Positions 1 through 64,000 of a stretch of 64,000 nucleotides of DNA are shown one piece after another; within the stretch, counting starts at the first letter, position 1; every line of letters starts with the position of its first letter. Below the pieces are notes generated by a model, which did not search any database, was not told the DNA's origin, and saw only the letters and a program-made list of their open reading frames with translations. Source of the DNA: Flavobacteriales bacterium (GTDB taxonomy: Bacteria; Bacteroidota; Bacteroidia; Flavobacteriales; CAJXXR01); contig JBMYYR010000001.1 in assembly GCA_049609625.1 (NCBI GenBank), positions 3,644 to 67,643 of the forward strand, given 5' to 3'. The position numbers were made by a program, and so were the translations under genes.

Positions 1-811
<811 letters not shown>

Positions 812-824
812 TTATAAAACCTTG

Positions 825-832
825 CAAAATTA
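825..832 (-). promoter_or_regulatory. Candidate Bacteroidota -7 box (TAATTTTG) for pyrG
   Basis: Reverse complement of caaaatta matches the TAnnTTTG consensus, 26 nt upstream of the pyrG ATG. Confidence 0.4.
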
Positions 833-842
833 AACTAAAATT

Positions 843-911
843 AAAAAGCAAGCCGCGCTTGCCAAACTAAATCAAAAAAACGTCTACTCAATAGGTCAGT
901 AGACGTTTTTT
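843..911 (-). terminator. Two tandem rho-independent terminators downstream of secA
   Basis: Hairpin cgtctact/agtagacg (881-905) and hairpin gcaag/cttgc (848-862). Each is preceded on the plus strand by an A-run, which is a U-run on the minus transcript. Confidence 0.7.
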
Positions 912-921
912 GTTTTGGATT

Positions 922-3900
922 TTAAGCCTTGCCGTGGCATTGCTTATATTTTTTTCCCGAACCACATGGACATGGCTCATTTCGACCAACTTTTGTGCTT
1001 TTAGCTTGCTTTGCAGGCTCTTCTCCACTTTTGTTTGTGGACAAAGCACGTGGATCTGGTTGCTGATTTAGGTTTTGTTGAGCTGATGACGAACTTGTCC
1101 AGCCTGAATTTGAAACTTGCTTAGCGTTTTGCTGTTGCTGATGTTTCAGTCTATCTTCTTCAGAAACTTCGGGCAAATCTGCTTTCGACAAGAAGGAAAC
1201 AATGTCTTTGTTTACTTTCGCCAGCATGGCTGTAAACAAGTTAAAGGATTCCATTTTGTAGATCAATAGTGGATCTTTTTGTTCGTAAACCGCATTTTGA
1301 ACCGAAGATTTAAGCGAGTCCATTTCTCGTAAATGCTCTTTCCACGCTTCATCAATAATGGCCAAAGAAATTGCTTTTTCTAAGCTCAGTGTGATTTCTT
1401 TTCCTTTGGAAGCTTTTGCTTCTTTTAGATTTACGGGCAGTTGCAGTGCTTTTACACCATCTGTAAAGGGCACCATCATGTTTTCAAACGTGGTTTCATT
1501 TTCGGAAATAACACGCTCAATAACAGGTAATACTCGCTGGCTAACTCGTTCGGCTTTGGCAGTATATTGCTCGCTCACGTAGTCATACAATCTTGAAACT
1601 AATTCCTGATCCTTACCTTCGTTAAATTCATCTTCACTAAACGGAGAATTGATTGCAAAAAAGCGGACTAATTCAAGTTTGAAGCCTTCAAAATCTTGAC
1701 TTGGTTTATAGGTTGAGATAATAAGTGCCGCCGTGTCATAAAACGTATTCGCAATATCTACAGAAAGACGTTCGCCAAACAAGGCATGACGACGACGTTT
1801 GTAGATCACTTCTCGTTGTGAGTTAATGGCATCATCGTATTCTAAAAGTCGTTTTCTGACTCCAAAATTATTCTCTTCTACTTTCTTTTGTGCTTTTTCT
1901 ATCGACTTGGTAATCATAGAATGTTGAATGACTTCGCCTTCTTCCATTTTCATTCTATCCATCATCTTGGCAATACGTTCCGAACCAAACAAACGCATTA
2001 ATTTGTCCTCTAAAGAAACAAAAAACTGCGAAGAACCTGGATCTCCTTGACGACCAGATCGACCACGAAGCTGACGGTCAACACGACGAGAATCATGGCG
2101 TTCTGTTCCAATAATGGCTAAACCTCCAGCTTGTTTAACTTCATCAGTCAATTTAATATCCGTTCCACGACCTGCCATATTGGTTGCAATAGTTACCGCC
2201 GAAGCAATACCTGCATTAGCAACAATTTCGGCTTCTCTACCGTGGTATTTTGCATTCAAGACATTATGTTTGATGCCTTTCATCTTTAAAAATCGAGATA
2301 ATAATTCCGAAATATCAACAGAGGTTGTTCCCACCAAAACAGGGCGACCTGCTTTGGTTAAAACCTCAATTTCTTCAACAACCGCATTATATTTTTCGCG
2401 GTTGGTTCTATACACTTTATCCTCTTCATCTTTTCGTTGAATAGGGCGATTGGTTGGAATAATAACCACGTCAAGTTTATAGATATCCCAAAGTTCTTTA
2501 GCTTCCGTTTCTGCCGTTCCCGTCATTCCCGTTAGCTTGTTATACATTCTAAAGTAGTTTTGAAGCGTTACGGTAGCAAAGGTTTGAGTGGCCGCTTCGA
2601 TATTCACATTTTCTTTAGCTTCAATGGCTTGATGTAGTCCGTCGGAATAGCGTCTGCCTTCCATAATACGACCTGTTTGCTCATCGACAATCTTAACTTT
2701 ATTGTCCATTACCACATATTCTACGTCTTTTTCGAACAAAGCATAGGCTCTCAACAATTGATTCATGGAATGAATACGCTCGCTTTTTATCGAGTATTCT
2801 CTCAATAACTCATCTTTAGCTTTTAGCGATTCGTCGTCGTCTTTACCGTCATATTTATTGAGCTCTGTACTCAAATCTGGAAGAACAAAAAACTGAGTAT
2901 CATTCACTCGGCTACTCAACAAATCGATACCTTTATCGGTCAATTCAATTTGATTATTTTTTTCTTCGATGGTGAAATAAAGCTCGTCATCAATCTTATG
3001 CATTTCCTTATTTTGGTCTTGCATATAGAAATTTTCCGTTTTTTGGAGCACTGTTTTTACACCGTCTTCACTCAAATATTTAATCAAAGCTTTGTGGCGA
3101 GGCAAACCTCTAAAGGCTCTTAATAGTTTTTCGGAACCGCCGTTGGTTTTATCGTTTTCGGCAATTAATTTTTTAGCATCAGAAAGTTCTGAGGTTACGA
3201 GCTTTCGCTGAGCCGAAACTAAAACATCGACATGAGCTTTGAGACTGTCAAATTGCTGATCTCCACCACCTTGAACAGGCCCAGAAATAATTAATGGCGT
3301 TCGGGCATCATCAATCAAAACCGAATCTACCTCATCGACAATAGCAAAATTGTGCTTGCGCTGAACCAAATCTTCTGGTCGTCTCGCCATATTGTCTCTC
3401 AGATAATCGAAACCAAATTCGTTGTTTGTTCCGTAAGTGATGTCCGCCAAATAAGCTGCTTTTCGCTCTGGGCTATTCGGTTGATGTAAATCGATACAAT
3501 CTACGGTCAAACCATGAAATTGGAAAATAGGTGCCATCCAATCACAGTCACGCTGAGCAAGATAGTTGTTTACGGTAACCAAGTGAACCCCTTTTCCTGT
3601 CAAGGCATTGAGGTAAACGGGCAAGGTAGCCACCAAAGTTTTACCTTCTCCAGTTTGCATTTCGGCAACTTTTCCTTCGTGCAATACTTTTCCTCCAATC
3701 AGCTGAACATCAAAATGAACCATATTCCATTTGATTTCGTTTCCACCAGCTTCCCAACTTGTATTCCAAAACGCTAAATCGCCTTCAATGTTCACATAAT
3801 CGTGTTCGAGCGCCAAATCTTCATCCAAAGTTTCTTTTTGAAGCTCAACACGGTCGTTTTCGGCAAAACGACGTGCCGTTTCTTTGACAACCGCAAAAGC

Positions 3901-4233
3901 TTCTGGTAAGATTTCTTCCAACACCGCTTCCGACTTTTCGTAAACTTGCTCTTCTAACGTATCAATTTCTTTGTAAAGAACTTCTTTTTTGTCAACGTCT
4001 TCGCTTTGATCAACTTCGGCTTTTAGCTCAGTAATTTTTTGTTCTAAATCGGTTGTTGCGTCCTGTATTTTAGCTCTAAATTCGTAACTTTTTGCTCTTA
4101 GTTCATTATTGCTAATATTCTGAATTTTAGCGTATTCAGCATTAGTTTTTTCAACAATGGGTTGTATAGTTTTGATGTCTCTATCGGTTTTTGAACCGAA
4201 CAATTGCGAGACTAAGTTTTTTAACACACTCAT
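922..4233 (-). CDS. secA: Preprotein translocase ATPase SecA
   Basis: 1103 aa with DEAD-motor motifs (MQTGEGKTLVATLP, DEVDSVLIDDARTPLIISG) and a C-terminal zinc-binding tail CPCGSGKKYKQCHG. Confidence 0.97.
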   Translation of the reverse strand: MSVLKNLVSQLFGSKTDRDIKTIQPIVEKTNAEYAKIQNISNNELRAKSYEFRAKIQDATTDLEQKITELKAEVDQSEDVDKKEVLYKEIDTLEEQVYEKSEAVLEEILPEAFAVVKETARRFAENDRVELQKETLDEDLALEHDYVNIEGDLAFWNTSWEAGGNEIKWNMVHFDVQLIGGKVLHEGKVAEMQTGEGKTLVATLPVYLNALTGKGVHLVTVNNYLAQRDCDWMAPIFQFHGLTVDCIDLHQPNSPERKAAYLADITYGTNNEFGFDYLRDNMARRPEDLVQRKHNFAIVDEVDSVLIDDARTPLIISGPVQGGGDQQFDSLKAHVDVLVSAQRKLVTSELSDAKKLIAENDKTNGGSEKLLRAFRGLPRHKALIKYLSEDGVKTVLQKTENFYMQDQNKEMHKIDDELYFTIEEKNNQIELTDKGIDLLSSRVNDTQFFVLPDLSTELNKYDGKDDDESLKAKDELLREYSIKSERIHSMNQLLRAYALFEKDVEYVVMDNKVKIVDEQTGRIMEGRRYSDGLHQAIEAKENVNIEAATQTFATVTLQNYFRMYNKLTGMTGTAETEAKELWDIYKLDVVIIPTNRPIQRKDEEDKVYRTNREKYNAVVEEIEVLTKAGRPVLVGTTSVDISELLSRFLKMKGIKHNVLNAKYHGREAEIVANAGIASAVTIATNMAGRGTDIKLTDEVKQAGGLAIIGTERHDSRRVDRQLRGRSGRQGDPGSSQFFVSLEDKLMRLFGSERIAKMMDRMKMEEGEVIQHSMITKSIEKAQKKVEENNFGVRKRLLEYDDAINSQREVIYKRRRHALFGERLSVDIANTFYDTAALIISTYKPSQDFEGFKLELVRFFAINSPFSEDEFNEGKDQELVSRLYDYVSEQYTAKAERVSQRVLPVIERVISENETTFENMMVPFTDGVKALQLPVNLKEAKASKGKEITLSLEKAISLAIIDEAWKEHLREMDSLKSSVQNAVYEQKDPLLIYKMESFNLFTAMLAKVNKDIVSFLSKADLPEVSEEDRLKHQQQQNAKQVSNSGWTSSSSAQQNLNQQPDPRALSTNKSGEEPAKQAKSTKVGRNEPCPCGSGKKYKQCHGKA

Positions 4234-4434
4234 GAGGTATTCTTAATGATTTTTCAAGCTAACAAAATTACATCTTTTGTCTCTTCTTAGCCGTATTCTT
4301 TCTAAATATTTTAAGCTCTAATAAATTGATTCATGTTGGAGAAACGATAAACCAAATAGTTTGCTATTTTGTACGTTGTGCTCTAGCTAGATGCGGGGCG
4401 TTTGTAATCCGTTTTTCTAGTTTTTAAAAACAAA

Positions 4435-4464
4435 CAAACCCAATTAGTTTTCTAATTGGGTTTG
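4435..4464 (-). terminator. Rho-independent terminator after the DUF2795 gene
   Basis: 13-bp perfect stem caaacccaattag/ctaattgggtttg with a tttt loop, 16 nt downstream of the stop at 4480. Confidence 0.65.
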
Positions 4465-4479
4465 TAATAATCAAGAGGC

Positions 4480-4701
4480 TTAGTATTCCTCTTCGTTCCA
4501 TAAAAAATCCTCTTCTGTGGGATAGTCGGGCCAGATTTCTTCAATAGATTCGTAGGTTTCGCCTTCGTCTTCCATTGCTTGTAGATTTTCTACAACCTCT
4601 AAAGGTGCGCCAGTTCTTATGGCGTAATCTATCAATTCATCCTTTGTTGCTGGCCAAGGTGCATCACTCAAATTTGATGCGAGTTCTAAGGTCCAATACA
4701 T
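4480..4701 (-). CDS. DUF2795-like small acidic protein
   Basis: MYWTLELASNLSDAPWPATKDELIDYAIRTGAPLEVVENLQ... Start trimmed to the ATG at 4701 because a -7 box lies inside the longer ORF. Confidence 0.7.
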   Translation of the reverse strand: MYWTLELASNLSDAPWPATKDELIDYAIRTGAPLEVVENLQAMEDEGETYESIEEIWPDYPTEEDFLWNEEEY

Positions 4702-4725
4702 AATGTTTGTGTTCTCAATTTTTTG

Positions 4726-4733
4726 CAAATATA
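4726..4733 (-). promoter_or_regulatory. Candidate -7 box (TATATTTG) for the DUF2795 gene
   Basis: Reverse complement of caaatata matches TAnnTTTG, 25 nt upstream of the ATG at 4701. Confidence 0.4.
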
Positions 4734-4893
4734 ACCGAAAAACAGAATTTCGCAAGGTTTAATCTTTTTTTAAACAAAATTTTAAGCCTTCTGTTTTTTT
4801 ATTTTTTTCATCAAAAAGTATACCAGTTAGGAATTTTGTTCAAGTTGCTGACAATCATTTTGTTATGTGTTCGTTTTTAAACTCAAATTTGCC

Positions 4894-6186
4894 TTAATAT
4901 GGATACCAGCCTTTCCACATCAGTTTCAGGCGCTCCAACCACGGGCGTTCTCGGGGATTATCGCCTGGTTGATAGAAGATTTTTTTAGAAAACGCTTCGG
5001 GCATAAATTCTTGTTGCACAAATTGATTCGGATAATTATGACTATATTTATAGTCTTTTCCGTAGTTTAAGGTCTTCATCAATTGGCTTGGAGCATTCCT
5101 GAGGGATAAAGGTACTGGCAAACTTCCAGAATTTCTAATTTCTCTTAAAGCTTGATTGATAGCTATATAGGACGCATTGCTTTTTTCTGAATTTGCCAAA
5201 TACACCACACATTGTGATAGTATAATCCGTCCTTCGGGCATGCCAATGGTTTGGATAGACGAAAAACAAGCATTTGCCATAATAAGAGCTGTTGGGTTGG
5301 CATTCCCGATGTCTTCCGAGGCTGAAATAATGAGTCTTCTGGCAATAAATTTCGGATCTTCTCCTCCGTCAATCATTCTTGCTAGCCAATAGACTGCTGC
5401 ATTTGGGTCAGATCCTCTTATTGATTTTATCAGCGCCGACACAATGTCATAATGCATCTCACCATTCTTATCGTATTGATTAGGTTGGTGTTTCAAGATT
5501 TCTCGACAAAATTCATCAGTAATTTGAACACCAGATTCTATATCGGCATGACCAAGAACATACTCGAGGGCATTGAGTAGGCGTCGGGCATCTCCGCCCG
5601 AAAACTGAAGTAGAACGGCCGTTTCTTTGAGTTCGATATTGAATTGCTTAAGATAGTCATCTTCAGTCAAAGCCCGATGTAAAAGCGACTCTAGATCTGT
5701 TTTGTCATGTGCTTGTAAAACAAAGACTTGACATCTGGAAAGTAGGGCAGAAATCACTTCAAAAGAAGGGTTTTCGGTGGTTGCGCCAATCAAAATGAGC
5801 GTTCCTTTTTCAACGGCATTCAAAAGGGCATCTTGTTGCGATTTTGAGAATCGATGAATTTCGTCGATAAACAACAAGGGTGTTTTGGTCTGAAACATGC
5901 GGTTGTCTTCCGCTTTTTTAATTGCTGCCCGAACGTCTTTCACTCCTGATTGAACGGCACTTAGTACTTCATAAGACCTGCCCGAATGCTTTGCAATAAG
6001 CTGAGCTAAGGTTGTTTTTCCTACGCCTGGTGGCCCCCAAAAAATCATCGAAGGTAGAAATGTGCTTTCCAACAAAGGTTTCAAGCTTCCCTTTTCGCCC
6101 ATCAAGTGCGCTTGCCCGATAAAAGCATCTAAAGTTTGTGGGCGCAAACGTTCGGCTAAAGGTATTTCGGTTTTGTTTTTTATCAT
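4894..6186 (-). CDS. rarA: Replication-associated recombination protein A (AAA+ ATPase, MgsA/RarA)
   Basis: Walker A GPPGVGKTTLAQ, Walker B LFIDEIHRF, and a C-terminal MgsA-type region (YDIVSALIKSIRGSDPNAAVYWLARM). Confidence 0.93.
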   Translation of the reverse strand: MIKNKTEIPLAERLRPQTLDAFIGQAHLMGEKGSLKPLLESTFLPSMIFWGPPGVGKTTLAQLIAKHSGRSYEVLSAVQSGVKDVRAAIKKAEDNRMFQTKTPLLFIDEIHRFSKSQQDALLNAVEKGTLILIGATTENPSFEVISALLSRCQVFVLQAHDKTDLESLLHRALTEDDYLKQFNIELKETAVLLQFSGGDARRLLNALEYVLGHADIESGVQITDEFCREILKHQPNQYDKNGEMHYDIVSALIKSIRGSDPNAAVYWLARMIDGGEDPKFIARRLIISASEDIGNANPTALIMANACFSSIQTIGMPEGRIILSQCVVYLANSEKSNASYIAINQALREIRNSGSLPVPLSLRNAPSQLMKTLNYGKDYKYSHNYPNQFVQQEFMPEAFSKKIFYQPGDNPRERPWLERLKLMWKGWYPY

Positions 6187-6223
6187 TTGCTAAATTGAAG
6201 AAATTTACGCTTTAAAATTACAT

Positions 6224-6265
6224 AAAAAAAGAGCGTAGATGAGTTAATATCTACGCTCTTTTTTA
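6224..6265 (-). terminator. Rho-independent terminator after the gyrA-TPR operon
   Basis: 11-bp stem agagcgtagat/atctacgctct flanked by an A-run and a T-run, between the TPR stop (6292) and the rarA start (6186). Confidence 0.75.
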
Positions 6266-6291
6266 AGATTGATCTGTTTTAAGACCTGTGT

Positions 6292-7458
6292 TTAGTTTCC
6301 GTATTTTTCTTTCAAAGCTTTCATTTCTTCTACTCGTTCTAGCTGATAATAAATGGTTCGAAGACCTGTGTAAATAGGCGAATTATCTGGTTGTAATTCA
6401 AGTATTTTTACCATAAACGGAATGGTTTTTTCATAAATTGCATTTCGTTCGGCACTTAGCTTATCTTCTTTAATACGATCGGCTTTAGAAAGTCCTAAAT
6501 CATTGATTTTATCACCAATAGCATTAGCTTCTTCGGTGTAAATATTGCTTAGGTTGATGTATGGATCGACGTAGGTTTCATCCAAAGCGATGGCTTGCTC
6601 ATACGAAGCAATGGCGGCGGCTTTATCAAAGCTCGAAACGGCATAACCTTTCATAAAATATAAGGTGGCGTTTTCTGGATCTTTGGCAATAGCTGCGTCT
6701 AGCGACGTGGATAGCTTATCCATTTCATTGGCTTCAATATAGTAGTTTACTTCTTCTAAAATAAGGTTTGGACAGTCGCCACAAATTTCTTTAGCTTTCT
6801 CTAAATCAGTAAGAAACGCATCGTTGTTGCCCATTTTAGTGTGGATTCTCAAACGCTCGATATGCATGGTTTCGTCTTGTGGCTTGAGTTCCAGATAGCG
6901 GTTCAGGTAGGGTAGGGCGGCTTCAGTTTCTTCTGCCTGAATCGAAATTATTGACGCATTTTTATACGTCGACGTATCGACCATGCCAATACTACTTGCA
7001 ACGGCTAATGAACCATCAAACAAACTTAGGGCTTCTTTAATTTCTCCAGCTTCGTGTTTTTTTATGGCTTCGTTGGCATAAAACACACGAATATTTGTTA
7101 GATATACTTTTGATTTAGCTTGGTTTGGAGATTTTACAATGTTAATGTCGTTTTCAAAAGCTTCTTTTGCCGAAGGTAGAAAGTCCATGCCATTATTGGT
7201 TTTTTTGGCATTTGTTTGTTTGTAAAGTTCAAAGTAAATTCGCCCTCTATTGAACCAAAACTTAGACAAATCTTTAGCTTTTGTCAAGTTTCCACCAGTT
7301 TTTACTTTCTCATAGGCTTTGTCGATAGCTTCTTTGGCTCCGTCATAATCTTTTTGTCTAAGCTCAAGAATAGCTTCGGTTAGATGCATTTTTTGTGCAA
7401 AACTTGGGAGAGTCGCACAACTTAGCATAGCTAAAATAATAGTGTGTTTAATCTTCAT
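6292..7458 (-). CDS. Secreted TPR-repeat protein
   Basis: Signal peptide [25 protein letters not shown]-like helical repeats, and an 11-nt overlap with the gyrA stop. Confidence 0.7.
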
Positions 7459-10018
7459 TGTTTTCTGTGTTTGTGTCGTTATTCACGTCGTTGTTCGTGT
7501 CGTTATCTAATGTTTCGTTTTGGTTGTCTTCAGTCAAAAATTCTGAATTTTCAGTAGCTTCCGTTTCTAATTCTTCAGCATTTTCATCTTTTTCTATTTT
7601 GGCAACAGCTGCTATTTCGTCATTCTTTCGTAAAGAAATCAAACGAACGCCCGAGGCTGCTCTTCCCATCACTCTAATGTCTTCCATTCCCATTCTAATC
7701 ATCAGACCAGATTTGTTGATAATCATCATATCATCTGTGTCTTTCACGTTTTTAATGGCAATCAAAGATCCTGTTTTTTCATTAATTGTAATGGTTTTTA
7801 CACCTTTTCCTCCTCGGTTTGTTACGCGATAATCTTCAACCAAAGAGCGTTTGCCGTAGCCTTTTTCCGAGACCACCAAAACACTTGTCAAAGGGTCTTC
7901 TACACAAACCATACCAACAATATGTTCGCCTTCGCCCAAAGTCATTCCGCGCACTCCTTTTGAGGTTCGCCCAACTGATCTTACTTTGGTTTCATTAAAT
8001 CGGATAGCCTTTCCAGTATTGAGCGCTAGCATAATTTCGTGCTCGCCACTGGTTAGTTTGGCTTCCAAAAGCTGATCACCTTCATTGATTACAATCGCAT
8101 TGATTCCGTTAACTCTTGGTCGAGAATAGGCTTCGAGTAGAGTTTTCTTAACCAATCCTTTTTTGGTAGCCATCACCAAATAATGCGAGTTGATATAGTC
8201 TTCATCTTTTAGATTTCCGGTATTCAAGTACGCCATCACTTTGTCGTCTTTCGGAATACTGATGAGGTTTTGAATGGCTCGTCCTTTCGCCGTTCTCGAT
8301 CCTTCTGGAATTTCGAAAACCCGCAACCAAAAACAACGTCCTTGCTCAGTAAGGAAAAGCATATAATCGTGATTCTTAGCCGTAAAAACGTCTTCTATAA
8401 AGTCTTTGTCTCTAGTCGAAGCGGCTTTTTGACCTACGCCACCGCGGTGTTGAGATTTGTATTCGATGAGTGGTGTACGTTTGATATAACCTGCATGAGA
8501 GGTCGTTACGACCACTTCTTCGTTCGGAATCATATCTTCCATAGAAAATTCGCCACCAACGTAGTTGATTTCCGTTCGGCGATCGTCTCCATATTTTTCA
8601 ATAATTTCTATGGTTTCGGCTTTGATGATGCCCATTCTTCGAGATTCATTATTCAAAATGTCTTTTAAATCATCAATTAAAACCATCAATTCTTGGTGTT
8701 CTTCTCGGATTTTGTCCGACTCTAAACCTGTCAGTTTTTGAAGTCTTAAATCGAGAATAGCACGCGCCTGAATTTCGGTTAAAGCAAAACGTTCTATTAA
8801 ACCATTTCGGGCAATTTCTGGAGATTTCGAAGCTCTAATAAGTTTAATAACTTCATCCAAATTGTCTAAAGCAATCAATAAACCTTCAAGAATATGCGCT
8901 CGTTTTTCGGCTTGTTCAAGCTCGTATTGTGTTCGTCTCACCACCACATCATGTCGGTGTTCGATGAAACATTCTAACATTTGTTTTAGGTTCAGAAGCA
9001 TCGGACGCCCTTTTACTAAAGCAATGTTGTTTACACTAAAGCTCGATTGAAGTTGAGTGTATTTATAGAGCTGATTTAGAACAACATGAGGTATGGCGTC
9101 TCGTTTAAGTTTATAAACAATTCGCATTCCTTTTCTATCCGATTCGTCATTCAAATCGGCAATACCTTCAATTTTTCCATCATTAACCAAGTCCGCCGTT
9201 TTCTTAATCATTTCGGCTTTGTTGACCATGTATGGAATTTCGTCTACAATAATGTATTCTCTGTCTTTGATTTCTTCAACACGAGCTTTGGCTCTCAAAA
9301 CCACACGTCCTTTACCAGTATGAAAAGCGTCTTTTACACCTTCGTAACCATAAATTAATCCGCCTGTTGGGAAATCGGGCGCTTTTACAAAGGCCATTAG
9401 TGAATCGATATCCAAACTTGGGTCATCAATCAAGCCCACAATGGCATTACAAACTTCGGTTAAATTGTGTGGTGGCATATTGGTAGCCATTCCAACCGCA
9501 ATTCCCGAAGCACCATTAACAAGTAGGCCAGGCACGCGCGTAGGTAGTACTTTTGGTTCTTTTAAGGTGTCATCAAAGTTCAGTTGGGTATCTACGGTGT
9601 TTTTTTCGATGTCGCTAAGCATCTCTTCTGAGATTTTTCTCAGTCGTGCTTCTGTATATCGCATCGCAGCTGGACTATCGCCATCTACCGAACCAAAGTT
9701 ACCTTGTCCGTCGACCAACATATAGCGCAAAGACCAATGCTGTGCCATCCGAACCATAGAATCATATACGGACGTATCGCCGTGTGGATGGTACTTACCA
9801 AGGACTTCACCGACAATTCTTGCCGATTTTTTATAAGCTCGGCTAGAGGTTACTCCAAGTTCGTACATTCCAAAAAGGACACGTCTGTGCACTGGCTTTA
9901 GACCGTCTCGAACATCTGGTAAGGCACGCGAAACAATAACCGACATCGAATAATCGATGTAGGCCGATCGCATTTCGTCCTCAATATTTATCTGTATTAT
10001 TTTTTCTCCTTCAGTCAT
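7448..10018 (-). CDS. gyrA: DNA gyrase subunit A
   Basis: 856 aa with the AAMRYTE active-site Tyr motif, the QRDR region [10 protein letters not shown], and an acidic D/N/E-rich C-terminal tail. Confidence 0.98.
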
Positions 10019-10380
10019 ACGTTTTTTGTTCTATTTTTTTCAACGTACGAATATACTTTTTTATTCAAAAATAGAGAAGTCTTTTGGGGCTAAATTATCT
10101 TTTATTTTCTCAAATCCGAAAAATCTATAAAACCTAATTTGAGCCATTGATATTATCAGAATTTGTACTGAATTTTGACGCATGATTAGTGTTTAAAACG
10201 GGTAGTTGTTTTAGCTTAGATAGACTGATTAATCTATAAGGAATCAGGATTCAGATCCGTAGTGTCTATTTGACTTTTCTTTCAAAAAAATCTATAGGTC
10301 ATTAATTTGAAGATCATTACTCAATGTCTGACGAGTCATAAGTAATTGATTATTAGTACAATTAACTTTTAGTTTAACCA

Positions 10381-10408
10381 AAAAAAGGAGCTAAACCAGC
10401 TCCTTTTT
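10381..10408 (-). terminator. Rho-independent terminator after pyrH
   Basis: aaaaaa-ggagct-aaacc-agctcc-ttttt, 23 nt downstream of the pyrH stop. Confidence 0.7.
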
Positions 10409-10430
10409 ATCATATCGTCATCAAAAAAAA

Positions 10431-11138
10431 TCAATTACTAACCAAAGTCCCAATAGCTTCTCCAGCTAATAATTTCTTAAGATTCCCTTTGGTGTTGATA
10501 TCAAAGACAATGATGGGAATATTGTTGTCTTTGCAGAGTGCAAAAGCCGTTAAGTCCATGATGTGAAGGTTCTTTTCAAAAGCTTCATCCAAACTTAAAC
10601 GATCATATTTTACAGCATTTGGATCTTTTTCTGGATCAGCAGAATAGACACCATCCACTCGAGTTCCTTTTAGAATAATATCAGCTTCAATTTCGGAAGC
10701 TCTAAGTGCTGCTGCCGAATCAGTCGTGAAAAACGGATTTCCAGTTCCTCCAGCAAAAATAACCACTCTGTTTTTTTCTAAATGTCGGATGGCTCTTCGG
10801 CGAATAAAAGGTTCTGACACTTGATGGATGTCAATAGAAGACATCACGCGAGACTCTACGCCATTGGCTTCCAAAGCACTTTGCAAAGCCAAAGCATTAA
10901 TTACCGTTGCCAACATACCCATATTGTCGCCTTGTACACGTCCAATATCGGAGCCAATCGTGTTTAAACCACGGAAAATATTACCTCCACCAATAACAAC
11001 CGAAACTTGCGCACCCATGTCTACTGCCGATTTCACATCTAAAGCATAATGTGTTAGCATTTTGGGTTCGATACCGTAACCGTTTTCTCCCATCAACGAT
11101 TCGCCACTCAGTTTGATTAATATTCTTTTGTATTGCAT
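10431..11138 (-). CDS. pyrH: UMP kinase
   Basis: [15 protein letters not shown]... with the GGGNIFRG motif. Confidence 0.96.
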
Positions 11139-11155
11139 GATTTTGGTTTTTTGGC

Positions 11156-11193
11156 AAAAAAAAAGAGAAAACTAAATTTTCTCTTTTTTTTTA
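11156..11193 (-). terminator. Hairpin terminator/attenuator between tsf and pyrH
   Basis: Stem agagaaaa/ttttctct flanked by long A and T runs. Confidence 0.6.
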
Positions 11194-11198
11194 AATGA

Positions 11199-12029
11199 TT
11201 ATGATAAACTACAACGCTTAAAGGCTGTTACTTTCAAATCTTTATCTCCTGTTTGAACGTATTTTTCAACAGTCATTTTAGAGTCTTTAATGAAGGATTG
11301 TGAAACAAGTGTATTCTCTTTAAAGAACTTGTTCAAACGTCCCATTGCAATTTTATCTAACATCGCTTCTGGTTTCCCTTCTTGGCGAGCTAAATCTTTT
11401 CCAACTTCTAATTCTCTGTCAATAGTCGATTGTTCAACAGCGTCTTTGTCTAAAGCAATTGGGTTCATTGCAGCAGCTTGCATCGCTACATCTTTTGCAA
11501 TTTCTTCCGCTTTATCAACGTTTTTGTTGAGTGCCACGATAGTTGCCAAACGGTTACCAGCGTGTACATAAGAACCAACGAAATCAGAATCAAGACGCTC
11601 GAAGAATTTTACTTCAAGTTTCTCTCCGATAACACCAGTTTGTTCAACCAATTTATCAGCTAAAGGCATTCCACCCATATCAAGAGCCATTAATTCTTCA
11701 GCTGTTTTTGGGCTGTTGTCTATGGCTAAGTTAAGTATTTGTGTTGTTAGGTCAACAAAGGTATCATTTTTAGCTACGAAATCAGTTTCGCAGTTCAATG
11801 ACACAATATAACCAACAGTTGCATCTTGGTTTACACCAGCTAAAACAGCACCTTCAACAGCATCACGATCAGCACGCTTTGCAGCTACTTTTTGTCCTTT
11901 TTTTCTAAGGATATCGATCGCTTCTTCGAAGTTTCCTTCGGCTTCAACAAGGGCTTTTTTACAGTCCATCATACCAGCTCCGGTATGTTTTCTAAGTTTA
12001 TTTACTTCGGCAGCAGTAATTTTTGCCAT
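11199..12029 (-). CDS. tsf: Translation elongation factor Ts
   Basis: MAKITAAEVNKLRKHTGAGMMDCKKALVEAEGNFEEAIDILRKKG (UBA-like N-terminus). Confidence 0.96.
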   Translation of the reverse strand: MAKITAAEVNKLRKHTGAGMMDCKKALVEAEGNFEEAIDILRKKGQKVAAKRADRDAVEGAVLAGVNQDATVGYIVSLNCETDFVAKNDTFVDLTTQILNLAIDNSPKTAEELMALDMGGMPLADKLVEQTGVIGEKLEVKFFERLDSDFVGSYVHAGNRLATIVALNKNVDKAEEIAKDVAMQAAAMNPIALDKDAVEQSTIDRELEVGKDLARQEGKPEAMLDKIAMGRLNKFFKENTLVSQSFIKDSKMTVEKYVQTGDKDLKVTAFKRCSLS

Positions 12030-12105
12030 GGTATATATGTTTTTCTTGGTTTAGATAAAACACTTGATTCCGATCTAAATGTTAGATCGGAATCAAGACT
12101 TAAAT

Positions 12106-12957
12106 TTATTTACTCTCTTCTTTTGTTTCTTTAGCTTCAGCTTCTTTGGCCTCTTTAGCTTTTGCAGCTTTTTCGGCTTTTGCAGCTTTGTCCGCTTTTT
12201 CTTTTTCAGCTTTCTTTGCTGATGCTTCAGCTTCTTCTTTTGCTTTAGCTGCAGCTTGCTCTTCTTTCTCAGCTTTGCGCTCGTTCAATCCAGCTTGGAT
12301 ACCTTCGCAAATATAATCAAGAATCACATTGATAGATTTAGAAGCATCATCGTTCCCTGGGATAGCAAAGCTAACGTCTTCTGGGTTCGAGTTTGTATCA
12401 ACGATGGCAAAAGTTGGGATTCCCAATTTTTTTGCTTCGCTAACAGCAATATGCTCTTTCTTTACATCTACAACAAATAATGCGCCAGGAAGTCTAGACA
12501 TATCTTTGATAGAACCAAAGTTACGCTCTAATTTTTCTCTCTGACGATCGATGTGCAAACGCTCTTTTTTCGATAAAGTTTCAAACGTTCCATCGGTCTT
12601 CATACGATCGATAGCTGTCATTTTCTTTACCGTCTTACGAATCGTAACAAAGTTAGTCAACAATCCACCAGGCCAACGCTCAGTAATGTATGGCATGTTG
12701 ATGTTGTCTACTTTTTTAGCTACGAAATCTTTAGCTTGTTTTTTTGTGGCAACAAACAAGATCTTACGTCCCTGTCTTGTAATCACTTGAAGAGCATCTT
12801 TTGCTTCGTCAAGTTTTGCAACAGTTTTGTTGAGATCGATGATGTGGATACCGTTACGCTCCATAAAAATATAAGGAGCCATGTTTGGATGCCATTTTCT
12901 TGTTAGGTGACCAAAATGTACACCTGCGTCTAATAATGTTTTTACTTCTATTGCCAT
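12106..12957 (-). CDS. rpsB: 30S ribosomal protein S2 with a K/A/E-rich C-terminal tail
   Basis: MAIEVKTLLDAGVHFGHLTRKWHPNM... The last roughly 55 aa are low-complexity KAE repeats. Confidence 0.97.
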   Translation of the reverse strand: MAIEVKTLLDAGVHFGHLTRKWHPNMAPYIFMERNGIHIIDLNKTVAKLDEAKDALQVITRQGRKILFVATKKQAKDFVAKKVDNINMPYITERWPGGLLTNFVTIRKTVKKMTAIDRMKTDGTFETLSKKERLHIDRQREKLERNFGSIKDMSRLPGALFVVDVKKEHIAVSEAKKLGIPTFAIVDTNSNPEDVSFAIPGNDDASKSINVILDYICEGIQAGLNERKAEKEEQAAAKAKEEAEASAKKAEKEKADKAAKAEKAAKAKEAKEAEAKETKEESK

Positions 12958-13057
12958 AATGCAATGGGTTTACTTTCCTTTTTAACAAAAATTAGTTGCC
13001 AATTATGCAGTAGCCACCCAGAGGTGAGTCTGCAAAATTTGGATACTAAACCGAATA

Positions 13058-13444
13058 TTAACGTTTCGAGAATTGGAATTTCTTTCTCGCTTTCTTTTGA
13101 CCATATTTCTTACGCTCAACGACTCTTGGGTCTCTTGTTAGTAAGCCTTCTGGTTTCAAAGCTTGTCTGTTTTCTACATCCACTACGCAAAGTGCTCTAG
13201 CTATTCCTAAGCGAGCTGCCTCTGCTTGTCCTGTTTGGCCACCACCAACAACATTAATTTTGATGTCGTAGTTACCTTCTACACCGGTTAAACTTTGAGC
13301 TTGCTCAAGTTTAAATTGTAAAGTTCCTGTAGGGAAATAGTCTTTGTAGTCTCTTCCGTTTACAGTAATTGCACCTTTTCCTTCGTTTAGGAAAACTCTT
13401 GCAATCGCTCTCTTTCTTCTACCGATTGTGTGAATTGTCTCCAT
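13058..13444 (-). CDS. rpsI: 30S ribosomal protein S9
   Basis: 128 aa ending ...RKKYGQKKARKKFQFSKR. Confidence 0.97.
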   Translation of the reverse strand: METIHTIGRRKRAIARVFLNEGKGAITVNGRDYKDYFPTGTLQFKLEQAQSLTGVEGNYDIKINVVGGGQTGQAEAARLGIARALCVVDVENRQALKPEGLLTRDPRVVERKKYGQKKARKKFQFSKR

Positions 13445-13454
13445 TTTTACTTAA

Positions 13455-13898
13455 TTAAAATGTGATTAATTTTGGATTCTGAGCTTCTTGTTTGTGCTCA
13501 GCTCCTTCATAAACATACAGATTTTTGTACAAAGCTGCACCAAGTTTGTTTTTTGGAAGCATACCTTTTACGGCAATTTCCACCAAACGAGTTGGGCGTT
13601 TTTCCATCAATTCTGTAGCTGTTAATGTACGTTGACCTCCTGGGTAACCTGTATGACGCATATAAATTTTATCCGTCATTTTTTTACCTGAAAGAACGAT
13701 TTTCTCAGCGTTGATTACTACAACGTTGTCTCCACAGTCGGCATGAGGCGTGTAATTCGGCTTGTGCTTTCCTCGGAGGATTTTTGCAATCTCAGAGCAC
13801 ATACGCCCTAGAGTTTGACCTTCTGCATCAACTAAAACCCACGTTTTATTTGCGGTTTCTTTGTTGGCAGAAATGGTTTTGTAACTTAATGTATCCAC
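13455..13898 (-). CDS. rplM: 50S ribosomal protein L13
   Basis: 147 aa containing WVLVDAEGQTLGRMCSEIAKILRGKHKPNYTPH. Confidence 0.97.
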   Translation of the reverse strand: MDTLSYKTISANKETANKTWVLVDAEGQTLGRMCSEIAKILRGKHKPNYTPHADCGDNVVVINAEKIVLSGKKMTDKIYMRHTGYPGGQRTLTATELMEKRPTRLVEIAVKGMLPKNKLGAALYKNLYVYEGAEHKQEAQNPKLITF

Positions 13899-13965
13899 TT
13901 AAAAAAAATTAAAAATTTTTCTACTTTCTCTTCCAGCAATCAAAGCGTTGCTCGAAATCAGTTTG

Positions 13966-13973
13966 CAAATATA
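13966..13973 (-). promoter_or_regulatory. Candidate -7 box (TATATTTG) for the rplM-rpsI operon
   Basis: Reverse complement of caaatata matches TAnnTTTG, about 68 nt upstream of the rplM ATG. Confidence 0.4.
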
Positions 13974-14074
13974 ATAATTTTATTTAACTGAGACTACGTT
14001 TTTTATGTTTTGAGTATTTTTTATTTTGGATGAATAAAATTAGTCTGTTTTGAATACATTTGTACAGATTAAAT

Positions 14075-14082
14075 TATATTTG
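14075..14082 (+). promoter_or_regulatory. Candidate -7 box (TATATTTG) for the GNAT gene
   Basis: Exact TAnnTTTG match 50 nt upstream of the ATG at 14132. Confidence 0.35.
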
Positions 14083-14131
14083 ACTCCGTAATGTACTTTC
14101 ATTAGGTAATTGGAGGTAATTTATTAAAATC

Positions 14132-14845
14132 ATGCAAAAATTAACAAAGCTAGAATGGGACTCTAATTTTTTTGAGTATCAGGTTTCTAAACTTGAAGGT
14201 GAAATTAGCCAACTGTCTGATATTCAGTATTTAGAAAAAATATTAGAACGTTCAGGTAGCAAGCTGACCTATTTTTCTTCATCAAAACCAATACCTGAAA
14301 AACTCATTCAGGAAACGGATTTGGAGATAAAATTTGTGGACAAAAAAGTTGTTTATGTCAAAACGCTGGATGCTGAATATTCGACGAGTCCATATATAAG
14401 GAGTGAGCAGACTTCTAAAAACAGTAAAATTTTAGAAGAACTTTCTATACAAAGTGGTGCGTATTCAAGGTTTAAGGTTGATGATAGAATCGATTCTAAG
14501 AAATTTGAAGAGCTTTATCGTTTGTGGATGATTAATTCGCTAAACAGGCAACTTGCCAAAGATGTTTTGGTTTATGAGAATCAAGGTAAAATGACTGGCT
14601 TTGTTACTCTTGGGGAGAAAAATAAAAGAGCAAACATTGGTATCATTGCAATCGATCATTCGACTAGAGGAAAGGGCGTTGGGAAACTTTTGATGCAGGC
14701 TGCGGATGATTGGGCTTTCCAAAACAATTACGCTACTATTCAGGTTATTACACAGGGAGAAAATGAAGGTGCTTGTCGATTTTATGAAGCTTGTGGTTTT
14801 GAGCAAGAACAGCTTGATTATTTCTATCATATTTGGAGAGATTAA
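14132..14845 (+). CDS. GNAT family N-acetyltransferase (WecD/TDP-fucosamine acetyltransferase-like)
   Basis: N-terminal LEWDSNFFEY motif and a C-terminal acetyl-CoA site RGKGVGKLLM. Confidence 0.7.
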   Translation: MQKLTKLEWDSNFFEYQVSKLEGEISQLSDIQYLEKILERSGSKLTYFSSSKPIPEKLIQETDLEIKFVDKKVVYVKTLDAEYSTSPYIRSEQTSKNSKILEELSIQSGAYSRFKVDDRIDSKKFEELYRLWMINSLNRQLAKDVLVYENQGKMTGFVTLGEKNKRANIGIIAIDHSTRGKGVGKLLMQAADDWAFQNNYATIQVITQGENEGACRFYEACGFEQEQLDYFYHIWRD

Positions 14846-14865
14846 CTCCTAAATTTTACAAAACC

Positions 14866-15309
14866 ATGACTTACACCTGCTCCATAGAAATAGATTTGCC
14901 AATAGATAAAGTGGTTGGTCTTTGGACAGACGAAAGTCATTTTCAAGACTGGCAAGATGGTTTCAAGAGCATTGAGTTAATATATGGAAAAAAACATGAG
15001 GTAGGGTCTAAATCTAAACTGGTGTTTGAGGGCAAAAGGCAGATAGAGCTAGTCGAAACGATTTTGATTTCTAATTTGCCACAAGAAAAAAAAGCGATCT
15101 ACGAACATAAGTATATGATAAACACCCAGCGAACCTTGTTTCAATCTATCAACGAACACAAAACGCGATTTATTTCTGAGGTAAATTATATTAAGTTTAA
15201 TGGTCTCTTCATCAAAATCATAGCAAAACTGTTTCCATCAAAGTTTAAAGCTCAAAGTCAGAAATGGATGGAGCAATTTAAATATTTTACAGAAAATTTA
15301 GAAAAATAA
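14866..15309 (+). CDS. SRPBCC-fold protein (polyketide cyclase/START-like)
   Basis: MTYTCSIEIDLPIDKVVGLWTDESHFQDWQDGF... The track ORF starts at a TTG (14833) overlapping the upstream gene, so the start was trimmed to the ATG at 14866. Confidence 0.6.
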   Translation: MTYTCSIEIDLPIDKVVGLWTDESHFQDWQDGFKSIELIYGKKHEVGSKSKLVFEGKRQIELVETILISNLPQEKKAIYEHKYMINTQRTLFQSINEHKTRFISEVNYIKFNGLFIKIIAKLFPSKFKAQSQKWMEQFKYFTENLEK

Positions 15310-15327
15310 GACTCTGATAATCAACTT

Positions 15328-16611
15328 TTAAACTCCAGCCGTTACCCAAAGTAATTCCGAAGGCCTAAAAAAGCGTTGTGCAGTTTTCTGAAGTCTGTCT
15401 GGCGTCATGGCTTTGATTGAATCTATAAAATCAAACTGTCTTTGAAGTTCAAACCCTTTGACATAGAGTGATTTATAGACTGTAGCTTGTCTGAAAAGTC
15501 CATCTGAGGATTCTAAAATTCGCCCTAACATTTTGTTTTTTACCGCCTCTAATTCTGTGTTGCTAATGGGTTCTTCGCAGAGTGTTTTGATTTCTATTTC
15601 TATTTGTTTGAGACAATCTTCGGCATAGGCCGAACCTACCTCGGTCTGGATAGAAAATACAGCAGGGCCAGTATTGAAGAGCAAACTAGAGCCAATGCCA
15701 TAAGTGTAGCCTTTGTCTTCGCGGATGTTTTTCATCAAACGTGAACCAAAATAACCACCCAACACATAATTGAGTATTTTGTGGTTTAAGGCATTGGGGT
15801 CTGCTGCGCCAGGGCAAGAAAATCCAACCCGAATGGCGGTTTGCATATTTTCGGGCATCGGGATGTGAATCCGAGTTTGTTTTGGTTCAAGGTCGGTGTC
15901 AAACACTAGGCTTTGGGCTTTGGGTTTCGATTCGTCGACCTGTTGGCTCAGTTGTTCTATAATAAACGCCTCATCTTTCGATGAAAATCCACCGGTTAAA
16001 TACAGGTCAAATGACTGATTTTTAATTAGTTGATCATAAACTTTCATCAACTGAGTGGATGAAATAGTTTCTAAATCTTGCTGCCGACTTTGCCGTCCAA
16101 GAGGATGTTTTTCTCCAAAAATATGCTTGTTAAAAGTCTGTTTGGCTACAAAGTCCACTTTTTGTTTCGATACATTTAAGTTTTTAATTCCTCGTTGGAT
16201 GGCCAAATCAACCTCCTGCTCATGCAAATCTAAATCTTGAAGAACGGTAGCAAAAATAGGTACGATGTCGGACAAAAAACGCTGTAAGAAGAAGACTTCA
16301 ATTTCGATGTGTTTTTCTTTGGCAGAACACTGGAAATAAGCACCATAATAATCTAATGCTTGAGCTAATTTTTGGCGAGGATGTTGTTTTGTTCCCGAAA
16401 ACATCAACCCACACAACACGTGGATGAGTTGGTTGTTGTGTTGTGTATCAAAAGAACCGTCGAAGCACAAAACCATCGAAATTAGATCACTTTGCTGGCT
16501 TGGCAAACGGTGAATAAACCGCGTATTGAACAGGGAGTGTTTTTCTACCTTGAGGTAGTTTGCTTGGCCCACTTCTTGAATCCGTGGAGCTTTTGTTCGG
16601 TCTAAAATCAT
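15328..16611 (-). CDS. M16 family peptidase, non-catalytic subunit
   Basis: M16 fold, but the HxxEH position reads HVLCG. Start trimmed to the ATG at 16611, which forms an ATGA overlap with the upstream stop. Confidence 0.8.
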   Translation of the reverse strand: MILDRTKAPRIQEVGQANYLKVEKHSLFNTRFIHRLPSQQSDLISMVLCFDGSFDTQHNNQLIHVLCGLMFSGTKQHPRQKLAQALDYYGAYFQCSAKEKHIEIEVFFLQRFLSDIVPIFATVLQDLDLHEQEVDLAIQRGIKNLNVSKQKVDFVAKQTFNKHIFGEKHPLGRQSRQQDLETISSTQLMKVYDQLIKNQSFDLYLTGGFSSKDEAFIIEQLSQQVDESKPKAQSLVFDTDLEPKQTRIHIPMPENMQTAIRVGFSCPGAADPNALNHKILNYVLGGYFGSRLMKNIREDKGYTYGIGSSLLFNTGPAVFSIQTEVGSAYAEDCLKQIEIEIKTLCEEPISNTELEAVKNKMLGRILESSDGLFRQATVYKSLYVKGFELQRQFDFIDSIKAMTPDRLQKTAQRFFRPSELLWVTAGV

Positions 16612-17846
16612 GTTTTGGCGCGGTAATATAGTGTGGAACATTGAGTGGGATTCAGAATTTGTTTCGCAACGCTTAGTACTTGATCTGGGCTCACGTTTCG
16701 ATAATCCTCGAGTTGTGTATTTACCCGATCGGCGTCGCCACTCAATTCGGCTTCGCAAAGCGCCATGGCTTTGTTCAGCACTGAGAGTTGATTGTAGCGC
16801 TCGGCAACTTCAAATTTGTTTTTGATTTTTTCGAGTGCTTTTATGTCAACAGGTTGATTAATAAATTCTTGGAGTACATTTTCGAGAGCTAAATCGGCTG
16901 TTTTTAAATCGATGCCAGCTTTGGGTCTGCCAACAATATAAAACAATCCAGGGTCATAAGATCCACCTACATAAGACGAAATATCGATAAATATACCTTG
17001 TTCTTTAATCAGTTTTTGATACAATATCGACGATTTTCCTTGCGACAACAAATCCGAAAGTATATCGCTTGCCTGAAAATCCGAATCGTATTTTCCCGCC
17101 ATGCGATAGGCTTTATATAAGGTGTCGTTCGGCACTTCGCGTTCTACTTCCAGCAACCTGGCTTCTGTTTGTTTTGGTTCTGAGTTTAAGTTTCGAGTCG
17201 GAATAATTTGCGATGGAATAGAGCCAAAATAACGCTCAATTTGCGCCTTCATCTCATCCAAATCAAAATCTCCCGAAAGGCAAAGCACGGCATTGTTCGG
17301 AGCATAAAATTTTGAGAAAAATGCTTTTACATCTTCCATTTTAGCCTCTTCGATATGGCTAAGATCTTTCCCGATGGTCGGCCATTGGTAAGGGTGTGTT
17401 TTGTAGGCCAATTTGCGTATCAAAAAACTCGTATCGCCATAAGGTTGATTCAAGTAATTTTGTTTAAACTCCTCGATAACTACCTGTCGCTGAACCTCTA
17501 AGCTTTTTTCTGAAAAGGCCAAACTTAGCATACGATCTGATTCGAGCCACAAAGCGGTTTCGATATTACTTTTAGGAACAGTGATGTAGTAATTGGTAAT
17601 GTCATTGGACGTAAAAGCATTGTTTTGTCCGCCAACAGACTCCAAAACACGGTCGAATTCGGGAATGTTTACCGAGCCGCCAAACATCAAATGTTCAAAC
17701 AAATGAGCAAAGCCCGTTTGGGCTGGATCTTCGTCTCGTGCGCCAACATCATACAAAACATTGAGTGCCATAATTGGGCTGCTGTTGTCCTGGTGCAACA
17801 GCACACGTAGACCGTTTTTCAAGGTATGTCGAGAAAAATCTATCAT
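16608..17846 (-). CDS. M16 family zinc peptidase (insulinase-like), catalytic subunit
   Basis: Inverted zinc motif HLFEHLMF is present. Confidence 0.88.
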   Translation of the reverse strand: MIDFSRHTLKNGLRVLLHQDNSSPIMALNVLYDVGARDEDPAQTGFAHLFEHLMFGGSVNIPEFDRVLESVGGQNNAFTSNDITNYYITVPKSNIETALWLESDRMLSLAFSEKSLEVQRQVVIEEFKQNYLNQPYGDTSFLIRKLAYKTHPYQWPTIGKDLSHIEEAKMEDVKAFFSKFYAPNNAVLCLSGDFDLDEMKAQIERYFGSIPSQIIPTRNLNSEPKQTEARLLEVEREVPNDTLYKAYRMAGKYDSDFQASDILSDLLSQGKSSILYQKLIKEQGIFIDISSYVGGSYDPGLFYIVGRPKAGIDLKTADLALENVLQEFINQPVDIKALEKIKNKFEVAERYNQLSVLNKAMALCEAELSGDADRVNTQLEDYRNVSPDQVLSVAKQILNPTQCSTLYYRAKT

Positions 17847-17867
17847 AATTTTAAGAAAATCTAAAGC

Positions 17868-18512
17868 TTATTTCCGACGGTATTTGTCGTTGTTTTTTTT
17901 GCCGTTTTGCTGTTTCTGATGTTTATGTTTTTGATGCTTCTGATTCCGATTGGTTTGAGTTGAGTTTTTTGGTACAGTTACATAATTCAAACTTGTGTCT
18001 TCTGCCAATAATTCTGTTTCCGCAATCCGATTCATCTGTCTGATAATCACCACATCATCTACGGTGGAATTGTTCCACGTTACATAGCATTTTTTCATCT
18101 GATTAGCAATCGCTAAGGCCATGTCTTTTTGGGTGGTTTCATCCTCAATAGTGCAAGCTTTCTTGATCAAACCAAGCACATGTTTTCCAAAATGACGCAA
18201 TTTAATTTGCGATTGCGAATATGCCATCCGCTCGGGCTTTGTGTTCAAAATCTCTTCGTCTGGCTTGTCGTATGGCGTCTCGACATCGAGTTTAAAATCG
18301 GACATGATAAATAAATGATCCCACAATTTGTGGCGATAATCAGGAATATTTCTCAGGTGTGGGTTTAGATTTCCCATCACTTCTATAACGGCTTTCGCCT
18401 GATGATTTCGCTTATCTTGGTCTTCTATTTCTAAAAGATATTCGATCATACGCTGCACATTGCGGCCATATTCCGGAATAATCAACTTGGGGAGTTGGGT
18501 GTTGTAGTCCAT
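17868..18512 (-). CDS. DUF4290 protein
   Basis: MDYNTQLPKLIIPEYGRNVQRMIEY... with a basic H/K/Q-rich C-terminal tail. Confidence 0.75.
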   Translation of the reverse strand: MDYNTQLPKLIIPEYGRNVQRMIEYLLEIEDQDKRNHQAKAVIEVMGNLNPHLRNIPDYRHKLWDHLFIMSDFKLDVETPYDKPDEEILNTKPERMAYSQSQIKLRHFGKHVLGLIKKACTIEDETTQKDMALAIANQMKKCYVTWNNSTVDDVVIIRQMNRIAETELLAEDTSLNYVTVPKNSTQTNRNQKHQKHKHQKQQNGKKNNDKYRRK

Positions 18513-18596
18513 ATTAATAGTAAGGTATTCTTGTGTTGTAGTGTGTTTCTTTTTTGGGAAAAAGAGATTTTGAGTTTGTCCTTTTCAATCTAAATA

Positions 18597-19226
18597 CTAG
18601 TGCATTTTTCCGATTTCTCCGTTGTAGTTTGATAAAAACTGCGCTTCGTAGTCCAGAAATTCATCCCAACGCGCGCGCACTTGTTCTTTTGGAGAATAGA
18701 TTTCGGCTAATTTAATAAACATTGTGTAATGAGCAGCTTCCGAAACCATAAAATCGTGATAAAAAGTTTTTAATTCGGCATCAGCGCAATATAATGACAA
18801 TAGTCGGAAACGCTCGCAAGACCGAGCTTCAATGAGTGCGCAAGTCAATAAAGAGTCGAGTAATTTAATGTCCAAAGTAGCTCCATTTCGACAAAATTTC
18901 CTGATTTTCTCAACATAACCATCATTTTGAGGTTGTTTTAGTGGAATATTACGTTTTCGCATCTCTCGAAGCACCATTCTAAAATGCATCCATTCTTCAG
19001 CTACTACTGGTGTCACCTGATCTACAAGTTCATCTTTGTCCCAGAATCTGATGATGAGACTGATGCAAGCACTTGCTGCCTTTTGTTCACAAAACGCGTG
19101 ATCGTTGAGTATAAAATCAATGTTTTTTTCTTGAATATTGACCCAGCGCGGATCCGTCGACATCCGTAAACCTAAAATATTAATCGGGTCTTTGAGTTCT
19201 TCTTCTGTGTATTTTATTTTCGACAT
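18597..19226 (-). CDS. miaE: tRNA-(ms2io6A37) hydroxylase MiaE-like di-iron protein
   Basis: LNDHAFCEQKAASACISLI, plus ExxH-type ligand regions (EEWMHF, SEAAHY). Confidence 0.75.
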   Translation of the reverse strand: MSKIKYTEEELKDPINILGLRMSTDPRWVNIQEKNIDFILNDHAFCEQKAASACISLIIRFWDKDELVDQVTPVVAEEWMHFRMVLREMRKRNIPLKQPQNDGYVEKIRKFCRNGATLDIKLLDSLLTCALIEARSCERFRLLSLYCADAELKTFYHDFMVSEAAHYTMFIKLAEIYSPKEQVRARWDEFLDYEAQFLSNYNGEIGKMH

Positions 19227-19233
19227 ATTTTTC

Positions 19234-19776
19234 CTATTTCTTACTGATTTCTAATAATTTACGACTTGTTTTCAGATTTCTAGTTGTGGCTTTTACTTTT
19301 AGTTTCGATTCAAAAAACTGATTAGAAAGTTTTGAATTTCTCGAAAGTGAATCATAATACAAAAACACCACTTTATTTTTAATCTTAAATTGATCTGGGC
19401 TATAGTCAAAAGCTTCTGTCAGAGTAAGTTGTTCTGTTTTTGGTTTGGTTTTCAAAAAGCAAAAATAGAGCTGTTTTTCTTGAACACCTTCTGTATAAAA
19501 CGGATTTTCGTTCAATGCACATTCTAATTCAGCTTGGCTGATGATAACCACAGGAACCTCAAAACCAAAGTGTTCTAAAATGAGTTTTTCTATACAATCG
19601 GCATCTTCTTCTGGACTTGATTTTTTAGCTGGATGATAAAACACATTTCCACTTTGGATATAAGTCGAAACCTCTTCAAAACCCTGATCAGATAACAATT
19701 GACGCAAGTCTGCCATTAAAATTTTCCGATGACCACCCACATTAATACCTCTCAACAAAGCGATGCGCTTTTCCAT
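19234..19776 (-). CDS. DUF1697 protein
   Basis: MEKRIALLRGINVGGHRKILMADLRQLL is the typical DUF1697 N-terminus. Confidence 0.8.
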   Translation of the reverse strand: MEKRIALLRGINVGGHRKILMADLRQLLSDQGFEEVSTYIQSGNVFYHPAKKSSPEEDADCIEKLILEHFGFEVPVVIISQAELECALNENPFYTEGVQEKQLYFCFLKTKPKTEQLTLTEAFDYSPDQFKIKNKVVFLYYDSLSRNSKLSNQFFESKLKVKATTRNLKTSRKLLEISKK

Positions 19777-19827
19777 AATTATTATGATTTTTGCTGTCCA
19801 AATTTGAATCTAATGGTAAAAGTATTT

Positions 19828-19835
19828 TATTTTTG
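19828..19835 (+). promoter_or_regulatory. Candidate -7 box (TATTTTTG) for the SPFH gene
   Basis: TAnnTTTG match 27 nt upstream of the ATG at 19863. It lies inside the TTG-extended track ORF. Confidence 0.4.
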
Positions 19836-19862
19836 ACTATATTAGTCGAAAAAACAAAAAAC

Positions 19863-20981
19863 ATGGGACTTTTTGATGAAATAAAGAACAAACTTACCAA
19901 CGAATTTATTGACATTGTCGAGTTTTTGGATAACTCCAACGACACGATTGCCTACCGATTTGAACGTTATCAGAACGAAATTAAAAATGGGGCGCAACTC
20001 ATTGTCCGAGAAGGGCAAATGGCTGTATTTGTGTCCGAAGGTAAACTGGCTGATGTGTTTTCGCCAGGAACGTACACGCTAAATACTCAAAACCTACCGA
20101 TTTTAAGCACTTTAAAAGGTTGGAAATATGGCTTTAACAGTCCGTTTAAAGCTGAAGTTTATTTTGTAAATACACGTTTGTTTACCAATGAAAAATGGGG
20201 AACAAAAACACCCATTTTACTCAATGATGATCGTTATGGTTTGGTGGAAATTCGAGCGTTTGGAACCTATGCCTTCAAAATTGATGACGCTGGTTTGTTC
20301 ATCAAAGACATTGTAGGGACAGACGGTCATTTTACCAATTTTGAAATCAATGAACATCTTAAAAGCATGATTTCTACACGATTTACGGATGCTGTTGGCG
20401 AGGCTAAAATTCCGATTGAGCTTTACGCCGCAAATACTACCGAGCTTTCAGAATTGTGCCAAAACATTATTCAAACTGAGTTTAAATCGGTCGGACTGTC
20501 TGTCGAGAAATTCTATATCGAGAACGTTTCGATGCCCGAAGAGCTCAAAAAGGAAATTTTTGAATATAGCCGATTAAACAAAATTGACCTCAATAAATTG
20601 ATGCAAATCAAAGCTGCAAAAGCCATGGAAATTGCGGCTGCCAATGAAGGTGGAGCAGCAGGTGCAGGTGTTGGAATGGGAATGGGCTTTGCGATGGCCA
20701 ATCAATTCGGAAATTTGTTTAATATACAAGGTAATACCAATCAAAACCGTGGAAGTATGCCACCACCATTGCCCAATCAGGTTCAGTATTTTTATGCAAA
20801 GGATGGGCAACAAAATGGCCCTGTGAGCTGGCAAGTTTTGGCCGATTTGTATAAGCAAAAACGCCTTTCGGAAGAGAGCTTGGTTTGGCATCAAGGTTTA
20901 GAGCACTGGGTAAGCTTTAGTAATTTGGAGCTGTTCAAAACCCTTGGTGGCTCAACGCCTCCGCCACTTCCGGTAAGCTAA
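19863..20981 (+). CDS. SPFH/Band-7 protein (YdjI / virion-core-protein-like) with a C-terminal GYF_2-like domain
   Basis: MGLFDEIKNKL...RFERYQNEIKNGAQLIVREGQMAVFV is the COG4260-type SPFH N-terminus. The C-terminus is YFYAKDGQQNGPVSWQVLADL...WHQGLEHWV, flanked by two PPPLP motifs. Confidence 0.8.
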   Translation: MGLFDEIKNKLTNEFIDIVEFLDNSNDTIAYRFERYQNEIKNGAQLIVREGQMAVFVSEGKLADVFSPGTYTLNTQNLPILSTLKGWKYGFNSPFKAEVYFVNTRLFTNEKWGTKTPILLNDDRYGLVEIRAFGTYAFKIDDAGLFIKDIVGTDGHFTNFEINEHLKSMISTRFTDAVGEAKIPIELYAANTTELSELCQNIIQTEFKSVGLSVEKFYIENVSMPEELKKEIFEYSRLNKIDLNKLMQIKAAKAMEIAAANEGGAAGAGVGMGMGFAMANQFGNLFNIQGNTNQNRGSMPPPLPNQVQYFYAKDGQQNGPVSWQVLADLYKQKRLSEESLVWHQGLEHWVSFSNLELFKTLGGSTPPPLPVS

Positions 20982-21011
20982 AACTAAACGACTTATAGGT
21001 TTTTAGATTTT

Positions 21012-22145
21012 ATGGACGATTTTCAAACTGTTCGCGCTTCGCAAAAGAATAAAAGTTGTAAAAATTGCGCTGCCGAACTCAACTATAAAGCAGGTTCTAC
21101 AACGCTCCACTGCCTCTATTGTGGGCATTTGGAGCAAATAGAAGCGCAAGAACATCAATCAATATTAGAACTCAATTTAGAAAAATACCTTTCTGAAATG
21201 GGCGAAAATGCGCATACTATTGAGCTTTCGATGATGAATTGCAAAGCCTGTGGCGCCGACCAACACGTAGAGCAACATCTCCAAACCTTAAACTGTTCGT
21301 TTTGTGGTTCAATTTTAGAAGCTCAACGCATCAGACAGGAAGAATGGATTGAACCGGGAGCAATTCTGCCCTTTCAGTTAGAAAAAAATAAAGCCTTAGA
21401 GTTGTTTCAGGCATGGTCTCAAGGCTTGTGGCTTGCTCCCAATAACTTTAAAAAAGCACACCTAAATCCCGCTCATTTACAAGGTGTTTATTTGCCTTTT
21501 TGGACTTTTGATGCCCAAATGCACGTTCGTTACTCGGGGCAGCGTGGACAGTATTATTACAAGAACAAACGCGTGGCCGTAAAGGTAAATGGACAAACTC
21601 AATACCGAAACCGACAAGTGAGAAAAGTGCGCTGGACACCTTGTTCTGGTGAAGTTTCTGGCTTTGTAGACGACACTCTAATATCGGCAACAGCCAACAA
21701 GAACAAAAGACAGCTCAGCGACAAGGTTTGCCATTGGACTTTGGAGGCCTGCCAGCCTTTTGACGCCAAATATTTGGCCGGCTATACAACCGAAATGTAT
21801 ACATTGCCCTTAAAAAAAGGACATATTGAGGCCAAAAAAGAAGCTGATGTTATCGCCAAAAACTGGGCAAAAAATGACATCGGCGGAGATACTCAGCGCA
21901 TCCAGTCGCTAACCAAAACGTTGACAAAAGAAACGTTTAAGCACATTTTGTTGCCCATGTTTATGTCTCATTATAACTACGAAGGAAAAGTTTACTCACT
22001 GTATATCAACGGACAAACGGGCGAAATTGATGCCGAACGGCCTTATTCGGTCTGGAAAATTGCTTTTATTTGCCTTGTGGTCTTGCTGATTGTCTGTTTG
22101 ATTTATTATTTAAATCAGAAACCTGTTGGTTATGAGTCAGTTTAG
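21012..22145 (+). CDS. Double zinc-ribbon protein with a C-terminal transmembrane anchor (YdjG-like?)
   Basis: Two CxxC...CxxC ribbons (CKNCAAE..CLYCGH and CKACGAD..CSFCGS). The terminal TM helix is VWKIAFICLVVLLIVCLIYYL. Confidence 0.7.
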   Translation: MDDFQTVRASQKNKSCKNCAAELNYKAGSTTLHCLYCGHLEQIEAQEHQSILELNLEKYLSEMGENAHTIELSMMNCKACGADQHVEQHLQTLNCSFCGSILEAQRIRQEEWIEPGAILPFQLEKNKALELFQAWSQGLWLAPNNFKKAHLNPAHLQGVYLPFWTFDAQMHVRYSGQRGQYYYKNKRVAVKVNGQTQYRNRQVRKVRWTPCSGEVSGFVDDTLISATANKNKRQLSDKVCHWTLEACQPFDAKYLAGYTTEMYTLPLKKGHIEAKKEADVIAKNWAKNDIGGDTQRIQSLTKTLTKETFKHILLPMFMSHYNYEGKVYSLYINGQTGEIDAERPYSVWKIAFICLVVLLIVCLIYYLNQKPVGYESV

Positions 22146-22259
22146 AGAGGCTTGTTGAAAAAAAAACGGAGCTTGATCTCCGAGAACTGCCAGCATGCTA
22201 TTCAAAAACTAAAACAAAAGGTGTGAATTTGTCCTGATTTGAGCCGACACAAAAGTAGC

Positions 22260-24629
22260 TTAGTACTGTTTTTTAGCCACATAGGCTGTTGCCAATGTAG
22301 AGAACAGAACTACTGTAATGGAGCTAAGTGGCATCAAAATGGCTGCCACAATGGGCGATAGTTTACCACTAACGGCAAAACTCAAGCCTACCACATTGTA
22401 TAGAAATGAAATGGCAAAACTGAATTTAATAATCCGAATACTCAGTTTAGAAAAGTTGATAAAGTAGGGCAGATGTTCAAATTGATTGGCGCTTAGAATG
22501 GCGTCGCAAGCCGGAGAAAACTGGTGAATATTATCTGAAACAGCAACGCCTACTTTGCTCTGTTTTAGTGCGCCGGCATCGTTTAGTCCATCGCCAATCA
22601 TCATCACTTGTTCGTGCTCAGACTCTAGTTGTTTAATGTAGTTCAGTTTGTCCATCGGCGATTGGTCGAAATGTAATTGTTTGATGCCAAACTGTGTTTC
22701 TAGTACAGCTTTTTGACCTGCGTTGTCGCCAGAAATTAGATGAATAGAACATGATTCTTTTAGTTTGTCAACCAGTGTTTTGAGCCCTTTCCGATAACTT
22801 TGCTCGAGCTGGAAATAGCCTTTTGTTTGGCCATTTATGGCAACATAAACCCGAGAAGCACGCTTGTGTTTAGATGCTTTGTTTAGATCTAAAAACTCGG
22901 CAGAACCTAATTTTATTTTGAATCCATCTAGCTCACTTTCAATACCTTGTCCTGAAATTTCCTTAAAACTTTTTAGTGTTTGACTTCCTGAACATTCAAG
23001 ATGATTCTTGATCGCTACGCTTAAGGGGTGCAGGGAGTTGCTAACGACGGATTTGACCGCTTCTTGTTCGAGCGTATTCAAAGGGTCGCCATGAAAATTT
23101 ATATGCTTCATACCTCGGTGGGTAATAGTGCCTGTTTTGTCTAAAACGACGGTGGAAATAGCGGCCATCGACTCAATAACTTGAGTGTTTTTTAGGTATA
23201 AGCCTTTGCTGCCCATCAATCGGATGGTGTTTCCGAGTGTAAAAGGCACGCTCAGTGCAAGAGCACAAGGGCAAGCCACAATCAGTACGGCTGTTAGTGC
23301 ATTCCACATCAAATGCTTGTCGGTGTACCACCAAAACAATGCAGTACAAAGAGTGATAACCAGAATAACAATGGTAAAATATTTGCTTACTCGGTTGCTG
23401 ATGGAATGGAGATCGCTTTGTTCACTTTTTTTATCAAAAATATCCTGATTCCAAAGCTGAGTAAGGTAGCTGTTGTTGACTTTTTTTGTGAGTTCGACAC
23501 CAATTTTTGTGCCTACCTGTCGGCCTCCAGCAAAAATTTGATCGCCTATGTGTTTCCGCACAGGTGCCGACTCGCCCGTAACGAAACTATAGTCGATATA
23601 GGCTTCTCCGGATGTTAGAATGCTATCGGCAGGAATAAGTTCGTTGTTTCTAAGTTCGATGTTGTCGCCTACTTTTAGGTCGTCAATAGTTGTAGGCTGG
23701 TATGTGTTGCCTACTTTTTTGGAGACCGCAATGGGGAAATAGGATTTATAATCTCGCTCGAACGACAAGGTGTCGTAGGTTTTTTTCTGAAACCACTGCC
23801 CCAGAAGCAGAAAGAAAACGAGCCCTGAAAGTGAATCGAAATATCCAGCGCCAGTTGCCGAAATAATTTCATAGCTACTCCGAATCAATAAGGTAATCAT
23901 ACCCAAAGCGATAGGAATGTCCATGTTTATAAAGCGTTGCTGGATGCCTTTCCAAGCGTTTCTCAGATAGCCAAAACCAGCATAAAAAAAGACAGGTAAG
24001 GTCAAAATGAGTGAAATGTAGCCAAAAAAGGCTCGAAATTGCTCATAGGAAGCATCAATGCCCAGATATTCTGGAAAAGCCAAGAGCATAATATTACCAA
24101 AACAAAAGCCCGCTACACCGATTTTGTAATATAAACTGCGATTGATGTTTGCATTGGCGGAAGTTTCGAGCTTGTCGTGGAGGTTGGGCTGGTAGCCAAT
24201 GGCGGAGAGCAATTCGACAACTTCTCTTAGGTTAATGTCTTGATTATTAAAGCTAATGTCGACTCGGCGGCTAGAGAAATTCACAAATGCTGACGAAATT
24301 CCTTTGTGGAGTCGTGTTAAATTTTCGAGCAACCAAATACAGGCACTACAATGAATTTGAGGAATATGAAATGAAACCTTGGTTAGGTTATCGTTTTCAA
24401 ACCGAATCCATCGCTGTTTGAACTCATCGACATCCAAAAACGCAAATTGATCTTTGTGGTTTAGCTCGGTTTTGAGTCCCGGAAAATGTTCTAAATCATA
24501 GTAAGTATCCAAATCATTTGTCTCCAAAATCTCGAAAACTGTTCGGCAACCAAAACAACAAAAGTGCTGTGTTTTATAAATCACTTCGCTTGCACTCTCG
24601 CATGGGTCTCCACAGTGGTAACAGTTCAT
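22260..24629 (-). CDS. ccoI: Heavy-metal (copper) P-type ATPase, FixI/CcoI-type cbb3 oxidase maturation protein
   Basis: N-terminus MNCYHCGDPC...FCCFGCRTVFEIL, CPC ion motif (ACPCALAL), DKTGT phosphorylation site, GDGLNDAGAL. Confidence 0.88.
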   Translation of the reverse strand: MNCYHCGDPCESASEVIYKTQHFCCFGCRTVFEILETNDLDTYYDLEHFPGLKTELNHKDQFAFLDVDEFKQRWIRFENDNLTKVSFHIPQIHCSACIWLLENLTRLHKGISSAFVNFSSRRVDISFNNQDINLREVVELLSAIGYQPNLHDKLETSANANINRSLYYKIGVAGFCFGNIMLLAFPEYLGIDASYEQFRAFFGYISLILTLPVFFYAGFGYLRNAWKGIQQRFINMDIPIALGMITLLIRSSYEIISATGAGYFDSLSGLVFFLLLGQWFQKKTYDTLSFERDYKSYFPIAVSKKVGNTYQPTTIDDLKVGDNIELRNNELIPADSILTSGEAYIDYSFVTGESAPVRKHIGDQIFAGGRQVGTKIGVELTKKVNNSYLTQLWNQDIFDKKSEQSDLHSISNRVSKYFTIVILVITLCTALFWWYTDKHLMWNALTAVLIVACPCALALSVPFTLGNTIRLMGSKGLYLKNTQVIESMAAISTVVLDKTGTITHRGMKHINFHGDPLNTLEQEAVKSVVSNSLHPLSVAIKNHLECSGSQTLKSFKEISGQGIESELDGFKIKLGSAEFLDLNKASKHKRASRVYVAINGQTKGYFQLEQSYRKGLKTLVDKLKESCSIHLISGDNAGQKAVLETQFGIKQLHFDQSPMDKLNYIKQLESEHEQVMMIGDGLNDAGALKQSKVGVAVSDNIHQFSPACDAILSANQFEHLPYFINFSKLSIRIIKFSFAISFLYNVVGLSFAVSGKLSPIVAAILMPLSSITVVLFSTLATAYVAKKQY

Positions 24630-24848
24630 AGCTTTGGTTTTGAGATAATGAATGATAACAATAGGTTCAACATAAGGTATTGTAGGTTGATTGCTCTAGT
24701 CGAAACATGATTTTTATCACATTTCCGACAAAACAATAGTATTCTCTTGATATTCAAAATGCTTCATTTCAGTAAAAAAGCTGATATTTGTCAGTTTTTT
24801 AACGTCAATATTAAAATTATTTTGTAATCCAACAACACCAAGGTCTCT

Positions 24849-26402
24849 ATGTGTAAACACAGTCAAGCTCAAAACATCAAAGAAACGAGAATTAATCCTG
24901 AAGAATTTTACCAACAATTGTTTGATTCGGCAGGAGAGGGCATTCTTTTGGTCAACAACAAAGGTCAAATTGTGATGGCCAACAAAAGACTGGTTGATTT
25001 ATTTGGTTATCAACTCGAAGAGATTCTAAATCAGAATATTAATATTTTGATTCCCCAAAATTCTAGACCACATCATGATCGTTATATCTCTGGCTATTTT
25101 AGTGCGCCAAGAGCTCGGTCTATGGGTAAGGAAATGATTTTGGCTGGGCTTAGAAAAGATGGTACTGAATTTCCGATTGAAATCAGTCTGAATTATTTTA
25201 GATCGAACAAAGACATGTTTGCTATTGCTTTGATTACCGACATCACTGTCCGAAAAGAGGCCGAATCTGAAATTGTGGAGCTCAACGAAAAATTGGAACA
25301 GCGAGTCAAGGAACGTACAGAGCAGCTGGCAGAAAGCGAACGTTTGTATAGCGCTATTGCGCGTAATTTTCCCGATGGCATTATTAGTGTTCTGGACCGG
25401 AATTTGAATTATATTTTTGTTGAAGGCAAGGAGCTCACAAAGTTGGGCATCGATGCAAAATCTTTGATTAACACCAGCTATCTTGAACGGCTTCCGAAAG
25501 CCCTGTTGAGCCAAGTGAAACATCATTTTTCTCAGGTTTTTGAAGGAGAATCGAACTCATTTGAACTTTCTCTAAACCAAAGACATTATGTTTTGGATGC
25601 TGTGCCTCTAAAACACACGGGCACTAAAATAGATCAGATTTTGTTGGTCGAAAAAAACGTTACTTCAACCAAAGAGCTCGAGAATGAAATGAAGAAAAGT
25701 TTGGAAAGAGAGCGCGAACTTAGCAGTATGAAATCTCGCTTTGTGTCGATGGCTTCGCATGAGTTCAGAACGCCATTGGGCACTATTCTGTCTTCTGCAT
25801 CGCTGATAGCTCGCTACACCAAAGACGAGCAACAGGAACAAAGAGAAAAACATGTGTCTAAAATTAAATCATCGGTAACAAATCTAACCAGTATTCTGAA
25901 TGATTTTTTGTCTTTAGAAAGTCTGGAGGCAGGCAAACTGACTTGTGTTCTTGAAGCGTTTGAACTTGTAGATCTTTGCGAAACGGTAAAAGAGGATATT
26001 CAAGGTTTGCTAAAAACAGGACAAACCATAGAGTATAAGCATCTAGGCGATCAAAGTATAGTTTGTCTGGACAAGCAAATGATGGGAAATGCGCTATTGA
26101 ATTTATTATCGAATGCCATTAAATATTCTCACGAATATCAAGCTATTCAGTTTGTTAGTCAAATTGAAGATGGGCAATTGAATATTTCCGTAACCGACAA
26201 CGGTATCGGTATACCAATAAGTGAGCAGAAGCATTTGTTTGTTCGGTTTTTTAGAGCCAACAATGCAACCAACATCAAAGGAACCGGCTTGGGACTCAAC
26301 ATCACAAAAAAATATATTGAACTGATGGGAGGGAAAATTCAGCTGACTAGCGAAGAAGGAAAAGGCACAAAGGCGGAACTTTTGTTTGATTTAAAACACT
26401 AA
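24849..26402 (+). CDS. Soluble tandem-PAS sensor histidine kinase (FixL-like first PAS)
   Basis: No TM segment. PAS1 spans about residues 17-135 and carries the HHDRYISGY motif. A coiled coil and PAS2 follow, then HisKA SHEFRTPL and HATPase_c (NLLSNAIKYS, DNGIGIP, GTGLGL). Confidence 0.88.
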   Translation: MCKHSQAQNIKETRINPEEFYQQLFDSAGEGILLVNNKGQIVMANKRLVDLFGYQLEEILNQNINILIPQNSRPHHDRYISGYFSAPRARSMGKEMILAGLRKDGTEFPIEISLNYFRSNKDMFAIALITDITVRKEAESEIVELNEKLEQRVKERTEQLAESERLYSAIARNFPDGIISVLDRNLNYIFVEGKELTKLGIDAKSLINTSYLERLPKALLSQVKHHFSQVFEGESNSFELSLNQRHYVLDAVPLKHTGTKIDQILLVEKNVTSTKELENEMKKSLERERELSSMKSRFVSMASHEFRTPLGTILSSASLIARYTKDEQQEQREKHVSKIKSSVTNLTSILNDFLSLESLEAGKLTCVLEAFELVDLCETVKEDIQGLLKTGQTIEYKHLGDQSIVCLDKQMMGNALLNLLSNAIKYSHEYQAIQFVSQIEDGQLNISVTDNGIGIPISEQKHLFVRFFRANNATNIKGTGLGLNITKKYIELMGGKIQLTSEEGKGTKAELLFDLKH

Positions 26403-26406
26403 AATT

Positions 26407-27468
26407 ATGGCAAAATCAATTTTGTTGATAGAAGACAATAAAGGCATGAGAGAAAATATTGCCGAAATTTTGGAATTGGCAAATTATGAAGTTTCGACTG
26501 CCGAAAATGGAAAAATTGGGGTAAAACAAGCAAAGCTTTTGCTTCCCGATCTTATTATTTGCGATATTATGATGCCTGAAATGGATGGTTATGAAACCTT
26601 GTATATGCTTGGGAAAGACAAGCGAACGAGCCAAATTCCGTTTATTTTTTTGACGGCAAAATCGGAAAAAACCGATTGGCGAAAAGGTATGAACATGGGC
26701 GCGGACGATTATCTGACCAAGCCTTTTGATGAAATGGAACTTCTGAATGCCGTTGAGGTTAGGCTTCAGAAAAGTGAACGCTTGAGCCAGGAATTAAATG
26801 ATAAGTTGGAGCATTCTAATCACTTCATATACAAATCATTGGGTATGGAAAAATTAAGAGCTCTAGCCGAAAATAAAAAATCAAAAGTCTACAAGAAAAA
26901 GGAAATTATTTTCCATGAAGGCGATTACGTTGGTTCTGTGTTCTATGTGTTGCAAGGAAAAATTAAGACCTACAAAAGTAATCTAGATTCAAAAGATTAT
27001 ACACTTGACCTGTACCGAAAGGGCGATTTTATTGGTTACAAAGCGCTCATCAAAGAGATGGAACATTTCAATTCGGCTGTGGCACTCGAAGATTCTACGC
27101 TTGTAAGAATCAAAAAAGAAGAATTTTTGAACCTGCTCTACGAAAACCCTGATGTGTCTAAAGTGTTCAATAAGTTACTGTCGGGAAAATTGATGGAAAA
27201 AGAACAGGAATTAATTAATTTGGCTTTCAATTCGGTTCGCAAACGTGCTGCCGACGCTCTGTTGTTGTTAGAAAAAAAGTATAAAGAAGAGGACGAATCT
27301 CCATTTTGTATGTCGATTTCTAGGGACGATTTGGCAAGCCTTGTTGGCACATCTACCGAGTCGGTTATTCGCGCACTTTCCGATTTTAAAGACGAAGCAT
27401 TGATAGAAGTAAAAGGAAGTAAAATTACTTTGCTGGACAGCGATGGCTTAAAATCTTTGCGACAGTAG
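26407..27468 (+). CDS. Response regulator: REC domain fused to a Crp/Fnr-type cNMP-binding domain and HTH
   Basis: REC (LIICDIMMPEMDG, LTKPF), a Crp beta-barrel-like segment (IIFHEGDYVGSVFYVLQGKIK) and a C-terminal HTH (RDDLASLVGTSTESVIRALS). Starts 4 nt after the kinase stop. Confidence 0.85.
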   Translation: MAKSILLIEDNKGMRENIAEILELANYEVSTAENGKIGVKQAKLLLPDLIICDIMMPEMDGYETLYMLGKDKRTSQIPFIFLTAKSEKTDWRKGMNMGADDYLTKPFDEMELLNAVEVRLQKSERLSQELNDKLEHSNHFIYKSLGMEKLRALAENKKSKVYKKKEIIFHEGDYVGSVFYVLQGKIKTYKSNLDSKDYTLDLYRKGDFIGYKALIKEMEHFNSAVALEDSTLVRIKKEEFLNLLYENPDVSKVFNKLLSGKLMEKEQELINLAFNSVRKRAADALLLLEKKYKEEDESPFCMSISRDDLASLVGTSTESVIRALSDFKDEALIEVKGSKITLLDSDGLKSLRQ

Positions 27469-27617
27469 AGGTTGTTGGGTCATTTGCATGCTTTTTTTGT
27501 TAATTTGAGTTAATAGGAAATCTTAGTCTGCTTTCCAGATTGTTGCAGAAGAACATAAATTGCAAGATATTAACCATTATTAATTGAAGTGTAAAAATAA
27601 ATTTTTTTGAGTTTTGT

Positions 27618-27625
27618 TAAGTTTG
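27618..27625 (+). promoter_or_regulatory. Candidate -7 box (TAAGTTTG) for the moxR/bat operon
   Basis: TAnnTTTG match 30 nt upstream of the ATG at 27656. Confidence 0.4.
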
Positions 27626-27655
27626 TCCTCGCTTTAAAACAAAAATCAAAAAACT

Positions 27656-28654
27656 ATGGAAACAACCGTCGATATTAAAGCCATTAATGAAAAAATTAAG
27701 GAAGAAAGTGCGTTTATTGATCTTTTAAGTTTAGAAATCAACAAAGTGATTGTTGGTCAAAAACACATGGTCGAGCGACTTTTAATCGGGCTTTTGGGTT
27801 CTGGACATATCCTTTTAGAAGGAGTGCCTGGGCTTGCAAAAACTTTGGCTATCAACACACTTTCTAAGGCTATAAAGTCTGATTTTCAACGGATTCAATT
27901 CACGCCAGATCTGTTGCCTTCGGACGTCATCGGAACCTTGATTTACAATATCCAAAAAGGAGAATTTGACATCAAAAAAGGCCCTATTTTTTCCAATTTT
28001 GTGTTGGCAGATGAAATCAACCGAGCACCAGCAAAAGTACAATCGGCCCTACTAGAAGCCATGGCAGAAAAGCAGGTTACGATAGGCGATGTAACCTATA
28101 AATTGGACGAGCCATTTTTGGTTTTGGCAACGCAAAACCCTGTGGAACAAGAAGGTACGTATCCCTTGCCCGAAGCTCAGATGGATAGATTTATGCTCAA
28201 AACAGTGATTACATACCCAACACTCGAAGACGAGCGTGCCATTGTGCGCAACACCATAAACGGCTCTATTTATCAAGACGTCAATCCGGTTGTGAGTATC
28301 GAAGAAATTTTGAGAGCTCGCGAAGTGGTAAAAGAGGTTTATATGGACGAAAAAATCGAAAACTATATTCTTGATATCATATTTGCCAGTCGTTTTCCAG
28401 AAAAATACAAACTAGAGCATCTCAAACCACTTATCAGTTTTGGAGCTTCGCCTCGTGGGTCTATCAACTTGTCGATGGCAGCCAAAGTCTATGCTTTTAT
28501 CCGCCATCGTGGTTATGTTATTCCAGAAGATGTTCGGGCAGTTTGTCATGATGTATTGCGCCACCGAATAGGTGTAACATACGAAGCCGAAGCTGAAAAC
28601 TTGACAAGTGAAGATATTATTAATCAGATACTTAATGCTGTAGAAGTTCCGTAA
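27656..28654 (+). CDS. moxR: MoxR-family AAA+ ATPase
   Basis: LLEGVPGLAKT Walker A, LADEINRAPAKVQSALLEAM Walker B/sensor region. Confidence 0.93.
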   Translation: METTVDIKAINEKIKEESAFIDLLSLEINKVIVGQKHMVERLLIGLLGSGHILLEGVPGLAKTLAINTLSKAIKSDFQRIQFTPDLLPSDVIGTLIYNIQKGEFDIKKGPIFSNFVLADEINRAPAKVQSALLEAMAEKQVTIGDVTYKLDEPFLVLATQNPVEQEGTYPLPEAQMDRFMLKTVITYPTLEDERAIVRNTINGSIYQDVNPVVSIEEILRAREVVKEVYMDEKIENYILDIIFASRFPEKYKLEHLKPLISFGASPRGSINLSMAAKVYAFIRHRGYVIPEDVRAVCHDVLRHRIGVTYEAEAENLTSEDIINQILNAVEVP

Positions 28655-28661
28655 ACAGAGC

Positions 28662-29528
28662 ATGACAACTAGCGAAATCATAAAACAAGTTCGGCGGGTA
28701 GAAATCAAAACCAAACGCTTATCCAACCATATTTTTTCGGGAGAATATCACAGTTCTTTCAAAGGAAAAGGGATGTCTTTTTCTGAAGTCAGAAGATATG
28801 AAATGGGCGACGATGTACGCGATATCGATTGGAATGTAACCGCCAAATTGCACGAACCTTATGTCAAGGTTTTTGAGGAAGAGCGCGAGCTTACCATGAT
28901 GCTTTTGGTGGATGTGTCTGCCTCATCTACATTTGGCACCTTGAAAAGCGAAAAACGTCAATTGATGACCGAACTTTGTGCTGTTCTTGCCTTTTCGGCG
29001 ATTCAGAATAACGACAAAGTGGGTCTAATTCTATTTAGTTCGGAAGTCGAAAAGTTTATTCCACCCAAAAAAGGAAAAAGTCATATTCTGAGAATCATCA
29101 GAGAATTGATTGAATTTGAACCAAAATCTAAAGACACCAACATTAGTGTTGCATTGAAATTTATGATGCAAGTTATTAAAAAACAATGTATTACCTTTTT
29201 GGTTTCAGATTTTATAGATGAGGATTATCAGACCGAAATCCAGATGGCATCCAGAAAATATGATTTTACAGGCGTTCGGATATTTGATCGACATGAAGAG
29301 CAGATGCCCGATGTTGGTTTGATAGAATGTGTTGATGTCGAGACCAATGAATCTATATTAATTGACAGTAGTTCCAAAAAAGTTCGGACAGCCTACGATG
29401 CTAAATTCCATGTACACAAAGGCTATTGTGCCGATGTGTTCAGAAAAAGTGGCTCGGATTTAATTGAACTCCAAACTGACGAAAATTACATCAAAAAATT
29501 ATTGGCATTTTTTAAAAAACGTAGCTAA
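28662..29528 (+). CDS. DUF58 protein (VWA-like MoxR partner)
   Basis: GEYHSSFKGKGMSFSEVRRYEMGDDVRDIDWNVTAK is the DUF58 signature. Confidence 0.88.
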   Translation: MTTSEIIKQVRRVEIKTKRLSNHIFSGEYHSSFKGKGMSFSEVRRYEMGDDVRDIDWNVTAKLHEPYVKVFEEERELTMMLLVDVSASSTFGTLKSEKRQLMTELCAVLAFSAIQNNDKVGLILFSSEVEKFIPPKKGKSHILRIIRELIEFEPKSKDTNISVALKFMMQVIKKQCITFLVSDFIDEDYQTEIQMASRKYDFTGVRIFDRHEEQMPDVGLIECVDVETNESILIDSSSKKVRTAYDAKFHVHKGYCADVFRKSGSDLIELQTDENYIKKLLAFFKKRS

Positions 29529-29533
29529 ATTCG

Positions 29534-30454
29534 ATGAAAACGTATTTAATTTCTTTGTTCAGTCTTTTGACTGTTGCTTTGCAAGCGCAAGTTAGCTTAA
29601 ACTATGGCTTTTCGACTGATACCATGTTAGTTGGAGACCAATTGTTGATGAAGCTCGAGCTCAAAGGCAAGGCTTCCGAAGCTGTTATTTGGCCTTTAAT
29701 TACCGATACTTTGGGCGACTTTGAAGTCGTTGAGCAAAGCTCAATTGACACCATTCCTTCGGATACTTTAAATTTAGAAAAATACCTTTTTCTGACTCAA
29801 TTTGACACGGGCGTATTTGTTGTTCCGAGTTTGGCTTTTAGCGTCAATCAGGATAGTATTTTTACTCAAAGTCATCAACTTGTGGTGCTTCCCGTTCACA
29901 TCGATTCGACCAACGCTGGATTCTACGCACAGGTCGATCCGCTAGAAGTGCCTTATGTTTTTGGTGAATTTAAAGATTTGATAATCAATATTTTGATAGG
30001 TATTTTAATCTTAGGCTTACTTGCCTTTTTCATTATCCGCTACCTCAAAAAACAGCAAAAGAAAGAAAAAGTAGAACTCAAAATCCCCGCTCATATTTTA
30101 GCTTTGGGCGAATTATCGGAGCTGAAATCTAAACACTACATTGACTCTGACGAGATCAAAACGTATTACTCAGAACTTTCTGATATTATTCGTCGATACA
30201 TAGAACGACGCTACCATTTTTTGGCTCTCGAATCGACGACTAGCGAAATCGCACAATCCTTAAAAACACAAAAATTAACCGAAACACAAAAAACTAAATT
30301 GATGACTTTCCTTGAAGAAGCCGATCTGGTAAAGTTTGCAAAAGCCTTCCCCGAAGCTCATCAGCATGAGGTTTATTATTCTGAATTAGAAGAATTTATA
30401 CATCAAACCAAAGTCCAATTTGAAGAAATAGCAGTCGATGAACATCACGAATAA
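29534..30454 (+). CDS. Membrane protein with a BatD-like periplasmic N-domain, one TM helix and a DUF4381-like C-domain
   Basis: Signal peptide, central TM helix LIINILIGILILGLLAFFII, and its position between DUF58 and batA. Confidence 0.6.
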   Translation: MKTYLISLFSLLTVALQAQVSLNYGFSTDTMLVGDQLLMKLELKGKASEAVIWPLITDTLGDFEVVEQSSIDTIPSDTLNLEKYLFLTQFDTGVFVVPSLAFSVNQDSIFTQSHQLVVLPVHIDSTNAGFYAQVDPLEVPYVFGEFKDLIINILIGILILGLLAFFIIRYLKKQQKKEKVELKIPAHILALGELSELKSKHYIDSDEIKTYYSELSDIIRRYIERRYHFLALESTTSEIAQSLKTQKLTETQKTKLMTFLEEADLVKFAKAFPEAHQHEVYYSELEEFIHQTKVQFEEIAVDEHHE

Positions 30455-31427
30455 CCTCTTTTTTGAACATCCAGAATTTCTCTGGTTTTTGATTTTATTG
30501 CCTTTGCTTTTCCTCTATTTTTGGTTTGTGAAGCGCAAAAATAGACCTAAAATTAGTCATTCGACGAGCAAGCTTGCACAAGTCAGCACGTGGAAAAATA
30601 CCTTTGCTTTTCTACCTAAAGCCTTAGCTTATCTAGCTCTTTTTCTGATGATTATCGCTTTAGCTCGCCCAAGATCCGAAAGCGAAGATGTAGAAACCTT
30701 AAATCAGGAAGGCATTGACATTGTCTTAGCTTTAGATGTATCGACGTCTATGGGTGCTTACGACTTCAAACCCAATCGATTAGAAGCTTCAAAAGCCATT
30801 GCGATTGACTTTGTAAACGGCATCAAAAACGATCGGATTGGTTTGGTAATTTACGCTGGAGAAAGCTTCACAAAATGCCCAATAACATCTGATTATAAGT
30901 TGGTTAAAAATCAATTAAACAGCATCAAATTCGGACTTTTGGAAGACGGCACCGCCATCGGAATGGGTTTGGCGACCTCGGTATCGAGACTAAAAGACAG
31001 TAAAGCCAAAAGTAAAGTCATTATTTTACTGACTGACGGCGTGAATAATACAGGGTTAATTTCTCCACAAACTGCCGCCGATTTAGCTGCCGAATTTGGC
31101 ATCAAAGTCTACACAATTTGTGTGGGAAAAAATGGAAATGTCAAAGCGCCGGGTCCAATGGGGCGCACCAGAGTGATTGAGCATATTGTTGACGTCGACA
31201 TGATGAAAGATATTGCGCAAATCACTGGTGGTAAGTCTTTTATAGCCGACAATAATCAAGCGCTCGAAGCTATTTATGAAGAAATAAATGCCCTCGAAAA
31301 AACTGAAATTAAAGAATTGAAGTATAAAAATTACAGCGAACATTTTCGTCCAATTTTACTTTTAGGCTTACTTCTTTTAGCAATCGAACGTTGTTTAACC
31401 TACACCGTATTTAAGACCATAAATTAA
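30438..31427 (+). CDS. batA: VWA-domain membrane protein BatA
   Basis: N-terminal TM pair, VWA MIDAS motif (LALDVSTSM), C-terminal TM helix. Confidence 0.85.
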   Translation: MNITNNLFFEHPEFLWFLILLPLLFLYFWFVKRKNRPKISHSTSKLAQVSTWKNTFAFLPKALAYLALFLMIIALARPRSESEDVETLNQEGIDIVLALDVSTSMGAYDFKPNRLEASKAIAIDFVNGIKNDRIGLVIYAGESFTKCPITSDYKLVKNQLNSIKFGLLEDGTAIGMGLATSVSRLKDSKAKSKVIILLTDGVNNTGLISPQTAADLAAEFGIKVYTICVGKNGNVKAPGPMGRTRVIEHIVDVDMMKDIAQITGGKSFIADNNQALEAIYEEINALEKTEIKELKYKNYSEHFRPILLLGLLLLAIERCLTYTVFKTIN

Positions 31428-32452
31428 TGTTTGTAATCGATAACATACAATACGTTTGGCTCTTTCTTGCCTTCATCCCTTTACTGGGAATTTACCTTTA
31501 TTTTGCTCGTTGGCGAAAGCAAAAACAGGCACTTTTTGCTGAATCTGAGCTTTGGAAAAAACTAAATCCGAGACATTCTAAACGTAAAATTCACATCAAG
31601 TTTATACTTTATATTTTGATGTTTAGTTTCGGAATTTTGGCTTTGATGAATCCTAAAATTGGCTCGAAACTAAAAACACTAAAACGCCAAGGTGTAGATG
31701 TGGTTTTTGTGATGGACGTCTCCAAAAGTATGCTCGCCGAAGACATTGCGCCAAGCCGATTGGAGCAATCTAAACATCTTGTTTCCAGATTGTTAGATCG
31801 TTTGGTTTCGGATAGAATCGGAATGGTGGTGTATGCCGGAAAAGCCTATCCGCAATTGCCTTTAACGAGCGATTATTCGGCGGCGAGATTGTATTTAAAC
31901 GACATCAATACCGACATTGTGCCTTCCCACGGAACGGATGTTGAGTCGGCCATTCGGATGGCACTCGATTATTTTAAAACCACCAAAGAGCAAAAAAATC
32001 AATGTATTGTTCTGCTTTCGGATGGCGAAGATCACGAAAATACATCTTTAGACTGGCTTTCGGTTGTTGACGACAGCGGCATCCCGATTCACACCATTTC
32101 TTTAGGAAAAACATCGGGCGCACCCATCCCAATCAAAACCAATAATCGGATTACATCCTATAAAAAAGACCGCCAAGGCGAAGTGGTTATTACCAAAATG
32201 AATCCAGTGTATTTGAGCGAAATTGCCGAAAAAACAGATGGCGAGTTTTTGAATGGAAACGACAGTAGAACAACTGTAGATCAGGTTGTTGAAAGCATCG
32301 AGAACATGGAAAAAGGCGAATCGGAAACTGAGCTTTTTGACGATTATGAAGATCAATTTCAGTGGTTTATTGCTGCTGCTATGTTCTTTTTAGTTTTGAT
32401 TTTGATGTTGGGCGATGGAAAAACAATGTGGTTAAGAAAATTAAATATCTGA
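31427..32452 (+). CDS. batB: VWA-domain membrane protein BatB
   Basis: VFVMDVSKSM MIDAS motif. The ATG overlaps the batA stop by 1 nt. Confidence 0.85.
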   Translation: MFVIDNIQYVWLFLAFIPLLGIYLYFARWRKQKQALFAESELWKKLNPRHSKRKIHIKFILYILMFSFGILALMNPKIGSKLKTLKRQGVDVVFVMDVSKSMLAEDIAPSRLEQSKHLVSRLLDRLVSDRIGMVVYAGKAYPQLPLTSDYSAARLYLNDINTDIVPSHGTDVESAIRMALDYFKTTKEQKNQCIVLLSDGEDHENTSLDWLSVVDDSGIPIHTISLGKTSGAPIPIKTNNRITSYKKDRQGEVVITKMNPVYLSEIAEKTDGEFLNGNDSRTTVDQVVESIENMEKGESETELFDDYEDQFQWFIAAAMFFLVLILMLGDGKTMWLRKLNI

Positions 32453-33354
32453 TGAGACAACTTCATTTTTATTTAGGATTAGTTTTTAGTCTTCTGAGCT
32501 TTAGTTCTTTAGCTCAGATGGAAGAGCGTAGCATGACCAGAAAAGCCAACGCATCTTATCAAGATTCGTTGTTTACAAAAGCGACCTTAGAATACAAACA
32601 AGCTTTAGAAATTCACGATTTTGATACCAACCGATTCAATATGGCGGTCAGTTTGTTTGCAGAAGAAAACACCGAAGAAGCCATTAAAGAATGGGAACTT
32701 GTTGAAAAAAAATCAGACAATAAAACCTTAAAATCATTTTGTGTTTACAACAAAGGGTTGGCACAATTGAAATCAGAAAAACAGGAAGAAGCTCTCGAAA
32801 GTTTTAAACAAGCCTTGCGCTATCAGCCTAAAAATGAGATGGCTAGACATAATTATTGGTTTCTAAAACTGTTGCTTGACAGCCAGCCCCAACAAGAGCA
32901 ACAAAATCAGGATAACAAGGATAATCAAGACAATAAAGATCAGGACAAAAAAGATCAAGAGCAAAATCAGGATCAAAATAAAGACGGAGATTCTGAAAAC
33001 GGCGACGGCGATAAAAAGAAAGACGAAAAGACCGAAGACAAGCAAAAAGGCGACAAAGACAGCGAAAAAGAAGAAAAGCAAGAAGAAAAAGAAGACGCTG
33101 AAGACAATAAAGAAGACGAAGACGGCGAAAAACAAGATAAAAAGGACGAAAAGGCAGATAAAAACAAAGCCGGAGAAGAAGAAAAAGAGGATCAGAAAGA
33201 AGGAGAAAATGCCAATGCCGCACTCTCGAAAGCTGAAGCTTTACAGCTTTTAGAAGCCATCGATGAAAGTGAAGACAACACACACAAACGGATTAAGGCT
33301 CAGATGCTGAAAGAGCAAAAAAGAAAAGCTGTTAACAAAGAAAAAGATTGGTAA
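32452..33354 (+). CDS. batC: TPR protein BatC with a long D/E/K/Q low-complexity region
   Basis: Signal peptide MRQLHFYLGLVFSLLSFSSLAQ and TPR repeats. Start trimmed to the ATG at 32452 (TGATG overlap with batB). Confidence 0.8.
   Translation: MRQLHFYLGLVFSLLSFSSLAQMEERSMTRKANASYQDSLFTKATLEYKQALEIHDFDTNRFNMAVSLFAEENTEEAIKEWELVEKKSDNKTLKSFCVYNKGLAQLKSEKQEEALESFKQALRYQPKNEMARHNYWFLKLLLDSQPQQEQQNQDNKDNQDNKDQDKKDQEQNQDQNKDGDSENGDGDKKKDEKTEDKQKGDKDSEKEEKQEEKEDAEDNKEDEDGEKQDKKDEKADKNKAGEEEKEDQKEGENANAALSKAEALQLLEAIDESEDNTHKRIKAQMLKEQKRKAVNKEKDW
32878..33210 (+). repeat. Polypurine low-complexity coding tract inside batC
   Basis: About 330 bp almost entirely A/G on the plus strand, encoding QQEQQNQDNKDNQDNKDQDKKDQEQ...EEEKEDQKEGEN. 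It spawns four spurious ORFs in other frames. Confidence 0.85.
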
Positions 33355-35096
33355 TGAGCACATTAAAAACGTATATTTCATATTTGACCTGTCTTCTTTT
33401 CATCGGATTTTCTTTAAAATCCGAAGCTCAAGAAGTCCGTGTTACGGTCGACAAAACGGAAGTGGTTTTGGGGGAAACGCTATCGGTTTCTTATCGGATT
33501 GAAGGCAAAGCCGATCAATATGATCCGCCTGTTTTTGAAGGTTTTCAAACACTTGGACGTCCTGGTATTACACAGGGTTCATCAAATTTTAATGGAAACG
33601 TTAGCCGCTACATTATTCTTAATTTTAGCCTAAAAGCTCAAAAAATTGGTGTATTTCAACTTCCTGATATCGTGCTTGATGGCACGATGATGCCTGTAAA
33701 CAAAGTTGTTTTAAAAGTTGTTAAGGAAAAGAAACAAAGCTCGAGGTCGATTAATGAACATGTATTCATCAAAACCGAATTGTCGAAAGCCAAAATGTAT
33801 GCCGGCGAAACGTTTTTGTTGACCTACAAGCTGTATTTAGATTCGGAACATTCGCAGGTTACGGGCGTAGAACAACAGCCTGATTTTAAGAATTTTTGGT
33901 CGAAAGAAATTGAAGTCAAAAATCAGAATTTCAGCCAAGAGCTTATCAACGGCAAAGCGTATTTTGTCCGTACGTTGTTTCAGGTTTTGCTTCGAGCTTA
34001 CGATTCAGGAAAAATTCGGATAAAACCTATTGTGTTGACAGTCAGGTATCCAAAAGTAAATTCTGGCCGTCGAAATATTTTTGGACAATCTATTTTTAGT
34101 TATACAAATGAGCGTATTGAGAGTAAAGACCTAACGCTTTCGATACTTGATTTACCTACAGCTGGTCGCCCAAAAAACTTCTCTGGTGCAGTTGGTCGCT
34201 TCAAAATTGACCAGAATTTTTCGACTAAAAAAGCCGAAGTAGGAGAGACCATTTCGTTCAATCAACGGATTTCTGGAACAGGGAATTTCGATTTATTTAC
34301 TTTGCCGAAAGTCAAATTTCCTCAAGATATTGACGTGTATGACCCCAAATCGAACCATTCATTTACATCAACCGCAAGGGGAACGCGTGGGCAAAAAGAA
34401 CATCAATATATTTTAATTCCTCGACAACCAGGGACTTTCAAGGTGGGTTTAGATGGCTTTTCGTACTTTGATACAAAATCGAAATCGTATAAAACAATCG
34501 GAAGACAACAGGTTGATATTCAGGTTTCTGGAGAAGCTTCTTCGGGGCTGAATCAGACAGGAAATGCTGTGCATTCTTCAGAAGTTCAAGTACTTGCGCA
34601 GGATATTGAGTACATCAAACTGGAAACTGAACTAGAGCCCAAAACTGAGCCTTGGTTTAGTTTGGGTAAAAGCTGGATTTGGCTTTTCCTTTTAGCCTTG
34701 GCTGCCTTTGGGCGATGGCTTGGTGTTTGGTGGACGAACAAAACGGTAGATCAAGTTAGTGTAAGGCAACGCAAAGCCAAACAGGCGGCAAAAAAGCGAT
34801 TGAAAGCGGCAGAAAAAGCATTAAAATCTGATCAAGATGCGGTGTATTTTCAAGTGTTGATGGAGTCTATTTTTGGTTATTTTAAAGACCGATTTACCTT
34901 AGAAGCTTTGGAACTCAATCAAGAGCATATTGTTAGTTTATTGGAGAGTCAAAAAATTGATAATCAGCAAATTGAAGAATTTAAAGCCTTGATTTCGATT
35001 TGCCAAATGGCAAGCTACGGCGGCGCAAGCACTCCCAAAAAAGACCTTCAAAACCGCGCCGAAAACCTAATAGAAACATTAGAAAGTAAGTTATGA
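33354..35096 (+). CDS. batD: BatD (oxygen-tolerance family) protein
   Basis: Signal peptide, repeated beta-sandwich segments, a late TM helix WIWLFLLALAAFG. ATG at 33354 (TAATG overlap with batC); the track start is a TTG. Confidence 0.82.
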   Translation: MSTLKTYISYLTCLLFIGFSLKSEAQEVRVTVDKTEVVLGETLSVSYRIEGKADQYDPPVFEGFQTLGRPGITQGSSNFNGNVSRYIILNFSLKAQKIGVFQLPDIVLDGTMMPVNKVVLKVVKEKKQSSRSINEHVFIKTELSKAKMYAGETFLLTYKLYLDSEHSQVTGVEQQPDFKNFWSKEIEVKNQNFSQELINGKAYFVRTLFQVLLRAYDSGKIRIKPIVLTVRYPKVNSGRRNIFGQSIFSYTNERIESKDLTLSILDLPTAGRPKNFSGAVGRFKIDQNFSTKKAEVGETISFNQRISGTGNFDLFTLPKVKFPQDIDVYDPKSNHSFTSTARGTRGQKEHQYILIPRQPGTFKVGLDGFSYFDTKSKSYKTIGRQQVDIQVSGEASSGLNQTGNAVHSSEVQVLAQDIEYIKLETELEPKTEPWFSLGKSWIWLFLLALAAFGRWLGVWWTNKTVDQVSVRQRKAKQAAKKRLKAAEKALKSDQDAVYFQVLMESIFGYFKDRFTLEALELNQEHIVSLLESQKIDNQQIEEFKALISICQMASYGGASTPKKDLQNRAENLIETLESKL

Positions 35097-35848
35097 ACCA
35101 TTCAAAACCATTCCTTTTTTTAGTTACCTTTTTGACCTCAATGTTTTCTGTGGCTCAAACACCAGAAGCTCAATTCGAAATGGGCAATGGAGCTTACAAA
35201 GTCAAAGATTTTGAAACGGCTCTTGAAGCTTATAAAAACGTAGAACAAGCTGGGTTTGAATCGCCCGAATTGTATTTCAATATGGGAAATACGGCGCATC
35301 AGCTCCAGCAGCTCGGCTATTCGATATTGTATTATGAAAAAGCTTTGGAGCTTGATCCAAATTTTGAAGAAGCACAAAAAAACTTAGCTTTTGTCGAGCA
35401 ATTCAAAGCGGATAAAATTGAACAGGTTCCTTTATCGATATTCAAAACATTCTTCACTGAAATTTCAAGTCAATTTACTGTTGATCAATGGTTTAATATT
35501 TCTATTTGGGCTCTATTACTATTTTGCATTGGCGTTTTTGCCTTGAGTTTTCAATGGATTAAAGCCAAAAGAAAGCCTGTTTTTTTTCTCAATCTTATGG
35601 CACTTGCATTTGCCCTTTTTGCTATCGGATTTACCATCTATTCTCATCAAAACCAAAAACAATTGCTTGTGTTTGTTGGCGATACCGTATATGTAAAAAG
35701 TGAACCAAATACCGAATCGGTTGATTTGTTTTTATTGCATGAAGGCGTAAAAGCCGAAGTGAAAGCTAAAGATGGTAACTGGTTGAATATTAGGCTTGAA
35801 GATGGACTTTCGGGCTGGGTGAAAGTTTCTGATTTTGAGGAAATTTAG
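35093..35848 (+). CDS. batE: BatE: TPR + TM + C-terminal SH3-like domain
   Basis: ATGA overlap with batD, TPR repeats, two TM helices, and the terminal segment GNWLNIRLEDGLSGWVKVSDFEEI. Confidence 0.8.
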   Translation: MNHSKPFLFLVTFLTSMFSVAQTPEAQFEMGNGAYKVKDFETALEAYKNVEQAGFESPELYFNMGNTAHQLQQLGYSILYYEKALELDPNFEEAQKNLAFVEQFKADKIEQVPLSIFKTFFTEISSQFTVDQWFNISIWALLLFCIGVFALSFQWIKAKRKPVFFLNLMALAFALFAIGFTIYSHQNQKQLLVFVGDTVYVKSEPNTESVDLFLLHEGVKAEVKAKDGNWLNIRLEDGLSGWVKVSDFEEI

Positions 35849-35912
35849 TTTACTTGGCTCTGTTTGCTTGGTATTAACTCTTGTTAAAATAGAGTGTGTT
35901 TAGACTTGAAAG

Positions 35913-38867
35913 TTAATCCAAAAAAAGCTTATAAAACTCATCATGAAGTTTAGTTCTAACATTATTAGTTACCAAACGTTTATTTTCCATGGTTGGGTAA
36001 GTTCTGTTAGATAAGAAAATGAAAATCATTTGATTTTCAGGATCAGCCCAGGCGAATGTGCCAGTAAAACCAGAGTGTCCAAAGCTTTTGGCAGAAGCTA
36101 ATTCTCCTGCAGGACCACCTTCTTCATCCATCAAAGGTTTATCAAAACCTAAACCACGTCGGTTATTTTGGTTACAAAAAGCGCAAGCTGTAAACTGCTC
36201 TATAGTTTGCTGATCAAAATACTGTTTACCGCCATATTGTCCTTTTTGAAGATAAACTTGCATGAGCTTAGCGAGATCAATACCTCTACCAAACAAACCG
36301 GCATGCCCTGCCACACCACCTAACATGGCGGCACCCATATCGTGTACTTCTCCTTTGAGGCTTTGATGTCGGAAATAAGTGTCGATTTCTGATGGCACTA
36401 TAGCCGATGACGTTTTCGGTAAATAGCCTAAAGTATATGCACCAATAGGTTGGAATAAGGTGTTTTCAACTAATTGATTTAGAGATAGTTTTGATTTTTT
36501 TTCAACAAGTTCTTTTAATAAATAAAATCCTAAATCACTATAGCGATAGTAGGTAGAATCCAACAATTCGGACTCATAAATCCAGGTCAAAATAGAATCT
36601 TTATACAGGTTATTGACAAACATATTGTCGGCAACTTGAGTTTCAAAATGGCTTGATTTGGTTTTACTATATAGACCTTTTTTCCAAGATTTATCTTCCT
36701 CTAAAGTCTTTAAATAGAATGGAATCCAAGGTTTAAATTTAGCCTGATGCGCCAAAATTGAACGTATGCTAATGTCGGCTTTGTTGGTATTTTTACTTTC
36801 TTCTAAGTAGGTTTCAAGGGTTTGGTCTAAATCTAATTTGCCCTCATCATATAACATCATCAATGCCGATGTTGTAGACGCCATTTTGGTTATCGAAGCC
36901 AAATCATAAACACTAGTGTTGGTAATGGCTTTTTTATTCTCGTAGGTCTGAAAACCATAATTTTTATTAAACAAAATCTCGCCATCTTTTGCCATAATAA
37001 GCTGACAGCCAGGTGTAGATTCATCATTAATAGTAGCATTTGCAATAGAGTCAATTTGCTGAAAATCAGATGCTCTGAGTCCAAATTTCATTGGATTTCC
37101 TAGTCTGATTTGTTTGCTTTCTTGAAAATGAAGCCCCGTAGATTCTGGAAAAGCTTTAGAGATACTTACAGGTAGTTTGCCTTTTGGCGAACGCGCACCA
37201 AACAGAAATTGGGCAGCCAGTTTATTTGCTTCCATATTGTTCTGATAAGCAACAGAAAAACTGGTGAATTGTTCTAAAAACTTGAGCTCGAGTAGGGCAT
37301 AGGGATTTGCGAAATGAATCAAATGCGTGTTGGCTCGCTTAGACAGTTTTTCGAGTGAAAGCCGTTCAAAATCACTTAATTTATAGGCTTTCCAAGGCGA
37401 TTTATCCGATTTGTGAATACTGACAATCAGTTGAGTAGAGTCCGGAATAGAACTCAACCAATGATCAAATTCAGCGGTTTTGCCCTTGCTAGAAAAGTGT
37501 TTTTTGTCGGAAGGTACAAAGAAATCAAAGCCATCCTCATACACTTTTTTCTGTTCAATATCACCAAAACTAACTAGCTTAAATAGTTGTTTTTCAATAG
37601 ATTGAAAAGGAATGACTTGATTAGGATTATGAACCAAAGTAAAGGCTTCGGCCATAAGTTGTTCTTTAATCCATTGCGCTTTTTCGTGGTCTATTTTTCC
37701 TTTTGGAAGACTATCTTTTTGGTGTAAATTGAGGTAACTTTTAAGCATCAAGACCTTGAAACAGCTTTTGTTAAGTTCGTCCAAGGTATATTCTTTGGTT
37801 TCGATGCCTTTTTTTACCGTATCAATGACCGCTTTTAGGTTTTGAGGTAAAAGCAAAACGTCATTTCCGGCTTTTAGAGCTTCGAGTTCTAATCGCCCAT
37901 TTTCGTAATGATCCTGAACGCCTTTCATTGCCAATCCATCGGTCATCACAATGCCCTGAAAACCCATTTCGGTTTTGAGTAGAGAGTCAATAAAAACCTT
38001 TGATAATGAGCTTGGTAGATTCTGTTTTCCAGTAATTTTCGGAATATCTAAATGGGCAATCATCACAGCAGAAACACCGCCATCAATACATTTCCGAAAA
38101 GGAAAAAGCTCCAAACTATCTAAGCGTTTCATGCCAAAAGGCAATTGCGGAAGCGCCAAATGCGAATCCATATCGGTGTCGCCATGACCCGGAAAATGTT
38201 TTATGCAAGCTGCCACCTGATTTTTTTCTAAACCTTTGATGTAATTTTGTGCTTTTCGGGCAACATTAATTTTGTTTTCGCCAAAAGAACGGCTGTTTAT
38301 AATCGGATTTTGAGGATTATTATTGACATCAACATCGGGAGCCAAATTAATATGAATGTTGAGCGCTTTAAATTCTTCAGCCATTTGCGCGGCCATTTCT
38401 TCAATCAATTCATGATTTTGAACCGCACCTAAAGTCATCATCCATGGATATTTTGGAAGTTCGCTCAAACGCATATTTGCGCCCCATTCTCCATCTATCG
38501 AAAATAAAAGGGGGAGTTTTGAAGCCGATTCATATTGTGAAGAAAGGGCTTTTAGAGAAATGGTATCACCTTTAAAAAAAGTAACACCACCAATACCATA
38601 ATTTTTTATTTGGCTTAGAAGTTCAGATTCCATACTGCTCGAACGAACCGATTCGGAACGCATAAAACAAAGTTGAGCAATACGTTCTTCTATACTCAGA
38701 TTCTCAAGGGTTTCTAAAGCCCAAGTGGAGTCTGATTTTAGAAAATCTGGAGACGTTGACTCTTCTATAATGCGTTCATTGTTAGTAAGTTGGTTTTGTT
38801 CTTTTGCTTTAGGAACTCCAAAGATAAAGCAGATAAAAAACAATGAGGAAGTCAGCCAATTAAGCAT
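35913..38867 (-). CDS. Fusion protein: GH3 beta-N-acetylhexosaminidase (NagZ-like) + class C beta-lactamase/PBP-like serine hydrolase
   Basis: 984 aa with a signal peptide. The GH3 motif KHFPGHGDT is in the N-half and the SxxK motif (ASITKM) is in the C-half. Confidence 0.88.
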   Translation of the reverse strand: MLNWLTSSLFFICFIFGVPKAKEQNQLTNNERIIEESTSPDFLKSDSTWALETLENLSIEERIAQLCFMRSESVRSSSMESELLSQIKNYGIGGVTFFKGDTISLKALSSQYESASKLPLLFSIDGEWGANMRLSELPKYPWMMTLGAVQNHELIEEMAAQMAEEFKALNIHINLAPDVDVNNNPQNPIINSRSFGENKINVARKAQNYIKGLEKNQVAACIKHFPGHGDTDMDSHLALPQLPFGMKRLDSLELFPFRKCIDGGVSAVMIAHLDIPKITGKQNLPSSLSKVFIDSLLKTEMGFQGIVMTDGLAMKGVQDHYENGRLELEALKAGNDVLLLPQNLKAVIDTVKKGIETKEYTLDELNKSCFKVLMLKSYLNLHQKDSLPKGKIDHEKAQWIKEQLMAEAFTLVHNPNQVIPFQSIEKQLFKLVSFGDIEQKKVYEDGFDFFVPSDKKHFSSKGKTAEFDHWLSSIPDSTQLIVSIHKSDKSPWKAYKLSDFERLSLEKLSKRANTHLIHFANPYALLELKFLEQFTSFSVAYQNNMEANKLAAQFLFGARSPKGKLPVSISKAFPESTGLHFQESKQIRLGNPMKFGLRASDFQQIDSIANATINDESTPGCQLIMAKDGEILFNKNYGFQTYENKKAITNTSVYDLASITKMASTTSALMMLYDEGKLDLDQTLETYLEESKNTNKADISIRSILAHQAKFKPWIPFYLKTLEEDKSWKKGLYSKTKSSHFETQVADNMFVNNLYKDSILTWIYESELLDSTYYRYSDLGFYLLKELVEKKSKLSLNQLVENTLFQPIGAYTLGYLPKTSSAIVPSEIDTYFRHQSLKGEVHDMGAAMLGGVAGHAGLFGRGIDLAKLMQVYLQKGQYGGKQYFDQQTIEQFTACAFCNQNNRRGLGFDKPLMDEEGGPAGELASAKSFGHSGFTGTFAWADPENQMIFIFLSNRTYPTMENKRLVTNNVRTKLHDEFYKLFLD

Positions 38868-39444
38868 AGGTTTTGTTTAAGAAGTCAACAAATTTTTTGA
38901 TAGCTCGGGCGCGATGAGAACATTTGTTTTTGTCTTCTAAAGACATTTCGGCAAAACTTTTTTGGCTTTCTTCCGGACAAAAAATAGGATCATATCCAAA
39001 GCCTTTTTCGCCAGATCGAGTTTCCAAAATCCGACCTTTAACAATACCTTCAAACACAAATTCTTGTTCTTTATCAACAAAAGCGATGGCGGTTCTAAAT
39101 TGAGCATTTCGATTCGATTTCCCTTCCAACTTTTTGAGAACCAAATCCATATTGGCTTCAGCATCTTTTTTTTCGGCATCGGCATAGCGCGCAGAATAGA
39201 CGCCAGGCTCGCCGTTCAGACTTTCAATTTCGAGTCCGGTATCATCAGAAAAAATCGGAAAATCGATGGTTTTAGCCAAATAATGGGCTTTTTGCAAGGC
39301 ATTACCTTCCAAGGTGTCGGCCGTTTCAGGAATATCGTCATTAAAACCTAAATCATTAAGTCCAACAAGATCGATAAATTGAGGTAGCAAAGATCGGATT
39401 TCCTCAACTTTATTTTGATTTTGACTTGCAAAAAGTAGTTTCAA
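38860..39444 (-). CDS. rdgB: Non-canonical purine NTP pyrophosphatase (Ham1/RdgB)
   Basis: MKLLFASQNQNKVEEI..., ...GFGYDPIF..., ...KNKCSHRARA. Confidence 0.92.
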   Translation of the reverse strand: MKLLFASQNQNKVEEIRSLLPQFIDLVGLNDLGFNDDIPETADTLEGNALQKAHYLAKTIDFPIFSDDTGLEIESLNGEPGVYSARYADAEKKDAEANMDLVLKKLEGKSNRNAQFRTAIAFVDKEQEFVFEGIVKGRILETRSGEKGFGYDPIFCPEESQKSFAEMSLEDKNKCSHRARAIKKFVDFLNKTYA

Positions 39445-39459
39445 AGTAAATATGGTTAA

Positions 39460-40092
39460 TTAGTTAATATCTAGACAAATAGACTTTGTTTTTTGTCTCA
39501 CTTTGGCCAACTTAGCATGGGCATCATCTTCTGAACGAAAGCCAACAGGACAAAGTAACACAGACTTCAATTGTTTGGAATCCAAACCAAGAAGTTCGTC
39601 ATATTTTGCAGGCATAAATCCTTCCATTGGCGTAGCGTCAATTTGCTCTAAAGCGCAATGAGACAACAAGTTACCTAAAGCAATATAAGCTTGCGATTTT
39701 GCCCACTGAAATTTCCAATCAGCACTTCTTTGAGCGACGCCGGCATACATCATATTTTTGAAACCCTCGAACGCATCTAGTGGAATGCCACGTGTTTCCG
39801 CCGTATTGTTAATGTAAGCATCAACAAAAGCAACATCGATATCGGTTCGGACGGCCAGAACAATCAAATGAGAAGCATCAGCAACTTGCCTTTGTCCAAA
39901 AGAATGTGGAACAAGGACTTCGCGTTTTTCATTATTTTCGATGAATAAAAACCGATAAGGTTGCAAACCATAAGAAGAAGCCGTTAGGTTTAGTCCTTCC
40001 TTTAAAGTGTTGATCTGATTGTCGTTAAGTTTCTTTTTTGGATCAAAAGCTTTACAAGCATATCGCCATTTTAGGGCATCAATGTAGTTCAT
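39460..40092 (-). CDS. Nitroreductase-family NAD(P)H-dependent oxidoreductase
   Basis: ALKWRYACKAFDPKKKL... and the overall nitroreductase pattern. Confidence 0.82.
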   Translation of the reverse strand: MNYIDALKWRYACKAFDPKKKLNDNQINTLKEGLNLTASSYGLQPYRFLFIENNEKREVLVPHSFGQRQVADASHLIVLAVRTDIDVAFVDAYINNTAETRGIPLDAFEGFKNMMYAGVAQRSADWKFQWAKSQAYIALGNLLSHCALEQIDATPMEGFMPAKYDELLGLDSKQLKSVLLCPVGFRSEDDAHAKLAKVRQKTKSICLDIN

Positions 40093-40597
40093 GTTTTTTA
40101 ATTTTAGACTCGGTGTCGTTCAACTCTTTGATCGAGTATTTTACGGCAGCAAGTTGTTTTGAGTTTGGATAAGCTTTTACAAATTGATTATAAAAATCTA
40201 AGGCAAAAAGTTTATGCTTATCAAAGCCTGATTTATTGAAGGCTTGTTCGCAAACAAAACCTTTCTTGAACAACACAAAAGCTCGTTTTGTGCTTTTTGG
40301 GTAGATTTTCTCAAATCGATCATAGACACCCAAAGCCATAAAATATTGACCAGTACCTTCGTAAACATTAGCATAACGCAGCATGATTTCTTCAGATTCT
40401 GGAGCGTTTGGAAAAGCGTTTAAGTAGTTTTCGTAGGAAGCCAAAATAGCTTTTGCACTTTCTTTCGTTGTTACGGTGTCTCTAGCTATTGCATAAAACG
40501 CACGCTCTTCGGATTTGAGTTGTTCTAAAGCTTTATCAGCCGGAGAAATACAACTCGAAAACCCAATCATTAAAATCAAAATTGAAAGTACTCTCAT
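40079..40597 (-). CDS. Lipoprotein with TPR-like repeats
   Basis: Lipobox MIGFSSC. Helical repeats with a YxxAxxxF pattern. Overlaps both neighbouring genes. Confidence 0.6.
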   Translation of the reverse strand: MRVLSILILMIGFSSCISPADKALEQLKSEERAFYAIARDTVTTKESAKAILASYENYLNAFPNAPESEEIMLRYANVYEGTGQYFMALGVYDRFEKIYPKSTKRAFVLFKKGFVCEQAFNKSGFDKHKLFALDFYNQFVKAYPNSKQLAAVKYSIKELNDTESKIKKHELH

Positions 40598-41166
40598 TAG
40601 CGTTTTCCTCTTTTTAGTTGATGTTTCATCCGATAATCTGCTCTGATTTTTCCATCTTGAATTTTCCTTAACTTGCCGTTAATCAATTTCTTACGAAGAG
40701 GAGAGAGGTGGTCGGTAAACAAAATACCTTCAATATGATCATATTCATGTTGGATAACTCGAGCGGCAAGTCCTGAAAATTCTTCAGTTTTTTGATTGCC
40801 ATTTTCATCGAAATATTGAACACGAATAGTCGATTTTCTAGATACATCCTCGCGCACTTCAGGAATGCTTAAACAGCCTTCGTTAAACAGCCATTCTTCG
40901 CCAGTTTCTTCCAGAATTTCTGGATTTATAAATACTTTTTTAAAGTCTTCGACCGACGGATCTTCTTCTTTAAATGGGCTGGCGTCTACAATAAATAAAC
41001 GCAAAGATTTTCCAACTTGAGGCGCCGCCAATCCTACGCCAGATGCCGCATACATGGTTTGCCACATATTGTCGATTAGGTGCTTGGTTTCGGCTGATTT
41101 TGGGTCAATTTGTTTTGCTTTTTCTTTCAAAACAGGATGACCATAAGCTATAATGGGTAAAATCAT
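40597..41166 (-). CDS. def: Peptide deformylase
   Basis: GVGLAAPQ, EGCLSIP and HEYDHIEG motifs. Confidence 0.96.
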   Translation of the reverse strand: MILPIIAYGHPVLKEKAKQIDPKSAETKHLIDNMWQTMYAASGVGLAAPQVGKSLRLFIVDASPFKEEDPSVEDFKKVFINPEILEETGEEWLFNEGCLSIPEVREDVSRKSTIRVQYFDENGNQKTEEFSGLAARVIQHEYDHIEGILFTDHLSPLRKKLINGKLRKIQDGKIRADYRMKHQLKRGKR

Positions 41167-41582
41167 AAAGATTGGTTTTGATCTAAATACGATCGTAAAA
41201 TAATAGAAGCACTTACCTTGTCGATAAGTGCTTTGTTTTTTCGTTTTTGTTTCGGAACGCCCGCATCAATCATAGACTGAAATGCCATTGAGGACGTGTA
41301 ACGCTCATCCACTAAAACTAAAGGGTGTTTCGGAAAGTGTTTTTCTAGTTTTTTGGCATAAGCCAACACCTTTTCTGTGGTCGTCGAATGGTCGCCATTT
41401 AGATAAGTAGGTAAACCTAAAATAAGTTTATCTACCTGATTTTCAGAAACATATTTTTTTATAAAAGCAATAGATTTTGAATTTTCGATGGTTTCTAAAG
41501 GAGCGGCGATAATCTGTAAATCATCGGTTTCGGCAAAGCCCACACGTTTTTCTCCAAAGTCGATTCCCAAAAGTCTTGCCAT
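41163..41582 (-). CDS. ruvX: Holliday junction resolvase-like RuvX/YqgF
   Basis: MARLLGIDFGEKRVGFAETD..., ...DERYTS. Confidence 0.93.
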   Translation of the reverse strand: MARLLGIDFGEKRVGFAETDDLQIIAAPLETIENSKSIAFIKKYVSENQVDKLILGLPTYLNGDHSTTTEKVLAYAKKLEKHFPKHPLVLVDERYTSSMAFQSMIDAGVPKQKRKNKALIDKVSASIILRSYLDQNQSL

Positions 41583-41586
41583 CTTG

Positions 41587-42468
41587 TTATGGTAATTCGT
41601 AAGAAAATTGAGTTACAGTTGGGCGCACACTCATCACAGGTGTAAACGAATTGTGAATAATGTTTTGAGCTGCCGACCCTAAGAAATGTAGTGTAAAATC
41701 ATTCTCTTGTTGAGTCATAATCATGATTAAATCGGCATCTTTTTCTTTAGCGTAAGTCAAAATTTCATTACTAATTTCTGCATCTTTATCTCGATACAAA
41801 ATATCAGAATCAACCTTTATGTTGTGCGAATGGATAAATTTATAGACTTGCTTCATATTGAGTTTTAGTTCCTGAATAGCATCCGAATCTAAGTTTTCTC
41901 TGATAACAGAAACCAACTTCACTTCTGCTCCAAACAAACGAGCAAATTCGATGGCATTAGACACTTTCTCTTTTGTTTCTTTCTTTAAGTCTAAAGGTAA
42001 AACAATGGTTTTCAGCTCTTTGTGATTTTGTCCTTTGATGGTAATTACAGGTACTTTCGACATACGAATGACCCGATTGGCATTCGAACCCATAATTTTT
42101 TTCATCGTTTTGGGCACGCCTTGTGTTCCCATAACAATATAATCGGCGCCTACCATTTCCGAAACTTCAACAATTTCTTGGTATACTTTTCCACGAGAAA
42201 CCATCGAATTGACATCGGTGCCGAGTTTAGCTTCGGAAGCCTTTGCTATTTCTGCTAATTTCTCTTGAGCTTGATCTTGCATTTTTGCAATTTCTTCCTC
42301 GCTTTTATCTCCAAAAACTCTGGAAAAAAAACCAGATGCTTCAATAACACTTAATAAAGTCAGTTCGGCTTTACAGGCTTTGGCTAAAACTTCAGCTTCT
42401 CTGAGCGCAACAAACGATTGGTCTGTAAAATCAATCGGCACCAGAATCATGGCTTGTTTTTTTGACAT
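41587..42468 (-). CDS. Tandem universal stress protein (UspA family)
   Basis: Two Usp domains (ILVPIDFTDQS..., ...VMGTQG...; second half IVLPLDL..., ...IMIMTQQ). Confidence 0.85.
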   Translation of the reverse strand: MSKKQAMILVPIDFTDQSFVALREAEVLAKACKAELTLLSVIEASGFFSRVFGDKSEEEIAKMQDQAQEKLAEIAKASEAKLGTDVNSMVSRGKVYQEIVEVSEMVGADYIVMGTQGVPKTMKKIMGSNANRVIRMSKVPVITIKGQNHKELKTIVLPLDLKKETKEKVSNAIEFARLFGAEVKLVSVIRENLDSDAIQELKLNMKQVYKFIHSHNIKVDSDILYRDKDAEISNEILTYAKEKDADLIMIMTQQENDFTLHFLGSAAQNIIHNSFTPVMSVRPTVTQFSYELP

Positions 42469-42664
42469 GGTAATTTCAAATTTTTGACAAAATTAATAAA
42501 TCTCTTTGGTTTAATGACAGTCCGTTGATGAGTTTTAAGCTAAAGTTTTGATTTTCAATAAAATAACTTGTGTTTAGAGTTAGTGAAATTAATGTAGTTT
42601 GTTGATAGTCAAGGGTAAACATCACTAAGAGGAACGAAAAGTTTAATTCAGTTGACTTAGGACA

Positions 42665-43159
42665 TCAATTTTTCTTCAAATCCTGACACAAAAAGCCAAA
42701 AGGCAATAAATCGGCCAAGCTATTGAGTAAAATCACAGAACCTTTTCCTGAAAAGAGAAGAATAGGAATAGCCTGGTTTTGAAGATGTTCGTATTCCAGC
42801 ATTACCTGTCGGCAAGCTCCACAGGGCGACAGCACGCCTTTAAAATCAAATTGTTCTGAACCAGCCACAACCGCAAGGGCTTTTATTTTGGAATCATGTT
42901 GCTGAGCGCCGTAAGCGAAAAAAGCAACACGCTCGGCACAAAGTCCAGAAGGATATGCCGCATTCTCTTGATTATTTCCCAAAACCACTGACTGATCTTC
43001 TAAAAGCAAAGCTGCGCCAACTTTAAAGTTAGAATAAGGCGCATAAGCTTTTGCTTGAGCTATTTTTGCTGATTCAATTAGGTTTTGATACTCCATTGAT
43101 AAATCAGAAATTTGCTCAAATTCTTGATATTGAAGCTCTAATGTTTTGGTTTTTGACAA
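42665..43159 (-). CDS. cdd: Cytidine deaminase
   Basis: CAERVAFF and PCGACRQ zinc-ligand motifs. Confidence 0.93.
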   Translation of the reverse strand: MSKTKTLELQYQEFEQISDLSMEYQNLIESAKIAQAKAYAPYSNFKVGAALLLEDQSVVLGNNQENAAYPSGLCAERVAFFAYGAQQHDSKIKALAVVAGSEQFDFKGVLSPCGACRQVMLEYEHLQNQAIPILLFSGKGSVILLNSLADLLPFGFLCQDLKKN

Positions 43160-43206
43160 TTTAATTGATGTATGATGTTTTAAAAAAATTCAAATGACAG
43201 ACTGAT

Positions 43207-44271
43207 TTACAGCCAAAAAGGCTTCTTTTTATCAAACGACTCAAACAGATTATAGAGTTCCTCTGGTGTTTTTAGTGAAGCTTCCCCGCCCCAAATCTCG
43301 TCGTAAATCTCCCATTGCTCGGGCGTAATAGTTGTTCTAACTTGATCGAAAGCAGTAACGTAATGCGGTTTAATATTTTTTGTATCCGTATGTTCTTTTA
43401 GGGCATTTTCTGTGACTACAAAGTCCATCTCTTGCCAATAAATATAATGAGGTTTTTTAAGATGTAGGCAGTATCCTAATGACGTTCCTATATCATTAGC
43501 CATAGTCATATCGGATAGCGAAATAATGCTTTTTACCCTAGGTAAAAAATTAAGGTCAGATCGATGACCAGCAGTAACAACCTTAAACCCAGCTTTGAGA
43601 TAAGGCAAATGATTATTGATTACAATGTCTTGATAATAAATACTTACAACTACTGTATCATAATCCTTACCGACTTTAGAAATTTCTTTTATCCAGCTTG
43701 TATAGTCAAATTTTGTTGAATGTGATTCAATAGAATGGAGTGGAAAGACAAGTAATACCGAGCCTAATTCGGACTTTAACTCCTCAAGCTTATCAACACT
43801 TAACAGACTGTCTACATACGCTATATGTGGTCCTATTTTATGAATAGATTTATTCACGTTACCCAAGGTTTTAAAAAAATTATACCGAATAGGTCCAAAG
43901 GTCAAAATAGCAGGAAATCTATTTTTATACACCTCAAAATCAATAATATAGTCATCGTAATAAATCCCGTGTTCAATAATGGCATTAATCGGTTTATTCC
44001 ATTTTGAAAATTGCCTTAGGTTTTGGGCTATTGCAAACCTAGAGTTTACATAATAATACTCATCTGAATACGAAGGTAGATTCTGACTTAACGAATCGAC
44101 ATCAAAAATAGATAACGTTTTTCTCCTTTCAACTTCTTTAAGGAATCGCTTTCTCATTCCAAATCTGAACGTATTGGCTTTATAAACAGCTAAGGTTTGG
44201 TAGTATTCCCTGTATTTTTCGGGATAAATTTTGAGAACTAATTTGAGAAATGATATAAGAAGGTTTTTCAT
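43207..44271 (-). CDS. Hypothetical protein, unassigned family (polysaccharide-associated by context)
   Basis: 354 aa, soluble, no motif I can place. The stop of the upstream wzx-like gene lies 8 nt before its start. Confidence 0.5.
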   Translation of the reverse strand: MKNLLISFLKLVLKIYPEKYREYYQTLAVYKANTFRFGMRKRFLKEVERRKTLSIFDVDSLSQNLPSYSDEYYYVNSRFAIAQNLRQFSKWNKPINAIIEHGIYYDDYIIDFEVYKNRFPAILTFGPIRYNFFKTLGNVNKSIHKIGPHIAYVDSLLSVDKLEELKSELGSVLLVFPLHSIESHSTKFDYTSWIKEISKVGKDYDTVVVSIYYQDIVINNHLPYLKAGFKVVTAGHRSDLNFLPRVKSIISLSDMTMANDIGTSLGYCLHLKKPHYIYWQEMDFVVTENALKEHTDTKNIKPHYVTAFDQVRTTITPEQWEIYDEIWGGEASLKTPEELYNLFESFDKKKPFWL

Positions 44272-44278
44272 TTTTGAA

Positions 44279-45625
44279 TTAAATGTTAGGTGTTTTAAGT
44301 GGTCTTGAAATTATTTTTTTGAACACTTTGACACTATGGTGAATCGTACTAAACTTAAACCAAGGCAATGGAATGATTTTATATGCCATAGAAAACGTAA
44401 TAATATACATCACAACGCAAGTTAGCAGAGTAGACCAAGCCGCAACAATGTTGCCATACTTAGGGATATACAAGATGTTCAATCCCAGATTTATAGCTAT
44501 ACCTATTGAGACGACAATTACATTGTAATAGGTTTTAAAGGTTTGACCAATAATCACGCTCGAAATTGTATAAAGACCATAAAACAAATATCCGAAAGCT
44601 ACTGGTGTAACAACAATAAAAGAGTCTTCAAATTTTGGATCAAAAAATTCAATCAAAAACAATAATTTACCTAAAAGTAATACGCCTATCGTGATGATGA
44701 TAATTATTAGCAAATACAAGTGAAAAAATGAAACAATGTCGTGTTTTAATAGATCGGTTTCATGTTTTGAGTCTTGTTCAGATTCTTTTTTTTCTAACTG
44801 ACTAAAATACTCATACACTTTTGGAACAAAAACAAGGTTAAACGCATTGATAGCGACAAAAACTAAAGCTCCAATTTTGTAGCCCATGTCGTAAATTCCA
44901 ACATCAGATTTTCCCAAATAATAATCTATGATATATCGATCACTTAAATTTAAGGCTTGTTCCAACAAAACAACGACTAATAAAGGTAGCGAATATAAAA
45001 ATGCTTTTTTTATAAGGTTTAGATCTGGTTTGAATATGAGGTCTCCGGATTGGGCTAGTTTGTAAAATGTATAGCATCCAAAAAACACAGGTAAAACTAA
45101 AGCTGGTATGGATCGACTTTCCCAACTGAGGTCGGTGTAATAAATCAGGTAGAGCGACAGAACGAGATTACTTATTGTCATCAGGGTGCTTAGTACGCCA
45201 AATTCTAAAGATTTTTTTCGATTTCTGAGCAGAGTGAGATAAATAAAGTAGCTCAATGAGAAAAAGGAGCTTACAGGAATCCACCAGATGTAGAAATTCG
45301 GTATATCTTGCAAGGCATTTAGTTCCTGAAAGGCGTAACCATTTAAAAAACCAAGCAAGGTATTGGTAACAGCAGAAACCAAGAATATATTAAATATCGC
45401 TACTGGAACTTCCTCTGGTTTTCGGTAATAGATATACTGTAAATAGGAGTTTAGAGAAAGTGAAGAAATTGTAGAGAAAATAAGGTTGAAGATTGTAAAC
45501 ATAGACAATACTCCTACATCATCGGTAGTAAATTGCCGTGTAATAATCGGTATTAAAATAAAGGGAATCAGTTGATTAAGAACTGTTGTTCCAAAATAGA
45601 TAAACGTATCTTTTATAAATTTCAT
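44279..45625 (-). CDS. Wzx-like oligosaccharide/polysaccharide flippase (MOP superfamily)
   Basis: 448 aa and polytopic (about 12-14 TM helices), with the typical N-terminus FIKDTFIYFGTTVLNQLIPFILIPIITR. Confidence 0.8.
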   Translation of the reverse strand: MKFIKDTFIYFGTTVLNQLIPFILIPIITRQFTTDDVGVLSMFTIFNLIFSTISSLSLNSYLQYIYYRKPEEVPVAIFNIFLVSAVTNTLLGFLNGYAFQELNALQDIPNFYIWWIPVSSFFSLSYFIYLTLLRNRKKSLEFGVLSTLMTISNLVLSLYLIYYTDLSWESRSIPALVLPVFFGCYTFYKLAQSGDLIFKPDLNLIKKAFLYSLPLLVVVLLEQALNLSDRYIIDYYLGKSDVGIYDMGYKIGALVFVAINAFNLVFVPKVYEYFSQLEKKESEQDSKHETDLLKHDIVSFFHLYLLIIIIITIGVLLLGKLLFLIEFFDPKFEDSFIVVTPVAFGYLFYGLYTISSVIIGQTFKTYYNVIVVSIGIAINLGLNILYIPKYGNIVAAWSTLLTCVVMYIITFSMAYKIIPLPWFKFSTIHHSVKVFKKIISRPLKTPNI

Positions 45626-45701
45626 AAGCCCAAGACGAGTTAGTTTAGTCTACTTTTTCCTTTTTTTTTGATAAAGCTATAATGAACTTACAGCCGTTCA
45701 A

Positions 45702-46802
45702 CTACTTATGTTTAGATTTTGAAGCTGCTTCTAAATTACGTTCAATTTTATGTTTTGGTCTTGTCCATTTCAATTCATCTCGTTCCGATTTTGGAACAGA
45801 TTCTTCAACAATTTCAGGCTTATCTCCTTTTTTGTAAGGTTTTCTCGGGCTCAAACCTAAAATATCAAACAACTTCATGTCTTCGGTGATATCTGGGTTT
45901 GGTGTGGTGAGTAATTTATCGCCAGCAAAAATAGATCCAGCTCCAGCCAAAAAGCAAAGCGCTTGTCCTTCCTGACTCATTTCTGTACGTCCGGCAGAAA
46001 GTCTAACTAAGGTTTCAGGAAGTATGATTCGAGTTGTGGCTACCATTCGAACCATATCCCAAACCGATGTAATTTCCTGATCTTCAAGCGGTGTGCCTTC
46101 CACAGGAACTAAAGCATTAATTGGTGTAGATTCTGGATGTGGAATCATTGTCGATAAAGACAACAGCATTCCAGCACGGTCGTCATCGGATTCTCCCATA
46201 CCGATAATTCCACCAGAACAAACGGTTACGTTGGTTTTTCGAACGTTCTCAATGGTACTCAAACGGTCTTCATAAGCTCGAGTCGAAATCACTTCTTTGT
46301 AATAATCCTCAGAAGAATCTAAATTATGATTATAAGCATACAAACCTGCATTAGCAAGTCTTTTAGCTTGGTTTTCAGTAATCATACCTAAAGTACAACA
46401 CACCTCAACGTCTAATTTATTGAGCGTTTCTACCATTTCTACAACTTGATCAAAATCAGAACCTTCTTTCACATTTCGCCAAGCGGCGCCCATACAAATT
46501 CGCGAAGAACCTGCTGCTTTTGCACGCAAAGCCTGAGCTTTCACCTGACTTACAGACATCAAATCGTTACCTTCCAAACCAGTAGAATACCGTGCTGCTT
46601 GCGGACAATAACCACAATCTTCTGGACAACCACCTGTTTTAATCGAAATCAAAGTACTGACTTGCACTTCTTTTGGGTCATGAAACTGACGATGTACTTG
46701 CGCAGCTTGATAAATAAGGTCAATCAAAGGTCGATTATAAACTTCTAAAATCTCTTCTTTTGTCCAATTATGTCGAGGGGAATTAGTCTGCTCTGTATTC
46801 AT
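45702..46802 (-). CDS. bioB: Biotin synthase
   Basis: Radical-SAM motif [10 protein letters not shown]. Start trimmed from a TTG (46835) to the ATG at 46802. Confidence 0.94.
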
Positions 46803-46873
46803 TTTGAGTTGTTTATGCTTTGTTTTGGAGATCAAAAATTCAGTATTAAAATCAATGACAAATCCTAAAGATG

Positions 46874-46881
46874 CAAATATA
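46874..46881 (-). promoter_or_regulatory. Candidate -7 box (TATATTTG) for bioB
   Basis: Reverse complement of caaatata matches TAnnTTTG. Confidence 0.4.
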
Positions 46882-46980
46882 AGCTATCCAAGTTTGTTTT
46901 TATTCGTTTCGATGCCAGATTTTTTTCGATAAAGAACATAATTAAAGCCCTTCGGGATTAAAACCTACATTTCAAATTAA

Positions 46981-46988
46981 TATCTTTG
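46981..46988 (+). promoter_or_regulatory. Candidate -7 box (TATCTTTG) for ribBA
   Basis: TAnnTTTG match 15 nt before the ATG at 47004. The TTG start of the track ORF lies inside this box. Confidence 0.4.
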
Positions 46989-47003
46989 CAAAAAAAAATA
47001 ATT

Positions 47004-48218
47004 ATGTCGGGAACGTTAAATTCCATCCAAGAAGCCATTGAAGATATTCGCCAAGGCAAAATTGTTATTGTTGTTGATGATGAAAACCGTGAAAATGAAG
47101 GCGATTTTGTTTGTGCAGCTGAAACCATGACAGCCGAAACGGTGAATTTTATGGCAAAATTTGGTCGAGGACTAATTTGTGCGCCGCTCACCGAACAACG
47201 TTGCGATGAGTTGGAGCTGAATTTGATGGTTGGTAAAAATACCGACCCAAACAATACGGCATTTACGGTTTCGGTTGATAAAATTGGAGATGGTGTAACG
47301 ACAGGTATTTCGGCTCTCGACCGTGCAAAAACCATTTTAGCACTCGTAGATCCAGCAACCAATCCAAGTGATTTATCTCGACCTGGACATATTTTTCCAT
47401 TAAAAGCTAGAGCCGGAGGTGTTTTACGACGTGCTGGCCATACCGAAGCGGCGATCGATTTAGCAAAACTTGCAGGTTTAAATCCTGCTGGCGTTATTGT
47501 CGAAATTATGAACGAAGACGGCAGTATGGCTAGGCTTCCTGAACTTAAAAAACTTGCCAAAACCTACGACATGAAAATCATTTCTATTGAAGATTTGATT
47601 GCTTATCGTATGCATAGCGAAAGCCTAATCAATCATTTAGAAACGGTTGAGTTGCCGACAGAACAAGGTCATTTCAAACTTTCAGCCTTTGAACAAGTCA
47701 ATACAGGAAGACATCATTTGGCTTTGCATAAAGGCGAATGGGCAGAAGATGAATCGGTTTTAGTGCGTGTACATTCGTCTTGCATGACTGGTGATATTTT
47801 TGGCTCTTGCCGATGCGATTGTGGTCCTCAGTTGACCAAAGCTATGGAATTGATAGAGGCTGAAGGTAAAGGTGTTGTGGTTTATATGAATCAGGAAGGT
47901 CGTGGTATTGGTTTGATAAATAAACTAAAAGCATACAAGCTTCAAGAAGAAGGTTTTGATACGGTTGAAGCTAACATCAAATTAGGCTTTAAGGCCGATG
48001 AAAGAGATTACGGAGTTGGTGCTCAGATTTTGAGAAATCTTGGTGTTCGTCAAATGAAATTGATGTCGAATAACCCAAAGAAACGAACAGGATTGATCGG
48101 TTATGGTTTAGAAGTTACTGAAAATGTTTCTTTAGAAATTGAAAGTAACGAACACAACGAATTTTACCTCAAAACCAAGAAATCTAAATTAAATCACAAT
48201 CTAAGTCAGAGTTTTTAA
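47004..48218 (+). CDS. ribBA: Bifunctional 3,4-dihydroxy-2-butanone-4-phosphate synthase / GTP cyclohydrolase II
   Basis: DHBPS region [12 protein letters not shown] and GCH-II zinc motif CRCDCGPQ. Confidence 0.95.
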
Positions 48219-48239
48219 TGATCTGATTTTCAATTGATA

Positions 48240-49511
48240 TTAAGATGTTTTTTCTCTGCGCGCTTCAATCACAGGAAGCGTAAAGGCAAACAAACAGACA
48301 TAAAAGGCTCGATTTAAAATTAGTGACCCTGAAAATACATCACCTTTATAGTGCCCCACAAACAAAAGGAGGCAAAACACAGGTATAAACCAGCGGTAGG
48401 TTTTGATGGTGTTTTGAATAGCAAATAAAGCGGCATTGAGGTAAATAAAAATCGAGATAATAATTCCAGGGACACCAAAATACAAAGCTTGTCTCATGTA
48501 GCCTGCGTCTGTTAAACCATAATACCATCCGTCTATTCTGAAATACATGCCATCGCCATGCAACAAAGTAGCATCGGGCAAATCATAATAGTGACTATCG
48601 CTTAGCTGTGCAGAGGATTTAGTGGTCAGTTCTCCTGTCTCTATAAATTCATAGTAGAACTCAAACGCCCAGGGTAATATATTAGTATTAATCGAGGTAT
48701 ATACACTAGGGAATACGACAGCAAGCAAGTTGTATGCTATCAAAATCACAGCGACTGAGTATCCAATAGCCTTTGTGGTAGACCAAAACGTACCATTGTT
48801 AATAGATTGAAGAGTAACGAGGGCTAAAAATACCGCAACACCAATAAAGCCTGTTCGCCCAGAACAAATAATACTTAAAATAATAAAAGCAATTTGAACA
48901 ACATGGATAAACTTAATTTTTGTGTTCTGGAGTCTAAAACCAATTAGCACGAGGAAAACAGATTGGACTAAGGAAAAATCATAAAGCCTTGTGGAGCTCA
49001 TGCTGATTCCGCGAAACCACTGAAAGGATCCCGTCGGTTTAAATTTGGTTTTCAAATAAATAGACATCAATTCCCTAAACTCACTCGAAATAAACTGAAT
49101 GAAAATAAACGTAGTCTGTATAAAAACCACTTGAAGAATAAGATTTACGAAATCATCAAACTTATAACCTCTTCGTATTAAATTGCTAACATAAAGTGAA
49201 CCAAACACTAGCATTTCAATAAGATGAGTTGCGATTTGCTCTAAAGGTGCTGTTTGTTCATCAATCGTGCCATGAAAAAGAAGAATAAAAATAGTATAAG
49301 CAATCAGCGCTCCATAAAGTAGCGCATGTTTGACTAGAAATTTTGTAAACTTAAAGTTATTGGCTAAGACAGCTTCTGCCACCACCAAAAGAATCATAAA
49401 TTTTGAGGGGCTGTAAGGCAAAAACACAAGTACAGGAGAATACATATAGAGAAACAATACCAAAACATAGTATAGATGTCCAAGTGTAGATAAATTTAGC
49501 CTTAACGCCAT
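48240..49511 (-). CDS. O-antigen polymerase/ligase-like (Wzy-type) polytopic membrane protein
   Basis: 423 aa with about 10+ TM helices and a large loop ...LLHGDGMYFRIDGWYYGLTDAGYMRQ... Confidence 0.65.
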   Translation of the reverse strand: MALRLNLSTLGHLYYVLVLFLYMYSPVLVFLPYSPSKFMILLVVAEAVLANNFKFTKFLVKHALLYGALIAYTIFILLFHGTIDEQTAPLEQIATHLIEMLVFGSLYVSNLIRRGYKFDDFVNLILQVVFIQTTFIFIQFISSEFRELMSIYLKTKFKPTGSFQWFRGISMSSTRLYDFSLVQSVFLVLIGFRLQNTKIKFIHVVQIAFIILSIICSGRTGFIGVAVFLALVTLQSINNGTFWSTTKAIGYSVAVILIAYNLLAVVFPSVYTSINTNILPWAFEFYYEFIETGELTTKSSAQLSDSHYYDLPDATLLHGDGMYFRIDGWYYGLTDAGYMRQALYFGVPGIIISIFIYLNAALFAIQNTIKTYRWFIPVFCLLLFVGHYKGDVFSGSLILNRAFYVCLFAFTLPVIEARREKTS

Positions 49512-49658
49512 TTGTGAATATTTTTATGCAAAGAAACAAAATTAATATGCTCAACAAACACATTAAACCATATAAGCAAAATTATTTTTATTCATTTGGT
49601 ATAAATAAATCGAATTGGTTTCCTCAATTTTGATTACTTTAGTTAAAATTTCAACATC

Positions 49659-50543
49659 ATGATGCCAAATGAAATACAAACCATTGCACTCTGCGCCACG
49701 GCTCGTTGGGTAGATGTCGAACTCATTCAAAACACTGAACTTTGGCTACAAAAACTCGGTTACAAGACTAAAAGAGCTGAAAATCTGAGTGTTAAGCATC
49801 ATCAATTTTCGGGGACAGACGACGAAAGAAGCGTAGCTTTTCAGGCGCTTTTAGACGACAAAACGATTGATGCCATTTGGTGTCTTAGAGGTGGTTATGG
49901 TACGGTACGGATTGTGGATAGTATAGACTGGGCGTCGTTTAAAAAACATCCAAAATATATCATTGGCTTTTCAGATTTCACTGTTTTGCTTAATCATGTT
50001 TTGCAATTTAATATACCGAGTATTCACGCCCCAATGCCTATTCAGCACATAGATCTGGACGATGATTCTAAACTCAGATTAGAGCAAAGTTTTAGTTTAA
50101 TATGTCCTGAAATGGTCTGGAAAAGCAATCAGATACAACAATCCAAATCCATTAAAGGAAAGTTAGCTGGAGGAAATCTATCTGTACTTTTTAGTATGTT
50201 GGGTTCGGATAGTTTTCCAAAACTTCAAGATTCGATTTTATTTTTAGAAGATCTAGATGAATACGTTTATCATATTGATAGAATGATGTTTGCATTATGG
50301 CGAGCTGGAGCCTTAGGTGGTATTAAAGGGTTTTTGATTGGTGGATTTACATCCATTCACGACCACAAATTACCTTTTGGGCAATCGGTTGAAGGTATTT
50401 TTTCATTTTTTGCTGAAAAATTAGACGTCCCTATCTTTTTTGATGCACCTGTAGGTCATCAAAAGCAACATTTCCCTTTAGTTTTTGGAAGAGAGACGCT
50501 CATCAAACAACACAAAGATCACATTAGCTTATTACATCTATGA
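49659..50543 (+). CDS. ldcA: LD-carboxypeptidase (S66, LdcA-like)
   Basis: RGGYGT and GFSDFT (nucleophile Ser) motifs. Confidence 0.88.
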   Translation: MMPNEIQTIALCATARWVDVELIQNTELWLQKLGYKTKRAENLSVKHHQFSGTDDERSVAFQALLDDKTIDAIWCLRGGYGTVRIVDSIDWASFKKHPKYIIGFSDFTVLLNHVLQFNIPSIHAPMPIQHIDLDDDSKLRLEQSFSLICPEMVWKSNQIQQSKSIKGKLAGGNLSVLFSMLGSDSFPKLQDSILFLEDLDEYVYHIDRMMFALWRAGALGGIKGFLIGGFTSIHDHKLPFGQSVEGIFSFFAEKLDVPIFFDAPVGHQKQHFPLVFGRETLIKQHKDHISLLHL

Positions 50544-50893
50544 AACAGCACGATTTAGGAAAATGGGGCGAGCAACTTGCACATCAATTTTTGACCACAA
50601 AAGGTTATGTCATCTTATTCAGAAATTGGCGATCTAAGAAAGCTGAAGTGGATTTAATTGCTTTTTATAAAAACCGAATTATTTTAGTGGAAGTCAAAAC
50701 CAGAAGTAATACACTGTATGGCGAACCTATTCAATCCATCTCAAACAAAAAAATTGAACTCCTTAGACAAGCTGCCGAAGATTTTCTAAATCAATATAAT
50801 TTAGAAAATGAAATTCAAATTGATGTTTTTGGTATTGATGGCGATGAGCGCGCTTATCAAATTGAATGGATAAGCGACGCTATCGGGTTTTAA
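50540..50893 (+). CDS. yraN: YraN family (UPF0102) endonuclease-like protein
   Basis: GEQLAHQFLTTKGYVILFRNWR..., EVDLIA..., VEVKTR pattern. ATGA overlap with ldcA. Confidence 0.88.
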   Translation: MKQHDLGKWGEQLAHQFLTTKGYVILFRNWRSKKAEVDLIAFYKNRIILVEVKTRSNTLYGEPIQSISNKKIELLRQAAEDFLNQYNLENEIQIDVFGIDGDERAYQIEWISDAIGF

Positions 50894-50894
50894 T

Positions 50895-52997
50895 TCAATA
50901 TTTTAACAACTTTTCCAAAGCTGTCCTCACTTTATCTGCATTCGGAATCATACGTTCCTCGAGTGTTGAATTTAGTGGAATAGCAGGCACATCTTCAGCG
51001 CCGATAACCGTAATTGGTGCATCGAGATACTCAAAAGCCAATTCTTGAATTCGACCTGCAATCGCCTGAGCAAAAGAATTACTCTTCGAGTCTTCTGTCA
51101 AAACCATAACTTTTGAATGCAATTTCACACGTTCGATAATCAAGTCCTCATCCAAAGGTAATAAGGTTCTCAAATCAAGAATTTCAACGGGTTGATCGAT
51201 TTGTTTTGAAGCTGTTTTAGCCCAATAGACACCCATTCCATACGTAATGACCAAAGCTGTTTGTTTGCTTTCTATATCCTCAGTACTAACTTTTTGAGCC
51301 AAACGCCCTTTGCCGAGTGGAATGATATATTCTTCATCAGGTTCGATGCAGGCTGCCTCTTCCGTCCCTTTTATTTTCGACCAATACAAGCCTTTATGTT
51401 CTAAAACAACAACGGGATTCGGATCGTAGAAAGCACCTTTTAACAAACCTTTTAGATCGGCACCATTTGATGGATAAACCACTTTTATACCTTTAATAGA
51501 AGTCAAAATAGATTCCACAGAGGACGAGTGGTAAGGGCCTCCACTACCGTAAGCACCAATCGGCACACGAATAAGCGATTGTGCTGCCCATTTTCCATTC
51601 GATAAATAATAGGAGCGACTAAGTTCGGTGAATAATTGATTTAGTCCTGGCCAGATATAATCGGCAAATTGTACTTCAACAATGGGTTTACAACCAGCCA
51701 CCGACATACCTAAAGTAGAACCGATGATAAAAGCTTCCTGAATCGGGGTGTTAAACACACGTTGGTCTCCAAATTTTTGAGCTAAGGTCGCAGCTTCTCT
51801 AAATACGCCACCTAAACGGCCGCCAACATCTTGTCCATACAATAAAGCTTCGGGATGTTTTGCCAACAACTCTTGAACACCAAACAAAGCACAATCTACC
51901 ATCAAGGTTTTTTCTTTGGTTTTGGCATGGCGTTCGCCTTTTTCTTCCGTTACAGGACTTGGCGCATAAGCGTGCGTGAATAAATCCTCTGGTTTTGGAT
52001 CTTCGGCTTGTTGTGCCTTTTCAAAATCGGCCTCTACCTTCGCTTTCGCTTGATGTTCTAATGCTGCTAATTCATCTTTTGAAACTCCTCTTGAAAGTAA
52101 ATCTGCTCTTAACTTTGGAAGCGGATCTCTGGTTTTGTGTTCTTCTAAATCATCTCTATACCATTCTCGGCGCACGCCAGAGGTATGATGACCTAAAAGC
52201 GGAACTTTAGCATGCACTAAAAAAGAACGTCTTTCGGTTCGGATGAGTTCCAAAACTTCTTCTAAACAGTTGTATGATTCTTCAAAATTTGCGCCATCAA
52301 TAGTTCGTAAGTCTATGTTTTTGAATCCTTTAACATAATGTGAAACGTCATTAGATCGAATTTCTCTGGCATGCGCCGAAATATCCCATTCATTATCCTG
52401 AACCAAAACCAAAAGTGGAAAATTCTTGAGCGAAGCCATGTGTAAAGCCTCCGAAATTTCGCCTTCTGTCATCGCTGCATCGCCAATAGAACAGACCACC
52501 ACTGGTGCTTCGCCTTTGGGATAGGTTTTGATGTTTTGTTGTTCCAAATATTGAACACCCATCGCCACACCTGCCGTCGGAATAGCTTGCATACCCGTTG
52601 CTGATGATTGATGTGGAATTTTCGGCATATCATCTCGATTCAAACTCGGATGCGAATAATAGGTTCTACCACCCGAAAATGGATCATCCTTTTTAGCAAA
52701 CAACTGAAGCATAATCTCATAAGGCTCCAAACCTATTCCCAACAAAATAGAATCGTCCCGATAGTAAGGCGCTACATAATCTTGAGGTTTGAGTTGCAAA
52801 GCCAAAGCCAACTGAATAGCCTCATGACCACGAGAAGTGGCGTGAACATATTTACTGGTTAATTTGGCCTTGTCTTCGTATATATCCGACATCATACGAG
52901 CCGTATACATCAGTCGGTAAGCGGTTTTGGCTTGTTCTAAAAAAGAAATTTTGGGCATATTTTGTGAGCTATAATCTTTTGCATTCTGGTCTAACAC
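50895..52997 (-). CDS. Fused alpha/beta E1 component of a 2-oxoacid (branched-chain-like) dehydrogenase
   Basis: TPP-binding alpha part (GDAAMTEGE) followed by a transketolase-like beta part. The track start is a GTG, so the ATG at 52958 (MPKISFLEQ) is an alternative start. Confidence 0.85.
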   Translation of the reverse strand: MLDQNAKDYSSQNMPKISFLEQAKTAYRLMYTARMMSDIYEDKAKLTSKYVHATSRGHEAIQLALALQLKPQDYVAPYYRDDSILLGIGLEPYEIMLQLFAKKDDPFSGGRTYYSHPSLNRDDMPKIPHQSSATGMQAIPTAGVAMGVQYLEQQNIKTYPKGEAPVVVCSIGDAAMTEGEISEALHMASLKNFPLLVLVQDNEWDISAHAREIRSNDVSHYVKGFKNIDLRTIDGANFEESYNCLEEVLELIRTERRSFLVHAKVPLLGHHTSGVRREWYRDDLEEHKTRDPLPKLRADLLSRGVSKDELAALEHQAKAKVEADFEKAQQAEDPKPEDLFTHAYAPSPVTEEKGERHAKTKEKTLMVDCALFGVQELLAKHPEALLYGQDVGGRLGGVFREAATLAQKFGDQRVFNTPIQEAFIIGSTLGMSVAGCKPIVEVQFADYIWPGLNQLFTELSRSYYLSNGKWAAQSLIRVPIGAYGSGGPYHSSSVESILTSIKGIKVVYPSNGADLKGLLKGAFYDPNPVVVLEHKGLYWSKIKGTEEAACIEPDEEYIIPLGKGRLAQKVSTEDIESKQTALVITYGMGVYWAKTASKQIDQPVEILDLRTLLPLDEDLIIERVKLHSKVMVLTEDSKSNSFAQAIAGRIQELAFEYLDAPITVIGAEDVPAIPLNSTLEERMIPNADKVRTALEKLLKY

Positions 52998-53183
52998 GAC
53001 ATTAGAACCGACAGTAAAAGTAGTGAATTTCTCTGAATGAACTCACATGTCGATCTAAGAATTCAAAATTTATTTATCAGCGAAACTATCTGATGGTTTT
53101 ACTCAGCTATCGATAAAGCTTCCATTTCTGTATTATATGGTTTTTACTTCGCTTAGGTTCTTTAACATTGTTTTTTTTCTATC

Positions 53184-53223
53184 AAAAAAAAAGAGGATAA
53201 CTAAATTTAGTTATCCTCTTTTA
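53184..53223 (-). terminator. Rho-independent terminator after glcG-like gene
   Basis: 11-bp stem agaggataact/agttatcctct preceded by an 8-A run on the plus strand (a U-run on the minus transcript). Confidence 0.75.
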
Positions 53224-53242
53224 CTATCGTTTTGACTCCTAT

Positions 53243-53641
53243 TTATAGGGCCAATGCTCCTGCTTCGGCAACCGTATGGTCGTTCTCTACCGAGCTACCA
53301 CTTACTCCAATGGCTCCAATGATTTTGCCTGAGGCATCTTTGATTGGAACGCCACCTGGAAAAGTAATCAGTCCATTGTTTGAGTGTTCGATATTGTACA
53401 AAGGCTGACCTGGTTGAGATAACTCTCCAATAGTTCCGGTGTTCATGTCGAAAAAACGAGCGGTTTTTGCTTTCTTGATTGAGATGTCAAGTGAGCCTAA
53501 CCAAGCTCCATCCATTCTTCCAAATGCCACTAAGTTTGCTCCTGCGTCTACAATGGCAATGTTCATTTTTGTGTCTATGGCAATAGATTTTTGTTTTGCT
53601 GCAGCAATCGCCTTTTCTGCTTGTGCTAATGTAATACTCAT
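53243..53641 (-). CDS. GlcG/HbpS-like (DUF336) protein
   Basis: [19 protein letters not shown]..., ...[20 protein letters not shown]. Start trimmed from a TTG to the ATG at 53641. Confidence 0.85.
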
Positions 53642-53758
53642 CGTTTTTGGTTTTAGTATTGTTAATAATTTCAATGCAAAAATACAAGGAGAATGACGAA
53701 AGTAACTTACTAAAATAGTCCAATAACTTATGAAAAAAGGTCATTTAAAAAAGAATAC

Positions 53759-54598
53759 TTAGCTTGAAGTTTGACTTGGGTTGAAGCCAAATTTGTTTTT
53801 GTAGGCTATACTGAAGTTTGATAGATTGGTGTAGCCCAAATCGAAATAAATATCCGAAGGTTTGACGCCTTCTTGTTCTAAAAGTTCTTTTGCTTTTTGA
53901 AGTCGCTTGTTTTGATACCATTTCCCCGGCGTCATCCCATATTCTTTAATGAAATGGCGTTTGAAAGTAGATAAACTCATGTTGCATAAAAATGCAATTT
54001 CTTCTAATTTTAGCTTAGAATGAAGGTTGCGCTCTACGATGTTTTTGAAAGGCGAAGTTTCTTTTCTTACCAAAGAAAAAAGATAGGTTTCAAAAGTTAC
54101 TCCATATTTTTGTAAAAGATAGAGTATCAATTCCTCAAATTTTACTGAAAGCAAATCCTCTGAAAAAGCTCTTGATGATTGATTAATAGTTGATAATGAG
54201 TGAAGATATGAGGAAATATAGTCGTCATTTCTGATTATAAAATAAGGTGCTTCTTCTTTTGTAGCTGGCTTGTTTTGCGTATGCTTTTCTAAAAATGCTT
54301 TTAGTTTTTGTTCTGAAAAAAAAAGTAACTTACAGTAGTAAATAAGCTCGGTGTCTAATAGTTCTGTCCAGAGCCAATTTCCTTTTTTTAGCAGCAAAGA
54401 TTGATTTTTGTTTACAGCAACTGTTGCTCCAGCAAAATGCACTTGTTTTTTGCCAACTTGCAAAAAACTAAACATATTCATCCCTAAATTGACCTTGCTT
54501 CTGACAACATCATGGCTCATTTTAAAATCATAGACGAACAACTCAGGTGGTGCGTCATTGGTTTTCATATAAATTTCAGGTATGTTTTCTATTGGCAT
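53759..54598 (-). CDS. AraC/XylS family transcriptional regulator
   Basis: C-terminal double HTH (LEEIAFLCNMSLSTFKRHFIKEYGMTP..., ...SDIYFDLGYTNLSNFSIAYKNKFG). Confidence 0.88.
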   Translation of the reverse strand: MPIENIPEIYMKTNDAPPELFVYDFKMSHDVVRSKVNLGMNMFSFLQVGKKQVHFAGATVAVNKNQSLLLKKGNWLWTELLDTELIYYCKLLFFSEQKLKAFLEKHTQNKPATKEEAPYFIIRNDDYISSYLHSLSTINQSSRAFSEDLLSVKFEELILYLLQKYGVTFETYLFSLVRKETSPFKNIVERNLHSKLKLEEIAFLCNMSLSTFKRHFIKEYGMTPGKWYQNKRLQKAKELLEQEGVKPSDIYFDLGYTNLSNFSIAYKNKFGFNPSQTSS

Positions 54599-55073
54599 CT
54601 GGATCAGTTAAAGTGAGAGGTTGTTGTTTTTGGTGATAAAAAAACCATGAGCAAATTGAAACATCGTTCAAAATAATGTGCCCCAACAACTTTGTGAAAG
54701 TTAACACTTATTGTAATGAAGAAAACGAAAGCTCAAAATTACTGAATTAATTTTTAATGTTGAATGTTCAGAACGTTTTCATGAAGTTTAGAGAAGAATT
54801 TGGCCGCTCAGTTGTTCAGGAGTTCAAAAAATAGGATAATATTGACAGAGAAAAACAACACCATGTTGCGATTCGATTAGGACAATCAGCCAACCTCTAA
54901 TCATTAACAAACTCTACAATTTTTCTCAAGTCTAAACGCTCACAAGCTACATTTTGGAACAAAACACACGAGCGGATTTCAACAGGCTGTTAATAACTTT
55001 CCAGTTCAGAATGAAGCCTAAACCTAAAGGAAGTTGTAATTTAGCTTTTCGTAACGTTTAAAATTAAAATTTT

Positions 55074-55847
55074 ATGGCCAAAATTATTGCCGTAGCCAAC
55101 CAAAAAGGAGGCGTAGGGAAGACAACCACTTCAGTTAATCTGTCGGCAGCTTTGGGTGTTTTTGAAAAGAAAGTTCTACTTATAGACGCTGATCCTCAGG
55201 CTAATGCAACAAGTGCTTTTGGTATAAACCCAGAAGATATCGACTTTGGAACTTACGCCTGCTTGGAGCACACCAAGGCGGTAAACGAGCTTGTTTTAGA
55301 AACCAACAGCCCGAATGTAGACCTCATTGCGTCGAGCATGGATTTGGTGGCCGCCGAAATTGAATTGGTCGATAAAAAAGAACGGGAATATATGCTCAAA
55401 AAAGCCCTACTTCCTATTGTAGATTGTTACGATTATATCATTATTGATTGTGCACCTTCTCTCGGTTTGATTACTCTAAATGCTTTGTGTGCAGCGCATT
55501 CGGTTATCATTCCGATTCAGTGCGAATATTTTGCTTTGGAAGGTTTGGGCAAACTCATAGACACCATAAAATCAGTTAGAAAAGCCCTAAACCCAAACTT
55601 AGATATCGAAGGACTATTACTCACGATGTACGATTCTCGATTGAGGTTGTCTAATATGGTCATCGAGGATGTTAAAACCCATTTTAGTTCATTGGTTTTT
55701 GATACCGTTATTCAGCGAAATGTGCGCCTGAGTGAGGCTCCAAGTTTTGGGGAAAATATTATTCTTTATGATGCCAGTTCAAAGGGAGCGATTAATTACA
55801 TGAGCCTCTCAAAAGAATTGATTTTAAATAACGAAAAAGTTACATGA
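55074..55847 (+). CDS. parA: Chromosome partitioning ATPase ParA/Soj
   Basis: Deviant Walker A NQKGGVGKTTT. Confidence 0.95.
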   Translation: MAKIIAVANQKGGVGKTTTSVNLSAALGVFEKKVLLIDADPQANATSAFGINPEDIDFGTYACLEHTKAVNELVLETNSPNVDLIASSMDLVAAEIELVDKKEREYMLKKALLPIVDCYDYIIIDCAPSLGLITLNALCAAHSVIIPIQCEYFALEGLGKLIDTIKSVRKALNPNLDIEGLLLTMYDSRLRLSNMVIEDVKTHFSSLVFDTVIQRNVRLSEAPSFGENIILYDASSKGAINYMSLSKELILNNEKVT

Positions 55848-56770
55848 GTAAAAAGAAAAAAGCTTTAGGAAGAGGACTTTCGGCCTTGTTGAATGCTGAA
55901 CCTGATGAAGACTCACAGGATTTTAATCAAAAATCAACCAACACGCCAACTCCAAAAGTGAAGTCCTTTAAGTCGGTTTCGGAGATTGAAATCACAAGTG
56001 TGCAGACCAATCCGTATCAGCCCAGAACACAATTTGATCGAGAAATGCTCGAAAATCTGGCGCAATCTATCAAAGAATTGGGTATCATTCAGCCCATTAC
56101 CGTTCGTCGGATTGATATGGATAAGTATCAGCTAATCAGCGGAGAACGACGATTGCGAGCTGCTCAAATGGTTGGTTTAAGCTCAGTTCCTGCTTTTATC
56201 CGAACGGCAAACGACCAGGAAATGCTCGAAATGGCCATTGTGGAAAACATCCAAAGACAAGAACTAGATCCGATTGAGGTTGCCTTGTCTTATCAACGTT
56301 TGTTGGATGATTGTCAGCAAACTCAGGAACAAGTCAGCGAGCGTTTGGGTAAAAAACGATCGACGATTTCCAATTTTCTACGCTTATTACAACTTCAACC
56401 CTTGATTCAGGCCGGACTTAGAGATCAGATGATTAGCATTGGGCATGCCAAAGCCTTGCTTTCTGTTCCAGATGAAGACTTGCAGATTCAGACCTATACA
56501 CGGATTGTGGAAGAACGGCTTTCTGTTCGCCAAACCGAGGAGCTTTGCCAGAGTTTGAAACAAGCCAAATCGAAAGATCCATCAAAACCAGCTCCAAAAC
56601 CCGTAGACTACTCCAAATGGAATACCAATTCGGAGCAATTGTCGGATTTTTTAAATGCAAAATCGAATATCAAATTTGCTGCAAAAGGTAATGGAAAACT
56701 GACGATTGATTTCAGAAATGAAAATGACCTAAAACGTATTTTGGATTTACTAAAACAAAATGAAAATTAG
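55844..56770 (+). CDS. parB: Chromosome partitioning protein ParB/Spo0J
   Basis: ParB box LISGERRLRAA and HTH region. ATGA overlap with parA. Confidence 0.95.
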   Translation: MSKKKKALGRGLSALLNAEPDEDSQDFNQKSTNTPTPKVKSFKSVSEIEITSVQTNPYQPRTQFDREMLENLAQSIKELGIIQPITVRRIDMDKYQLISGERRLRAAQMVGLSSVPAFIRTANDQEMLEMAIVENIQRQELDPIEVALSYQRLLDDCQQTQEQVSERLGKKRSTISNFLRLLQLQPLIQAGLRDQMISIGHAKALLSVPDEDLQIQTYTRIVEERLSVRQTEELCQSLKQAKSKDPSKPAPKPVDYSKWNTNSEQLSDFLNAKSNIKFAAKGNGKLTIDFRNENDLKRILDLLKQNEN

Positions 56771-57302
56771 TTCCAAAATTAAATATAGTATTCTGATTGT
56801 CTGTTTCTTGCAGTCAATACTGTGTTTTTCTCAAGCTAAAAAAACAGAAGTAGAACACAGCCCAAACAAAGCTCTTTTGTTATCGATGGCTTTGCCAGGT
56901 GCTGGTCAGATTTACAATCAGAAATATTGGAAACTTCCTATTCTTTATGGTGGTTTTGCGCTTTCTGCTTATTTGATTTCCGAAAATAATAAAACCTATA
57001 AAGTGTATAAAAATGCACTAGATATTAGACTTTCTGGTGGCGAGGACGAATTTATTGCTATTTACACCGAAGACAATTTGCGCCAGCTTCAGCAAGCCTA
57101 CAGAAACGATCGAGACTTGAATATTTTGATTGCCGTTGGAATTTATGCCCTGCAATCCATTGATGCTTATGTAGATGCACATTTGTTCAATTTCGATGTT
57201 TCGGATGATATTAGTTTTTATATTAAACCCCAAGTCCATCATCAATTTGACGGCGAAATGGCGATGCAAATAGGATTTTCATTAGATTATACCCTGCGAT
57301 GA
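56760..57302 (+). CDS. DUF5683 protein
   Basis: LSMALPGAGQIYNQKYWKLPILYGG signature, and the conserved Bacteroidota position after parB. Confidence 0.8.
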   Translation: MKISSKIKYSILIVCFLQSILCFSQAKKTEVEHSPNKALLLSMALPGAGQIYNQKYWKLPILYGGFALSAYLISENNKTYKVYKNALDIRLSGGEDEFIAIYTEDNLRQLQQAYRNDRDLNILIAVGIYALQSIDAYVDAHLFNFDVSDDISFYIKPQVHHQFDGEMAMQIGFSLDYTLR

Positions 57303-58024
57303 ACATAGCACTTTTAGGTTACGGAAAAATGGCAAAAGCGGTTGAAACCATCGCTTTAAAACGAGGTCATACCATTGGATTAAAATTAAATTCTGGAGCT
57401 TTCAATGATTTGAAAATCAGCGATTTAAAATCAATTGATGTTGCCATAGATTTTAGCGTAGCTGATGTTGCTCCCAGATTAATTACACATTGTTTTGAAC
57501 AGCAGATTCCCGTTGTTTCGGGCACGACAGGTTGGTTAGATCAACTTACTGATATCGAAAACCTGTGTCTTAAACATAAATCAGCTTTTATTTATGCTTC
57601 AAACTTTAGTTTGGGCGTGCAATTATTTTTTGAACTCAATTCAAAATTAGCTAAGCTGATGTCAAACTATCCCGAATATCAAGCTCAGCTAAAAGACATT
57701 CATCATATTCACAAATTAGATGCACCAAGTGGCACGGCGATTAGTCTAGCAGAAGATGTAATAGAGCAACATGACGGCTATTCAGATTGGATTTTGGGAA
57801 AACCAACTCAAGACCATCAATTGGCAATAGAAGCTGAGCGAATAGGAGAGGAGACGGGCTATCACCACATCAACTATCAATCCGATTTTGATTCTATCCA
57901 AATCAGACATCAAGCGAAAAACAGGTCAGGTTTTGCACTTGGCGCAGTCATTGCCGCCGAATGGATTGTTGGAAAACAAGGCGTGTTTTCTATGCGAAAT
58001 GTGTTGTTTTCAAAAGAATTTTAA
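57299..58024 (+). CDS. dapB: 4-hydroxy-tetrahydrodipicolinate reductase
   Basis: MNIALLGYGKMAKAV..., ...HHIHKLDAPSGTA motif. Confidence 0.92.
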   Translation: MNIALLGYGKMAKAVETIALKRGHTIGLKLNSGAFNDLKISDLKSIDVAIDFSVADVAPRLITHCFEQQIPVVSGTTGWLDQLTDIENLCLKHKSAFIYASNFSLGVQLFFELNSKLAKLMSNYPEYQAQLKDIHHIHKLDAPSGTAISLAEDVIEQHDGYSDWILGKPTQDHQLAIEAERIGEETGYHHINYQSDFDSIQIRHQAKNRSGFALGAVIAAEWIVGKQGVFSMRNVLFSKEF

Positions 58025-58090
58025 GCCTTCTAAGGTTTCGCAGAAAAAAAAACGTTCCTGTATAAATCAATCAGAACTCAAACTACATTT

Positions 58091-59308
58091 ATGTCGAAAG
58101 GAAAAGTATTTAATGACCCAATTCATGGATTTATCTCCGTCAAAAATCCAATTGATATGGCGCTCATCGACCATCCCTATTTTCAACGACTTCGGCGCAT
58201 TTCTCAGCTCGGCTTAAGTTATTTGGTTTATCCTGGAGCACATCATACCAGATTTCATCATGCTTTGGGTGCTTACCATTTGATGAAGCTTGCTGTTCAG
58301 TCGCTTAGAGAAAAAAACATCGACATTACTTTAGATGAAGAAGAGGCTGTGAAGCGTTGCATTTTGTTGCATGACATAGGTCATGGGCCATTTTCTCATG
58401 CGCTCGAAAACAGTATAGTTGAAGGCATTTCTCATGAAGAAATTTCCTTAAAACTCATGCATTACTTCAATCAAAAATACGATGCTAAACTTGATTTGAC
58501 GATTGAGATGTTTCAAAAAAGACATCCTAAAAAATTCCTTAATGAATTGATTTCTAGTCAATTGGATATTGATAGATTAGATTATCTAAAGCGAGATAGT
58601 TTTTTTACAGGCGTGTCAGAAGGTGTGATTAATACCGATCGTCTGATTTCGATGTTTAATGTCGTAGACCACAATTTGGTTATCGAACAAAAAGCTATTT
58701 ACAGTGTGGAAAAATTCATTTTGGCGCGCCGCCTGATGTATTGGCAAGTGTATTTGCACAAAACCGTTTTGGCTGCCGAACTGATGCTTGAAGGTATTCT
58801 GAAACGCGCCAAATTGCTTGCTGGTCAAGGTGTTGACTTGCCTTCTTCTCCACATCTTTCCTTCTTTTTGAATGAACAACTAAAGCGTTCGGACTTTGAT
58901 ACCAAAACGGTGCTCGATCACTTTTGCTCCCTCGACGACGTTGACGTGATGGCTTCCATAAAAACGTGGGTAAATCATCCAGACCATATTTTGTCTATGC
59001 TTTGCGAACGCTTATTAAATCGAAAATTGTATAAACTCCAATTTTTTGATGACAACGAAACTGAACGTTTTCAGACTCGGAAGGCAGAGTTAACGAAAAC
59101 GATCAAGGCTTCGGGAGCCGATTTGGAGTATTATTTGTTTGAAGGTCAACTCAATCAAAGCATCTACGATCCGCAAAAAGACATCATCCGAATGGCCTTA
59201 AAGAATGGCGATTTAGAACCTTTTGGACAGAGCTCAAAAAACATAAATATGGGCTTGTTGACAGGATTTAATTCTAAAAACTACCTTTGTTTCTCCAACT
59301 CTTTGTAA
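58091..59308 (+). CDS. HD-domain phosphohydrolase, SAMHD1/dNTPase-like family
   Basis: NDPIHGFI, QRLRRISQLG, HTRFHHALG and LLHDIGHGPFSH motifs. Confidence 0.85.
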   Translation: MSKGKVFNDPIHGFISVKNPIDMALIDHPYFQRLRRISQLGLSYLVYPGAHHTRFHHALGAYHLMKLAVQSLREKNIDITLDEEEAVKRCILLHDIGHGPFSHALENSIVEGISHEEISLKLMHYFNQKYDAKLDLTIEMFQKRHPKKFLNELISSQLDIDRLDYLKRDSFFTGVSEGVINTDRLISMFNVVDHNLVIEQKAIYSVEKFILARRLMYWQVYLHKTVLAAELMLEGILKRAKLLAGQGVDLPSSPHLSFFLNEQLKRSDFDTKTVLDHFCSLDDVDVMASIKTWVNHPDHILSMLCERLLNRKLYKLQFFDDNETERFQTRKAELTKTIKASGADLEYYLFEGQLNQSIYDPQKDIIRMALKNGDLEPFGQSSKNINMGLLTGFNSKNYLCFSNSL

Positions 59309-59315
59309 TATTTAC

Positions 59316-59323
59316 TATTTTTG
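59316..59323 (+). promoter_or_regulatory. Candidate -7 box (TATTTTTG) for the lpxD operon
   Basis: TAnnTTTG match ending 6 nt before the ATG at 59330. Confidence 0.35.
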
Positions 59324-59329
59324 CAACCT

Positions 59330-60352
59330 ATGAAGATAAAAGCACAACAGATTGCAGAACTTATCGAAGGCGAAATTATAGGTAATCCAAACGTTGAGGT
59401 TGATCACTTGGCGAGCATCGAAGACGGTGATAAAGGCGGTTTATCTTTCCTTTCAAACCCAAAATACAACAAGTATTTATACACCACGGAGGCTTCCATA
59501 GTTATTGTCAACAAAGACTTTGAACCCGAATCGACCTTCGTATCGACCTTGATAAAGGTAGAAGATTCTTACCAGTCTTTTGCTAAGCTTTTGCAATTTG
59601 CCGAAGCTCAAAACACACCAAAAACAGGTATCGAAGAGCCAAACTTCATTCATCCCAGTGCCAAAATAGGAAAAGACGTTTATATTGGTGCTTTCGTTTA
59701 TATTGGCGAGGATACGACGATTGAAGACGGCGTAAAACTCTATCCGCATACTTACGTTGGCGACAAAACAAGCATCGGAAAAGATAGTATTTTGTATGCT
59801 GGCGTGAAAATATATCACGAATGTCAGATTGCCAACAACTGCACCATCCATTCCGGAGCCGTTATTGGTTCTGATGGATTCGGTTTTGCACCAACCAATA
59901 GTCAGGATTACTCTAAAATTCCACAATTAGGAAATGTAGTCATCGAAGAATTTGTGGAAATTGGTGCGAATACAACAGTTGACAGAGCAACGATTGGATC
60001 AACCAAAATTTTGTCGGGCACCAAGCTAGACAACCTCATACAGATTGCACACAACGTTGTTGTTGGAAAAAATACGGTAATTGCAGCCCAAACAGGCATC
60101 GCAGGATCAACCAAGATTGGGGATCAATGTATGATTGGCGGACAAGTGGCCATTGCAGGGCATATCGAAATAGGAAACGAAGTGAAACTCGCCGCAAAAT
60201 CGGGCATACCAGCTTCCATTGCCGATAAGGAAATACACATGGGACCTATTGCTTTCGAGCGTAGAGATTTTCAGCGTTCATATATTTTATTCAAAAAATT
60301 ACCCGACTTAGCTCGACGGATTAAAGACCTTGAAAAACAGCTTTTGGACTAA
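59330..60352 (+). CDS. lpxD: UDP-3-O-acylglucosamine N-acyltransferase
   Basis: MKIKAQQIAELIEGEIIGNPNVEV N-terminus and hexapeptide repeats. The track ORF starts at a TTG 9 nt upstream. Confidence 0.94.
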   Translation: MKIKAQQIAELIEGEIIGNPNVEVDHLASIEDGDKGGLSFLSNPKYNKYLYTTEASIVIVNKDFEPESTFVSTLIKVEDSYQSFAKLLQFAEAQNTPKTGIEEPNFIHPSAKIGKDVYIGAFVYIGEDTTIEDGVKLYPHTYVGDKTSIGKDSILYAGVKIYHECQIANNCTIHSGAVIGSDGFGFAPTNSQDYSKIPQLGNVVIEEFVEIGANTTVDRATIGSTKILSGTKLDNLIQIAHNVVVGKNTVIAAQTGIAGSTKIGDQCMIGGQVAIAGHIEIGNEVKLAAKSGIPASIADKEIHMGPIAFERRDFQRSYILFKKLPDLARRIKDLEKQLLD

Positions 60353-60365
60353 CACCCTACCAACC

Positions 60366-61742
60366 ATGAGAAAGCAACGCACAATAAAATCATCCGTTAC
60401 CATTTCGGGAATGGGGCTGCATACCGGAGAGTTTTCTACACTTACTTTTCATCCAGCTCCAGAACACCATGGTTTCAGGTTTCTGCGCTCAGACTTAGAG
60501 CAAAAGCCTGTCATCAAGGCCGATGCACGCTATGTTCATAAAACCGAACGCGGCACTAGTCTGCTGCATGAAGGCGTTGAAGTAAACACCACCGAACACG
60601 TGTTGGCGGCTTTGGTAGGACTTGAGCTCGACAATATTTTGATTGAACTTTCGGCCTCCGAACCCCCCATAATGGATGGCTCGTCGATTGAGTTTATTAA
60701 ACTTCTAAAAACCACAGAACATATTGATCAAGAGGCTGATGTGGACTATTTTGAAGTCAAAGAACCGATACATTTTATCGACAAAGAAACCCAGTCGGAA
60801 ATGTTGCTGTTGCCAGCCGATCAGTTTGAAGTTACGGTTATGATAGACTATAACACCAAGGTGCTCAACACACAACATGCAAGTCTAAAGTCGCTTAGAA
60901 GCTTTGAATCTGAAATTGCCGAAGCCAGAACCTTCTGTTTTCTTCACGAACTTGAATTGTTGGTAGAACACAACCTCATCAAAGGCGGCGACCTTAATAA
61001 TGCCATTGTTTTTGTGGAGCGTCAGCTCAGCGAAGCCGAGATGAAACGCTTAGGAACCTATTTTGGGAAAGACGAGGTTTTTGTCCGCCCCGAAGGTATT
61101 CTAAACAATATCGAACTTCGGTTTACCAACGAAGCCGCACGCCATAAACTACTCGACGTTATTGGTGATTTAGCCCTTTTTCCACAAGCGATCAAAGGCC
61201 GACTGATTGCCACAAAACCTGGTCATGGGCCAAATACAAATTTTGCAAAACATTTACTAAAATTAAAACAGAAACAGATGCCACGCTATGATGTAAACAA
61301 AAAACCAGTAATGGATGTTGTAGATATCATGAATACTCTACCTCACAGACCACCTTTCTTGTTGGTTGACAAGATTTTAGAAATTGACGACACTCGTGTA
61401 GTTGGTCTTAAAAACGTAACGATGAACGAGGAGTTTTTTAATGGTCATTTTCCGGGTTCGCCCGTAATGCCTGGCGTTTTGCAGGTTGAAGCTATGGCTC
61501 AGGCTGGAGGAATTTTAGTTCTAAAACAAGTTCCCGATCCTGAAAACTACCTGACCTATTTTATGAAAATAGACAAAGTTAGATTCAAACAAATGGTACT
61601 TCCTGGAGACACCTTAATCTTTGAACTCGAACTCATTGCCCCTGTCCGCCGAGGGATTTGCCAAATGGTGGGGAAAGCCTACGTGGGCGATAAACAAGTT
61701 ATGGAAGCCGAACTGATGGCACAAATCAAAAAAGTGAAATAA
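60366..61742 (+). CDS. lpxC-fabZ: Bifunctional UDP-3-O-acyl-GlcNAc deacetylase / 3-hydroxyacyl-ACP dehydratase
   Basis: LpxC N-half (GMGLHTGE...TTEHVLAAL) and FabZ C-half (LPHRPPFLLVD...HFPGSPVMPGVL). ATG at 60366. Confidence 0.95.
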   Translation: MRKQRTIKSSVTISGMGLHTGEFSTLTFHPAPEHHGFRFLRSDLEQKPVIKADARYVHKTERGTSLLHEGVEVNTTEHVLAALVGLELDNILIELSASEPPIMDGSSIEFIKLLKTTEHIDQEADVDYFEVKEPIHFIDKETQSEMLLLPADQFEVTVMIDYNTKVLNTQHASLKSLRSFESEIAEARTFCFLHELELLVEHNLIKGGDLNNAIVFVERQLSEAEMKRLGTYFGKDEVFVRPEGILNNIELRFTNEAARHKLLDVIGDLALFPQAIKGRLIATKPGHGPNTNFAKHLLKLKQKQMPRYDVNKKPVMDVVDIMNTLPHRPPFLLVDKILEIDDTRVVGLKNVTMNEEFFNGHFPGSPVMPGVLQVEAMAQAGGILVLKQVPDPENYLTYFMKIDKVRFKQMVLPGDTLIFELELIAPVRRGICQMVGKAYVGDKQVMEAELMAQIKKVK

Positions 61743-61744
61743 AG

Positions 61745-62530
61745 ATGAACCAACCCTTAGCGTATATACACCCCGAGGCAAAAATTGCCGAAAATGTGGT
61801 GGTCGAGCCCTTTTCGTCTATCCATAAAGATGTCGAAATTGGCGATGGCACTTGGATTGGTTCAAATGTTACAATTATGGAAGGCGCACGAATCGGAAAA
61901 AATTGTCGAATTTTTCCAGGTGCTGTTATTTCCGCCGTTCCTCAAGACTTGAAATTTGGCGGAGAGTATTCTATCGTCAAAATTGGAAACAATACCACCG
62001 TGCGCGAATGCGTAACGATCAACAGAGGAACGAACTATTCTGGCGAAACCGTTGTGGGAAACAACTGCCTGTTGATGGCTTATGTTCATGTAGCTCACGA
62101 TTGTATTATAAAAGATAATTGTGTGATTGTCAACAATGTAGCTCTTGCTGGACACGTAACTGTTGGCGAACATGCAATCATTGGAGGCCTGTCGGCGGTT
62201 CATCAATTTGTCAATATAGGTTGCCACGTTATGGTAGGCGGAGGCTCGCTTGTCCGCAAAGATGTACCACCTTATGTAAAGGCATCAAAAGAACCTCTAT
62301 CTTTTGTAGGTATAAATTCTATCGGATTGAGAAGGCGTGGATTTGACCCCAAAACCATCGCCGAAATTCAGGATATTTATCGTATTCTTTTTCAAAAAGG
62401 CATCCCAACCAACCGAGCAGTAGAACTTATCGAAGCCGAACTTCCCGCTTCTGTAGAGCGTGATAAAATCATTTATTTTGTCCGCAACGCCAAGCGTGGA
62501 ATCATGAAAGGCTACACCAGTAATCAATAA
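61745..62530 (+). CDS. lpxA: Acyl-ACP--UDP-GlcNAc O-acyltransferase
   Basis: Hexapeptide repeats and a C-terminal helical domain. Confidence 0.95.
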   Translation: MNQPLAYIHPEAKIAENVVVEPFSSIHKDVEIGDGTWIGSNVTIMEGARIGKNCRIFPGAVISAVPQDLKFGGEYSIVKIGNNTTVRECVTINRGTNYSGETVVGNNCLLMAYVHVAHDCIIKDNCVIVNNVALAGHVTVGEHAIIGGLSAVHQFVNIGCHVMVGGGSLVRKDVPPYVKASKEPLSFVGINSIGLRRRGFDPKTIAEIQDIYRILFQKGIPTNRAVELIEAELPASVERDKIIYFVRNAKRGIMKGYTSNQ

Positions 62531-62555
62531 CATTTAAAACTAAAAAAAGACCAAA

Positions 62556-63122
62556 ATGGCATCAACTTCTGACATCAAAAACGGACTTTGTATTCGAATT
62601 AACTCGGATATTTTCAAAGTTGTAGAATTTCTTCACGTTAAACCAGGGAAAGGACCTGCTTTTGTACGAACAAAAATAAAATCGGTAACGACAGGGAAAG
62701 TATTGGATAAAACCTTTCCGGCAGGACATAAAATTGACGACGTTCGAGTAGAAACTCATAAATTTCAGTTTTTGTATAGCGATGGCGATCAGATTCATTT
62801 TATGAATGTTGATGATTACAATCAAATTACTTTAGATCCTAAAATTATTGATGGTTACGAACTTATGAAAGAAGGAGAAATCGTAACGGTTCAATTGAAT
62901 TCTGAAGATGGAATGCCTTTGGCAGTTGATATGCCAGCTTCAGTAGTTGTTGAGGTAAGCAACACAGAACCAGGTGTTAAAGGAAATACAGCAACCAACG
63001 CCACCAAGCCAGCAACGGTAGAAACAGGTGCCGAAATCATGGTGCCTTTATTTATCAACGAAGGCGACAAAATAAAAGTTGACACGAAGACAAAAAGTTA
63101 TATGGAACGTGTAAAAGCCTAA
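62556..63122 (+). CDS. efp: Translation elongation factor P
   Basis: HVKPGKGPAFVRTKIK motif. Confidence 0.96.
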   Translation: MASTSDIKNGLCIRINSDIFKVVEFLHVKPGKGPAFVRTKIKSVTTGKVLDKTFPAGHKIDDVRVETHKFQFLYSDGDQIHFMNVDDYNQITLDPKIIDGYELMKEGEIVTVQLNSEDGMPLAVDMPASVVVEVSNTEPGVKGNTATNATKPATVETGAEIMVPLFINEGDKIKVDTKTKSYMERVKA

Positions 63123-63144
63123 GCTTTACAATCAATTTCTACGG

Positions 63145-63942
63145 ATGATTCAACACATAAAATCTTTAAATTTCAAGAAAATAATCCTGTATTTTTGTGG
63201 TACAGGATTACTTTTTTTGCTCATTTCTTTACTCGGACTTAAAACGCTTTCGATCTATACTCAGCATGGCGAAGTGATCGAAGTACCCGATTTAATCAAT
63301 CAACGTCAAAGCGAATTTTCTTCCAACTTAGACGCATTAGATTTGTCTTACGAAATTATAGATTCAGGAGCTTATAATCCATCCATTCAACCAGGTGGCG
63401 TCATTGAGCAAGTGCCAAAAGCCTTAGCAGGAGTAAAAAGTGGTCGAACAATTTATTTGACACTAAATCCTTCTAGTCCCGGATTTGTAAACTTTCCCGA
63501 TTTTAAAGATAAACAGCTCAGGCGATTAGTTAGCTATGCCCGAGCCACAGGTTTGATTGTAGAAACGATTTCTTATAAAAACGATATTGCCGATTTTGTG
63601 GTTCTTGATGTTACCCAAAACGGCAAAAAAGTTGAGGCTAACCAACGCTTAGCTAAAGGCTCTAAACTCGAAGTTTTGGTCGGCAAAACAGCAGGTAAAT
63701 TATGTAGCGCACCTTCAGTTTCAGGCATGTCGAAGCTCAATGCTTTTGCTCGTATTCAGTCGGCTGGGCTAAACATTGGAACAGTAAGAATTGACGAAAA
63801 AGATAAACATGTAAATCCTTTAGAATTAGTGGTTTACAAACAAGAACCTTTGTCGGCAAGGAGAGAAATTTATAGCGCAGGTAGAGGGATTAATCTCTGG
63901 CTAAAAAAGAGAGAATATCTTGATGAAACAACTGATAATTAG
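63145..63942 (+). CDS. PASTA-domain membrane-anchored protein
   Basis: N-terminal TM helix followed by three PASTA-like repeats (VPDLINQ..., FPDFKDK..., APSVSGM...). Confidence 0.75.
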   Translation: MIQHIKSLNFKKIILYFCGTGLLFLLISLLGLKTLSIYTQHGEVIEVPDLINQRQSEFSSNLDALDLSYEIIDSGAYNPSIQPGGVIEQVPKALAGVKSGRTIYLTLNPSSPGFVNFPDFKDKQLRRLVSYARATGLIVETISYKNDIADFVVLDVTQNGKKVEANQRLAKGSKLEVLVGKTAGKLCSAPSVSGMSKLNAFARIQSAGLNIGTVRIDEKDKHVNPLELVVYKQEPLSARREIYSAGRGINLWLKKREYLDETTDN

Positions 63943-63948
63943 AATGTT

Positions 63949-64000
63949 ATGAAACTATTTTGGACACTTTCCGCTTTGATCTTGATGAGCATAGTAACAG
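63949..64000 (+). CDS. Start of an unidentified gene (signal-peptide-like MKLFWTLSALILMSIVT), truncated by the window end
   Basis: ATG 7 nt after the PASTA gene stop, open to the window edge. Confidence 0.3.
   Translation, partial: MKLFWTLSALILMSIVT

Follow-up and report, generated by a model that had tools for sequence, protein, structure and literature searches.

The operon at positions 24849-27468 of the window (the whole 64-kb stretch of DNA analysed here) probably encodes a two-component system that works as a shortened version of the FixL-FixJ-FixK cascade, with the divergent copper-ATPase gene ccoI as a target and the downstream moxR-bat genes as an independent unit. This reading builds on direct observations of gene content, synteny, conserved residues for haem ligation and phosphate acceptance, and the enrichment and placement of a palindromic motif. 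A full-text literature search returned no description of such a pair of a kinase and a receiver-Crp (REC-Crp) regulator, and oxygen sensing and cbb3 oxidase control in aerobic and micro-aerophilic Bacteroidota are essentially undescribed. The analysis yields a concrete, testable model comprising a sensor, a regulator, an operator sequence and a core regulon.

Organization of the locus

Between positions 22260 and 35848 the open reading frames match an earlier reading of the window exactly. A gene for a P1B-type copper ATPase of the ccoI/fixI type (789 aa; 22260-24629, minus strand), assigned by domains, motifs and orthology, is monocistronic here, and a terminator-like hairpin with a T-run lies just 3' of its stop codon (22167-22182, minus strand; terminator scan). 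Across a spacer of 219 bp (24630-24848) it is divergent from the gene of a soluble, FixL-like putative haem-PAS histidine kinase (517 aa; 24849-26402, plus strand; Pfam, NCBIfam and PDB matches). After a gap of 4 nt (26403-26406) follows the gene of a REC-cNMP-like-HTH_Crp response regulator (353 aa; 26407-27468, plus strand; Pfam). A further spacer of 187 bp (27469-27655) separates the regulator from an eight-ORF operon, moxR-DUF58-(306-aa membrane protein)-batA-batB-batC-batD-batE (27656-35848, plus strand). The preliminary description had given the same divergent arrangement of ccoI and a soluble PAS kinase and the same two distances downstream, and both coordinates and domains agree with it, apart from the label of the third gene of the last operon.

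The ATPase contains the Pfam domains PF12156 ATPase-cat_bd, HMA, E1-E2_ATPase and Hydrolase. Both the P1B-ATPase motifs (CPC453, DKTGT497, TGE351 and GDGLND679, with three CxxC motifs at the N-terminus) and the N-terminal PF12156 metal-binding domain of CcoI/FixI are present. Its assignment as ccoI is supported by orthology, because the orthologues in relatives (43-56% identical) adjoin cco genes, heading ccoNO-ccoP-ccoG operons. Unlike these orthologues, the ccoI of the window is not encoded within or next to ccoNOQP or ccoGHIS. In tblastn searches with CcoNO, CcoP, CcoG, FixH, TauE and HemN of relatives we found no further match in the 64-kb window, and no ccoS-sized ORF was found downstream of ccoI, in line with the earlier view of an orphan ccoI whose cognate cluster lies outside the window. 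The additional 10 kb beyond the low-coordinate end, on the same contig, hold housekeeping genes and no cco genes, and other contigs that carry the same protein as the high end of the window likewise have no cco genes. By its sequence, the product would load copper into a cbb3 oxidase. Since the rest of the cco cluster of the source organism was not located, it is an extrapolation that its oxidase structural genes are controlled in the way proposed below.

The kinase and regulator form a conserved operon, often near cbb3 genes

We collected 80 species-level regulator loci from several Bacteroidota orders and searched them by tblastn with the proteins of the window. In about 72 of the 80 loci (72/81 in one count) the kinase immediately precedes the regulator, the median gap being -5 bp, and this supports the pair as a conserved Bacteroidota operon. 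The family has thousands of members, distributed over Flavobacteriales, Cytophagales, Chitinophagales, Sphingobacteriales and Saprospirales.

At least one cbb3 gene (ccoI, ccoNO, ccoP, ccoG, fixH or tauE) is found at most 10 kb away in 41/80 loci, while roughly half lack any cco gene in this range; among loci with full flanks the count is 21/43. When usp, hemN and hsp20 are counted too, 58/80 loci have a linked gene. Proximity to cco genes appears to have been retained through rearrangements, because orientation and side differ between orders. The two nearest relatives, whose regulators are 66-68% identical to that of the window, show the arrangement ccoG<ccoP<ccoQ<ccoNO<(ccoS)<ccoI divergent from HK>RR, and carry unrelated genes downstream of the regulator. 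The adjacency noted in the preliminary description is thus conserved in its ccoI half, and its Bat half is refuted (0/80).

A FixL-like kinase whose predicted haem pocket varies at the distal position

Pfam and NCBIfam models place in the kinase a PAS domain (aa 16-145), a second PAS-like region, HisKA with the H-box His304, and HATPase_c. It has no hydrophobic or transmembrane segment (maximum KD19 1.04) and is therefore taken to be soluble. The top PDB sequence matches of its PAS domain, over aa 22-145, are RmFixL (1d06, E 1.5e-16) and BjFixL (1dp6/1drm, E 3e-15), and the haem-PAS domains of EcDOS/DosP are the next-best solved relatives after FixL. The NCBIfam FixL model covers aa 16-149 with a score under the model cut-off. 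A FixL-like PAS domain is present in 64 of the 72 adjacent kinases; in a Cytophagales variant it sits instead on the kinase encoded first in the operon.

The proximal haem ligand of BjFixL, His200, aligns with His76 of the kinase (codon 25074-25076, plus strand), and this histidine is kept without exception (70/70) in the PAS domains of regulator-paired kinases. The propionate-contact position is R or K in 68/70. At the position of the distal, O2-bonding arginine (BjFixL R220) the kinase of the window departs from FixL and has Met96; across the family PAS domains this position is M in 31, R in 22 and L in 9. A second methionine, at the position of BjFixL I216, is kept in 57/70. Since the distal position is split, with a methionine here, the ligand chemistry may differ from that of FixL, and the Arg/Met dimorphism may tune ligand specificity across the family. 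The kinase is predicted to bind haem, to sense O2 as the ligand and to be activated by low oxygen.

A receiver domain fused to a Crp/FNR body

The partner of the kinase is not FixJ (REC plus a LuxR/GerE HTH) but a protein that combines PF00072 Response_reg (E 1.8e-29), PF00027 cNMP_binding (E 3.9e-20) and PF13545 HTH_Crp_2 (E 1.4e-15). In an 18-sequence alignment the receiver residues E9, D10, D53 (codon 26563-26565, plus strand) and K105 are invariant, and position 83 is T or S (T83 here). According to PDB sequence and fold matches, the Crp part is nearest to Crp/FNR-family structures (CRP, FNR and 2gau); the fold matches span only this part of ~200 residues, and no solved structure with a fused REC and Crp was found. 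In an AF2 model the receiver is joined by a flexible linker (aa 126-146) to a beta-barrel, which is followed by a C-helix and a winged HTH.

The Glu and Arg of the FNR recognition helix, ETISR, are both retained in the helix TESVIR of the regulator. Residues that contact cAMP in CRP are missing: E72 aligns to Tyr and R82 to Asn, and the arginine is absent from the family consensus as well. Missing too is the N-terminal Cys cluster of the FNR type, the N-terminus of the regulator being its receiver domain.

A palindromic motif upstream of the operon and its predicted targets

De novo motif search revealed a palindrome, [A/C]TGAY-N4-RTCA[T/G], with enrichment ahead of the kinase gene and of ccoI, ccoNO, usp, hsp20 and hemN. 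Unbiased enumeration of dyads ranked TGAT-N4-ATCA first (46/217 target regions vs 26/438 others, p = 1.4e-8), and the degenerate form TGAY-N4-RTCA, which was refined after inspection of the data, occurs in 102/185 vs 63/439 regions (OR 7.3). This degenerate box precedes operon-leading genes (71% for ccoI, 75% for ccoNO) and is found upstream of the internal genes ccoP, fixH and tauE in 0%. It also stands upstream of 51% of the kinase/regulator operons, and of 91% of the copies of u125, a small unknown gene found only beside the regulator. In relatives the distance from box to kinase ATG clusters at about 50-75 nt, with a peak at 50-70 nt, as for the second box of the window, these distances being approximate because the ORF starts come from a crude caller.

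Two boxes, both in the spacer between ccoI and the kinase gene, are the sole intergenic matches in the 64-kb window. Box 1 (aTGATttttATCAc, 24707-24720, no strand assigned), 84 bp upstream of the ccoI ATG, is a predicted REC-Crp operator. It is the best match of the whole window to a position weight matrix (PWM) from whose training the window was left out (16.8 bits), and its exact core has 5 copies in the window, of which this copy alone is intergenic. Box 2 (cTGATatttGTCAg, 24781-24794, no strand assigned), 61 bp upstream of the kinase ATG, is the second-best intergenic match (13.2 bits) and a predicted operator for autoregulation. The window also has a Usp gene (41587-42468), upstream of which the PWM scan found no box. 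Where classical FNR/FixK boxes have T next to the half-site, this box has A or C, and this would fit a Ser-to-Ile change in the recognition helix. We infer that the REC-Crp regulator is the protein that binds this box.

By eye we saw no clear Bacteroidota -7 element (TAnnTTTG) between Box 1 and ccoI on the strand of that gene. On the kinase side TTATTTTG (24817-24824), a suggestive 7/8 match to this element, lies ~33 bp past the centre of Box 2.

Both the nature of the signal and the owner of the boxes could be read differently. With a six-coordinate His/Met haem like that of EcDOS, for instance, the same architecture might respond to redox state, NO or CO and govern a nitrosative- or redox-stress regulon. 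Such a signal would suit Met96 and the frequent methionine at the I216 position, the rank of EcDOS/DosP among the structural relatives, and the recurrence of a ScdA/hemerythrin (RIC) protein, OsmC and DoxX among the neighbours of the pair. We nevertheless consider it unlikely, given that the distal Arg is retained in a third of family members and that the core linked genes are those of the cbb3 oxidase and its assembly factors, the oxygen-independent HemN, Usp and Hsp20; cbb3, HemN, Usp and Hsp20 are the classical low-oxygen set of FixK, FNR and DosR regulons. The boxes, for their part, might belong to an unlinked cco regulator of the FNR/Crp type, with REC-Crp a mere neighbour that has other targets, and in Proteobacteria cbb3 oxidase genes are indeed commonly preceded by FNR-type boxes (e.g. 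PMC8510549). This we regard as improbable: the box is as frequent ahead of the kinase/regulator operon itself, at a fixed distance typical of autoregulation, and it also precedes the regulator-linked u125. Moreover, stand-alone Crp/Fnr genes occur near 2/80 regulator loci and there is no other Crp/Fnr gene in the 64-kb window, and the A/C flanking base is not the classical T.

Proposed mechanism and comparison with known systems

In the model that we favour, oxygen is the signal and REC-Crp acts on the boxes. The cytoplasmic kinase would hold haem in its FixL-type PAS domain with His76 as the proximal ligand, and low oxygen, by analogy with FixL, would trigger autophosphorylation on His304. 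The phosphate would pass to Asp53 of the regulator, whose receiver would stand in for the N-terminal sensory region of FNR/FixK-like proteins, and phosphorylation would promote dimerisation and binding to [A/C]TGAY-N4-RTCA[T/G]. Box 1 is placed such that it could serve activation of ccoI, and Box 2 such that it could serve autoregulation of the kinase and regulator. That haem is bound, which signal is sensed and with which sign, that phosphate is transferred and that the box belongs to the regulator are all inferences from sequence comparison. Across Bacteroidota the predicted hypoxia regulon would comprise the ccoI-ccoNO-ccoQ-ccoP-ccoG-fixH cluster, usp, hsp20, hemN and two small conserved unknown genes. 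On balance, we think it likely that this route, from a FixL-like haem-PAS kinase through a receiver-Crp/FNR fusion to a hypoxia regulon, is a phylum-wide oxygen (or haem-ligand) pathway in aerobic Bacteroidota, for which neither FNR nor FixLJ-FixK has been described.

The system is apparently an uncharacterised variant of FixLJ-FixK logic. It shares with the rhizobial and Caulobacter FixL-FixJ-FixK systems (including hFixL-FxkR-FixK, PMC7888657) a haem-PAS-type kinase with the same proximal His, a predicted Crp/FNR-type output on a TGAT-N4-ATCA-type palindrome, and overlapping predicted targets, namely fixNOQP/ccoNOQP, fixGHIS/ccoGHIS with fixI/ccoI, and hemN. The preliminary description had suggested a single REC-Crp protein that merges the steps of FixJ and FixK and serves cbb3 genes, and this idea gains support from the cco synteny, the FixL-like PAS domain and the boxes. 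Two proteins here would do the work of three, the receiver being fused to the Crp/FNR body: there is no FixJ with its LuxR-type HTH, no OmpR-type FxkR and no separate fixK gene. Further differences are the distal Arg, which is not conserved (Met here), the A/C instead of T at the half-site flank, and the occurrence in Bacteroidota, not Proteobacteria.

FNR, ANR and FnrN share with the regulator the body of beta-barrel, C-helix and HTH_Crp, the E..R helix residues, a similar operator and the cbb3/hemN logic. The N-terminal Cys4 [4Fe-4S] cluster of FNR is replaced here by a phospho-receiver, and oxygen sensing would fall to a separate haem kinase; the regulator would thus be a new build of an FNR-like switch, in which an oxygen-labile Fe-S module has been swapped for a phospho-receiver. 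The DosS/DosT-DosR (DevSR) system of Mycobacterium likewise couples a haem kinase to a single response regulator, and its regulon is likewise rich in universal stress proteins and Hsp20/alpha-crystallin. However, its haem is in a GAF domain vs PAS here, and DosR has a LuxR-type HTH, another operator and a regulon that is not centred on cbb3. The model bears on the evolution of signalling and on the engineering of oxygen-responsive promoters in Bacteroidota.

The adjacent Bat operon

The window has the gene set of known Bat (Bacteroides aerotolerance)/MoxR-VWA operons, moxR, DUF58 and batA-E. Domain matches identify MoxR (AAA_3 + AAA_lid_2), DUF58, BatA and BatB (BatA N-terminal domain plus VWA), BatC (TPR), BatD and BatE (TPR+SH3). 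The order moxR-DUF58-306aa-batA-batB is common to 80 related loci, which lack the kinase and regulator.

The preliminary description had joined these genes to ccoI and the kinase in one oxygen-themed neighbourhood and had suggested that REC-Crp might control them. Such control, whether direct or through read-through from the kinase/regulator operon, would link oxygen sensing to 'aerotolerance'. Regulator and moxR are indeed on the same strand and 187 bp apart. A pattern scan found no terminator in the spacer and RNA folding was no better than for shuffled sequences (z = -0.07), so read-through is physically possible. The bat operon of Riemerella anatipestifer, moreover, responds to oxygen and H2O2 (PMC9603813). 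We nonetheless judge such control very improbable and reject the link, because synteny is zero in both directions: tblastn with all window proteins found moxR or bat near the regulator in 0/80 regulator loci, and the reverse test found the regulator or CcoI near moxR in 0/80 close moxR-bat loci. In the nearest relatives, too, the regulator is followed by other genes. Neither PWM nor pattern scans found a box ahead of moxR in the window, where the best PWM match reaches 1.5 bits vs 16.8 for the ccoI site, and in relatives the box is depleted there (2/75; 0.09/kb vs a whole-locus background of 0.25/kb). An element matching the Bacteroidota -7 consensus, TAAGTTTG, 31-38 bp upstream of the moxR ATG, suggests a separate promoter for moxR. 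The bat regulator published for a flavobacterium is PhoP, not a Crp-type protein: in Riemerella the operon is under PhoPR two-component control (PMC9603813, PMC11834572). The preliminary description, which knew of no such link for Bat operons, is out of date on this point, and no evidence ties the Bat genes of the window to the REC-Crp protein beside them. In Leptospira a Bat deletion had no oxidative-stress phenotype (PMC3557215), so that even the 'oxygen theme' of Bat is weak.

The tempting functional link to Bat is therefore removed from the model as unsupported. We propose that moxR-bat is an independent unit that came to lie beside the regulator by accident, through a lineage-specific rearrangement. 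The 306-aa product of its third gene (29534-30454) matches no Pfam family at E<0.05, and the earlier label DUF4381 is therefore dropped; the protein shows two TM-like segments.

Gene organization of the region

An ORF map gave coordinates identical to those of the preliminary description. A 789-aa ATPase ORF (ccoI, 22260-24629, minus strand) and a divergent 517-aa kinase ORF (24849-26402, plus strand) are separated by a 219-bp spacer; the 353-aa regulator ORF (26407-27468, plus) starts 4 nt past the kinase ORF and, after a 187-bp spacer, is followed by the eight co-directional plus-strand ORFs of moxR-bat, the last of which ends at 35848. Pfam and NCBIfam assign to the ATPase the N-terminal PF12156 domain typical of FixI/CcoI together with HMA, E1-E2_ATPase and HAD domains, and its CPC, DKTGT, TGE and GDGLND motifs are present. 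The kinase is a PAS-HisKA-HATPase_c protein with no hydrophobic segments, and the regulator combines Response_reg, cNMP_binding and HTH_Crp_2 domains (REC-Crp). The eight downstream genes encode MoxR (AAA_3), a DUF58 protein, a 306-aa membrane protein, BatA, BatB, a TPR protein, BatD and a TPR/SH3 protein. These searches confirmed all the gene assignments made previously except one, the DUF4381 label of the 306-aa protein (third gene of the moxR operon, 29534-30454, plus). This protein has two TM-like segments, its sole Pfam signal is a marginal BatD-like match (E 0.09), and it is kept at the same position in about 60 of 80 related moxR loci.

The description of ccoI as an orphan also held: no other cco gene was detectable in the 64-kb window, no ccoS ORF follows ccoI, and a terminator-like hairpin lies directly past its stop codon. 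A gene for MiaE, an O2-dependent tRNA hydroxylase, is found 3 kb beyond ccoI (18597-19226, minus).

The kinase/regulator pair recurs beside cco genes

The regulator family is very large and well conserved (over 8000 clusters scored, nearly all 351-354 aa long, 50-68% identity), and its members carry only generic database annotation. With an alignment of 18 members we retrieved 80 loci at species level, each extending at most 10 kb to either side of the regulator; these are the best 80 of at least 598 matches rather than a random sample. They span Flavobacteriales, Cytophagales, Chitinophagales, Sphingobacteriales and Saprospirales; many of them are MAG contigs whose taxonomic labels are uncertain. 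ORFs were called by a simple longest-ORF rule, with start codons and distances approximate, and all were clustered in an unbiased analysis of neighbours.

In 72/81 loci the gene directly before the regulator encodes a kinase, and the median gap between the two is -5 bp. A tblastn search placed CcoI in about a third of the 80 loci, and neighbour clustering found it in 31, along with fused CcoNO and CcoP (25 loci each), CcoG, FixH and a TauE-like protein (23 each), tandem-Usp proteins (31), HemN (10) and Hsp20 (9). Rarer neighbours included cytochrome c, DoxX, a ScdA/hemerythrin protein, a fatty-acid desaturase and OsmC. The synteny with ccoI that had been proposed for checking was present: at least one cco gene occurs within 10 kb in 41/80 loci, and in 21 of the 43 with full flanks, while half of the loci have none at that distance. 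A cco, usp, hemN or hsp20 gene is present in 58/80. Adjacency within 20 kb in a genome of 3-6 Mb would be expected by chance in less than 1% of cases. The relative order and orientation of cco genes and regulator vary between lineages, so that proximity has been retained through rearrangements.

In the two closest relatives, whose regulators share 68% and 66% identity with that of the window and whose kinases and ATPases are as long as its own, the order ccoG<ccoP<ccoQ<ccoNO<(ccoS)<ccoI is divergent from kinase>regulator, with a methyltransferase gene between ccoI and ccoNO in one of them (L081). Because both keep ccoI with the cco cluster and have unrelated genes downstream of the regulator, the window represents a derived state, in which ccoI has been split off from the other genes of its operon and moxR-bat has come to lie downstream of the regulator.

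Several loci carry further genes beside the regulator. Two small proteins without a Pfam match, both absent from the window, are encoded directly downstream of it: u130 (about 130 aa, coiled-coil-like; 25 loci, e.g. L051:11060-11479, minus) and u125 (about 125 aa; 17 loci, e.g. L035:11060-11425, minus). They are likely to be unknown members of a hypoxia regulon. A four-gene variant of the Pontibacter and Adhaeribacter type in Cytophagales (L001, L009, L012, L036, L044, L056; e.g. L012:6804-11059) consists of a FixL-like PAS kinase, a stand-alone receiver of about 150 aa, a second kinase without the FixL PAS and the REC-Crp regulator, which suggests a branched or multi-step phosphorelay into the same regulator. 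In two loci (L026:5500-6135 and L028:4013-4639) the REC-Crp gene adjoins a separate Crp-type gene of about 210 aa, and in another (L073) a second gene of the regulator cluster stands beside a second ccoI.

A FixL-like kinase and an FNR-like regulator

The PAS domain at the N-terminus of the kinase finds its closest matches in the haem domains of RmFixL (1d06, E 1.5e-16) and BjFixL, followed by EcDOS/DosP, and in gap-free alignments its His76 aligns with the proximal ligand His200 of BjFixL. We aligned 70 PAS domains from regulator-paired kinases with both FixL domains. The proximal His is present in 70/70, Arg or Lys occupies the propionate-contact position (His214 in BjFixL, Arg in RmFixL) in 68/70, and the FG-loop Gly is found in 69/70. 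Since the PAS is most similar to the FixL haem domains and the proximal His is invariant, the kinase most probably binds haem as FixL does. The distal Arg220 of FixL hydrogen-bonds O2. This position is Met96 in the window kinase (codon 25134-25136) and Met in 31, Arg in 22 and Leu in 9 domains of the family, and the position of BjFixL I216 is Met in 57/70. This distal-pocket dimorphism could reflect a different ligand chemistry, for example His/Met six-coordination. A FixL-like PAS is found in 64 of the 72 adjacent kinases, and in the four-gene Cytophagales variant it is carried by the first kinase. The window kinase departs from FixL in one pocket residue, the distal Arg, and in its lack of a FixJ partner; in its predicted mode of action it resembles FixL, without being a canonical member of that family.

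Receiver residues E9, D10, D53 and K105 of the regulator are invariant in the 18-member alignment. The C-terminal 220 residues match structures of the Crp/FNR family (2gau, T. thermophilus CAP, CRP and A. fischeri FNR). In an alignment to CRP, the regulator has Tyr and Asn at the positions of the cAMP contacts Glu72 and Arg82, which makes a cyclic-nucleotide signal unlikely. The recognition helix reads T-E-S-V-I-R, keeping the Glu and Arg of the FNR E-T-I-S-R and lacking Arg180 of CRP; by the established rules of FNR/CRP recognition this predicts an FNR-like half-site. In an AF2 model (pLDDT 74.6) a linker of low confidence (aa 126-146) joins the REC domain to a beta-barrel, after which come a long helix and a wHTH; PDB fold matches included no solved structure with a REC-Crp fusion.

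A predicted operator upstream of ccoI and the kinase

Every inverted dyad of 4- or 5-mers separated by 0-8 nt was counted (about 11,500 patterns), and upstream regions of recurrent neighbour genes were compared with all other upstream regions of the same loci. The top dyad was TGAT-N4-ATCA (46/217 target versus 26/438 other regions, Fisher p 1.4e-8). The half-site is preceded 5' by A or C and seldom T, the spacer is AT-rich, and many sites have TGAC. The refined pattern TGAY-N4-RTCA occurred in 102/185 target versus 63/439 other regions (OR 7.3, the p-value being optimistic as the pattern was refined post hoc). It was found upstream of 71% of ccoI, 75% of ccoNO, 91% (10/11) of u125, 8/18 of u130, 67% of hsp20, 50% of hemN, 49% of usp and 51% of kinase genes. 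The box stands before genes that lead an operon and in no case before ccoP, fixH or tauE, which are operon-internal; upstream of the kinase gene, the distance from box centre to ATG is concentrated at 50-70 nt.

A PWM trained without the window sequence placed two boxes in the ccoI/kinase spacer: Box 1 (24705-24722, ACATGATTTTTATCACAT; 16.8 bits) ranked first in the whole 64 kb and Box 2 (24779-24796, AGCTGATATTTGTCAGTT; 13.2 bits) fourth, and these were the sole intergenic matches within the top 25. Likewise, they are the only intergenic ones among eight TGAY-N4-RTCA matches in the window. Boxes occupy corresponding positions in relatives that share the divergent arrangement. The REC-Crp protein would be the most economical binder, since no further Crp/Fnr gene lies in the window and one was nearby in only 2/80 loci. 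About 33 bp downstream of Box 2, TTATTTTG (24817-24824) matches the Bacteroidota -7 element at 7/8 positions, a spacing that would fit activation of the class-II type, though it is no more than suggestive. A tandem universal-stress protein gene 14 kb off (41587-42468, minus), whose product is 24% identical to the regulator-linked Usp elsewhere, has no operator box upstream.

A proposed two-protein variant of a known logic

Around the observed gene set, residue conservation and motif placement, a mechanism can be drawn on the model of FixL/FixJ and FNR. In its deoxy form, or in another ligand-switched state, the haem kinase would autophosphorylate on His304 and pass the phosphate to Asp53 of the regulator, whose receiver would promote dimerization of the Crp-like body. 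The dimer would bind Boxes 1 and 2, activating ccoI and autoregulating the kinase/regulator operon; in other genomes, activation would extend to the whole cco cluster and to hemN, usp and hsp20.

The pair would be a variant, described here on computational evidence throughout, of the known FixL-FixJ-FixK/FNR logic. FixL-FixJ-FixK, hFixL-FxkR-FixK (PMC7888657) and FNR/ANR share this logic, the window's pair being without the Fe-S cluster of the last, and the usp/hsp20 content of the regulator-linked genes recalls DosS/T-DosR. Unlike in these systems, the receiver and the Crp/FNR body are fused, which reduces three proteins to two; the distal pocket of the window kinase is divergent, the operator is A/C-flanked, and the phylum is different. 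Full-text literature searches gave no description of the pair; the REC-Crp architecture is visible in databases under generic annotation only.

No support for a link between the moxR-bat operon and the regulator

The preliminary description had proposed that the FixJ and FixK steps may be collapsed into one REC-Crp protein controlling cbb3-oxidase maturation, the Bat genes or both. Synteny, residues and boxes support the cco side computationally; control of the Bat genes was not borne out. Searching with every window protein (tblastn) gave no MoxR, DUF58 or Bat match in the 80 regulator loci. In the reverse direction, 80 metagenomic loci with a MoxR 74-81% identical to that of the window share the order moxR-DUF58-306aa-batA-batB, and neither the regulator nor CcoI occurs within 5 kb in any of them. 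The moxR upstream spacer contains no box (best PWM score 1.5 bits), and related moxR upstream regions have one in 2/75 cases, or 0.09/kb, compared with 3.7/kb in targets, 1.06/kb in other intergenic regions and 0.25/kb in whole loci. Read-through transcription from the regulator into moxR would be an unlikely but physically possible connection between the two; a pattern scan and RNA folding found no terminator between them.

The present juxtaposition may also be followed through a conserved pair flanking ccoI in the window, encoding an SPFH/Band-7 + GYF_2 protein and a 377-aa zinc-ribbon-like membrane protein (19791-22145, plus). Of the 53 moxR loci with enough upstream sequence, 6 have SPFH(-zinc-ribbon) genes upstream of moxR without an intervening sensor module; in L129, L137, L143, L150, L153 and L158 the pair is on the strand opposite to moxR and at most 5 kb upstream. 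In the window the pair shares its strand with moxR, and ccoI, kinase and regulator lie in between. This placement is consistent with a local inversion or insertion in the window's lineage having created the juxtaposition.

Contrary to the earlier statement that no regulatory link for Bat operons was known, one is already in the literature (Riemerella PhoPR). A complete bat deletion in Leptospira showed no oxidative-stress phenotype (PMC3557215), and the "oxygen theme" of the Bat half rests mainly on its historical name.

Two further observations concern this end of the region. The BatC ORF (32362-33354, plus) has a listed GTG start that overlaps batB by 91 nt, and the TPR match does not begin before aa 129; the true start is probably a codon further downstream. 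Convergent with batE is a gene for a 984-aa fusion (35913-38867, minus) of an N-terminal, NagZ-like GH3 domain and a C-terminal serine beta-lactamase/penicillin-binding-type domain, which may have a role in cell-wall recycling.
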